A stretch of DNA of 64,000 bases. Source: Bugula neritina (Eukaryota > Animalia > Bryozoa). Numbering within the stretch: the stretch's first letter is position 1; each line of letters opens with the position of its first letter. Shown piece by piece: positions 1 through 64,000 of this stretch. A program made the translations under genes and the position numbers. Under the pieces are notes generated by a model. That model saw nothing but the letters and a program-made list of their open reading frames with translations, had not been told where the DNA came from and did not search any database. Where the stretch lies: positions 3,038,001-3,102,000 of the forward strand of contig OZ037769.1 in NCBI GenBank assembly GCA_964035545.1, given 5' to 3'.

Positions 1-48
1 ATAAAACACTGGTAATAGTAGGCGTAATGAGTGTTTCACATTTTGTAG

Positions 49-200
49 GGAAACAAGTGAAGAGGTTTAAGCATGACAACATTGTTAGTGCAGGTATTGA
101 GTATATCTGTGGCTTCTTCATTAGTGACGATCACTTATGGGGAGCAGCCTGTGGCAAGGGTGTTGTACGAGTTGACATGATAATCTCAAAGGATGGTTAA
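49..200 (+). CDS. Terminal exon of a beta-propeller (NHL-like) protein gene; paralog of the gene at 5485-8960; remainder lies upstream of the window
   Basis: After acceptor ttttgtag, reads (G)KQVKRFKHDNIVSAGIEYICGFFISDDHLWGAACGKGVVRVDMIISKDG*. It aligns without gaps to the exon at 5485-5636 (GKQTKSFSHPELLKTGVDFITGFSMSEGELWLAAYSKGVMRIEMNVAPAK*). Both exons are 152 nt and phase 1. Confidence 0.8.
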
Positions 201-858
201 CTCAGCTATGAGAGTTGGATGCTAAATAAATTTGACATGCGAACAGATTTGTTGCTTCAATTTAAATACCATAAATTGATTTAATTTAATTGGAGTTATT
301 ATAAATATTTTCTTAGTGTATCAGAGAATGACATATTTACCAAAATGAATATAATATGTTTTCAATTCTTGTGCTCCTAATAATTCATATGTGTGTTGTA
401 TCTACTTAAGTTTTTTAAAATGTTGAGTATTTTTATGATAGCTGCTAGAATAAATTAGTTTTCTACAAGCTAGATTTACATAATATAGATATGCTGGTAT
501 GTCTTGAGTAGAAGTGATTACAAGTTTATATGTAAAAACTTCAAATTCTACAAAAAAAATCCATTAGAAAATATTATGATTTCGTTAACCAGGTAATGTC
601 ATAATCAATAGTTTTATGTAAAGTCTACATTTTATGTGATATTGTTCATGCATGTATAATTATAGCTCATTTTAGCTCACGTATACTTCAGCTAATGTAT
701 TATCATAACTCTTATATGAGCTGCCAGGTGGCTTCAAGTCACACTTATTAAATATGATTTAATGGAAACATTAGTTTCTTTCATATCAAGAAGGTGTTGG
801 CCATGGCGCTTTGTTTTGTGTTGTCAAGGAGACAAACACTAAAATACTTGCTGCACAC

Positions 859-860
<2 letters not shown>

Positions 861-930
<70 letters not shown>
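861..930. repeat. (AT)n microsatellite, left flank of the Penelope element
   Basis: About 35 perfect AT units. Confidence 0.98.
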
Positions 931-936
<6 letters not shown>

Positions 937-980
937 GTATACGAGAAACATTGTTGTTTTTTTACTTTATTAGGTAAAGT

Positions 981-1030
981 AATTACACTGATATTTCGGG
1001 TACCACTGTACCCATCTTCAGAGTAGCAAT
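981..1030 (-). ncRNA. Minimal type I hammerhead ribozyme motif (inverted pLTR copy)
   Basis: Reverse complement of ACT-CTGAAGA-T-GGGTAC-agtg-GTACCC-GAAA-TA-TC-AGT. Confidence 0.8.
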
Positions 1031-1543
1031 GAATGAAATTCAAAAATTATTATGTTACGTTAGACATTATGCATGACACAAAGAATAGAGAGTGACAGTT
1101 ATTGTAAATTATTGAAACTTAAAGGAGATAATCTTATTTTATATATTACGCAGGTCAAAAATTATACTGATTTTTTTTGCATAAAAAATAAATTAGAGTT
1201 GACAAAAAATAGATATCCAAATATAAAAACAGCAAGAATTAGTGAAACTATGTGAGAGTTGAGTATAGTGTGGAGCTATTGATATAGTTTTAGTGGTATG
1301 GAGTAATTTTGTTTATTGAGTTGCGGTTTTATTTGTTTAATGTCTTGCTGATAATCTATGTTTTAGGCCGTCTGTTTATTCTCAGAATTAAGTTGCTATA
1401 TGTAACATGTAGCGCAAGGGTAACAACTTTGACCCTTAAGAACTACCTACCTGTTCTGTATCGCCATTGCATGACACAAGCGTTACATGTTAACTGTGTC
1501 ATGCATAACGTCTAACGTAACATAATAATTTTTGAATTTCATT

Positions 1544-1594
1544 AATTGCTACTCTGAAGATGGGTACAGTGGTACCCGAAATATCAGTGTAATT
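1544..1594 (+). ncRNA. Minimal type I hammerhead ribozyme motif (5' pLTR)
   Basis: Core CUGAnGA and GAAA. Stem II is GGGUAC/GUACCC. Stem III is vestigial and palindromic (AUAU) with a UC cleavage site. Stem I is AAUUGC-u-ACU/AGU-GUAAUU. Confidence 0.82.
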
Positions 1595-1623
1595 ACTTTA
1601 CCTAATAAAGTAAAAAAACAACA

Positions 1624-4055
1624 ATGTTTCTCGTATACCTATTTATAATCAAATTACTAGCTCGTAAAGATATATTTAAATTAATCGAAGAGAAACACGG
1701 GCGACAAATGAGATTATCAGCAAGACGTTACGAATCACTCAAGATTAAATCAACAAAGATCAAAGCTGACATAAAGTATATTCTAATTTGCAAAAGAGAA
1801 TCTTTATCTCCTACATTTTCTCAAGTGAAATTGTCTATTCCTGGTAAGAACTACAAATTAAAAGCTAAAATTTCGAAACTAATTATGGAACAAGAATTAA
1901 AGAACAAACACTACCAGAAAAAGAAGGTACAACAATCTATCACTGAAGTCAAGCAATATCTTCAAAAGAAATTAAGTTTACTTTTTTATCTAGTCCTTAT
2001 AAGTAGAATAACCTCTCGTATTTCAAAAGAACGCAAATTTATTCATTGCAAACATGACCGAAAAATTAAACAACTTCGAAACTGCATTCAAGACCCTAAA
2101 GCTCAAGAATTAGACACTATGAAAAGCCTACACAATTTCTCTTCAGTTCAACTTACAAATCAACAACAACAAGCTATTGCCAGAGGATTAGATGTACACA
2201 TTCCTACAAAAACCAACAATATTCATATTAAATCACAACTCGAATCTTTCTACCAACAAATTTCCTCAAATCAACATCAAGTATCTGAAGATAAGCTTGA
2301 AGTAATTAAAGGTAAACTCTTAGACACGTACTCCAAATTTATAAAGATTAAGATGCCAAAATATTTTGATGATGCTCTAAAGAAATTGAAAAATAATAAG
2401 GATATCTCATTAATTAAACAAGACAAAGGAAAAGGTACTGTTGTTATGAATAAGAAGGATTACATCAACAAATGTTTAGAAATACTAAATACACCAAAAT
2501 TTTCAATATGTTCCACAGATCCAACAAAAACTATTGAAAATCGAATACAATTAGAAGTACGTAGTATCAAAAAACATTTTTCTGACACCGACTATAAAAG
2601 GATATATCCAACAGGTTCAGCACCTGGGAAATTTTACGGGATGGCCAAAATACACAAACTCAAACAAGGAGATGGTATAGAGAAGCTACAAATGCGACCA
2701 ATAATTTCTAACATAGGCACTGCATCATACCAACTTGCGAAATACCTGGCCAAAATGCTAAAACCACTTAGTGAATCTGAAAGTAATATCGAATCAACCG
2801 ATAGTTTTCTTACATATATACGGCAACTTCATATTCCAGCAAACCATCAACTGATATATCATTTGATGTTGTTTCCCTCTTTACTTCTGTACCACTTGAC
2901 TACACGATTTCAGCAATCATAAATGATATTTATGAGAAACAACAAATCCAAACAACTATACCAAAGAAGAAAATGATAAACTTACTCAACCTTTGTACAA
3001 AACAAGTTCGCTTTACTTTCAACGACATCATTTATACACAGACGGATGGTGTTGCTATGGGATCTCCTCTAGGACCAATAATTGCGAATATATTCATGAC
3101 AAAACTAGAACAGAAAGTAATACCAAAGTTGAATTCAATGTCACCTTGGGTGAGATACATAGATGACACATTTGCAACAATAGACCCTGAATATATTAAC
3201 ACAACACTCAACACACTTAATAATTTTCATCCTAACATAAAATTTACTCACGAACTAGAAACCAATAAATCACTTTCTTTTCTGGATGTTACTGTTTTGC
3301 TACACAATAGCTCAGTGGAAACCACAGTATTCCGCAAACCAACACATAACGATACATACTTACATTGAAACTCTTTCTCACTAAAAACGTGGAAGCTAAG
3401 CACACTCAAGTCACTAGTATTAAGGGCTAATAAAATCTGTTCTACTCCAGCACTTAAGACCCAAGAACTAAACTATATTCGAAATGTTTTTGAACATAAA
3501 AATGGTTACCCTAAATATGTAATAGAGAAAACTATTAACAACATTGGTGACGGACTACTCAGTGAAAAAGACAACAGGAAACACATTTTACTTCAGCTGC
3601 CATATAAAGGAGTAACAGGAGAAAAACTAATCCGCTCCCTCAATAAATTAATTACAGACTCTTTTTCAAATGAACTCAATGCACGTATTTTATTTAAAGG
3701 AACCCCCTTAAGTTCACATTTTAATCTCAAAGATAAAACCAATAAAGAACACATTCACAACCTAGTCTACAAAATAACCTGCCCTGAAGCTACCTGCCAA
3801 CAAACATATGTAGGCGAAACCGGACGTCGCCTATCACACAGGATACATGAACACTGCAATGACATCAATTCCAAAATTTATCAACACATCTCTACCACCA
3901 ATCATGGAAACATATCAATAGACAATGTAACAGTTTTAAATCATTCATTTAAAGGAATCCACCATCGAAAAGTAGCCGAAGCTCTCTACATTAAACAAAT
4001 AAAACCGCAACTCAATAAACAAAATTACTCCATACCACTAAAACTATATCAATAG
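1624..4055 (+). pseudogene. PLE reverse transcriptase/GIY-YIG endonuclease ORF, disrupted
   Basis: Motifs DKG, KIHK..RPIIS, SFDVVSLFT (restored by removing a 2-bp AT slippage at about 2855), GVAMGSPLG, RYIDD, FLDV, and after an in-frame TGA at 3366-3368 (probably from TGG) LVYKITCPEATCQQTYVGETGR..RIHEH..EALYI..PQLN. Ends at TAG 4053-4055. Confidence 0.92.
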
Positions 4056-4301
4056 CTCCACACTATACTCAACTCTCACATAGTTTCACTAATTCTTGCT
4101 GTTTTTATATTTGGATATCTATTTTTTTGTCAACTCTAATTTATTTTTTATGCAAAAAAAATCAGTATAATTTTTGACCTGCGTAATATATAAAATAAGA
4201 TTATCTCCTTTAAGTTTCAATAATTTACAATAACTGTCACTCTCTATTCTTTGTGTCATGCATAATGTCTAACGTAACATAATAATTTTTGAATTTCATT
4301 C

Positions 4302-4351
4302 ATTGCTACTCTGAAGATGGGTACAGTGGTACCCGAAATATCAGTGTAATT
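4302..4351 (+). ncRNA. Minimal type I hammerhead ribozyme motif (3' pLTR)
   Basis: Same core as 1544-1594. Confidence 0.82.
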
Positions 4352-4433
4352 ACTTTACCTAATAAAGTAAAAAAACAACAATGTTTCTCGTATACCTATT
4401 TATAATCAAATTACTAGCTCGTAAAGATATATT

Positions 4434-4546
<113 letters not shown>

Positions 4547-4565
4547 GTCATTTTATATATATATA

Positions 4566-4766
4566 CCAGGGCACAATGGGCCGTTTCTTTCATCATGAAA
4601 ATTTCATTATTCTGAAAGTTGTGAATGAGATAGAAACAACCAACTGATACCTATAATAGACAACTGGTGTAGCATTTAGACTAAACATTATTGAACTAGT
4701 AACTTTAAAAACAGACGAATGAGAGCAAAAAACTCAAAATTTGGCCCGTTGTGCCCTCGTTACCCC
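4566..4766. mobile_element. About 200-bp MITE-like element with terminal inverted repeats
   Basis: AGGGCACAATGGGCC at the left and GGCCCGTTGTGCCCT at the right (14/15 inverted match). The right end continues cgttacccc|ta; the left end is obscured by a TA run. Non-coding interior. Confidence 0.6.
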
Positions 4767-5484
4767 TATATATCAAACTTTTGATCTCAAGCAATTACAA
4801 CTCAATAGTATAAGTGTGTGCATGGGCCAACTAGTAAATAAATTGAGGTTGTATGCTCAATTAGAAAGCATAGCAATCATGTTTATTAGCATTGTGAGAT
4901 AATTCAAATAAGAACAATAATTTTAACCGTACTTTTCAGTTAATTTTAATTCGGTGCTGCCTGGGCATAACTTATAGCACTCATAAATAACTACATACAT
5001 TAGAAAACAAGCAAAGATTATGTTGTATACAACACATCAGTCAAAACATTAAAAATAATATAACAGTTTATGGTGATCAGTACAATATGCTGTATAAGAA
5101 TGCAAAATCCTGAAAAAGACAGGTACAATTACATCACTTAATGTAATATTCTAAAACTCGATAAGGTAAAATAGAGTACACGCCAGCATCAAAATATTTT
5201 TTGAAAGTAAGAATTTTTAGTCAAACTACTAAATTTTCTGTAGTGATTACATTATGCTTATATATTTTCTGACTTAATCTTGTACTACTTACAACACTAA
5301 TGAAAATTTTGCACACTATTTTTTCAAACAAGGTAGGTAGCAACTGTTAAAAATATCAAAGAAACAAAATCTAGGACATCATAAATTGTAGCTTGAGAAA
5401 TTTCCACAGACTCCGTTATAAACCACAAGACTGAATTATACTTGTTTTATTAAATGTTGTGGTAGCTGTGTTCGTGAATTCTTC

Positions 5485-8400
5485 TTATTTTGCAGGAGCC
5501 ACATTCATTTCTATTCTCATAACCCCTTTGCTGTATGCAGCCAACCATAACTCTCCTTCTGACATAGAGAATCCTGTTATGAAATCCACTCCTGTTTTCA
5601 GCAGCTCTGGGTGTGAGAAGCTTTTTGTCTGTTTACCTAAAATAAGACAATTCTACAAATAAAGGAAATTTCAATCATCTTTCTATATCCAAGTTCGACT
5701 TTAATAATTACAGCTATAGCTATAAGGTGCTCTAGGCTACAGTTAGCAATGCAGGAGTACATTACATACAAGAACCATTAACAGCTAACAGAATATTGCA
5801 AGCATATTTGTGTAATTACTGGCAGTATACTGCATGCATGTACATGTAAATACATGCAGTATAATGTCAGCCAAATCCTGACATTTGGTCATCTCTTACC
5901 GTCAGAAGATCGAAGCACCAGCTCTTTGGATTTTCTTGCCCACACCCATATGTTGCCGAGTTTGTCACAGAAGACTCCGCGTGGCTCATTAACCTTGAAC
6001 TCCCAGGCCAACTGGTCGTTAATGCAGTTAATCTTGTGAACCAGTCCGGTCTGCCAGTCTGTTACCAGGACGCCATCTGGTGGGCAGCTACTCATGTAAA
6101 TTGGGTCAATGAAGCCCGAGTGACAAAAATCGCTTATTGGTTTCCCGGTCAGTGAATAGACCTTCACCTTTTTAGCATCGCAGTCAACAACGTAAACCTT
6201 GTCATTGTTAACCGCAAGCATGCTGATGTATCCAAAGTCTGGCAGACCCCAGGAAGCCGACTCAGTGTAGTTTGGCATATCAAAAACCATGACTTTGCGC
6301 TTTTTACTATCTTTCGTATAGTCTTTGGCCAATGTATAGATTTTGCTTTTATAATATTGAACGGTTGTAATAGAAAACCCGTTAACTTTTACTGATCTTA
6401 AAATTTTTCCATTCTTATCACAAATGTCAAATCCATCTTTTTTCCCAATAAGTATCTGGCCGGATGGAATGACATCTAAATCATAGCATTTCTTGTCTGA
6501 GATAACTTCACATTTCTCACCAAGTGTGATCCGGTCCAGGTCCGTAACAGCAAACACATATCCATCTGCATTATAACAAATAACATGCAATAGCTATTGA
6601 AAACCTGTCTCAGCTGCCCATTAATTAACCTGTTGTGTGTGGGTTTGGATTATCTCTACTGCCATCACACACAAAATATATTGAAAGTGAAAGTTTCATT
6701 ATAGCAAGAATGCCTTTAGTGTTTTATTTCATTGTTTAAGTCAATTTTGTTTTACAGAAAACAGGCTGTGAGCGTCTCCCAGTCACGTTAAAACAACAGA
6801 GATGTGGAGTGAACAGCAGATTATACAGTCAACAGAATAACGGTTTACAGTTTTGTCAAATGTAAGAAAATTTTGTAAGAAATACTAAGTATTAATTTTT
6901 TATTTATTTACTCAGTCATGCTTTCACAATAAAATAACTAGCTGAGCATAGCAGCTAATTTATAATTCTAAACATGCTAATATCTTGCTGATAAATTTAA
7001 CAACCCTTTTCTATTCAAGTACCAATACTTGTGAAACTTTTCATTCAATTACTGTTATTATAGCTTATTCTCGCAAAGGTTTTTTTACATAGCAATATAA
7101 AAATATGTTATATTATGTAAACATTTTATAATAAGATATATGCAGTAACGTATTGTATATGCATAATCTAGTATATTGCTGATATAAAACTTCTTATATG
7201 CACATATATAATATAAATATATAACATATTACATGCATATAATATATTACAGATATCAAATATAATGTAGTTTTATAATATATCACAAATATATAATAAT
7301 TATAATATAATATAGTGTAGTTATATCATCTAATATAATATGTTACAGATATATAATATACTATAGTTGCATATTATAGTATATTTATAACACATAATAT
7401 ATTATAAATATATAATATATTTGTATTATAGAGTACAGAAGTGTAATATAATACAATATAGTTGCATAATATATTACGCATATATATAACATAAAATAGT
7501 TGTATATTATAACATATTTATAGCATATAGTATAATAGAAATATATAATATAGTTGTATTATAGATTATAGATGTGTAATATGATATAATATAATTGCAT
7601 AATAGATTAAATATATAATATAAAATAGTTATATATTATAATATACATATTTGTAGCATATAACATAATATATTATAAATATATAATATAATATAGTTGT
7701 ATTATAGATTCCATTAACTGCAGCCACTTACCAAAATCAATTTTCTCAAACACCGTTATGAACTCCTGTTGACTCATAGACTTTATATCAACAGACTGGA
7801 AAGCTTTAGCTTCATTCAGCTGCTTGCTGATGTCCTGAAGCAGCTGCTGCTTTCTTGCTAAGTCAGCAGAGATCTTGATAATCTCAGGTGAGACAAGTTG
7901 CTCTGGAGTAGCACCTGACACTCTCTTAATGTCAGACGCCAGCTCTTCCTGCAGCTTCTTTTGCTGATCACATAACAACATACGCATCACGATGCTGTAT
8001 ACATTTCAAGCAGAGGCTTTTTTAATTTAAGTTTGATTGTTGTAAAAAATATCCGCTGGTGGTATGTTTTGCTGCCGCATATATGCAAGCCCTGATGTGA
8101 TCAAATATTTCTAATTTCATTTCACTGAATTTACAGTTATACTGTAAACTATAAAAAATCTAACACATACAGCAATGTTGACATATTCATTGCAAAGACA
8201 CCTTGAAAAAGTAACAACAAGTAACATATACCTGCTGAGTGAGCCCATCGACGGCGGAGGTTTTGCCGTCTAAGTATTCCTTGTACTTATTAGTACACAG
8301 CTTGTACATCTCTTCAAAGTCTTCAGAGTGATGTTGAGCTTCATCTCCACATGGCTTTTTAGAGCATCTAAAAAAACGAAAATATTTATATATGTAAGTT

Positions 8401-8960
8401 TATAATAAAATATTTAATCTGGACGTTCGATTTATAACATAACTGATGGAAAACACGTGGATATTGTGTATTAGAATCTATACAGCTATCGTGAATTTAC
8501 TTTATTTGACAAAAATTTTAACCTCTTTAAGTTTCATCATAATATATATAGTTCACCTTGTGCAGATAAATTTTCTACAATATCGGCAATACCAGTCAAT
8601 GGATCTGTTACACCCATCTGTTTGACAATCATCACCTACAACAGGCTAAACTGTATGTCTCACTTGACACAGTCATACAAAATTAATCTATATAAGCCTA
8701 CAATATATTTATGAGTATTAATATGTTATCTATATGAGTATTAATATACATAGACCTACAATATATCATAATTCATACACATCGAATGCTGAGTTTAGAC
8801 TAAAAACATTGAAATACTCACTGCTGCTACTGCCGCCTTTTGCTTTATTAGTTGTCATTTTGCTGAGCGCTTCAGTCAGACTTGAAACTTGTCTTTTTAA
8901 CTGACCCATTTGTTCAGAATTCTTCTGCTCAATCTCCTCCCATTCTTCAGCCACACCCAT
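5485..8960 (-). CDS. RING-less TRIM-like protein: B-box-like Zn finger, coiled coil, NHL-like beta-propeller (6 exons)
   Basis: Phase-compatible GT-AG exons about 8822-8960 (MGVAEEWEE..), 8557-8635 (DDCQTDGCNRSIDWYCRYCRKFICTR), 8232-8366 (CSKKPCGDEAQHH..), 7732-7965 (coiled coil), 5900-6565 (propeller repeats VYVVD, VLVTD, PRGVFCD..GNIWV) and 5485-5636. Confidence 0.75.
7100..7710. repeat. Degenerate AT-rich intronic tandem repeat (period about 130-140 bp)
   Basis: Recurring blocks atagttg.atattat / ttgtattataga / gtgtaatat. Confidence 0.6.
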
Positions 8961-11211
8961 CTTGTCAGTTTATGGATTTCTTTAAATATAGCATATCTAT
9001 ATTTAGATTTATGCCTACAAACCAGTTTTTAGCACTTTTTCTCTCTCCCCATACCCTCCCCCTCCCCCTCTAAGCAAATCATACACAATAGTTTGTCCAA
9101 AAAAACCACTAGAAGAATGTTGAGCTCGTGACATGTAAGTGTGAATACATACTTCCTGGCAATAGTCACTTTAATTTTCGGGCCCAAAAATTTTCTGAAT
9201 TTAATTTGGCAATATTTTACTATTCTTGCAATGAAAAGTGAAAGTTGTCTCCTACAGCCTTTTACAAGCAGTGATAATTATATCAAAAGTATTTCAAATT
9301 CAAGTTTAAACTAAGGCATTATATGTAAACAAGTTTCATAAACAAAGCTAAGTAAGGGTCTTTGTGAATAAGCATTCAAATCTATTCCCACCGGAATAAC
9401 GGGCTGTAATTTTCACAATGAGGTGTAGCAATTGCAGGTTCTCATTGACTGAATTCTAATAATAGCCGACATCACTGCCATAAGTTCATCTACATTAATG
9501 TTTTACAAAAGAATTTTGCTCCATTTCAACTACATGCTATGCATGTATGTTGGAAAATTCCTATGATTTTATGAAGGGCCAACCAGTGGAATAAAATGAT
9601 ATTCCAAGGCTATACTTTGGATCTTGGCTAAAGTTGAAACAAATAGCCTGATGTCCAACTCTAATAACTAGCTACCCTGTTGCAAGAGTTTACACCTTAT
9701 ATTCTAAAGCACTTCAGAGCACGAGCTGTATAGAGCCTTCCATATTAAACTTTCCTTGGCAGTTTTTACAACTCTGTTTAAGGCATTCCCAGCATATTTA
9801 ACAGAATACACTATGATAGAATTATGGAGATTGTAGATGGTTAAGAGCAAATGAGAAGGTCGTAGAATTATTATTGTTTCATTAGTGTCATAGTTTCTAG
9901 GCAACACTACCTAAGGCAGTAAGCTGTATAGATCAATAAAGTCTTTCAATGCCTGAACTTTGTCTTGGGTAGCCCATTAAAATACCCGCCTATATAATAC
10001 CAATATTGCAGCTCAAAAGTGCTCCACTTAAGGTTGGGGTTTTCACAGAAATATATAGGCATCCATTAGCTGACGCAGCAAATTATAGTGGTTCAAATTA
10101 AAAGTCAGGAAAGTCAGTATAATGAGTAGGATAGGCATAGTGGAAAGAAACTGAAGCTATGAAACATTAATTTTAAGGTTGAAAAATAATCACCTAATAA
10201 ATGTGCACAAAAATATATAACTATTATAATGAGAATTGCTCGAAAATTTTAAAAGGAATCGGGATTATTTTCAAGCATTTTGTTGGCATTATTACTATTT
10301 GTGTCATTGTTTCAAATTATCGAAATTATTTTTCATTTTTATTAGCTACTCCATTATCGTTAACAGTACTCAATTTGATAACCAATAAGCTATACCCATC
10401 AATACTCATTACCAATACATCTACTGTTTTTTGCTTACTCTCACCATCCTTACTTCATATCACTATTATCACTATATATCAATAAGATTACGCTAGTGTA
10501 CGATGTCTAGTCAAATAAAAAACCTATACTTTTAACATAACAACAAAAAATTGCGTTCAAATTATCAAATTTTCAATATAAATGCATGTATTCTTATTTA
10601 ACAGACTGCAAAGGAAATGAAAATAACTAACAACAAACCAATTATAAGCCATTTTACTAATTCAAAACTGAAAAATTAGCAACTTGAAAAGTCATCAGTG
10701 CTATGGCTTGGCAATAGGCAGTTTCACTCAATGTTTTACAATGGAGTAAAAAAGGAGGGAATTAAATGATTTATCTGTTTAACATGGAAAGTTAATACAC
10801 GTATGGCCCATTCTTACAATATTGTTGTTTCCTATTTCTAGTACAACTAGTACACAAATTTATACAAAACTACAATTAGTTATGTTATTAGTAATTAAAT
10901 ATCCTAAAAGAGTAAATACAGCTTTATTTAGCTTTTAGACTAACCCTACGCTTAGCTCAAACTTAAGCTAACAGGAAACAGTGAAGTTTTCTACTAACTG
11001 AATAATATGTTGATTTAATTTAAATAATTTAGCCTAAACACCTCAATGTGCTTTCTTCATATGCTTCATAGGTCATAACTAAACCTAACAAGACAGGAGC
11101 TTGAGGTAGATATAGCAGCTGTTTTACTAGACCCACCTAAAGCCTCGTGGTAATGTATGCAAGTTTTTAGCAGAAAGTTTAATCCCATTCAGTCTGAGTC
11201 TCTACTTACAG

Positions 11212-11407
11212 GGAGCAGCTGTGGTTTAGATGTTAGGGCGTTAGCTTAGTAAACCTAAGGTCATATGGGTTTGACCCCCAGTAGAGACCATTTGGTGAAG
11301 AGCATCCAGTCATAATTTGGCTCCTGTGCCACATCCAAAAAAGTCTTTGAAAAAACTTTTTTATTAGGGGTTTCTCACAGGGATAGTGACTTTAAACTCG
11401 CTTGAGT
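11212..11407 (+). mobile_element. tRNA-derived SINE, family A
   Basis: Degenerate A box (TGGTTTAGATG) and B box (GGTTTGACCCC). Body gaagagcatccagtcataat..gctcctgtgcc..gggtttctcacagggatagtgact is shared with three other copies in the window. Confidence 0.8.
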
Positions 11408-12599
11408 TTTTTGAGTCTCTATACCTACAGCACAATGCCTCAATTTGAATTTCTCACTTAATAATGACAATCAGTCAGGTAACTTAATAAATATATTCAA
11501 ATTCTAGACCACTATCCAATTTATAAAAAAATACAATAAGTAATATACAAACATTTTTATCTCAAACTAAAATACCTTTCCAAACTAAGATATGTAAAAG
11601 CCTGTCTTTTTCCTGCGATGTACAAACGAATACAAGTTGACGGCAAGCAACTTGTGAGCAATTCTAGTTAGCCCCCAGCTTCCGGATTATAAGTCTGCGA
11701 ACCTGTCAAGTAATTTTACGGCGTGATTAGTGAATAGTATTTCTTCCACTGCAGTAATAGCGTCCTAGCGTACGGCAGGCTATGACTTTGTTTACCATCA
11801 CCATAGTGAAACCAATCAATGGCACGCTGTACGCTATTGGTAGTCATAAAAATAATGTTTTTATGCGTGGTCGACTCACTGAGCTGGAATAGACTTATTA
11901 TTGAGTTCATTGGGTCGACTAGTCAATTATTATTCTGTAAACTCGGCTATTGAGTTATTCAATGCGGTAGCAGATGGCATTGTAATGCATACGGCACAGC
12001 ATTGTGAAAGCAAGGAATTACGGAAAAGTGTAAATAATTAGAGTTGTCTTCACAGAATCACAGTCCTCTTGCTATAGGCTTAAAATACATTACAAAAAAT
12101 AGTTTGCGTAATATTTTCGAAGCAATTTTAAAATTATTGTTGTTACAAATTGTTGTATAAAACATTTAAATATTTTAAATTAATTTTTTTTTTAAATTGG
12201 CAGATAAACTTTATTTTAAGCTACAGCAACGAATCCGTTTTAGCCCTACCTAAGATTTTCTTAATCAATTTTGATCAGTGTGGTATATTAAATATACCAC
12301 ACTGATTTTGATTGGCTAGACAGAATTTGTGTGAAAAAATAATATGCAAATAGTTAACTTTTGAGTGAAAGTGATAATTCAAACTGAAATTCTACGAGAG
12401 ACTTGCTGTTTCAAACTATAAACTTGACTTTGAGTACCTAAAGCTGCAAATTTAGGTAGTTGTAGTGATAGCGTCAATGATATTTATATTGATAATGATA
12501 TATAATCTTATACTTATACTTAATCACTGTTAGTGAGTGTTACACTTATGACTTAATGTTTTACCTTAAACTTAAAGTTAATAGACATACTCATAATTA

Positions 12600-13030
12600 T
12601 ACTTATAGTAATACTAATAGTAATAGTAATAGTAATATTAATACTAATAGTATTACTATTAGTATTAGTATTACTGTTAGTAATACTAATAGTTATAGTA
12701 ATACTAATAGTAATAGCACATGTAATAGTAATACTAACACTAATAGTAATACTAATAGTAATAGTAAATGTAATAGAGTATAATACTAATAGTAATAGTA
12801 TTATCATTAATGATTAATGGTTATTAACATTGGATTTAGTGATTAGTCTAGTAATACTTATACTAGTAGTAGTACTAGTAGTAGTACTAGTAGTAGTACT
12901 AGTAGTAGTAGTACTAGTAGTAGTAGTACTAGTAGTAGTAGTACTAGTAGTAGTAGTAGTAGTAATACTAATACTAATACTAATAGGTAATAGTAATAGT
13001 AACATTAGTGTAACTGTAATAATTGTAATA
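12600..13030. repeat. (TAA/TAG/TAC)n compound microsatellite
   Basis: Long agtaat/agtagt/actagt runs; these explain the low-complexity ORFs here. Confidence 0.95.
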
Positions 13031-13906
13031 ATGTTCATAGGTATTGCAAATTGTTCATATTTCATTGTGTAGCAACAGTAGTAACATTATGATTATAATT
13101 ATCGTTATACATTTGATAATGCTTAGATCATAGTTTTATGTTCTAGCTTAAGCTATTTATTATTGAGATTGATTCTCAACTTCTGTTCTATAATTTAAAG
13201 TTTTTCTCAAGTTTTCATTTTATTGATATGAAACTAAAACTAAACTAAAAGATTTTTTCATATTGCATTGTTTTTGAAACTACTTAAAAATACAAAAAAT
13301 ATATTCTAAGACTTGTGCTGTGATGCAATTCAGTTTCTTATACTCTGAATGTTAGCTAATCTTTAGCATATAAAATCATCCATACTATTAGCTAATTTTA
13401 ATGGAGTGGGTTCTACAATGTTTCCATTCATACTTGGCAATTTTAAATTCTTGTTGAACGTCAATAAAACTCTTTAATGGACAAAGTTGATGTTGCAATG
13501 CCTTACATTCTTGTAGTGGGCTAGTAGTACAGCATTTTATGTTATTCCTATATTTCATTGCAATGGTATTTTTAAATATATAGTGTTTTCTACCCTAGAA
13601 GCAGTAAAAAGAGTACCTAGAAATTTCAATTTAATATCAAAAACTACCTCATGAATTAAAATAATTTGCAACATTTTCTTCTATTGAAGTACTCTGAGCA
13701 GATATCAAGCAGTTAGTGTGTTTTTCAAATAGCTGACCATATTTAGTTTCGCAGGCAGCATGTTTATAATTTACTATTAGTAGGGCCAGCAAGGTATTTT
13801 GCTTTATTAAAGTAAGCTACAGGGTGTTGGGTGTTGGCTGTGGTCTGATTAATGATAGTATAGTAATTATGTTATAGATATCCTCAATCACTAATTGCAA
13901 GTAACC

Positions 13907-16900
13907 ATGGAAACTGTTGATTTACCGAAAGGATGGTTTAAAGAAGAAGTTGTAAGAAAGTCCGGCTTATCTGCAGGCAAAACAGATATTTACTATTATG
14001 GGTACCTGCAGTGTATTACTATGACTATGTTGTATATGGTATACAGTATATTACTATGACTATGTTGTATATGGTATACAGTATATTACTATGACTATGT
14101 TGTATATGGTATACAGTATATTACTATGACTATGTTGTATATGGTATACAGTATATTACTATGACTATGTTGTATGTGGTATACAGTATATTACTATGAC
14201 TATGTTGTATATGATATACAGTATATTACTATGACTATGTTGTATATGGTATACAGTATATTACTATGACTATGTTGTATATGGTATACAGTATATTACT
14301 ATGACTATGTTGTATATGGTATACAGTATATTACTATGACTATGTTGTTTATGATATATAATATAGAGTATATTACTATGGCTATAATAATCATGTTTTT
14401 TATGAACTGGTTTTATGTTTCACTAAATCTATAGCTTTAAAATGTTTTCTATGCCAAATGTTGGTAAAATTAACATTGCTTTTGCTAATTTTGTTCATTA
14501 TCTTTTCTTATCTCCTCATTGGGAGTTGTTTTCTATTTTATTTTCTTGTTATGTTAGTGATAAGCTTTTGTTCTACTGATATTCATACACAGCATTGTGG
14601 AACCCCCCACCTCCCCCCTCAATAAGTCTGCACTCTATGATATTGATAGCAGGCTATAAAGTGGTGAAGCATCTCTAATAGCTTCACCAGCACTTTAGGC
14701 CACTGAGCAAAATCTAGTTTCCGTCTACTTAAACAGAAGTTATTAGCAAAGATACTAAAATTGGTTAAGTTCTGGTGTCATTGCATTTTGTGTTGAGACA
14801 CAACTGGTGTATTTTTGAGTGTCTGACTTTTTTATAGCTAGAGCTTACACAAAGCTAATTTTTTTCCATCTCTTCTAATTGATTAAAAATACTGTCTCAA
14901 TAGATGGCAGCGTACATAACATACCTGCAAAACACACCTTTCCAGCCAGCATCTCTCTGTAGATATATTTTTATAATTCTCTGTTGCCTGTAGTCAACTG
15001 CACCTTCAAACTCTCTCCTCAGTATTGAAGGTAGCTAATCATATCTCACTGTACAATCATAGCTGCAGTAGTCTATGTAACTGCCAATATGCTAGCTCAC
15101 CAACAAATACTCCCATAATATTACAGTCAACAACAAACACTTGGGCCACAACGAGTAACAATGAGAATAATAATTATTACTGCATCTTGATGTTATAATG
15201 GCCAGTGTTATTGATTGTTGCGCCCGGAGCAGCTGCTATGAACTATTTCAGTTCTTTGTTAAAGCTCTCATTAGCCCGTAGGTTGCCAGTGGCTTAAAGC
15301 TTATCTCTCATAGTTTAGCAGTTTGTGTTTAGTATACCACTTGGCAGATAGTAGCTTTCAGTTTATTTCTATCTCAGAGCTTTTCATTAGTTGCTCCTGG
15401 TCGGCTTCTATTCACTCTGGTAATTACTAAAACTTGTCTGATATTCTTTCTTTTTATTCTAAATTTTGCATTTTTTTTATATTTATGATTATGATTTTGC
15501 TTTTAGTTTAAAACTCCTTTGTTTAGGCTATGAAACTAGTGATAGTTTATCTTTACTTGTCACAGTTACTAGATTAAATGATAGTCATCGTGTGACTGCA
15601 GTGCCTACACTATCTGATTTGTACAACAGTTTGCTCATACTACAGCAACTTCTTAGTTTTTCTGTAGATATCCCCTGTTTGTAGTACATGTCTTAGCAGT
15701 GTTTTTGTAGATATCCTCTTTTTTGTTATATTCCTTCCTAGTATTTCTGTAGGTATTCCCTGTTTGTTTCTTCTGCTAGTGCCAATACTAAATATTTAAT
15801 GATTAAAATCACTGTGACAAATACTGAGTGACAACAATCAATTAAAGATATCTTCCACCCCTTTACCTTACGTCGTGCATACAGTTTAACGTAATGTCGT
15901 GACTTTTAAATTTCATTCAATGTATAACTCTGAAAGCGGACACAGTGGCTTTCTAATATTAGTTTACTTTCATGAATAAACTAGTAACCAAATAAAATTT
16001 TTCCGTATATTTATTTTTGATATATAATGTATGTTTTATGTGATATATATAATACCATATATGTTATTCTTTGTTATAGTAATAATATGATATATTATAG
16101 TGAGTATTGGTGCTGCTGATCATTCAAATGTTTCCTTTTCAGTCCTGACGGAAAGAAATATCGAAGTAAACCCCAGATAGCCCGAGAGCTCGGCGCCAAC
16201 TGCGACTTGACTCCGTTCGACTTTAAGTCTGGGGCTATGATTAGTCAGAGTAGTGTTGTGAGGAGAGCCAAAGGGAAGAAAACTTCACATGACCATGCTA
16301 AGGGTAGAGTATGGATTCTTGTAGTTGTGTCTGTGTGTTGTTCATGTTATGTATGCATTAAATGAGTAATTTATTCTCTCACCGATTACTAAACCTGCTA
16401 GTTTATAAACAGCCTACACAAGTTTATAGTCACTATCCCTGTGAGAACCCCCTCACTGATGGAAAAGGTTTGTAAAGCGGCTAAGGACTTATTCTTATAT
16501 GGCGCTGGAGTGTAATTATGACTGAATGCTCTTCCTAACATCCCCAATGGTGTTTGGACTCCCTAAAACCTACTATTTTAAATGTTTTTATTTTATTTTA
16601 AATATTTTGTTTACAAATATAGACTGTGATTTATACTGTAACGCATTGTTTAGGCTTTAGGGGGGAAACTGGTCTCACCCTTCCCGTGCGTCAAACAGCC
16701 TCCATATTCAAGCAGCCTGTCACGCTGATCCGCTCTCACGCTGACAGTCCGGTACGTCAGGACCTGAAACACGGTCCGGCTGACTCGCTGCCTCCCCGGC
16801 AGCTCTTCTGGGAGAAGTCGCTGACTGACCTGCAGTGCAGTGGGATGAACGAGGAGACACTCAAGTGTATCACCCTGCCTAGTAAGATTAAAGGTGGGAT

Positions 16901-19068
16901 AACTTCTACTCACTCACCTTGTGCTGTAGGGGGGATAACTTCCCTCTCTTGGCATGAGAATTCTATCAACTACATAGAGATGATTCAACTACTATGATAA
17001 ATATTTACCTGTTGTTTCTACGCCCTTTGAGATATTAGGCTTTCGTTGATACTTAATTCTGAATCAACATCCACTGCATGCTTTAAAAGTGAGTTAGGAG
17101 CTGCTCCCTCTACGTAACTCAACTATACACTTTGCAGGTATAGGGCCGGATCTTAGCACTGAAAACCTGCTGCAATCCATCGCTGCTGCTCTCCATCTCA
17201 GCACCAACCCGGTGGTCGGCCAAAGTCAGTCAATCGCCAAGTTTGCTAAGAACCCCACCGTACACATTAACACTAGTCAACCCCTCATACAGGTGAGCTA
17301 TCCACCCCTGTACACATCAACACTAGTCAACCCCTCATACAGGTGAGCTATCCACCCCTGTACACATTAACACTAGTCAACCCCTCATACAGGTGAGCTA
17401 TCCACCCCTGTACACATTATCACTAGTCAACCACTCATACAGGTGAGCTATCCACCCCTGTACACATTAACACTAGTCAACCACTCATACAGGTGAGCTA
17501 TCCACCCCTGTACACATCAACACTAGTCAACCCCTCATAATACTACATACTATACTGTATACTACATACTATACTATATACTATATACTATACTGTATAC
17601 TATACTGTATACTACATGCTATACTGTATACTGCATACTATACTGTATTATACTACATACTATACTGTATACTACATACTATACTGTATACTACATACTA
17701 TACTGTATACTACATACTATACTGTATACTATACTGTATACTACATGCTATACTGTATACTACATGCTATACTGTATACTACATACTATACTGTATACTA
17801 CATACTATACTGTATACTACATACTATACTATATACTACATACTATACTGTATACTACATACTATACTATATACTACATGCTATACTATATATACTATAT
17901 ACTATACTGTATACTATATACTATACTGTATACTATATACTGTATACTATATACTGTATGCTATATACTATATGTTCTATGCTGCTGCAGCAAGTTATAA
18001 TAACAGATGAAGACATCCGACAGCAGGAAACTAAAGTAGAAGGAGCTCGCAAGAAACTGGAAGAACTTCTGGCTGCCATTGAGAAAAGTGGAAGAGAGAA
18101 GTTGCTGCTGGAAGACAAGGTAGAGTCAGCACTTATTGCTGTTTGATAGTAACTTTTAAGTAAAGCTCACAATTGTTTTTATTAAGTTATATTACTATAC
18201 AGAATGCAAAAAATCATTTTCATAGTTGAACATGTTCGGCATTATCTGCTCTTTCTATTAAGAGGTTTTCTTTTCAGGCAGACGCAGAAGGTCGGGACTC
18301 ACTGACCCCGTCCCCATCTCCTGGTGCTACTAAAAGGAAAGCTGATGACCTGCAAGAGCAAGATCTCACACCACCTGCTAAAGTGGAGAAGAAACCTGAA
18401 GAAAGGGAAGACAACTGCAAAAAAGGTTTGTAGTGTACTTTCCTACTCCGTTGGTTTTATTAGACATTTCATAGGCACTTAGTTGTAAATGTTTCTGAAG
18501 CAGATTTGTGAAATACAACTGACTCAACATTGTTAAACTGTTTTGTGGAGCTAGTTTCCATTAAATAGCTTTTATTGTAGATGCCGAAGAATTATCTGCT
18601 CCTGCCAATCCCAAACTGGCCAATCAGACGACGGCTGACAGTTCAGCCAGTGGCTCAGAGTCAGACAATGTAACAGAAGCTGAAGAGTCTGTAGAGAAGG
18701 CAACTCCTCAGCCCACAGACAATGAGCCCACTGTGGAGGTAAATGTAGAGTCCACTAGAAAGGCTGTAGAGGATGTTGATGAGGGCTCGCGCACTGATGC
18801 AGTGAGCGAGACAGCTAATTCTGAGAAGGATAATACAGAGGAGGGTAATCCTAAGGAAGATAGCGTTGCGGGGGATAGCATTGCGGGGGGCAGTGCAGAT
18901 AGTCCCAGTGAGGGTACCAGCAACACAGAGCCAACTGCTAAGGAACCTGAGGATATAGAGAGCTCCGTTCTAGATAAGTCTGAGGAACTGAGTGATGAGG
19001 ATGTTGATGAGAAGACTGCAGAAGCGTTGCTAGGAGACGAGGAAGCTGTTGCCATGGACACCAACTGA
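13907..19068 (+). CDS. MBD2: Methyl-CpG-binding domain protein MBD2/3 with a long acidic C-terminal extension (7 coding exons)
   Basis: Exons about 13907-14001 (METVDLPKGWFKEEVVRKSGLSAGKTDIYYYG), 16143-16303 (PDGKKYRSKPQIARELG..FDFKSG), 16654-16893 (LPVRQTASIFKQPVT..PRQLFWEK), 17138-17292 (LLQSIAAALH..QPLIQ), 17991-18119 (ITDEDIRQQE..ARKKLEE), 18278-18425 and 18581-19068. These are hallmark MBD2/3 motifs. Confidence 0.93.
14008..14380. repeat. 35-bp minisatellite, about 10 copies, starting at the MBD2/3 exon donor
   Basis: Unit atacagtatattactatgactatgttgtatatggt. Confidence 0.97.
16416..16562 (-). mobile_element. SINE family A, 5'-truncated copy
   Basis: agtcactatccctgtgagaaccc..attatgactgaatgctcttcctaacatc..caatgg is the reverse complement of the family A body. 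Confidence 0.78.
17260..17539 (+). repeat. 50-bp tandem repeat (about 5.6 copies) spanning an exon end and 5' splice site
   Basis: Unit gtacacattaacactagtcaacccctcatacag|gtgagctatccacccct. The first copy is coding (VHINTSQPLIQ). Confidence 0.97.
17540..17975. repeat. About 20-bp minisatellite (tatactacatactatactg) filling the intron up to the acceptor
   Basis: Visible tandem units; explains the Y/T/I-rich ORFs at 17616 and 17764. Confidence 0.95.
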
Positions 19069-22000
19069 ACATGTCATTTGTTTACTACTGTTTTTGTACA
19101 CCAACAGCAAACTTATAAGTTATTCAGTATAATGAAGTGGTGTTATTCACCTAGCTATTACTCATCATCGGTTTGATTAATAATTGTATTATTATTATTA
19201 TTGATGTACAGAAGTTAGGAAAATCTAACGTGTTCTATTTACCAATATACTATTTCTCATTCATAATATTTTTAGTCATGTGGGTTTGACAAAGGTTTTT
19301 ATAAGTATTGAAGAATCTAGGGAATGTGTTACTGTTATAAGCAGTATGTATACCATTTGTATATTGTAAATATTTACTACTTTTATCATTTGAACATAAT
19401 ATTATATAAATTAGAAAATAAATATTATTTGATATCTAGAAGAAATATACTGTGTGGTTTTGCTCTGCGGTCTCCCTCCCTTTTGTGGCAGCCACAGTTA
19501 TGCACCATAAGATAGATATTCATTCTAGCAGAGACTTTCCTGTGAAATCATTTAGATTCCAGACTGTTGCATAACTTATTATATAATAATGTAGTGCACT
19601 GATTAGTGAAGCCTGGAGATGGGAATTTTCCAAAAGATCAGTTGCAATCAGCTGGTTGAAAATTATTCTTAGTTTAAGAACTGGTCATTAACACCTCCGT
19701 AATCTAGGCTGTACGTGCTGCTGCATGCGTGCATGTCACATGGTCTAACTACAATACATCAACTTTCTCAGCTGAATGTTCTTTAGCTCTTCTTTTGTGT
19801 GTAATTCCTTACACATATAGTTATAAAGAGCCAAGGCCTAAAGTTTATTTATATGTTTCATTTCCATTTTCAAAATTGTCCAACACAATACCAGTTTGTT
19901 CAATAGACATGTTTTAGCTACTTTCACATTTATAGGTTAACCTATTTTAAATATATGTATGTCAGAGTATTAACTTGCCTGTACGTTAACTTATTTACTT
20001 ACAAGTTGAATGTAAGCTTTTCTATCTTCATGTATGAAAGTCAAAGACTATCTAGGAAGCTTAATGTCTGTTATTTATCCATTAAACAAATTGAATTTCT
20101 ATATTAGTTGAGCTCTTGAGTTACCCTCAAATTGTTTTAATGGTACAGCAATGACATCTACGGGCTATTTTTCATCCAAATAATCCTCAAGTCATCGGAG
20201 TTTCAAATTGTGGAAGTATATTATTGCAATATATGTCATAATATATCATCTGCAAGCAAACGAGTGCACACAGTGTAAGCCTTCATGCATGCAGCTTCCA
20301 TTTACTGCAATGTAATTAAGAACTGAAAACCTGCCTTCAAATTTTGAATGATTATCAGATTTCGCAATCTGACTTGTTATGAATGTCTTCCGACCAGAGG
20401 AAGTGATCAGTGGTTCTAGCTCTTAGTCAACAGACAAATAAGGAGATGGGTGAGTAGCCACCCTCACTTTGACAGAAATCAACTTAGGCTATTAAGTGAA
20501 TCAGCCCGGGCACTTGCTGAGAACAAAGTAAATCCTAGCCTAAAACAATGGGTTACATACATGAACCTGTGCATTATTTTCTGATGTCATAAATTAGCTG
20601 CAATGCATTATGGTCTGTAAAAACATTGCATCTCTCTAATTTACTTTAGACCTGAATGGCCCAAAAATCAAATCCTATTATAAAACTCTAAACCAACGTA
20701 TCAGCAAAACCATTATTTGCATCTCCATTTTTGCGTCTTTTGCTGTAGGTCGCCTCTAAAGTCTAGAGTCTAGACTATACAAAAGGATCATTTCGGATAA
20801 GTTTTGAAAATTGCTGCTATTTTTATATCACACTATGTTGCTATTTCACCAGTGCACACATTTACCAGCTGCATGTCTTTATTTTGTTAGAAATACTTGA
20901 GTATATAGAAAATATGTGTACTGTGACTTAAGCTATAATAATACCAATCCTATAACATAGCCAGTTCAATACAGCTGCATGTTAATACCTGTACAACCTA
21001 ATGTGCAGTAGTAGTACAGTGGTAGGGATGTACCAAATGTATGTAATTCACAGAGACACACCTCAATTAAAAAACCATTTAGTGAATTTATTATAAGGAT
21101 TTCTCCTGGAGCCATATTCAATACTTCTCTACAGTTCACTGCTTTTACACAGCTGTCTTTATAGCAAAGTCTCAATCATCAGTTAGATCTGTGAAATTAT
21201 TTGAAGCTGCCAAAGACAACTTCAGTTATAACATTGTCACCAAAGTTGGTCCCTTAAACAGATGCCTGCTGTTGGCCAGCTTAAGTTTCTAATTTATAAC
21301 TAATTTTCAGTTTGAGGTTTTGCAACTGGCTGAATTCAACAACTAGAAGTCTCTAGCCTTCAGTTTAATGGAAAAGCGTTTTAACACACTTCAAGTTACA
21401 TAACTTGTGTGTCTATTGGCTGTGAATAATTTTAGTGTATTGTAGTGTTTCAGTCAACTTTTAAGGGAGGTCAATTTTAGCAAGTTCTGAATTTTAAGGA
21501 ACGACAAATTGAATTCTGAATCACAACTCTGGACCAAAAGTCAAAATTTAGTTTAACAGAATTCATCACCTGTATAATATGTACATGCTGCAGTGTATCT
21601 CAGGCTATAGCTATGATTCTGTGATATCTTGGTCTTAGGACTATGTTTTGGATAAAATGTTTATGTTTTGCTGGAATTAAATGCAAAATAGTTTACAATT
21701 GACTTATTTATCCCACATATCAGTATCTGAGTGTCCCATTCTTTTATATGTAATAGGCATAGTTATGAATATTTGTTTACTGTAATTATTATATAAAGTA
21801 TTACGCTCCACACTATTTACATTAGCAGTGTTAATATTATCTTCAAATATTGTTCCCAATTTAGTTAGATGACCCGTGATGTGCCATCCCATTGATGTCT
21901 TATCAACAGCATGTTTTATGATATCAGGAAAAAGTACACTGTAGCAAAATAACCAAAGAGGTTGAAAATCATAGCCTACTAATCTACATTTTGTTTTGAT

Positions 22001-22326
22001 TCTAAACTACAAAACACTTCATATACTATACTATACTTACCTATGCACTGGCTGCATTGCATAATCTTGTGGAAGTCTGCAAAACAGCAACATGTTGAAG
22101 TGTAGAGAGATTATATAGTCAAAGTTCATAGCATATCAAACACTGCTGGGCAACACATGTATTTGTGGTTGAAAATGTCTGATAAAGTTAGAATATAAGA
22201 TTAAAAATTTATGCTCTATTTTTAGTATTGATCACATACACACATTATATGTGCATTATAATTCATATTTGCATTATATCGGAAGATATGTAATATAATA
22301 TAACATAAATATAATATATCATATGG

Positions 22327-22536
22327 AGAGCAGCCGTGGTCTAGGGGTTAGAGTGTTGGCTTAGCAAACACAAAACCATGGGTTTGAACTCCAGTAAAGG
22401 CCATTGGTGATGTTAGGAAGAGCATTCAGTCATAATCGCTCCTGTGCCTCATATGGATAAGTCCTTAGCATGCTTTAAAAAATCTTTTCTATCAAGGGTT
22501 TCTCACAGGGATAGTGACTGTAAACTTGCATGAGTT
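22327..22536 (+). mobile_element. tRNA-derived SINE, family A (near full-length copy)
   Basis: A box TGGTCTAGGGG, B box GGTTTGAACTCC, then ggccattggtgatgttaggaagagcattcagtcataat..ctcacagggatagtgact. Confidence 0.82.
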
Positions 22537-22998
22537 CTATGATTTAAATATAATATAAATATTTATATACATTAGGTAACGTGAGATATTTGTAAAACTG
22601 CAACTAAGCCTGTTTTGGGGTTTTGTTATTGTTTACAAGTTTGTCTTTTTGCTGAGACAACAAAGTATTGTGTTTGGTTCCGCCTTTTTCTATATCAGCC
22701 GGCTATAATGATCAACATAAATATGCAAACCCTACCGTGATGTCACAAAGCGCGAAGTGAACTCAGCCAGCCAATCAGCTGCAGCCTCAGTTGTAACACC
22801 TAATAATAGCCAGATAGTTTCAGATCCAGCACTAGATAGTACGAGCCAACTAGCTATCAGCAAGCGATACCGAATAGCGTGCGCCAAGGCTATTACAAGT
22901 TCCATATGACTCACATTGCACGGTAGACTGGCTTAGATACAAAAGTAACCCTCTCTCATCAAACTGGTAATTTTACAATTTCTCTCAAACAGGGCAAC

Positions 22999-25900
22999 AT
23001 GAAGCCGTGCTCGCCTACGTATGTGTACTCTAGAGAAACCAAACTCAAGACTAAGGTAAATATAAGTCTTCAACAATACATATATCTGTAATAAAATAAG
23101 CACTAGTGTATTATTATTATTATTAGTATATATATCATTTCATCTTATATTTATATTGGAATATTATTATTATAAAGTTAAACAACCAAATTTAATTCTT
23201 TAGCAGTTTATATGGCAATATTTCAGTGTCATGATTATGTAACTTGAATATACTCTTATTTTAAACATAGAATAGCATAAAAATTTAGTGCTTATGGTGG
23301 CTTTCAGATTTGCATTTTCTAGCAAAACTTTTTTATATTTCAACTCCATTTTCACTTATTTTGGTTTACGCATATAACATTTAACTATTACATAGTGTAT
23401 AACTATACAATAACATTGTACCCTCATACACTCCTGCTGTTAGAGTGACTAAGCATGCTCTCTCTTTTACTTCAACAGGTGGTGACACAGAATGGCTCAG
23501 TTCTACAGAAGGGAAGACTGGGTATTGATAGGGACACCATCACATACTCCAGACTACACAAGCACTTGACTAACATATTCAGACTAGGTGACAGGTATGG
23601 CATCTGTATGACTACTCTAAACATGTGCTTGCAGGTCTGCACAAATATGGTGTCTGGCCCATAAACATAACTATTGATATTGGTTTTGTGATAATAAACT
23701 TGTTATTTCCTTACTAATTAGTTAATCAAATCCATTTCTATATGATCAAGTGATGATGTTGAGAGATAAATTCAACTCCCTTACAATTAATTTAGAATCA
23801 GGGAATTAATCATTGCTCAGGTACATTTTGTTGACCTAATACAGAAAGTTTATAATGAAAAACAAACATCAATAAAAAGTGGGTTTTACTATATTCTGAC
23901 ATCAATCAAAAGTGGGTTTTATTATATTCTGTCCATATTGCGCTGCCATGACGGATACGCATATATATTGGCAGCTACTTCAAGGTACTTGCTGATAGGA
24001 TAGTCTGAGATTATTCTCAACAGTCACATTATTTTATAGAAACTTCAAGCTTACCTATGAGACACAAAACTTGGGCCAACCCGAAACTAAAGTGATTTCA
24101 GATGACTGGGAGTTAGAAGTGGCCCTCCAACAGCCCAAGTTGTGTCTCACGGCTGAAATTGAAGTAGAAACTCCTACTAAAGCAGGTATTGCCATGCCAC
24201 ATTTGAGTTTCACTTGTAGTTGACCAGTTTTTCTTCATTTTATGATGTTTTAGTTTAAATGTCTAAGAAAAGGGACTGATTTATTATATATTTGTTAAGC
24301 TGCCTAGGTGGTGGGTGGTGACTATGAACTAAGTATCTTATTGGTTCAGCATTTTATCTGAATTGTTGACCGAATCATGACCACTGGGCACTCAGCTGAT
24401 AACGTATTCAGTAACTCTAAGTAAACATCCCCTTTATCTAGTCTAGTCAGCAAAGCTGGTAGAATACTGTATATTAGACAGATTATCCCTCTTTGATTCA
24501 CCATTTCTGTCACTTTCCCATGATCAAAGGTTAAAGTTTACAGCATTACAAGATTTTAAAGTCATAAACAGGAGACTAAACAGTTTTCCATCAATAACTC
24601 CACCAAAATGAACCAAAAGTTGTTTTTAAGCAAATTACGTTTTTTAGCTTCTTCTTATAAGAAATCTTCAACTATAAGACCTGTGCTCAATTACATACAT
24701 TGTGACACGGTGTAAGACGTGTTATAATGTATTCCAGGCATGTATTCAAATTACGGTAATCGGTCAGAACCCCAGTTAATCCCCGTTACACGGTGTATTC
24801 TTCCATTTTAGGGAGTTTATTGACTGCTAATTTGACTTTATGTCATCCTTGTTTTGTTTCAAAAAGACCATCTAATTTATTACACAAGCTCATATTTTAT
24901 GGTAAATACACGGCATTGTCTTGTTTATTACATCGCTGATTAGCTCTTTGCTATGGGAGGTATTAGGGACAATATTTATCACTTCTAGGTTATTCACTTC
25001 TCTAGTCTTTGGTTTTAGACAAAAGCTGGGATATCTTAGCAATTGATGACAACATGGCCGATGAGGCGAAACACACATCCGCTGCCAACAAAGTTTCCTC
25101 ATTATTCGATAAATTAGTCAACAAAGTTGAAGGACTCGTTTTCCCCAATAAAGGTATGTTTGACTAAACTTGTAGAATTACTTACTAACTTATCTATTTG
25201 ACTCGGTCTTTACAAACTCATATTGCCTAATCACAGGTGGTCTCATTGTTTGTAAAACCCAAAGACTTGACTCGCATGTTTGCAAAAACACTTTTAATGG
25301 CTGCCTGCCGCAGACTCAACTTCCTGTAATGAATACAGAATCTTGTTATGAAAGTTTTGCAATAATATTATCCACAATATGTTTTGGGTCTTTAGTAATA
25401 AGTTAATGACATGCACATGTTAGCTGCAGATTGTACTAGCTGTCAGTGTTATAAGTTCATATATACAATGGCCAGTACTAATTCCAGTTGTTTTTAACCT
25501 GGATTTGAGCACCTTGGTAGTGCCTGTAGCCCATCACCCCCACTACATGTGTGTGAATGTACACAGCTGCTGTAGTGATAAACACCCCATACTCGAGGTT
25601 CAAATTTAGTATCATGTCTAGAAGCTCTATGGAATTATCGCATGCATATTAAAAAGTTAATCTGTTAGGAAATGTGGATTAGCGGATATATCTGATGCTT
25701 TAGCAAATCATAATTTATATTCTTTGATACTTCAGTGTCCTCAAGTTGTGTGAATACTGAATCCTGTCTTATGACTCTTTAAGCTCTTATTTATTGGCCC
25801 CATAACTGCAAAGGTTTCTTTTTAGATTTCTTTTTAGTCCAACAGTTCGAGGTTGTCTTTTCATGCATTTCCCTGTTTTCAGTATCAACACAAACTGATT

Positions 25901-28247
25901 GTGGGCTATTTGAGATATGAAAAAGTGAATACACACTAATATTTGTTATATATTTGTGTAGATGAAGAGAAAGATGGCCCCATACCCAGTACTAAGCCCC
26001 CAATGACCCTAAAAGAGTTCCAAAACTACTTGGATTGTGAAGGTAGAATGACAAACTACCAGGCTTTCCGGGAGAATGTTTATCTCGGTGGAATTTCACA
26101 CTCACTAAGAAAAATAGCGTGGAGACATCTGCTTTGTGTATTTCCTGAAGGTACACACTTTAGTCTCTATTCTATGCTTGTCGGTCACTTAGAACAGATA
26201 AAATGCAAGCTAGATTGTTGTATAAAAAACATGCATTACTGCCAGACATACTGTGGCTTTTACTCATCTTACGTTTAATACTTGTTCACTTATAGAAATA
26301 ATTCTATTTTTGGTTTGACATTTGAAATCAATTTATTTAATGTGTAGATAACTTCTTATATTACAAATTTATACTAGGATTATTATATTAAAAACGCAGT
26401 ACATGTGTACTTACTTCTTTCAAAACACTTGAATCTAAACACCCCTACTCTATTTTGGGGAAGAGTGCAATTCATTAGTGTTTCTAACACAAAGACTACA
26501 GATGGCACATTATAAATAAACTTAACATATAAATTTAGTAACTTAGTAACTCTACAGTTATCTAATTTTTCTGGTTTAATGACTTTTAATGACTTGGTTA
26601 GTAATTGTTTTGTGTATGATGACAGGGATGACAGGCAAAGAGAGACTGAGTTACTTGCAAAGACGATCAGAAGAATATATCAAACTGCGAGAAAATTGGA
26701 AGACAGAGTACGAAAACGATCCCAAGAATATAAGTGAAAACATGAAGTGAGTTGATATCATGATCTGTCACATGCCACATGTGACAGGTTGTCACATGTG
26801 ATTGTTTGTCACATGTTACAGACTATGACATGTAACAGGTTGTCACATGTCATGGTCTGTCACATGCCACATGTGACAGGTTGTCACATGTGATTGTTTG
26901 TCACCTGCCACATGTTATAAACTGTCACATACAAAGTTGTCAAATTGTAAACTCAACATGTTGGCCACAATTCTGTGCAAGTTGCTAATGTTTCTTGTGT
27001 GATATTGTAGATTTGTTACTAGTATGGTAAAGAAAGATGTAATTCGAACAGACAGAAACCATAAATACTATAAGGGAAAAGAAGATAATAAGCACACAGT
27101 GGCATTATTTGATTTGCTCTGTACGTATGCATTGAACCACCCAGACACCTCCTACTGCCAGGGAATGTGTGACTTAGCATCGCCGTTACTAGCTGTCCAG
27201 GACAACGAAGCACACGCCTACCTCCTATTCTGTGCTATGATGCAGCGAATGAAACACAACTTCTCATTCGATGGCAAATGTATGAGTGTAAAATTTGAAC
27301 ATTTGACAAAACTCATCAAGTTTTTTGACCCGGAGTTTTTCCACTACATGCAGGAGAATCAAGTTGAAGACTTACTGTTCACGTACCGCTGGTTACTGTT
27401 AGAGATGAAACGAGAATTTCCTTTCAGCGATTCTTTGTACTTTACTGAAATAATGTGGAGTTCACTACCGACTGTACCATGTGACAATGAGATACCATTT
27501 CAGCAGACGGAGCCCGCTGTCGGCTTAGGCAGCGCACCTAGAAGAGTATCTGTCTACAGTAAGATGAACACGCTAGACTGCGCTAGTGACAGTATATCTA
27601 AGAGAGCTTCTTCGGTGTTCAGTATATACCCGGACTTTGAGGCTTTCTCCATGGAAATCAGCTATCTGGACAGATGTGAAAGCATGGAGAAGATTCCAGA
27701 TGAAACAGATTCTGTTTCTCCCAGCACCATCTTCTCTGAATCTCCGTGTCACTGTCTCTCTCCTCCAGAGCCGAGTGGCCAAGGCACCATATTCTACTTT
27801 GACATGGAAGATCATGATCACTGTAAACAGCAATGCCAATGTTCCAAATCTGTGGACTCAGGCTATTTGTCTAGACCAAGTTCTCCAGTAAAGCCTGAGT
27901 TTACGTCTCATCACCCTCCTTCAACAACGGAACGTCCGCCACGCCTCTCACAATTATTCCCTCCACCAAAAGAGTTTGGGTTTGGCAATCCGTTTCTTCT
28001 TTTCGCTGCATCGGCCATGATTTTACAGCAGCGTGACATTATAATGGAGAATAAAATGGACTTCAACGATATCGTATTGCTTTTCAACAGTTACAAGTGT
28101 CAACACAACGTTCACACCGTGCTGAAGGAAGCCAAGCAACTTTATGAAGCATATATTTCAGACGATCTCGAGGTTGATGATGACGACTATGTTCACATTG
28201 AATTGCCCTGTCAAGAAAAGCAATGTACAGACAATATTAAAGCCTAG
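22999..28247 (+). CDS. TBC1D25: TBC1 domain family member 25 (Rab-GAP, OATL1-like), 7 coding exons
   Basis: Exons about 22999-23055, 23479-23594, 24040-24185 (ISDDWEL), 25019-25152 (SWDIL, LIR-like), 25962-26150 (LRKIAWRHLL), 26626-26746 and 27011-28247. The last exon carries the R-finger KDVIRTDR, Q-finger YCQGMCDL, YRWLLLEMKREF, and LFPPPKEFGFGNPFLLF after a Ser-rich insert. Confidence 0.9.
26760..26932. repeat. Degenerate minisatellite of gtcacatg/catgtgac units just after a splice donor
   Basis: Repeats of tgtcacatg..catgtgacaggt. Confidence 0.85.
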
Positions 28248-29054
28248 ATTTTTCAGATTAATTTATTATTCCAGATTCAAAAAGCTTCAAGTTATTTTTG
28301 TATTGTTTTTGTAACATAGCATTTATTTTGGAAATGTAAATAGTTTTGTAGCACTTATTTTATATTATTGTAGATTTTGATATTTATATTTTTTACTTCA
28401 AAAAACCTCTCAATTTTGTTCAAATGTTTGTACATATCTGTTCTCTAGTCACTTAGTTTCTTATACTTGCTGAGTAAAGACAACGCAGCATTACTATAAA
28501 TTCAATAAAATTTATTTGTATAAACTCTTTATTTTAATTATTAGATGGCTATTATTATAAGTGTGAGAAAACAGCATGTTGGATCTATTTATTGTATGAG
28601 TATAGTTCACATTGCAATTATAAAAATGGTTTATTTCAAATGTGATATATAATAATTATATACCCACTGCACTCACAAACACATACAAACACACCATATG
28701 TATGCTATCATAACATATGTGTCATGATGAATTGTGTATTTATTATACTTATTCCATATTTACCTCATTGCCAATATATGTAGTAATGGATTGACTTTGC
28801 ATTCATGCAGCTGGTCAAATGAATAACTTATTAAAAGAATCGTACGACATATTATTTGGTATTTATTAATATAATAGTTATATATATTTTTATTTAATAT
28901 ACAAAAATATAACTCATGCGTGGTATGTTCTTAAATACAACATAGTAACTCAATAGTCCATCTCTCAATCAATGTTAGAAGTTGTGCTCTCATAATTTAA
29001 GTACCACTATAATTGGTATATTATATAATTTAAACCATCCTAATCGTTATATTG

Positions 29055-32000
29055 TTACACATTCTTTTGCTCGTGAGCTGTGTTGAGAGATTGGTTTCTG
29101 TACATACCACATACCGCTAAGTGCTGCAAAAAGAAATTTATAGAAATACAAAATTAATTATTTATTATATTTCAATACACGCATATAGCAGATGTGAAAA
29201 TATAACTAATATAAACACAAATATGTGATGCATGAAGTATTTATGCTTTACCTATATTTATATAAGCTTATAAATATTTTTATATTTCTAAATATTTACA
29301 GTTATACATCATGAAGTGTATATTTATTTAACAGTAGTACAGTATAAATATAGTAATTGGCAGCATTAATATTCTATATATAGTAGTATAAGTTTTACGT
29401 ATACTATTGTCTGTACTCAAGATTAAAATTTACATGAAATAAAGTGCTGGCGAAAGTGTGATTTGGAAATCAGAAATTGCACCTGTGACATACACCTGTG
29501 ACAGGTGACTGTGACATACACCTGTGACAGGTGACTGTGACATACACCTGTGACAGGTGACTGTGACATACACCTGTGACAGGTGACTGTGACATACACC
29601 TGTGACAGGTGACTGTGACATACACCTGTGACAGGTGACTGGGACATACACCTGTGACAGGTGACTGTGACATACACCTGTGACAGGTGACTGCGACATA
29701 CACCTGTGATATATCAATAAACACTTAATAATTTTGTGGGAGAGAATATTATATTATGCACGTTGCTATGCTATATACATTGACTTGTTGGATACACTGG
29801 CTTGCAAAGAAGTTATAAGGGGTTACCCAATAGAGTTCAAAGTTCAAATTATACTTAAAAGTAGACAACTCCCTGTTGCACAGCGCAATAATATTAAAAC
29901 TAAAGATTAAATAGTATATGCTCTCAAAAACAGAGTATTTACTGATAGGCATATAGGGTGCCCGAAGAGTTCAGTGGATCAGAAAATTAAGTGACTTAAG
30001 AAGTCAAAGTAAACATATAAAGGTGCACAATCCATCTGTACCATTACCGTGTGGTTAATAACTTCTTGTCTAAAATTCCAAAGAACTGCTACATATATTT
30101 TTACATGCTGTGCAGACTCAAATCTACAGCAAATTTATCACACAAAGTGTAAGTCTAATGTAAATCAACTCTACTTACGTATGAGAACTTTTGTGACCTG
30201 CAGTGGAATTCCAAAGGAACATTGTGGTAGGTTGGCACTTGAGACCCGTAGTCCTGGGCTGAGGTTTTATACATCATGTTCACAGGCTTTTTATCATATC
30301 CTTGGAAATAATCTGTAAACCGAACAACATATTGACTGTAAATACAAGTGAAATAACAATTAATAGCTCTATGAAACTAAATGTGCATTACATGTTTTAT
30401 GCAATATACTGCTTTTTTTATCATATTATGTGTTTTTTAGTAAAACACTGGTACAGCAAAGTTATCAGATTATGCTGTCAATTTAACTTTTAAGGAAATT
30501 ATTACATATTGCTTGAAGTATAGCTAGTGAATGTATTACGTATTGATAAAAGTTTGCTGTTCTGCTCAAAGAATCACAAATTATGAAAAATGATTTTGAT
30601 TAATATTTGACTAAATAATAAATAAGCTATTGATATTGCTGTTTTTAATAGAGCCTTGTGGCACAATATAGCTTCTATGTATATAATTGCAGTTTATTTT
30701 ATATAAGTAAATATTTTTTTATAATATTTTGCTTACTTTCAATTTACAAGAACTGAGCAAGTGTTGTCATACATTACAAAACATTACATGTTACCGAAAC
30801 ATTACATAATAGTTTACATAAACTACACACATAATAATGTATCACAGCTTTACTACATAACATAGTAGTTTGTTCAAAGCATAATACATAATTATACATG
30901 TTACATGCTGGTTTAGCAAATAGCTCACATTAAATTTCATTATTTCCTAATTTAAAATATGAATCTTATGTATAAGCATACTTTTTAGTACGAAATTTTG
31001 TTAGAATAATATGTTTCAATACTGGAGCCTGATGCAGGACTTTAACTATTCATATAACTTCAGTTCCACAAGATATTTGCAAATTGTACTTTAAAAAATT
31101 TTAAATCAAAGTTCATAGAAGCATATTTTATTTAAACTTTTGTATCACTGGAACTGAATAGAAATACAAACATGTATGAACCAGGTTGCAGTATATTTTA
31201 CATAGAGCTTACACCAATGTTCTCTACACAAAACAGCTGGTAGGACATAATTTTAATGGAAAGATAACTTTGAACTGCATTTGTAGTACAGATATTAGCA
31301 AATTCTGTGCAGCACTTGGTGTAAGTAGAATAAAGAGGTATAACTAACCAGTTGATGATTGTTGCTGGGCTGGTACTACTGGTACGTCTAGAGTACAAGA
31401 GAAGACCACATTTCCTGGGAGATAACAGCCTCCAGTTGGGGCTGTGCTCTATACAAACATAACACAGACATTAAATATTATTATGCATGGAACATTTTAT
31501 GTTAAGATATGAAAAACAAAGCTGAAATTAGATTTAATAATTTTAATAGAGATCAACATTTAAAAATTAAAAGTGAAACCAGTAGTTGGTTGCCCAATAA
31601 ATAGTGACACTGCATAAGTTTAAAATTAATTTATAATTAATTTATTACTAAAAAAGTAAATGTGTCGATTTTATTAGTTCTAGTTAAAACTGTTAATAAG
31701 AAATACCTCTGCTGCAGTGACTTTATGTCTTAGAATGCTGAATTCACAAATTCTTAAGTTAAAAAAAATATATAATAGACATCAAGTTTTTTAATTTATT
31801 TCTGCCTAAAAGATTAGCTAAACTTTTTTTTATTATAAACTTAAATCTTCTGTATCAAATAGGTAGTAATTTTTTAGTATTAAGTTTTATGATAACTTTG
31901 AAATATATGTTAATTGCAACATCAAACATGGCATATTTTGTATTTCAATATTATGAAGCTTGGCAAGGAGAAAAGTCATCATAAGTTACAGTTAACACTA

Positions 32001-32131
32001 ATATTAGTAACTTGCAGTTATAAGTTACGAGCGGTGATGTTTATAATAAATTTATATTTGCTGAATAGAATCACCGTAAACTGAAAAAATTATAAATTAA
32101 GACTAACCTGTGATTCCTGTAATTGTGACAT
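29055..32131 (-). CDS. PIERCE2: Piercer of microtubule wall protein (PIERCE2/C15orf65-like ciliary microtubule inner protein), 4 exons; absent from the ORF track
   Basis: Exons 32108-32131 (MSQLQESQ), about 31350-31449 (GCYLPGNVVFSCTLD), 30178-30313 (YFQGYDKKPVNMMYKTSAQDYGSQVPT..SQKFS) and 29055-29123 (HLAVCGMYRNQSLNTA..*). Matches the recalled family motifs CxxPGNxVFSC, MYKT..YG..P and G.Y.N..LNT. Phases are compatible. Confidence 0.82.
29480..29710. repeat. 27-bp minisatellite, about 8 copies, each with the hairpin CACCTGT-G-ACAGGTG
   Basis: Unit cacctgtgacaggtgactgtgacata. Confidence 0.97.
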
Positions 32132-35100
32132 GCTAGTAACGAGTAACTGTAATGACTAATGAGTAATCACCAAATATAATTACAAATTATTGTAATTATA
32201 GTTTACTAAGGACTCGGGCAAAATACTTATGTCACGCAGTTAAGTAGATGAATTAGTTTTCTTTTTTAAAAACTTGAATGCAATTTAAATTAAATAAGTT
32301 TAAAATAATAACCAGTTTTTTTATAGATTCGCGTTCAAATTGGAGAGCAATAAAATGATGTTAGATTATAGTGTTGATATGTTGTCAGGAAATGACGTCA
32401 AATGTATCAAATGTACTAGTATTAACAAATGTTAAGAGAACACAACTTTATTCATACTAGCCAAAAAGCAAATAACTCCAAGTTGTATTTGTATCGCAAT
32501 AATAATATTATGGCAATAAACACAGCTCGTATATTGTTGAATATTATTATGTAATTACATCATTACATGCCTCCACGTCCTATTCCCAATATAATTACCT
32601 ATCGAACTATCAAACTATCAAAATTGTCAACTGTATAACTTATGTATCAATTTTTACATTTTTTAACCTTAATTCTTCATAGAAGGTAACAATTGGCTTA
32701 ACATGGCTAAGTGAATTTTTTCTAGTACCTACAATAATTATCAACTAGAATTATTATTGTTGTTTCTATAAACACAATAGCTTATACTTATATAAAACAT
32801 TCCTAGTGCTAGGCTAAATGAGAACCTGCAGCAGCCTAGCAGAATGGGAATAAATTAGATTGTTATAAAATATTATATTCTGTTATATACAGGTTTTGAA
32901 TAAATTTATTAGAAATACAATTAAACTTTGTCATTATTCAGTATAGCAATCTCAACTTATCCAATAGTTGTATTAATAACAGTCTTCAATACATAATGTC
33001 AAAAACTGATCATATGCAGTCAGAGCTAAAAGTTGAAACAATAATTTCTTTTCCAGTCAAATACATTTCCATGCTAAACAGTTATTGTTTAAACATAAAG
33101 GAGAGTTAAGGCTGCCTTGTTTTATTACTAAGTGACCATAGAATGAATGCATAGAAGGGATATTTGCATTGGTGTATTAAAAGAGTATATCCTTTATTGA
33201 TCATGACTATGTTTAATCAGGTTACAGTAGCCAACACTTTGCCACTGGGCGAGCAATCACAAAGCAGAGTAGCTTTAGGATTTCAGTTGACAACGGCAAC
33301 GTAAGTATTTTTGTACTTAATACATCTAAAACTATCCACAAATGGAAGCTTTTATCCTATAGTACACATTTGATTACCGTATCCCTTTTTTTTAGTTGGT
33401 AGTTATTAATTTCAAAAGAGACAAAGCTTTGCTCATCACAATGAGCACTTTACAGCCAAAATATTAGATTGCGAGTCTTTCTTGTTTCCAATTATGAGTT
33501 TCACATAACTTTTAGACTGACTCATTTTGAAAAAATGCGTTTTGCAAATACGCCAAAAGTGTAATTGCTGTATTGGCAGCAGAGTATCAAGATTCTAGCC
33601 TTGATTCTGAAGGCATATAACATGCCAACTTTTATGTTCCACCACATGTAGAGTATTTTTTCCAGAATAATGCAACCTTGTATATTAGAAAAAGTAATTA
33701 GCATCAAAGGTCTAGTTACATTATGGTAACTTGGGGTGAATGACTCGTATTAATGTAATTAATATTCTTTTTAAAACCATGGAAGCCGCAATAAATAGTG
33801 TGGCATAGCTTTGTTTACTTCCTGTGCGAAACACACCAGCAACTGCCATAAATAAATAGCCAGACAATTTAGATTGTGGTTACATCAGAGTACTGTGTCG
33901 CAAACTGCTGGGGGAGTGCCATGAACCATGACAATATTTGTGTACATCAACAATTGTCAGTCTATTACATGGTGGAGTAGAGACCCACATTGAAGTGCAT
34001 AACTCTGTTGAGTTAAGTTGGTAGTTGCTCGTTTAGCTTGTACTGCAGTAGGCAAACTATAGTTAACCTTAAATAAATATAAATACTGCTACGTACAACG
34101 CAAGTAAGGTGTACCTATAGCACAAGTAAGGTGGAAGTTATGACAGGTGGCTACAGGTAAGTGTTAACTGATACCATGTCTGAGTTTTTAGGACTTTATG
34201 AAATGATGATTTGGAATTATAAGGTTTCTGTTTAAGACCTGAGTTTGATGCATCGTGTTCTGGTTCTTAGCCTGTGGCATTAGATGTCTACACACCTACT
34301 CATACCCCCAACGGGCAATGAGATATGGGCATCTATTCATACCCCAATGGGCAATGAGATATGGGGCATGACAGGCTTTTCATAGAATGATAGTCATACG
34401 ATACCATATATGAATGGTAAAAACATTTTTTCTCGGAAATTGTTAAGCGTAGCATTGCAATGTTGTGCAAGGATTGTGTCAAACTAGTATAATATGCATT
34501 CCTTTTGAAATAGAAATGATTCAGTCATTACAACACGACAAGCACTAAAGTTTAAAAGGTATTGCTACAACTTTTGCACTTAAATTACACATTTCCTTCC
34601 TAGTTATAATTTTTTTGCGAGTTTATAAACAGTTGGACAACAATCGGTGTAGATCTGTGTAGATGTTTATACTCAAAACTCAAACTGCAGCTAATGGACA
34701 CTGAGTAAGTGTGTAGTTTTACTACAACTAATGTAATTTAAACACCATGAATGCCTCTAAAGGTTTCAAATGGCAGTGGTATGATAAATCATCAAATATT
34801 TGAAATTCAACTCAATGAATTATTTTAAAATAAAAGGCATGTGGCAGAATAATTACTATTAGAGATATAAATGACAGCCCAACAATGGCAGCACTACTCT
34901 CAACAATACAGGGACAGTTTTAGTTTTGAGATAAGAGTAAGTTTTTTATTCAATTGTATTTTATCTAGCAACTACACTATCAGTAGTAATAGTATATTTT
35001 ATTTTACGCACGACTAGTACTGAAAGGGGTTGTATTTGGCATAGGTGTACAATGATTGTTATGAATGTAAACAATTTCAGCAACTCTCTCAAAATGGTAA

Positions 35101-36543
35101 GTGGAAGGCATTAGTTTTTGACTTATGGATTACTTGCTAGTAGCCAAGATTGACAATGGCAACTATAGGTAAATAAGTATAACTAAGGAAAGAAATCTGT
35201 TCTATTATTATTGTTATTATTGTTTTGGTAGCTCAAACCAAAAAAATAGTTTTTGTAACTATAAACTTTAGCTAATTTAAAACTAATAAGAGGAATTTTT
35301 AAATTACTGCCTGATTTTTTAATCTAACAAAAACTATAACTTTATTTGAAATGGTTGAAATATATTTGTTGAAATCCGTGTGTGTAAGTTGAGAGCATTG
35401 TTGTAATATAGATTAGTGTCAGGGGCTTATGGGATTGTATTCAATAATCAATGTAATATAAATTAAGTACCTGTGTTGTACTCTGCTAGGAAACTAGACC
35501 GATAACTAGTTCAGGCGTAAATTATTACTCATAAACTGGCTTTGGTTTACGAACTGTAACCCCTGAAACCCAGAGAGGCTAGTCTATCCAGAATAGGTAT
35601 ATACAATAAATAGATCAATGACCAAAAGCCAATATTACAGGGACATTGGTCAAAACTCTTTTTAGCCAAAGGTACGAAAACCAGACCACCTTAAACAATG
35701 TTTGAGTAGATGAAAAAATAGAATATCATACGTGATATATTAATTAATAGAATGTAATTTTATTATACCTAGCTTGTGACAGTATTAGAATAGGAGGAAA
35801 ATAGAAAAGAACATATATTGTATGTAACTTTAAAAACTATTATATAAATTATTATAGTGTAGACTATAATGTAATATATGTAATGTGATACGAAGATGCT
35901 ATAGTATGATATATATATATCCTATATACTATATATTATATATAATACTATATATAAAATACTATAGCCTATATAACCATTTAATATACCCAAAAGATAA
36001 CTAAAGAGTAAATAGTACACAGACGAGGCAATAAAAAACCAAAGAAGCAGCTACAGAATTACTAAACATATACTGTAAAGGTAGTGAATAGTAAAACATC
36101 TCTGCCAGCGCCATAAGCAGCTCAAGTGTAAGTGCTGATATAATTAGGAAATGTGAGAGAATCATTTTATGGCTGCCTGTTCTATGCCATATTTTATAGG
36201 ATGGTTTCTAACAACATAACAGCTGGTTAAGTTTATCTCTTTTTTATGACTATTGCTGATATAAATTTCAGTGCGGGATGGTCTAGCCATATGCCATAGT
36301 TCTGATACGGGAGAGATTATGCTGTCTAAAATTAATAAGGCGCTGACAAACACATATAGCTACATTATCAAATCAGATGGGCAGCTGCTGTTGCAACCTA
36401 ATAAAATAGTACACCACTAATCACTATTTCCTCAATGATAAAAACACACATAAAGTAGCACATTGCAATAATGTTATTATTTGGAATCTGGATGCTGCAT
36501 TATGAGGCTATGTTGTCTAAAATAGCTGAGAAAATGGTTTGAG

Positions 36544-36663
36544 GCAGCATCGAGTTGGTGGTCACTGAGTGTAGTGATTGGTTCAGGGGGGGGTCTTAGT
36601 TTGAAGTTAGAACACCAATATGTACGCAATTACTGCACTCAATAACCCCGAACTTTGGGCTGC
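36544..36663. mobile_element. Degenerate foldback/MITE copy related to 49262-49407
   Basis: Arms gcagc..agtt..ggtcactgagtgtagt and ttactgcactcaataaccccgaactt..gctgc are mutually inverted and match the arms of 49262-49407. Confidence 0.65.
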
Positions 36664-37139
36664 ATCTAGCAATTCCCAATACATCTTAGCACATCGTATG
36701 CCTGTGTATGCCCCATCTATTACTGTACTATAGAATTACAATACTGTAAATGTAGAAGAGTGGATTTAGACATGGTTAGCAGCGCTGACATGACGTGCTG
36801 CCGCTGCTGCTCTACTTCAGAAGAACTCGATTCATATCCAAAACTGAAGTCTAAATACAACAACCGAGTTATAGCTGTTCTATTCCCTGTGACATTCTTC
36901 ACCGGCCTTAGTAAGTCCATCAAAACTTGTTTTCGTTCAAAACTCTGTCACGTGACCTTGTTTCCTCTGGAAGTCACACTCATTAGTTCTAGTCTAGACT
37001 AAACTGCATTGGATTGATAATTTAAATAGTGATTACACTGAAAAATAGTAGCACTCTTTAGCATGTTTCAATCTTTTACTAATTATATTGATTATAAAAC
37101 TGTAATTTACAGACTGAACGTCTGCTACTTATATTTCAG

Positions 37140-38453
37140 CTGGTGTGACGCTTTTAATGTGGCCTGGACTAGGATTAGACACGATAGAAGACAACTCTCT
37201 ATGTACCCCAGTCTGTGAAAATCCTTGGGGAGCAACACTCATTATTGGAATAATCCTTACAGGTTATTAAATTTAATGTTCTATTCAGCTGCAGAAATTT
37301 GTGGTTGGACGAAGTTCGAATCCGGCTGTTGCTATAGTAACAGAAACACAACACGCATCCTGGCAGTTATAACTTTGACCTCAGCTTAATATGCAAATGA
37401 TTTGAAAGTATTTCTTATTGGCAAGTACTCTGATTTAGAGTACCTTGCCAACCTGTCACAATAAAATCGAAATATACATGCCATAAATGAATTTAGGAGT
37501 TGCATACTTTATGCAGAATGAAATAGAAGCAGAAAACTTTAACCTCTTATAATAATTATTCTAAAATCCACATTAAGTTTCATTTCATCTGCACAAGTTT
37601 TTGTTCACAGTTGTAGCAGGAGTGAGTGCAGTATTGACTATTTTGGCAATATGCTACGTGCATATGAAGCATTTCGATAGTACGAGATTACCAATGAAAG
37701 TGAGAATAATATCAGAAGAGAGGTAAGGGAGACAATTCTACTTGGGCAAACTATCTTAGCAATATTATGGTTTCTCGCAAAAAAGAACATCACCTGTTTT
37801 CTTTAATGAAAATATTTCACTTTTGTAATTCTGTTGGCACAAAATTATTCCACACACTTGGCTCACTGTACAGCAAATTTACTTTTGATTGTCCCAAGTG
37901 AGAAACCAGAATTATGGTGCAACAGTGCAGTGACACATAGTCGAGATGTTTTAACAGCAAAATGCCACCAAACTATGCACTCTTGTCATTGAACGTCTTG
38001 TAAAATGCTATTCTAATTTTAGTGACTTTTTCATTACTTCGCATTATCATTCAAAGTGTAGCTAAACTAAAAGAAATCAAGATTTTTTACTAGCAATATC
38101 ATTTTAGACCATTTTCTTGCTAAAATCCTGTATAGTAACACAGTAACTTTTGTTTATTATATAACCAGTATGCATATCATCTTTCGTGTATTTACAGATA
38201 TAAAGCTATTTCTAGTTCAAGTCAGAATACAGTAACCACAACAGTGTCAGCATACAAATTATCCAGTTCTCAAATAGCTCAGTCAACTGACACAAATAAA
38301 GTTTCGCCAATGCGAACTCCTTCAAGTGAAGACAACTCTGCATTAGAACATACAAATCCAGAGTCGCATGATGTGACAATCAATCAACATAAGATTCGTA
38401 TAGGTCACCTTCCACCAATCACAGAGCCGTTAACAACCGACACGAACTTGTAG
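37140..38453 (+). CDS. Uncharacterised small single-pass membrane protein (3' exons; 5' exons not resolved)
   Basis: Phase-compatible exons about 37140-37261 (..LCTPVCENPWGATLIIGIILT), 37611-37722 (VVAGVSAVLTILAICYVHMKH..) and 38199-38453 (Ser/Thr-rich tail). The hydrophobic helix spans an exon junction. Confidence 0.55.
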
Positions 38454-38761
38454 CCAATTATGAGAATACCTACTCTCCGCGACTAAACATATGTAACGGT
38501 TTTCTACTGCAAGGCAGTACTTTTTCTGATGAATTTTCTTCTGAAATGTGTCATTATTGATCTAAAATGTTCATGTTTTTAAATGCACTGCACAGCAGTC
38601 AATTTATATTTTTGATAAATTTTAAAAACAAGCTAATCAAAACTATTGACAGTTTTAAAGCAACAATTTTTGTTAGTTATTTTAGCACAATCAAAGTTGT
38701 ACAGGAATTGATGGCTTTTTAAGATTTATTTCATATTAAAGTAACTACGCATTATCGTTAT

Positions 38762-38828
38762 ACAACGATAGCTTATAACGATAGCTTATAACGATAGCTT
38801 ATAACGATAGCTTATAACGATAGCTTAT
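38762..38828. repeat. 13-bp tandem repeat, 5 copies (ataacgatagctt)
   Basis: Direct reading. Confidence 0.95.
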
Positions 38829-39083
38829 TTAGGAACATACTAAAAAAATATTCAACATGAAATCTATTTTGCAGAGCTAATAGGCTAATAGGCATAAAAT
38901 ACATTATATATATTCTCCCGAAGGTAAATACATATACCTATACATACATATATGTTATATATGTATGGATAAGACAGGATACAAGATAACATACAAGCTA
39001 TCTCGCATATACAGGATGTAAACATCCCAGTTAGATTTCTTGAGGTTTCAAATGGATCAGCTGTTGAATGATAGCCCTGGTGA

Positions 39084-40173
39084 TCAAGTCTTGGGTGCAC
39101 CTTTAGGTTTAGGATTCTCAGCTATTCTCTTAGCAGTGCAGTATTCCAAATGTATTTCCCAGATTAATGTAGAGGCAGTGAGTTGTAACTCCCCATTCTC
39201 GAGTCTAACAAACATATCAGTGAGTCACAATTACATGAGACAATGCGTGTGGCAAATAGTAGAGCAAGTTCATAAACACAAGAGAAATGATGAAACCGGG
39301 AGAAAGCAATGGCAATCCGCAATGCATTCTAATAACATAGAATCTCGGCAAAAGTTGGTATAACCAGAAGTGATGTAACAAGTTGTCTCATTTTTATTCA
39401 AATCAAAGCATTTAAAACTCAGATTATAAACGCATGAATTACACCCCCCCAAAGGTTGCAACACAGGAAACGAGCATATCACGAAAATCTACAAAGAAAA
39501 TGACCTTCACCTGTCTGTTTGAAGTTTGACGGTGTGAAGTTGTTGGCTCTCTGACGGAGTGATAATTTCCTCCACTTCCTGTCTCTGCTCAGTTTCCACT
39601 TCCCCGAGAGTAGCTAAGATGGCGTCGACCTTCTGCTTCTTCTCCAATAGCCTCCTACACGGTATATATATATTACATTAAATATAATATATAATCATAT
39701 ATTATAATATACTATTACAAGTTATAATATATAATAGGTGATAACATATTACGACAGGATACTTATATATTACATTATATATAATATATATATAATAATA
39801 TATTATATTCTATAATATATAATAGGTCATAATATATTACAAGAAGACACTCCTGCTGGTGCACTCACTTATTATCAGCTAGAATCTGCACTCTCTTTGT
39901 ACTCAGATTGAGAATGGACTGATAGTTATTCTGCAGCAGACGTCTGGCCAGCTGTTCCACGGCCACCGTGAAGCAGTAGAATGTCTTAGAAGGAACGTGA
40001 TCGGTAGTCTTGGCTATCTCAGTAGCGGTGATGTACTGCTCAGTAAACATCTCATACAGTAACTCATTCACAACCTTTGATGACATCATAGCCTTTTCTT
40101 CCAACTAAATCAATGAAAACTACTGTGCTGTAGTTAGTTACAGAGTAGTAGTAGCAGTAGTAGCAGTAGTAGC

Positions 40174-40213
<40 letters not shown>

Positions 40214-43200
40214 CTAGTAGTAGTAGTAATAGTAGTAGTAGTAGTAGTAGTAGTAGTACTAGTAGTAGTAGTAGTAGTAGTAGTACTAGTAGTAGTAGTA
40301 GTAGTAGCAGTAGTAGTAGTAGCAGTACTAGTAGTACCAGTAGTAGTAGTAGTAGTAGTAATAGTAGTAGCAGTAGTAGTAGTAGTAGTAGTTGTGCCAC
40401 TACTATAAACTAACCTTTTGTTGCTCGAGATGCTGTGTGAGTAGAAGCAGCCGAAAGAGGCGACGACTCCGAGCCCCAAACTTCTCAAGTACAACAGCCT
40501 CCATGCTGGCTTTACACAGCGAGCTCACAGCTTCTCTGTAATCTGAGATCTAGGGCTAAGGATTTAGTGTGAAGATATCGCAACTCCTAGATGCACAGCA
40601 CTGTGAAGGTGTTGGCCAGATGGAGTAATGTTTGTATTACATAAGACATCATTTTTGAAAATATTCCGTAAAATAAAATCAAAATTTCAACTCCAACATA
40701 AAAATAAAATCAATTGACAATTATGAAATAGTAAATGAAATTAAGTAGTTATACTTATGCTTCATAACAATACAACTTTATCTAAGAAAAAGTAAAATGA
40801 CATATATATTATATTCTAGAGTATATCAAAGCTCTAACCCCATTAGTTAAACTGTTACTATAGCGATGGGATGACATTGTGCATGAAAAAGACTTCAATT
40901 TTTTTTTATTTAATATCAAATATATAAAACCAAACAATTAGTAGAGATGGCGACTAGTTTGAAAGGATACTTATAATATAACTTCCACCACCACTATCTC
41001 CTGCCTTCATTATTATTCCCATCTACAAATAACCAGTCCTGCATTACAAGCAATAGTAACGTTCATTACACACAGCAGTGCAATGTATAACCACAACAGT
41101 ACAAATTGTCTAATAGAAAGTTCATTACAAGCAGCTATTTAGTGTATTGAATACAGTAGACTGTTTAATACATCACACAAAATTGTACTTTGACATAGCA
41201 GAGGTGGATAGTGAAAAAGGGGAAGGGGGATGCAGAACATAACAGGTGGATAGTAAAAGGGGGCTACCTCATCATCTGCAAGAGTCATCAAATAGACATC
41301 AAGTAAAGTTCTGCCTGTAATTCCCAACTCTTTAGGTAAAGCGTTAAATATCTAGAAAATGAAGAGCATAGTTATGCAATAGATGGTGTATATCTATAGA
41401 GGTACAATGTACACACCTGAATGTACATATCAACGTACCTGAATATACACATCAACACATCTGACTATACGAATCAACACCTGAATATACACATCAACAC
41501 ACCTCATTGCTGGAGATCAGGGAACTCTGTAATGCGGATGGACTGTTTTTCACTTCAGCCAATCTCAGCATTGTGCTCATTATCTCCCCATGTTTCTGCA
41601 ATGACATAATATGCTATTACCTTACTGATCCAGAGTGGTGACGGTGACATGTCAAAGGTCAGGGTAAAGTTCACATATCGAAGGTCAAGGCTCACATGTC
41701 AAAGTTTACGTGTTGAAGGTCAAAACTCACACGTCAAAGGTCAAGGTTTACATGTCAAAATATACATTGTGCTTTAGTTGGAGATGACATGATGATATTG
41801 ACCCTTGACCCTGACAGTTTCTGAGAGCAGCTAGATCAACAGCAGTTACTAGTGATTCTCACTACCGAAACTATTCTTTTACTAAAAAAATTCATGCTCT
41901 TTAAACCGTCACCAAACATCACAGCAATATAAACAGTTTCACCCAATTGGCAGGCAAGTAGATGTAACCAACAGATTGGGACCTGAGAAAAGGATAAATA
42001 CATGTTAGAATATGAGGAGAAAGAATACAAACCGGGCTGAGTCTCCTCGTCACAGCATCGACAATCTGCAAGTCTCGGTGGTAGTAGTTAAATCTGCTGA
42101 CACACACCTTGTAGCACACCTTGTCCTACAACACAGCAGTCTACATTGAAACTCTCAGTCTAGAGTGCGACTCTCAGTCTACCTTGAAACTCTAAGTCTA
42201 CAGTGTAACTCTCAGTCTACAGTGTAACTCTAAGTCTAAAGTAAAACTCTCAGTCTACAGTGTAACTCCAAGTCTAAAGTAAAACTCTCAGTCTACAGTG
42301 TGACTCTCAGTCTACATTGAAACTCTCAGTCTACAGTGTAACTCTCAGTCTACAGTGTAACTCTCAGTCTACAGTGTAACTCTCAGGCTGCATTATAATA
42401 CAGCATTAAAGTGATGGGAGACAATAAATAAATATGGCAGCTCAGTCCTGCACATATTTCGACACACAGCTATCAAAGGACTACTCAAGAACTCTGAATT
42501 ACAATAATTAATATTTTGTCACTTTGCTTGATATTCACTGAACAGACAAATTAATTTGAGAATTTCACGCAAAGTACCGTATGCTGTGTATGCTTTAGAA
42601 TAGTGTAGGCCTTTAGCTAGACTTGCTGACTCATTAGTGTGAGAGATTAGAAAGCACAGACCTTAGCAGAATCTCCATCTCTCTTCAGACGTTTGCTCGG
42701 TGGAGGTTCATCTGCAGAACTTGTCTCTGTCTGTTCGTCTACACAAACTTCAACAAACCGGGTCTGCATTAATAGCTCCAACTTCTCAGATATGCTTTTC
42801 TCCGTAGCTTTTTCTGACAAATAAAACATAACTACATTATAATATACTGTTACAATAAAAGCTTCATATAGTAGACGGAAAGCAGTAAAAAAAAATGAAT
42901 TTGTAGAGAAAATATGTAAAAGCAAGTTTTGTAAGAAATCATATCAACAATACCTTTAATATTATGTTCTACTTTGGTAATAGTTTTACTGATAAGAGAT
43001 TGACGTGTGATTTGGCCATGATGCAATATCTCTTCTATTAGCACTTCGGCTACATTCCCATACAGCACTTTCACGCAGTACACGTATGAGGGATACCTAG
43101 ATGATAAGTTGATGTTTTAATAACACGAAATAATGACTGATGGTGGTGTAATGGCTCACAAGCAATAAATTATTTGTACAGTCTATTATAGATACATACA

Positions 43201-46200
43201 GGGATATTAAATATAGAAAATTGAATATGAAATTACCTCAATCTGTGGAGTACAGCCAATACTTCGACAGAGTATTCAGTAAAACCTCTCTTATGATGAG
43301 AAACCAGAATAAAATTGTGTTGGATACCAATAGCCAAACATAGTTTTATCTAAAAATAAAACAGCTGGCTATGCTTACCTGGTATAAACATAACATGAAC
43401 AATATGAAAAACTGTTCCAATATATTAAATAACAAATATTGATATAAAACTTTGAAACAAAACATTTACTGACGAAATACAATGTGACATTATGATAATC
43501 ATTATGACTATTGCTACTGTACTACAATTAGTATTATTATTTATTATTAGTCTTAATTTCAACTACCATTACAATTACTATAATAATAATCATAAATGTA
43601 ATTATAAGAATTACTATTAGTGTTAGACTAATAATTAACTTAGTTACACTTACAGTGAAGACCAAATGCTATTTTATTTTCATTCTCTTACTCCAAATCT
43701 ATGACTATCAAGTATTAGTATCACGAGTAGTAATACTAATACAGTATTAGTAATAGTTATTATAATAGTAATACTAATAGTATTACTTATTACCATTCAT
43801 ATTACCATTAGTAGTAATAATAATACTAGTATTAGTATTAGCATTATAAGTAAATTTAATTACTAGCAAAATGCAAAAATTAATGTAGTACCTGTGAAAT
43901 GGATAAGTCCACACGGGAACGAATTGATCGCAAAGGGCTTTTGGTATTTTGAAGTAAAAAGTTATAAACATCTGCTAATGCCTTTCCAAATGTTTCTTTG
44001 ACTATGAAAATGGAAAGTTGAGCGTCTATACTTTTTCGGTGTTCGGTGTTCGGTGTTCATGTAAACATTTATTTCTAATTTGTTATTTTATTATTTTACT
44101 ATTTTTTGTCATAATCTTAATAATTAATTGTATCACTTATTGTAATAGTTTTAGTATTTTCGTATATATATATTGTGGTAATAAATCACGGCTTCGGCCT
44201 CTTACGTTTATCAACTAACTCGAGCACGTTCTGTCTTTTCACGATAGCTGAAATAATATCACAAATCAACATAAAACATGGTGCCCCGAGTCTAATTATT
44301 ATTAATATTACACTGAAATAACATGGAGCAATTACTAGCGCCAAAACCATTAGCAGATGGACCGAATTTACCTGAGGAATGGAAGATTTTTAAACGTGAC
44401 TTCGAACTTTTTTTAACTGCCACATCGAAAGATACAGCCGAAGGCAAAGTGAAAACTGCATACCTACTTAGAACTATCGGTCGCCGAGGCAACCAAATAT
44501 ACGACTCTTTCAACTGGACTGACAACAATGACAAAACTGACTATGACAAAGTTGTGACGCAGTTTGATGACTACTGCAAACCAAGAATAAACTTAGTGGC
44601 TAAGACTCACTCACTACTGACTTGTAAGCAAGGAAATAGAACTATTGACGAATTTTTGACTGAACTACATACCATTGCAGGACTATGTGACTTAAAAGAC
44701 ATGTACAACCGACTGATACTACAAGCACTGATACTGGGAATTGAAAGTGACAAGATTAGAAAGAAACTGTTTGACTTGACTGACTTTGACAAAGCAATTG
44801 AACTCTGCAGACGAGAAGAAGCATCGGCTATTGACTACAAGACTATGACTAAGGATAACACATATGGACTCGAACAAGTGAACTTGGTAAAACATAGACC
44901 TCCGACTCATCAATATCACTCTAATGACACTCGTAACACTGATAAACACAGAGGACAACTTTCACACACTCACTCTCAGCCCAACGTCAGAAAATCAGTT
45001 GGTGCTTCTAGGTGTGGAAACTGTGGAGGCAATCACCCACCTCGAGCATGCCCAGCATATGGGAAACAGTGCAATCATTGCAAGAAATTTAACCACTTTG
45101 CTACATACTGCAGGTCACGCATGCATCATTATCGCGACTCAACCGAAACAGCCAATCAAGTCACCTGGAATTACTCTTCAGACAGTGACTCTCAACATGT
45201 AAGTACTATCTCCACTACTGTACGAGATCGTAAATTATTAGCGATGCTCACTGCTAAGCAAGCAGATACTATTTATGACATTGAATTCCAACTTGACACT
45301 GGTGCATCATGCAATACTTTGAATACGATCGACTACGACAAGCTAGGTAAACCGAAACTTACACCGACTGATACTGTACTAACTTTATATGACCAGAGCA
45401 AGTGTGCACCACTAGGGTGGACACGGATACAGATACTAAACAAGCAAGGATGTTACACTACATTAAAATTCCTAGTTGTGGAAACCACCCAACATAGCTT
45501 GCTGTCATGGAAATCATGTTTGCACCTGGATTTATTACAAATGCCCAGCACCAAAAGCGAGAATGTAAACTTTGCCACTACTGACCCAGACCTTCAGACT
45601 TTACTGACTAACTTTGATGACATATTTACCGGACTTGGAAAGTTTGAACAGGAATATAGGATAGAGCTAAGACCTGAAGCTGTACCAGTGCAAGTCCGAC
45701 CGCGGAAGGTGCCCTTGTCGATGAAATCAGATCTCATCAAGACTATTCTTGAACTAGAACAACGTCAAATTATCGCTAAGGTAGAAGCACCTACAGACTG
45801 GATAAGCCATCTACAACCAGTGCGCAAGCCTAATGGAAAGATACGCATCTGCATAGATCCGCAAAATCTCAATCAAGCAATTAAACGAAACCACGCTGTC
45901 ATGCCAACATTGGAAGATGTTTTGCCACAACTCAACGGTGCCAAGTTTTTCTCCTTGTGTGACGCCAAAGAAGGTTTCTATCAAATTCCCCTAGCTGAGG
46001 AATCTACAGACTTGACAACTTTCTGGACTCCCATAGGAAAGTACAAGTACCTAAGGCTACCCTTTGGAATTGCATCAGCGCCGGAGGAGTTTCAGAGAAG
46101 GCTCACGGAAAATCTTGCTGGTCTTGATGGCATCACCATAGTTGCAGATGACATCCTAATTTTTGGAAGCACAAGGAAAGAGCATGATAGAAACCTTGAA

Positions 46201-48859
46201 GCGCTCTTCAAACGTGCTCGACAGACAGGACTGAGACTGAACAAGGAAAAATCCCGCTTCCTTCAGGACGAACTACCTTACATTGGACACATACTGACAA
46301 CTAATGGACTTAAACCAGATCCTAACAAAGTAAAAGCCATTCTTAAGATGAAACCTCCCTCATCTCCACAGGGAGTAAAACGATTCCTTGGTCACATCAC
46401 ATACATGTCAAAATTTATTAGCAACCTAGCATCGGAATCTGAACCATTACGACGTTTACTGACACAAGACAATGCTCAAGACTTTCACTGGACTGACGAC
46501 CAAATGAACGCTTTTAATAGACTGAAGACCTTACTAACTGACTCAGAAACTCTACAATACTTTGACTGCAACAAGCCAGTAACTATACAAACTGACGCTT
46601 CAAATGCTGGTGTGGGTGCAACACTCATGCAAGGAGGCAAGCCTGTGGCATATGCATCTCGCAGTTTAACAAAATCGGAACAGAACTATGTGCCACTAGA
46701 GCTTGAGTGCCTTGCCATAGTGTTTGGCACTGAACGCTTTGACCAGTATATCTTTGGTCACCATGCTGTCACTATCCAAACTGACCACAAACCCCTTGTA
46801 TCTATTTTCAGGAAATCCATTCATAAGGCATCTCGGAGGTTGCAGGCTATGCTTCTTCACTTACAAAGATACCCCAACATTAAGGTAACTTGGCAAAAGG
46901 GTGCTGAACAAATCACGGCTGACTTACTCTCAAGAGACTCATACTTTGACTCCCCCAACTATCAACAACTACCAGAACACATTTTTCACATTGACTCTCA
47001 AAATAATGATGCTCCTGTTTGTGACGACTTAATTGACAACATTAGGACTGCTACTGCACAGGACAATGAACTTATGACACTGACAAACCTTATTAAACAT
47101 GACTGGAACATTGCCAACTGCACAACTCACGACAAGTACAAACACTTTCAGGACGAACTATCTATTGACAATGGCATTGTTTACAAAGGACTACGAGCCA
47201 TTATTCCAAAGACACTCCAGAGAAAGTTTCTCCAACTACTTCACACCGGCCATAATGGGATTAACTCCACACTAAGACGTGCCCGCCACACAGTGTTTTG
47301 GCTTGGCATCACCAATGACATCAAAAACAATATTGCTAACTGTCGACAATGTCAACTGGATGCTCCCCGGCAACAGAAGGAAACACTTTTACTCCACACA
47401 GTTCCCCAACAACCCTGGACCAAAGTAGGAATTGACTTGTTTGAATACAATCACACTCACTACATTACTATTGTTGACTATACGACTGACTACCTTGAAT
47501 ATGACCGACTGGACAACCAAACAGCAGAGGCTGTTATCAACTCCATAAAGCGCTGTTTTGGACGCCTGGGAATACCCAGACAGGTTCACACTGACAACGG
47601 ACCACAGTTTACCTCACACCAGTTTTCCACTTTCAGCCAATCATGGAATTTCACACACACCACCAGCTCTCCATATCATCCTCAGTCCAATGGGAAGGCA
47701 GAGTCTGCTGTGAAGATAGCCAAACGTATACTCCGCAGATGTGAAGAGCCCGAACTTGCGTTACTGGAACATCTCAACACCACCAAAGAAGGCCTGACGG
47801 CCAGCCCAATTCAGCAACTTATCGGAAGACCCACCAGGTCAGTACTCCCACAAGTTCGGCCAGAAACAGAGAACAACCAAGGTTGGTGGGAAAAGCAGGG
47901 CCGCAATGAAAAACTGCAGCAGAGATGCAATGACGGTGCAAGAGATTTGGCAGTGCTGAAAGAAGGGCAACCAGTTTTGGTTCGAGACTGGAGTCAGCAC
48001 CGGAGAAAATGGCAGGAGGCGCAAATTAACAAACAATTGAGTAGCAGAGCCTATGCCATACAACTTAACAACAACCTCTTTCGGAGAAACCGGCGAGACA
48101 TCAGACCACTCGTCACGGAGCCAGCGAGTCCTGAGACACCAAAGGATCCTAAACAAAACGCTAGTAGTACCCAGGTTGACACCACCGAGAGCGCCAATCA
48201 TAGCGACAATCTAAGACGTTCAACCAGAGAACGGAAGCCACCTAGTTGGATGGCAGACTATGTGCCCTCTTAAAACAATCATATCTAAATAGCTTTTTTT
48301 CTATTCTGTGGGAGATGTTCGGTGTTCATGTAAACATTTATTTCTAATTTGTTATTTTATTATTTTACTATTTTTTGTCATAATCTTAATAATTAATTGT
48401 ATCACTTATTGTAATAGTTTTAGTATTTTCGTATATATATATTGTGGTAATAAATCACGGCTTCGGCCTCTTACGTTTATCAACTAACTCGAGCACGTTC
48501 TGTCTTTTCACGATAGCTGAAATAATATCACAAATCAACATAAAACAGTAATACTAATACAGTATTAGTAATAGTTATTATAATAGTAATACTAATAGTA
48601 TTACTTATTACCATTCATATTACCATTAGTAGTAATAATAATACTAGTATTAGTATTAGCATTATAAGTAAATTTAATTACTAGCAAAATGCAAAAATTA
48701 ATGTAGTACCTGTGAAATGGATAAGTCCACACGGGAACGAATTGATCGCAAAGGGCTTTTGGTATTTTGAAGTAAAAAGTTATAAACATCTGCTAATGCC
48801 TTTCCAAATGTTTCTTTGACTATGAAAATGGAAAGTTGAGCGTCTATACTTTTTCTCAT
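39084..48859 (-). CDS. POLR3C: RNA polymerase III subunit RPC3; Gypsy element in intron 1
   Basis: Exon 1 at 48710-48859 (MRKSIDAQLSIFIVKETFG..SPLRSI..SISQ); 43237-43349 (IKLCLAIGIQHN..HKRG..EY); about 42954-43097 (YPSYVY..LYG..EVLIEEILHHG); 42661-42815; 42030-42125; 41504-41595 (STMLRLAE..SSNE); 41267-41352; about 40970-41022; 40412-40550; 39869-40105 (EKAMM..LLYEM..PSKTFY); 39511-39654 (LLEKKQKVDAI..EIITPSE); 39084-39204. These match recalled RPC3/RPC62 motifs along the whole length. Confidence 0.9.
40132..40393. repeat. (TAG)n microsatellite filling a POLR3C intron
   Basis: More than 80 gta/gca units; explains the poly-L and poly-T ORFs. Confidence 0.98.
42138..42386. repeat. 19-bp minisatellite (ctctcagtctacagtgtaa) abutting a POLR3C acceptor
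   Basis: About 13 units. Confidence 0.95.
43730..44037. repeat. Left copy of a 308-bp host duplication flanking the Gypsy element; contains an ATG-less copy of POLR3C exon 1 and its donor
   Basis: Identical by eye to 48548-48855 (offset 4818). The ORF track shows the same 62-aa ORF at 43783 and 48601. Confidence 0.95.
44047..48547 (+). mobile_element. Full-length Ty3/Gypsy LTR retrotransposon (Mag-like gag), apparently recent
   Basis: 232-bp LTRs at 44047-44278 and 48316-48547 (TGTT..AACA), identical by eye. PBS TGGTGCCCCG at 44279. Purine tract gtgggaga before the 3' LTR. Single intact ORF. Confidence 0.97.
44323..48273 (+). CDS. Gag-Pol polyprotein (Gag zinc knuckles, protease, RT, RNase H, integrase)
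   Basis: CGNCGGNH..CPAYGKQCNHCKKFNHFATYC; LDTGA; LPFGI, VADDILI; TDAS..ELECLA..TDHKPL; H..H..C..C, IDLF, TDNGPQF, SNGKAE. The order PR-RT-RH-IN is Gypsy-type. Confidence 0.97.
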   Translation: MEQLLAPKPLADGPNLPEEWKIFKRDFELFLTATSKDTAEGKVKTAYLLRTIGRRGNQIYDSFNWTDNNDKTDYDKVVTQFDDYCKPRINLVAKTHSLLTCKQGNRTIDEFLTELHTIAGLCDLKDMYNRLILQALILGIESDKIRKKLFDLTDFDKAIELCRREEASAIDYKTMTKDNTYGLEQVNLVKHRPPTHQYHSNDTRNTDKHRGQLSHTHSQPNVRKSVGASRCGNCGGNHPPRACPAYGKQCNHCKKFNHFATYCRSRMHHYRDSTETANQVTWNYSSDSDSQHVSTISTTVRDRKLLAMLTAKQADTIYDIEFQLDTGASCNTLNTIDYDKLGKPKLTPTDTVLTLYDQSKCAPLGWTRIQILNKQGCYTTLKFLVVETTQHSLLSWKSCLHLDLLQMPSTKSENVNFATTDPDLQTLLTNFDDIFTGLGKFEQEYRIELRPEAVPVQVRPRKVPLSMKSDLIKTILELEQRQIIAKVEAPTDWISHLQPVRKPNGKIRICIDPQNLNQAIKRNHAVMPTLEDVLPQLNGAKFFSLCDAKEGFYQIPLAEESTDLTTFWTPIGKYKYLRLPFGIASAPEEFQRRLTENLAGLDGITIVADDILIFGSTRKEHDRNLEALFKRARQTGLRLNKEKSRFLQDELPYIGHILTTNGLKPDPNKVKAILKMKPPSSPQGVKRFLGHITYMSKFISNLASESEPLRRLLTQDNAQDFHWTDDQMNAFNRLKTLLTDSETLQYFDCNKPVTIQTDASNAGVGATLMQGGKPVAYASRSLTKSEQNYVPLELECLAIVFGTERFDQYIFGHHAVTIQTDHKPLVSIFRKSIHKASRRLQAMLLHLQRYPNIKVTWQKGAEQITADLLSRDSYFDSPNYQQLPEHIFHIDSQNNDAPVCDDLIDNIRTATAQDNELMTLTNLIKHDWNIANCTTHDKYKHFQDELSIDNGIVYKGLRAIIPKTLQRKFLQLLHTGHNGINSTLRRARHTVFWLGITNDIKNNIANCRQCQLDAPRQQKETLLLHTVPQQPWTKVGIDLFEYNHTHYITIVDYTTDYLEYDRLDNQTAEAVINSIKRCFGRLGIPRQVHTDNGPQFTSHQFSTFSQSWNFTHTTSSPYHPQSNGKAESAVKIAKRILRRCEEPELALLEHLNTTKEGLTASPIQQLIGRPTRSVLPQVRPETENNQGWWEKQGRNEKLQQRCNDGARDLAVLKEGQPVLVRDWSQHRRKWQEAQINKQLSSRAYAIQLNNNLFRRNRRDIRPLVTEPASPETPKDPKQNASSTQVDTTESANHSDNLRRSTRERKPPSWMADYVPS
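48548..48855. repeat. Right copy of the 308-bp duplication; continues into the intact POLR3C ATG at 48857-48859
   Basis: Starts directly after the CA of the 3' LTR. Confidence 0.95.
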
Positions 48860-49261
48860 AACTAGAAGTTGAAGTAGCACTGTAGTACTAGTGCACTAGT
48901 AGTACAACTACTACAGTACCAGTGAACTACAAGTTGAAGCAAAATTAACGTTGACCAAACAAAAAACTACTTGTATCGGTTAAAATAACTCCAACCCGCT
49001 ATCGCTGAATTCCAAATTCTCCAGTTCACTTTTTAATCAAATATAGTCACAGAATAGATATTTAATTTTCTAATAATGGTTAGAAAAAATCAAATCACAA
49101 TGAAAATAATACTTCTATGTTAACACTCCGCAAGTGACCGTGAACTTTTCTTGATAAAGGTATCTAATGAGTTCGCTGTGATTATTTCATTTTTGTCTCC
49201 ACGTCAATGATTGGCTTAATTTCACACAGTAATTTTTCGAAACCTAAAATAGCTAGAGCTT

Positions 49262-49407
49262 TTATAAGCAGTTTCAAGTTGGGAGTGACTGAGTGCATTA
49301 GTTTGCGGTTCTCAAGTGTAGAATCGGGGTTTATTGAAACCCTCAACTCTAAATTTAAGAACGCAAATTACTGCACTCAATCACTCCCAATTTCGAGCTG
49401 CGTATAA
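49262..49407. mobile_element. About 146-bp palindromic (foldback) MITE-like element upstream of POLR3C
   Basis: ttataagcag..ttgggagtgactgagtgcattagtttgcg..ggggttt-attg-aaaccc..cgcaaattactgcactcaatcactcccaa..ctgcgtataa is an imperfect inverted repeat over its whole length. Confidence 0.75.
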
Positions 49408-49452
49408 AACCATTCTCCTACATAGTTACATTTAGGTACAATAAAATAACTA

Positions 49453-49514
49453 ATAGAGTATAGACTATAGAGTATAGACTATAGAGTATAGACTATAGAG
49501 TATAGACTATAGAG
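49453..49514. repeat. 14-bp tandem repeat, about 4 copies (tatagactatagag)
   Basis: Direct reading. Confidence 0.93.
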
Positions 49515-50108
49515 GCTCTGCCCTGATTTACTAGTCGTTGCCAGGTGTTAATAATCAACACTTTACAGTAAATGCCATTTATTTTCTCAACATGATTCAA
49601 AGCTATTATAATGCGATAATGCATGTTGATATACAAATCTGCCCAGTAGATGTAAATACTTCTTTTCATATATTGCTTATGAAAATTGTGTGCATGCAAA
49701 ACACCTTCGATGACCTATATGTACTCTTAACAAGGTTAACAGCTGATTAAACTAAAGTTTGTTAAAAGTAACTAACTATTATTTATATGGCACTTAACAA
49801 TCCTGAATACAATCATTATTGCAAGACTGACCAAATAAGAAGAAAAGTTTTGCCTTCATATAATATTATATTGAATTTTACAACACAAACATTAAAAGAT
49901 CAACAAATAGAAAATTGAGGTAATATGGAATATGTTATAAATTGGCGAATTCTCAAAATTGAACTAAGTTGTAGAAATGTATATATAATATTATTCCCTC
50001 AATATAATAGACGGAAAAAACAGCCAGTGAAATTTAAACACATATAAACATGTATTGTCATGTATCACCTGACAACCAATTATAAACATAATATGCATAC
50101 AGCTATAT

Positions 50109-53100
50109 CTATTGTAGCATATTCTTTTTCAACAATATCTCAAACGTTAAATAACACCCAACAGCTATGATGTTTAAAACAATAGCAATGTATATTTTAG
50201 TGGTAAGAGAGATAACTCCGACAGCAATAAGAAAGGTGCCAATCATAGCTCCAACTCCAATGAAAGTTGAAAACATGGTGATGCCATGCACTATGTTCTT
50301 TCTGTAGACATGGCCAACGATACCTGGAGAAAAAACACATATATTCCCGGAATCCTGCATCTATCATTCTATATAAACATTCATAGACAATAATCGTCAT
50401 AATAGTTATCCTTTCTTGAATCTCTGAAACCAACTGATTTAAAAATTATATGCCAAAAGCAGAAAACTGGTAAAACTTAAGCAAATTTTATAGTGATTTT
50501 TTTTCAATTGCAAAAGACAAGCAAAGAAGCGACTTGAAAGCTTTTATTCCACTTATACAGAGATTAATACCCATCTAAGCTTTAGTAACTCTAGTTAAAA
50601 ATGTCACTAATTAATCATAATATGAAAATATACAATAAATTAATCAGAGACAAATTAATATAAGACAAAAACATTTGCTTGCTTTTCTTCTTACTTAGAT
50701 ACAAATTATTTACCAAACACCCACAGACAAAAATGTGCTTAGGCTATTATTCTGCAATCAACTTAGCATGACTCAATTTTTGGAGTTATCCCACAAGTGA
50801 TCTGAACTAATGCAGCTATAATATCAATTCCATCAAAAGACAATTCTACATTGATATAAAGTTATTAATACAGTAACAGGCATTTAGGTAACATTGCTGA
50901 AAATTTATTGAACAATAATTTTATTTTAATCATTAGACTAACATTAATAAAAGTTAATTCAACACTATAAAACTAATCATAACACTGGTTGAAACACTCA
51001 CAGTTGATCTGAGTGAGAATATTAGAATCAGTCAGTCCCCAGATACACGGACCAATAAAAGCCAGCGCAGAGACGGGCCCTCGTTCTGGCTTGAATAGCA
51101 GCATGAATATAGGAGATCCAAGACCAATAACAAAGCCTACACATCATAGCAATACAAGAGTAGTACAGTAACTAATAGTTGTGAACTAACATTATATGTC
51201 ACACAGACTGCGCTATTTAGTTAGGTGTCTGCATTACTTTTCTATCAGCAAATTTGCTATATTTTAAAATTAATTCCAGCAATTATACCATATCCTTTAG
51301 AAAAAGACATTTGGAGACCCAAAAGACATGTTTATTGACTTCAACAATTATATATTAGTTAGCCAATAAGCTTTCTTAGATTATAGAACCAAGGTCAAGG
51401 TCACTTTTAGCAGCATTATTGTGGCTAAAACAAGTCTCGTAGGCTATAAAAACTCATGCTACTCATTAGATGAGATTGTGAGCAAATAGTTGCTACTTAC
51501 AGATAAGTATAACCGGGGTTCTCCCGATACATTCAATAAGGCGGGTGATGATAAACATGGAAACAATGCTGCACGCAAAAGTTGCTGTCACCACATAGCC
51601 GATCTTGTCAATTCCGTAGGAACAAGATACAAAGCTCTGTAAACAGAAGAAGACACATGTCTGGAATAAAGACAGAATAAATATATCAGTGATACTAGCA
51701 TAAATATATTATACGTAATGAACTTGTTCGGTTTTAGCTTAACTTTGGTTTTACTATTTTTAAACATATTAGACAGTCTTTAATCTATTTTGTGGACAAC
51801 AATTTCTCTATCAAACTTTTCTAAAACTTGCGCATCCAATTCTGGTAATTTTTTCAAGACAAGATAAACGATATATAATAATTCCGCATTCAAGTATACA
51901 AGTACAATGCGATTCTATCTATTGGCATGAATATTAGACAAATAAAAACCGCAAAACTTGTTTAAGATTCCAATAAAACAATTGCAATAAAAAAATCTGA
52001 GTTTCTGTAAAATATCTTTTGGATTTCACAAGGTAGATATAGACTTTTATAAACAAGGTGAAAAGGAAGATGAAACTAAAACAAAGTAAAGTCATTACCC
52101 AGACGACATATAGACAGGCAATTGTAATGATTGAACAAATATTATTTTTAGTAGGATACTTGAGTTGCAGAACTCAACAAAAGCAAACAAAAAACTGCCA
52201 TAAAAATTACAAAACTTGAAAATTATAACACACTGGAAGTATAATTTCACGGAACATTATAGAATGTTGAGAAAGTTTGTATTGATAGAGGAGCTTACAG
52301 CGTTATAGTCTGCTATAATTGTAGTATTCTGTAGTCCAAGATATATGCCCGCAGGTAGCAGTAGTAACCCTTTAAACTGTCCTATTGTCTGAACAACACA
52401 CTTTAGCTGTTTAAATACATTTGCACTGCCAGGCCTTTTTGCAACCTACAATTAAAATAGATACTAGGTGAAGGTCAAATTGATTTGCTGCATAGTAATG
52501 TTCATCATCACACATAGACAGTTGCATAGCAACTGCCTAACAATAATAAAATATTATAGTAAATGTGAGGGAGCGATCAATATCTCAGACTAAAAACTTG
52601 GACTAACATTTAGTATAAGCTTTATTCTAGAGTTCCTTGATTTATCAACTGAAAACTTAAATTCACACAGTAAAAACAACTTTGAAAATAAAAAAGCTCG
52701 TCTCAGTATTTACTAAAAATAGTTACAGATTATGCTAACTCAAAGAAAGTTTTGAGAGTTATCATACCTTGAGTTTACGCAGGAAGATTATAATGTTGAG
52801 AGCAGCTAGAACAGGAAGCAAAGTGTAAACACCAAACAGGATGTACTTTTTGCCAATGTATACACCGGGCCCATTGCTCTCTCCTCTGTCTTTATCGTAA
52901 TACTCGAGGCCACACCCCGGGGTTTCTGTGGAGTTGATGCTAGAGATAAAAGAAGGAACGCCTTCTCCGCCAGCCACATGGCTTCCGTTGTAACTACCAC
53001 TGAGTTTGTCATCTCTTTTGAATGACTTCATAGCCTCTGTTTCCCCGGGCAGTGTATAGAAATCCCCGAGTATTAGCGTAGACATTAGATTGCCAACTAT

Positions 53101-56100
53101 GTTAGAGCAAAGGAATAAGGAAAATATGACGCCATTAAACTTCCGAACGATGTTAGCCAGAGGTTCTGCGGATACAAGGGAATACGTAGAGGCTGCGTTT
53201 ATGAGATACACACCTTCTGTCCCCCACAAGAGGCCAATACAGAAACCATGATAAATACAAGCAGGCAAAGTTGTGTAATAAGACATGTAAAACATGCTTA
53301 AAGGAAACACTATGAAGCCCGATGTTGCTAGAGCTAGTGTCCATTTGGGCCTTATTTTCGATATAATCGGGTTAGCGCATACCCCTCCAAACCAGGTGAG
53401 AGAGAATATGAGACCAAAGCAAAGTAAGGACAGCCGTTTGTCGTCTCCCAGACTACTGATTGAACTGCGGATACCAAATGAGCTCGAAAATAACAACAGA
53501 AATGAAATTCCCAGACACCAGACACGTTTGTAGCAATCTCGCTTTGTGGCTTTTATATGGTCAACAGAGAAAAGGCTTTCGTGGCGCGTGGAGTCTTTAG
53601 CTATCATACGAGCTGCCTCGGCCAAAGGTAGTCGACCTTCCAAGGTGTCTATGTACTCCGGGTTGTCAAATATGTCCTCATCAGATTCCTCTTCAATGGC
53701 AGCCGGGGTTTTCTTACTTGACACTTCTTCATAGAGGTCAAGGTAACTTTTACTAGCCAGCAAGAGAGACGAACCCAAAGCAGAACCTATGATACATGTA
53801 TATTATATTCAGTAATGTTTAGACAGCAAAACTGGGAGTAGGTGGGAACATATTATTTATTTATCTATATAATTTCTTGTTACTGAAGTACTAATGTATA
53901 TAAACAGTTGAATACAAGTATACTATGTATAACTATTCTTTCAGAGAATTTAGATCGTCTATATATAAGAGTTTACAGTCTCCACTTGGGTATGAAGAAG
54001 TGAATTACTTTTCAAGTAGTGCTACTAGCACAGTTCTGATCTTAACCAACAATCTTATATTTATGACTGCTACGCAAGTGTAAACCTGGGTTAGAACGTA
54101 AAAACCTAAGTTATAAACAACTGGTATTAAATAGCCACATTCTTTACATTTCTGGTTTATATAAATATATAGCTTTGAGCCAAAACAACACTAAAGACAT
54201 ACCGGGTTCGGATAGCCACGCCACATTACTTTGTGAACCAGATATAAGATCATGGGCTAGATGAGACAGTGCTGACAAGTTTCCAATTGATGCATTATCT
54301 TGCAGAGTTTGGGAGTCAGAATGATGGGCACTGAGGCTACAATCCAGCTCATCTTCATCATGTACAGATTCTATGCGAAATCGGTGGGATAAATCTAAAA
54401 CAAAGTAAGAAAAATGGTCAATTTGGCTACATAGCTAGTTGACCTAACATAAAATAACACAAAATGGTAAACTATTTGAATGGATAATATGACATTTTTA
54501 TTAAGCTATGGCAGAGATAATGAATATTATATTTAGTGATGACTTAGAATACAGAGGTAAAGACAAAAACTTTTTTTAGCAAAATTTAGAGCTAGGTCAT
54601 GATTTAACAAAGGAAGTTGCCCACTCATTAATCAAAACAGTAATTAGAAATCCGGTCTCAACACAAACTGGTATTGATAAACATGGGTATATTACATGGG
54701 GAGATAACTCATTACACAAAGTGATGACTCGTTGCATGATGACTCATTCTATGGAGAGATGACTCATTGCAGGGGGTGATGACTCAAGTAGGAGATGAAA
54801 TATATTCCTGTGTAAATATTGAAACTCTGCCAAAGATGTAAATTCTTAAGAATTGAAATTGAACCGGTATATGTTATATATTATGATTTATGGAAAATTT
54901 TAACAACTTTCCACCAAATGCGCTACTGCATCACCATTAATAGACGCAACTTTCTACACAACTTCTTTGAAATTATATTTCTTGGTTTGGAAAGCAAGTA
55001 GATCTAGCCTCTGTGTCAATATGTTCCAGACTACATACATTTGTATAAATGGGTTTGACAAGATATTAATTAAATTACACACAGTAGATATACTATACAA
55101 ACAGACAGAACACAAAACAACGTTAGTAATATAGTTAAAAGACCAGAAAGAATATCGGACCAGAGACAAGAATAATCTCACCAAGCTCCTGACAGCTGTG
55201 TAATACACCGTCTGCTGTCGTAACAGATATATCTGTCATAAGAATAGCACATAGAATTAAACAAATCAGAAGCTAAATCATGAAATTGAATACAAAAATA
55301 GAATTCTTGGTGTAATTTTTGCAGGTTAGACTCTTTATGTAGTTGAACTCCCAAAGGATTTTTCAATCGCATATACTGCAGCCAAAAGAATAACTATAAA
55401 TTACCTGGGAATTTATATATTACAGCTACTTGTAGTAGATCAGTTGGGCATGCCCAGGTCTGTTCCCACAAAAGAAATTGTTCTCATTAAATAAGCTCAT
55501 ATGACTTAAGGTTGGGTAGCCTCATAAGGCACTAGTTGGCCATGCATATACAGTAGCATTCTCACACATTGCACTACAGTACTTATACCGTGAACTGTTG
55601 TTCAAACTGATGTTTTTAGAAAATTAGTCTACATTTACCTTTGTTCTATAATCAGCTAAGAATAATATGCTCAACTTACACAAAAGATTTGCTAAATTAT
55701 TGCAAGGTTGGAAACACCCAGTTCATGCACACAGCTGGACTTTGAACTAGTGTTATGGCGTAACACATCAATAAGTTGTATAAAAATCAATAATTTTATT
55801 ACACATTATGTAAACACCAAAAGAGAATGGATAGTATTTATACATCAGCTGACTATAATTATGAATGTTGATCCACGCAGAAACACGCTGAGCAGAGTAA
55901 TCATAGTCATTGCAATGATTTAGGGGTAACCCCACGTTCAACACTCGGTCAGACTGCCTAATATGCAACTCAGTGTAATTATATTATATACACTGCATGT
56001 GCAGTATCATTTATAGCACTAGTTTCAGTAAATTCTTGTAGCATGGTGTGAAACATAGCAGTCATTCTTCAAACGAAAGCATCAAAAGTTAAAAACCCAA

Positions 56101-56882
56101 GCTAAGAAAAAAATTACATTTCAAAACTTTATGATCTGTAACACTATTATTGATAGTGTCACATGTTTAGCTTTAACCATATTGTCTTAGTTCTATAGTG
56201 CTGATATGCAAGGGTGGCACAGTTGGCAAAACACATGCAATTATCAACCAAGATGTTGTGGGTTCGGATCCCAGCTACACCATATCTGACACTAAAACTA
56301 ACCCTACTGGGTCTATTCGGATTAGGAACTAAACATCACCGCTGCCCTTGTAAGGGTTCGGAGGTTAATGGAGACCTCCAGCCCTGTAGAATAAGTTCTC
56401 ATGAGAACTTTAGGCCGTTAGGGAAAATTAATTCCGTACATAAGCTATGAAGAACTATATCCTAGACAATAAAACTATTGAGGTAGATAGCCAAGTTAGA
56501 CTGTTGCTGTTATGATTGCTGGAGCTGTTGTAGTGACTCCATTAATCAGCAAAGCCACATCATGTCCTGTGAAAATGAAGTTAGCGCCTCAAATAAGCTA
56601 AAACCTGTGCATCTAAGGAACTTTTAGCTAGATTTCTCATATCAAATTTACGCTTCTTGGATTATAGCCATTTAGGTACAACAGTGGAGAAATTTTAATA
56701 GCCCGAGTTCTTTAATTTGGAACTAGAAATTAAATCTAGTGCTAAAACAGGAGACTTTATGAAGGTCCAAGGTTGCTCATAACTCAAATAATAATACGTT
56801 GCATTACTGATTCAGTATACTTACAGGGTGTTGGGGGTGAGCTTATGGGAGCCGAGCTATCTTCCTGGTCTGCGGGCTCCAT
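50109..56882 (-). CDS. UNC-93-like MFS membrane protein (UNC93A family) with a long acidic N-terminus, 7 coding exons
   Basis: Phase-compatible exons about 56825-56882 (MEPADQED..), 54203-54394, 52768-53786 (LGISFLLLFSS..SSL, PKWTL, G..IGLLWGTEGVYL, FNGVIFSLF..NIVGNL), 52300-52445, 51501-51636, 51002-51136 (IWGLTD..TQIN) and 50109-50324. Multiple TM helices. Confidence 0.82.
56212..56440 (+). mobile_element. tRNA-derived SINE-like element, family B (single copy in the window)
   Basis: A box TGGCACAGTTGG and B box GGTTCGGATCCC at tRNA spacing, followed by a non-tRNA body containing the 18-bp palindrome aagttctcatgagaactt. No intact cloverleaf. Confidence 0.6.
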
Positions 56883-59398
56883 AGTTATCAGACTAGAGTA
56901 AAACTCAGGCTACAGAGCTAAAGTAGAGAGACATAGAGCTTAGTTTGCTGAAGTGTTTTAATTTCGTATCTAGAAGCTTCTACCTAAATGAATCGGTTTA
57001 CAAAAATATATGAGAATGTTGCTAGGAGTATAAAATTATTTCAATATATTTCAAGTTCAAAAACATGCAATGAAGTTTACAAGAATAATTGCAATTTTCA
57101 AACAAGTAACACCTCACTTACATTGAAAATATCACCAAAAATCCATATAACTAAAAATATAAGAAACTATGTGGAAATCACAAGCATATGTACACGAACC
57201 TCAATTGGTTAAAGATGGCGTATTAGCTTGTCCATTGCCAGCTTGTATCATGGCTGGAAATAACCTTGAACCTCTCACAGTAATGTCGTCCAACCTTTCC
57301 AAACTCGAATCTCTCCTTGGAAACAAGACCTGGTCACTAGCTGACCTCATGCCTTCCGATTTAGAGCAGCTGTCAGGGTGAGCGAGGTTACTTATACTGT
57401 GGCATATACTGTAGTATACACTGTAGTATGAGTGTATGACGTAATGTAATACAAACAAGAAATAATCAATAGAGGCTATTGCACGGCATAACTTAAGACT
57501 ACTACACTAAGTTCAATGGAGTGTTAATGAAATTTTAATAACAAATGAAGCAGTGGCTAAATGGGCTTATGTTATTACTATGACCAATTTACTAAATATT
57601 ATTATAATGACTAAGCTTTCAAGTTTTACTATTTGAAAATAACAAATGATTCTAAAGCAAATTTTTCACATGACGAATGGTTGTGTAGAAACTAGCCATT
57701 ACTGGTTTTTGCTAAAATCTCTCAAATAAATAATATAACAAGATCTCTTTAGAGTTTGGAATAGACCCTTTAAATGCTTGTTGCTTTTTAAGTACTATAT
57801 ATGAAACAAGGTTGACAGGCTTTTAGCCTCTATGCCTAGAAACCTATGGACAGTAAATTACTCAAAGAAATTTACATCACAAGTTTAAAAACCTCTAAGA
57901 AAAAAGACATAATGATAAGAAAAAACAGTAAGGATAAAATAGCAGCAGAATATAATAACTGTCAACCTTTTGGCTCGCATATATTGATAATGCTTTACAT
58001 TTTTGTAACTTCATTTTTACCTTGAGTTGATGAATTACGCTTAAGTTATTATCATGATTAACTTATTATTAAGGGGTTTATTTGTTTATTGTTGATTGCC
58101 TATTAGTTATGGCACATCGCACCATGCCTACCCATACCACCACGAGCCATGCTCATGCAGGCTATATAAACAGTTGCATGCAACACCTGTTTGATCGAGA
58201 GTCTAACAACAGGATTGCATCAGGAAAAAACTCGATATTATCTGGGCAGTTTGCCAAACAGTTCAATAGTGCATTAGGTAATAATGTAGGACAAATTATA
58301 AAAATATACTAAGTTGGAATTTCCAAATAAACAGCGCAGAAGATTTCGAACAAGTAGTAAGTTTTAAGTACTATGAAACTCACCTTGATGACTCAGTCAC
58401 AAAATACAAGTCTTATAATCTTCAAGTTGCAAGAATCACTTGTTATATACAGTTTTGACCTAGCTAGCTGATGTCCATCCATTTAGAATTTCTGCAGACT
58501 GTTCGGTATTTAGTTAGACCATAAAAATCAGGCAATACTGCCACAGCTACCACAATTTACCACGCTGTATTACCATGGTAACAATCTTCTACTGCTAGAA
58601 ACATTTACTACAGCACTTTACTACAACTTTAAGATTTCGGAAGTGACGCAGGTTAAGAAAGACTACAGTCATTGTATTCAAACCAGATGAGTAGGAAAAT
58701 CATATAAAAACAGTTTAAACTTTAAACTAGCATTTAAAAAATCGTAAAACAAAAACTATAAATTCTACTTTGTACAAAATATAAGTTTTACAATATTACA
58801 ATATAATGATATCGAAAAAGAAATTATAAAATGTATTTAAAAGTAAAAGAAAAACATTAGTTCACCTTAAATAAATATCTAACAAAGTAAAAGGACTATT
58901 AGCTCATGAATACTGTGTATAAAATTTCTAATTCAAGATGGAGGAGTAAAAAGTACGACATAAATATAAATTACTCTCACTTAATGCTGAGTCAACTAAG
59001 TCACTTTGCACAGCCAGTAGGTTAATTAATGACTATTTTCAAGAATAATGCGTCTCAGATCTACAAACACAGTTGTCCGCTAGAGTGTTGGTAGCAGAGC
59101 ATTGATCTCTAGTATCTAATTAGGGAGGCAATGTACAAACTATATAATTATAAAAACTAACCTCTTCTACACCAAAAAATCTGCCTGCCGCTTCAAGTCG
59201 GCATTCTATATAGCCTAAGCTCTACTCTACTCGACCAAGTTCATTGTATAATCTATATGAGATAAACTCCTCTTACTTCATGGCTCTACTGGAGCCCAGT
59301 CTATTTAGTTCTGCAACTCTTCAACAACTGAAAGACACGACCAGATTGAATGCACTATAATAACGCACTGTCTAGTGCTACGTACACCAGAGTTTATT

Positions 59399-62300
59399 CT
59401 ATGAGGTGTCCAGAGTAGAATCTGTTTTCTGTACGGCTGTGGGTAGAAGGGGCATCCATAGCTGTACACCCAGGGATTCCCTATGACTGAAGTTGTACTT
59501 CGAAGGAACTACAAGAATATACCAGAAACACATGTGTGGGCACCATGAACATATCCTGTACTTCATACAGTATATTGTATGTATAGTCTGAGTAGAGTAT
59601 ACAGTATATTGCATGTATAGTCTGAGTAGAGTATACAGTATATTGCATGTATAGTCTGAGTAGAGTATATTGTATATTGTATGTATAGTCTGAGTATTGT
59701 ATACAGTATAATACTGTATAGTCTGAGTAGAGTATACAGTATATTGTATGTATAGTATGAGTAGAGTATACAGTACATTGCATGTATAGTCTGAGTAGAG
59801 TATACAGTATATTGTATGTATAGTCTGGGTATAGTATACAGTATATTGTATGTATAGTCTGAGTAGAGTATACAGTATATTGAATGTATAGTCTGGGTAT
59901 AGTATACAGTATATTGTATGTATAGTCTGAGTAGAGTATACAGTATATTGAATGTATAGTCTGAGTATAGTATACAGAATAATACTGACAGACAGTATAG
60001 TCAAAACATGCTTGGTGTTTAGATACAAAGCATTGAGAAAGCAAACACTAAAGAGAGAGAAGAATTTTATAATTTATAAATTACAATACAATATGGTGAG
60101 CTCTAACCGTTCAATTTTTGTGCAAATTCAGATTTTTCTTTCTCAGGATCTTTGTCCAAGTTCAACATGATACACACAGTCTTTGTCTCATGCAAGACAA
60201 TGATCACCTGGGTAGGGACGAGGCAGCATACGCCCATGATTCTCGCATTCGCCAAGGCATCATGGAACTCTGCAATGAATGTCAACAATAAAATCAATTA
60301 TACCACTACACTTCTATCTACCTAACAGTATACAGTATATATACCTAACAGTATACAGTATATAGTGCCTAGCAATGTATAGCACAGTATAATGAATACC
60401 TTTGTACAGGGTCCACTGCTCTGTTGCAATGTCAAACACTTCTATGGAGTTGGATTGTCCCCCCACGATGAAAATTCTGCCATTATGAGCCAACATTGTA
60501 TGTTTCTTCCTCGACATATGCATAGACGGGAGTCGTCTTACATGCAGAGTTCCGGGGTTGGTGACATCATGCATGTATTGCAGCATCGACTTGGAAGTGT
60601 AGGCACCGGAGTGCTAGATCATAGAAGGTGTATAGAATATATATTATATCCATTTTAACTTACTTCTCTTGACATATAATATTTAAAGTTTAAACTATCT
60701 ACCCTGACATATAATATATACTTCAACTTATCTACCCTGACATATAATATATACTTCAACTCATCTACCTAGACATATACATCATGTGACACACCATAGT
60801 TTACCTCTCACCACAAACAGACTTACCCCTCCGGACACGTATATACTGTGTCCATAGGTGGTGGTGGCGTGTTTGTGAGACTGTACGTGTCCATTAGGTA
60901 GGTAGTACTTCTTCCACTCGTTAGTAACAAAGCTGTACACTTCATACGTCATGGACTCCTCTATAAACAGGAAATGGAAATAGAAGTTTTCTCACTTCTA
61001 CGGTCCAACTACCCAGGCAATTTTAACACAGTTTTCAACAGTGATGCTACACTACATTGACTCAATCTAAATTTCTTATTTAACAGTAGGCATGGTAGGA
61101 CGCCCAAAGCATAGATGGCATGGTACTATCAGAAAATACCTCCAATCCTGTTCCCTCAACGAAGAGGACGCTCAGGACAGGGTTAGGTGGAGAAGCCTAA
61201 TTGAGCTAGGCCTCTGGCAGCCACCCGCTGCCCGAACAAGACAAAGCGGAGATAGATGAGAATGGTAGGAAAAGCATGAACTTTTTAAGATTTAAAAAAT
61301 TAAAGTAATTGACATGTAATTATAAAGTAATAGTAAAAATCAATTACTTGAGAACATGTAATCAATTCAAACCAATTACAATTACCCAACCTTAGAACAT
61401 TGGCAGCAGAAGGAAACACGCTGCCAACACAGGAACTAGGTCATATAATACCTGATTCATCATATCCTCCCAGAGCAAACATCTGGCAGTCAACAACTTC
61501 TAAGTCAAACTCCTGTCTAGCCTCGTGCATGCTGGCAATCTCCAGCCACGTATCGGTGCGCGGATCATACCTGCCCATGTTAGAACAAACTCTAGTCTCT
61601 TAGATTGAGGTCTACTTAACTTAAACTCACGAAATACACAATTTTATACCTAAAGTTATCAGGTAGTATAATGAGAAAACAAAGAGCTATCATCTAACTG
61701 AGGTAACTATAGCGACAAGATATTTGTAAATTAATTGTGCAGATTTTAGGTGAGATTGAATAAAAAACTTTCCCAACAATCTTTGAACTTGATATATGCA
61801 AAAGCTACAATATATACAGACCCATATTTGTTATAAGAAATTTTAATTTGAATCTGTAAATACATAAAAAGAGGACAACTCTTGAAAATGTATAACATGA
61901 ACTATAATGAAGCAACAGAGTAAAGATAAAGTCACATCAAGTCAAGGAGTGTAAAAGATTAATTCAAGTCAAAACATTTACAAACCTCAGTTAACTAGTA
62001 CTCGAGTAGTAGTCAAGCAACACGACTTGAATCCAGTTTAAAAAATAAATTAAAAATTAAAAAATATACTTTACCTGAAGCAACGAGCTGATGAAATGGA
62101 ATACGATGCTTTATCGTGAACTCCCCCGCATGCGTACAGGAAGTTGTTGAATACGCACAACGAAGGAGCAACCAAGTAACGAGGAGGCTTCCTTAAATCA
62201 ATAGCAGCCTGAGATGATAGTTTCTGGCTTGTACTAAACAGCGGGTATGCCATGAAGTACCCGTAAGTTTGAAGCATAACCATACATATGATGTTAGCAT

Positions 62301-63433
62301 GTCTCACCTACAAATATTTGTGTATCACACGAGCTTACAACACATATTTTTAATCATACAAATTTTCTAATAAAGTATTGCAACTAAAAGACTTAAAAAG
62401 CTTACAGCCACAATCCCTGTGAGAACCCCTGAAGAAAAGGGTTTTTGCTAAATTGGGCTAAGGATTTATTCAGATGAGGCACAGGAGCAATTAGAACTGG
62501 ATGCTCTTCCTAACATCACCAATGGCCTTTGTCGGGCTCAAACCCATATGACTTTGTGCTTACTAGGCAAACACTCTAACCTCCAGACCCCGGCTGCAAC
62601 TAGATCAAGTAAAATAGCCCTAGTTTGAATATCATACCTATGCACATGCTACAGAAAAAATATCACCTGCGTGCGTGAAGTCTGTAAAATAGGTCTTTTT
62701 ATGGTGACTATGTGGTAGTCTTTGGCTTCAGTTAGTATTTCATTGCATCCCCTAGTCTTCATCAGTTCCACTTCGCTTATATGGTTGACGAGATCTTCAC
62801 CTGCCAATTAGGAAAGAAAACAATTACCAAGAAAAGGAAGACAACTACCAAAATAGAATACAGCTACTAAAAAGGAAGACAACTACCAAAATAGAATACA
62901 GCTACTAAAAAGGAATACGACTACAGAAAAGGAATACAGCACTAAAAGGAAGACGACTACCAAAAAGTTTCTCTATATACTGATTTAGAATAATGTAAGT
63001 CTGATGGACATTGTTAAAACTAGGAACACAGTAAAAGAGAAACTGCCGTCACCAATGAACTTTAAAGAATTCAAATGACTGACTAAGTACAACATGTGTC
63101 ACCCAGTTTCCCTGGGAGCATCTTAGAAAAGAAACTGCTACTCAAATTTGAGTACAAATGAAACTTTCCGGCCGTATTCATTTGCACAATGGTATGACTA
63201 TGAAATAAGCTAGTTTCATAAACAACCAGCAAGAAGCAACCTGCCATAAAACTTTGTGTGGTTGCTAGAAGACTTATGATTTTGAAAACTAAAATAAAAC
63301 TAAATTCATACATTTCTAATGGGAATTTCTCCGACTTACCACTCATTAAAGGAAATCGAATAAGAGCCATAACTGTTTCAATAAGATGCACCTTCTCTGG
63401 TCTATCCTCTACATTATTCAACCATTTCACTGC
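59399..63433 (-). CDS. Kelch-like (BACK-Kelch) protein, 3' part; the 5' end is not resolved and probably lies beyond the window
   Basis: Exons about 63339-63433 (AVKWL..LIRFPLMS), 62668-62800, 62075-62306 (FLYACGG..CFR), 61452-61569 (YDPRTDTW..IASM..R..MFALGG), 60829-60960, 60400-60615 (IFIVGG..IEVFDIATEQW), 60109-60269 and 59399-59508. Confidence 0.85.
59565..59978. repeat. 34-bp minisatellite, about 12 copies, in the last Kelch intron
   Basis: Unit atacagtatattgtatgtatagtctgagtagagt. Confidence 0.96.
61092..61270 (+). mobile_element. 5'-truncated RTE-clade LINE 3' end with a candidate 9-bp TSD
   Basis: Translates as GRPKHRWHGTIRKYLQSCSLNEEDAQDRVRWRSLIEL, the typical RTE C-terminus. atggtagga occurs at 61092 and 61262. 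Confidence 0.75.
62401..62597 (-). mobile_element. tRNA-derived SINE, family A
   Basis: Reverse complement matches the head and body of 22327-22536. Confidence 0.8.
62830..62965. repeat. About 38-bp degenerate tandem repeat next to a Kelch acceptor
   Basis: Unit aaaaggaagacaactaccaaaatagaatacagctact. Confidence 0.85.
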
Positions 63434-64000
63434 CTGAATCAACAACCACCTTCGTCAATGTACTGGTTAACTATTGTAAAATGTGTATTCTAATTAATTT
63501 TTATTTTCACAAAACACTTGGAAACTATTCATAGTAATATAAGTTGCACTAATTTTTCTGCAATGCTTTTAGGTATCACCAACATCAAACTTATTGAATT
63601 TTTGTTATTCAAAAATCAAATGCCACGTTTTCCAAATAAAGAACAAATATTGTAACAGCTGGACATAGCAAATCGAACATAGAATCATATTCCATAGAGC
63701 ATTGAAAGTATCTAAAACACCCTGCACAGGAACAAAATAATATTTAAATCCTTCAATGTTTAAAATGTTAGTTTAGATAAGGCCGAAACACATGTACACA
63801 GAAAATCATGAAAAGTAACTTATACAACAGGATAAAGAACCTGATGAAGTCTATTTCAGATCACATAAACTATGTAAATGGACTAAATCAGAAGATACGT
63901 TCACATTGTATCAACCATATACATCAGATGGAAGAACACAAGAAAACACGTTCACATACTATTTGACAGTTGAGCAGTTAATAGAAAGATACAAACCGTT

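Follow-up and report, generated by a model that had tools for sequence, protein, structure and literature searches.

In the window analysed here, a 64,000-nt stretch of Bugula neritina DNA, an intact Ty3/Gypsy element lies in intron 1 of POLR3C between two identical 308-bp copies of host sequence, and the duplicate includes a copy of the first coding exon. This arrangement is probably the product of a half-finished (one-ended) integration of Ty3/Gypsy cDNA that was completed by host DNA repair, with the physical linkage of its parts taken from the assembly alone. In the fuller reading, an active Ty3/Gypsy element integrated by one end in a natural and heritable event, slippage on the 7-nt terminal repeat of its LTR destroyed the CA end, and the first exon and donor of an essential gene were duplicated harmlessly; towards this reading we lean slightly.

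The element spans 44047-48547 (4,501 bp), runs antisense to POLR3C and consists of the following parts, of which the PBS-like site was recognised by reading the sequence:

44047-44278, plus strand: 5' LTR of 232 bp, TG...CA, with 0 differences from the 3' LTR
44279-44290, plus strand: PBS-like site TGGTGCCCCGAG, which starts with TGG and adjoins the 5' LTR
44323-48273, plus strand: one gag-pol ORF, 1,316 aa counted from its ATG, encoding RT, RNase H and integrase in this order
48310-48315, plus strand: polypurine tract (PPT) GGGAGA, which adjoins the 3' LTR and has a context identical in 26/26 other copies
48316-48547, plus strand: 3' LTR of 232 bp, its terminal CA directly on host base 48548

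The ORF gave Pfam matches to RVT_1 (PF00078, positions 500-658), RT_RNaseH (PF17917/PF17919, 723-850), Integrase_H2C2 (PF17921, 961-1015) and rve (PF00665, 1044-1120), and no Pfam match to Bel-Pao- or Copia-specific families was found in it. Identical bases (TGGTGCCCCGAG) follow the 5' LTR in L036, another copy of the family. Direct LTRs with TG...CA, a PBS-like site at the 5' LTR and a PPT at the 3' LTR are thus all in place for a Ty3/Gypsy element, as are the RT, RNase H, integrase order and the Gypsy-type RT_RNaseH and Integrase_H2C2 domains. The TSD of 4-6 bp that belongs to the same set of features is present in the family (5 bp in 26/26 other copies), whereas the window copy has 308 bp and a 9-nt filler in its place. 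The window element is a member of the family, and it is the insertion event that is non-canonical. The element is complete and very young.

The host sequence is duplicated as follows:

43730-44037, no strand assigned: left 308-bp copy, made up of 162 bp of POLR3C intron 1 (43730-43891) and an ATG-less ghost exon 1 (43892-44037)
48548-48855, no strand assigned: right 308-bp copy, containing 162 bp of intron, the donor and all of exon 1 except the ATG and the first base of codon 2

The two copies are identical in 308/308 positions, as found by a repeat search of 42000-50500, by reading the sequence and by a script check. Within 42000-50500 the search returned two direct-repeat pairs, the LTR pair being nested in a 100% pair whose members start at 43729 and 48547. 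Identity ends at both edges of the 308-bp repeat, save for one ambiguous A (43729 = 48547), which is also the final LTR base. Both LTR ends adjoin the perfect repeat, the left one via the 9-nt filler. A short TSD is absent at this copy, where the left bases are TTTTC (plus filler) and the right bases GTAAT. On the right, the breakpoint splits POLR3C codon 2 after its first base; the left one lies in intron 1, 162 nt past the donor.

The copies being 100% identical, as an artefact would give, and the assembly being without an alternative haplotig of the locus, it may be asked whether some other assembly artefact (a false local duplication at a heterozygous insertion) was at work, or whether the element had inserted into the junction of a pre-existing tandem duplication. 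However, both novel junctions must exist in reads, a templated 9-nt filler is not an assembler invention, and the window is without any N or gap. An insertion into a pre-existing duplication would still make a 5-bp TSD and must strike one position in 616. Taken together, these possibilities appear quite improbable. When 43500-44037 was searched against the whole assembly, the two window copies and low-complexity intron look-alikes were the only matches, and no alternative haplotig was found. Exact-pattern scans for exon-1 words in metagenome contigs and an exact-protein look-up of the 53-aa exon-1 ORF returned nothing, blanks which are uninformative about the empty allele.

The exons of POLR3C that surround the insertion, together with the duplicate of the first one, were placed as follows, exon 2 by reading the sequence:

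48710-48859, minus strand: intact POLR3C/RPC3 exon 1, ATG at 48859-48857, 50 codons, GT donor at 48709-48708
43237-43349, minus strand: POLR3C exon 2, AG acceptor at 43351-43350, GT donor at 43236-43235
43892-44037, minus strand: ghost exon 1, GT donor at 43891-43890, translating as RKSIDAQ...

The exons were searched one at a time. The 50-aa peptide of exon 1 matched PF08221 (HTH_9, RPC82 HTH domain; E = 9e-6, profile positions 2-43), and the peptide of exon 2 corresponded weakly (E = 0.08) to residues 51-83 of human RPC3, that is, directly past the 50-aa exon 1. Further downstream in the gene, the exons at 40406-40528 and 39868-40104 matched PF22536 (POLR3C C-terminal winged-helix) at profile positions 2-32 and 32-77. 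Exons 2-4, searched singly against Pfam, gave no match, and neither did exon 1 in a PDB sequence search. POLR3C is a single-copy gene, as the 79-aa C-terminal exon had one match in the 216-Mb assembly, and exon 1 DNA was found at the two window copies only. The insertion is thus not buffered by a paralogue. POLR3C/RPC3 is essential in other organisms.

Without the 4,818-bp block, intron 1 would have a length of 542 nt; with it, the length is 5,360 nt. For POLR3C the predicted net effect is that intron 1 has gained an antisense insertion of 4,818 bp, 162 nt past the donor, and that exon 2 should remain collinear with the promoter, ATG, exon 1 and its donor. The ghost exon lacks a Met and an evident acceptor, and an in-frame stop lies six codons upstream; it is expected to be inert, except where a cryptic acceptor or an antisense promoter in the LTR brings it into use.

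Most of this anatomy had been described in the initial annotation and was borne out. This applies to a young Gypsy insertion (LTRs with 0 differences, one gag-pol ORF), to the equality of 43730-44037 with 48548-48855, to the lack of a 4-6 bp TSD at this copy (flanks TTTTC and GTAAT) and to the breakpoints in intron 1 and in POLR3C codon 2, whose positions were fixed by script. Likewise, the intact exon 1 with its ATG at 48859 and donor at 48709 was backed by the PF08221 match, and the ATG-less ghost exon with a donor of its own was found again (donor 43891, no Met).

To set the window copy against its family, sister copies were collected from the assembly. The genome comprises 216 Mb with about 34% G+C. 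At least 31 paired-LTR copies of the family are present in it, 27 of which were fetched and compared pairwise; four further paired-LTR copies and eight variant or solo LTRs stayed outside this comparison. Among the fetched copies, every other one with both ends present (26/26) is flanked by a perfect 5-bp TSD, and long flank repeats occur in none of them; the long duplication is seen at 1 in 27 inspected insertions. The LTR pairs are identical in 25/26 copies, the mean pairwise divergence between family copies is 0.2% (all about 99.8% identical), and the long frame is open in 22/27 compared copies, the window copy included. LTR identity, low divergence, open frames and uniform TSDs together suggest that the family is active now or was so very recently, and that its integrase is strict.

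Ordinary Ty3/Gypsy (Metaviridae) integration is therefore well represented by the sisters. The window copy shares their element structure and differs from them in lacking the 5-bp TSD and in carrying the 308-bp duplication and nine extra bases at U3.

The same survey bears on the possibility that the element first inserted canonically, with a 5-bp TSD, at 43729/43730 and that a later FoSTeS/MMBIR-like template switch moved a 303 bp copy from the right to the left end. The final structure would be identical, and the filler and microhomology at the left junction would fit such an event. On the other hand, two switches would be needed, each exactly at an element end. LTRs and 308-bp copies with zero divergence would place both events in the very recent past, and nothing alike is seen in the 26 other copies. 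We regard a secondary template switch as unlikely.

Nine further bases lie between the left host copy and the 5' LTR:

44038-44046, plus strand: 9-nt filler GGTGTTCGG

These bases had been overlooked in the initial annotation. Nucleotides 1-12 of the LTR read TGTTCGG TGTTC and represent 1.7 units of a 7-nt repeat, and according to a script check the filler is the exact outward extension of this 7-nt period. Extended beyond the filler, the period also fits the three last host bases TTC (44035-44037) and then fails. Read on the minus strand, the U3 junction is ATGAACA CCGAACA CCGAACA CCGAA|AAAGTATAG. The expanded LTR start has no second occurrence in the 216-Mb genome, where the other 62 exact LTR starts are all canonical, and within the window copy it is present in the 5' LTR but not in the 3' LTR. 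As it is missing from the element's own 3' LTR, it was not inherited from the source element and belongs to the junction.

Two other origins of the filler were considered and ruled out. A mis-cleaved plus-strand primer would have brought in bases from the PPT, but the upstream sequence reads ...GTGGGAGA and not GGTGTTCGG. An inherited LTR variant is in conflict with the canonical start of the element's own 3' LTR and of the other LTRs.

At the opposite end the U5 joint reads ...AAAACA|GTAAT, is exact after CA and has the same form as in every other copy. One junction is thus canonical (U5, exact CA), whereas the other is non-canonical (U3, nine templated bases and a 3-nt overlap).

Terminal slippage is not confined to the window copy. 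In copy L025 the U5 end carries five extra bases, AAACA, which are a re-copy of the last five bases of the LTR and are followed by a normal 5-bp TSD. This re-copy means that terminal slippage occurs in the family, and slippage that restores the terminal CA leaves integration canonical.

The two junctions suggest the following course of events. The U3 terminus would have been lengthened by slippage, via reverse transcriptase or a host polymerase, before or after the failure of integrase. After the 9-nt slip the U3 end would read ...CC-3' instead of CA-3' and would be a poor integrase substrate, so that integrase would transfer the U5 end only, into intron 1. The tethered free U3 3' end could then anneal 308 bp off via GAA/TTC microhomology and be extended on host DNA. 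Annealing would have taken place on the side that yields a duplication and not a deletion, and the intermediate would be resolved by repair synthesis, recombination or replication. Since the slipped U3 end would be a bad end, we take one-ended integration as the best explanation.

In line with this, integrase presumably made the first joint and host enzymes the second, which we infer from the anatomy of the junctions and from a weak target-site score. The score comes from a target-site matrix of 26 canonical sites, which is weakly informative (at most 0.42 bits per column). With this weak matrix the U5-side site scored -2.9, within the leave-one-out range of true sites (-4.5 to 12.7), and the U3-side site scored -9.4, lower than all true sites.

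The exact U5 joint in itself is equally expected from end-joining of a blunt full-length cDNA. As the PBS adjoins the LTR, 3' processing may be unnecessary in this family, and the exactness of the U5 joint is then no proof of integrase; the single shared A at this joint would fit 1-nt microhomology. This leads to the alternative of an integrase-independent capture, in which a full-length cDNA was end-joined into a staggered double-strand break with nicks 308 nt apart on opposite strands, and the overhangs were filled. The templated insertion and microhomology at U3 are typical of polymerase-theta-type end joining, the U5 junction shows a 1-nt overlap, and with the PBS adjoining the LTR an unprocessed cDNA would end in CA already. 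Such a capture would nevertheless require a rare, widely staggered break together with a perfectly kept U5 end, and cDNA captured at breaks usually shows truncations or small deletions. Moreover, the U5-side site resembles an ordinary target of the family, as far as the weak matrix can tell, and one-ended integrase events are documented to yield such an outcome as their commonest class (PMC5041404). Capture of the cDNA at a break is in our view rather unlikely.

The proposal of the initial annotation that an aberrant integration was finished by host repair gains support from the 5-bp TSDs at 26/26 sisters, from the exact U5 joint and from the templated U3 joint with its microhomology. Its further proposal, that the duplication turned an exon hit into a tolerated intronic one, is not supported, since the integrase-like end is intronic and the joint on the exon side is the repair joint. 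With the integrase-like joint in the intron, a concerted event at this place would have been an ordinary intronic insertion. A flanking direct duplication with one intronic breakpoint leaves the gene collinear, so that the sparing of exon 1 follows from geometry and survivorship and involves no rescue. The suggested route to exon duplication by LTR elements is valid in principle; in the present case it has produced a ghost exon that lacks a start codon and an evident acceptor.

Direct repeats of host DNA on both sides of an element can also arise from two insertions. Unequal recombination between nearby LTR elements, as with Ty and plant elements, leaves a single element with duplicated host DNA on either side. 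The process starts from two earlier canonical insertions, and its junctions are clean. In contrast to such duplications, one junction is non-canonical here, and it is very unlikely that the family struck twice within 308 bp. Applied to this locus, two insertions in the same orientation, 308 bp apart on different chromatids or haplotypes, would have been joined by unequal crossing-over or by an assembler haplotype switch within the element. Such a crossover yields exactly the L-A-E-A-R topology, and among copies that are about 99.8% identical the switch would be invisible. Against this, about 31 copies in 216 Mb should by arithmetic give <1e-3 same-orientation pairs within 308 bp, and both junctions should be canonical, yet U3 carries the 9-nt filler. 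One of the parents would also have codon 2 of POLR3C disrupted, a gene present as a single copy and essential in other organisms. Over its whole length the window copy groups with L011 and L012 and shows no mosaic sign, in a test of low power. We consider an origin from two insertions very improbable.

One-ended integration, the reading preferred here, has well-studied counterparts among retroviruses. If one viral end is bad or integrase is weakened, one end is joined normally and the other by host enzymes (PMC5041404). At the aberrant end viral or host bases are appended, and the free 3' end is extended on viral or nearby host templates (PMC5041404). Depending on the side of the second joint, the products carry a deletion or, most often, a duplication of 'hundreds or thousands of bp' (PMC5041404). 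The experimental cases described in that source from the Hughes laboratory, with its references 10-12 and 34, comprise ASLV vectors with one defective end and HIV-1 with a suboptimal integrase inhibitor or weakened integrase (PMC5041404). The window copy agrees with these ASLV and HIV-1 integrations in having one normal and one abnormal junction with appended bases, in a direct duplication of host DNA over hundreds of bp, not 4-6 bp, and in the proposed cause, namely an end that integrase cannot use. It differs from them in being a natural, apparently germ-line copy of an invertebrate Ty3/Gypsy element, whereas the experimental cases are vectors in cultured cells. Its aberrant end is full length, while truncation is frequent in the experiments, and its duplication copies a first coding exon. 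Finally, the cause of the bad end is here deduced from the 7-nt slippage and was not engineered.

Natural insertions of this kind are on record for HERV-K(HML-2), with long TSDs of 111 and 250 bp supported by sequenced empty sites and a putative one of 450 bp (Kahyo et al. 2017, PMC5488345). That study also raises the possibility of a 'pseudo-TSD' from rearrangement and of reversion by recombination between the long repeats (PMC5488345). In both systems fixed or polymorphic LTR-element insertions of natural origin are flanked by direct repeats of hundreds of bp, and the same two caveats, possible pseudo-TSD and possible reversion, apply to both. The HERV-K(HML-2) insertions are old endogenous retroviruses of primates, most of them present as solo LTRs or as truncated proviruses, and no junction filler is mentioned in the abstract and discussion of PMC5488345. 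The window element is intact with both junctions pristine, so that the asymmetry between an exact U5 and a slipped U3 end can be read. Conversely, two pre-integration sites are reported as sequenced for HERV-K(HML-2), whereas here the duplication is known from the filled site alone.

The general phenomenon is thus already published, for one-ended retroviral integrations (PMC5041404) and for the long TSDs of HERV-K(HML-2) (PMC5488345). Given that natural retroviral insertions with long TSDs are among the cases reported in PMC5488345, the novelty is much below the rating in the initial annotation. New here are the invertebrate Ty3/Gypsy case, the readable asymmetry of the junctions and the coding first exon inside the duplicate. 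Both junctions being pristine, one can read from them directly the signature of repair and the likely cause, a slipped U3 end. Provided that the reading as a one-ended integration is true, aberrant half-integrations known from retroviral vectors would also befall germ-line retrotransposons of animals and could persist there. In that event LTR retrotransposons would now and then give rise to duplicated exons or first exons, and also to insertions able to revert precisely by recombination between long flanking repeats. The scope is that of one case in one assembly, and its interest is moderate. The locus offers a concrete example of an LTR element duplicating an exon together with its splice donor, and its flanking repeats are long enough for precise loss of the insertion.

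The 4.5-kb Gypsy family is, judging from the sequences of its copies, in a burst in the genome assembly (G000), with activity at present or until very recently. At least 31 paired-LTR copies were found across the whole genome, the pairwise divergence between copies is 0.2% on average and 25 of 26 LTR pairs are without differences. Of 27 copies compared, including the one in POLR3C intron 1, 22 have kept the long frame open. In addition, 10 further LTR starts with one mismatch were detected genome-wide, most of them without a partner LTR, which suggests an older sub-family or solo LTRs.

The insertion sites of the other genomic copies (L011-L037) point to a weak target preference, which is AT-rich and palindromic, with a TSD consensus close to ATAAT. 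Among these sites, AGT/ATT-rich tracts of the ATTAG|TATTA type host three independent insertions, and a tract resembling them is present in POLR3C intron 1 (window 43710-43860).

The junctions of two copies, located on contigs C5 and C1 of the assembly, were as follows:

G000:C5:10541443-10547942, L025, Gypsy-family copy with altered U5 end
G000:C1:6583502-6590001, L013, Gypsy-family copy, 5' junction inspected

In L025 five extra bases, AAACA, are found downstream of the 3' LTR at the U5 end of the element, being a second copy of the last 5 bases of the LTR and followed by an ordinary 5-bp TSD (ATAAT). This is terminal slippage, by which a CA end is restored and integrase-competence kept. A near match to the expanded-start pattern, i.e., an LTR start prolonged outward by its 7-nt period, was obtained for L013 only, where the TSD TTTGG with TG before it resembles the 7-nt LTR unit (TGTTTGG|TGTTCGG). 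A second aberrant junction was rejected here, as the TSD and the preceding TG produce the resemblance by chance.

Tandem repeats in and near POLR3C are:

40144-40392, (AGT)n microsatellite, 83 units, within the POLR3C gene span
42137-42386, tandem array, 19-bp unit x 13, in a POLR3C intron
49453-49514, perfect tandem array, 14 bp x 4.4, ~600 bp 5' to the POLR3C start codon

The microsatellite is presumably intronic; its minus strand carries long ORFs of poly-Thr or poly-Leu.

The window also contains another retroelement remnant and neighbouring host genes, the latter from single-ORF Pfam matches:

1624-3368, +, second retroelement remnant, 131-aa ORF with partial RVT_1 match
17616-18143, +, MBD2/3-type C-terminal domain
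27024-28244, +, RabGAP-TBC domain, 407-aa single exon
52765-53778, -, UNC-93/MFS-like transporter

In the remnant, the RVT_1 ORF is preceded by a 432-aa ORF that has no Pfam match.
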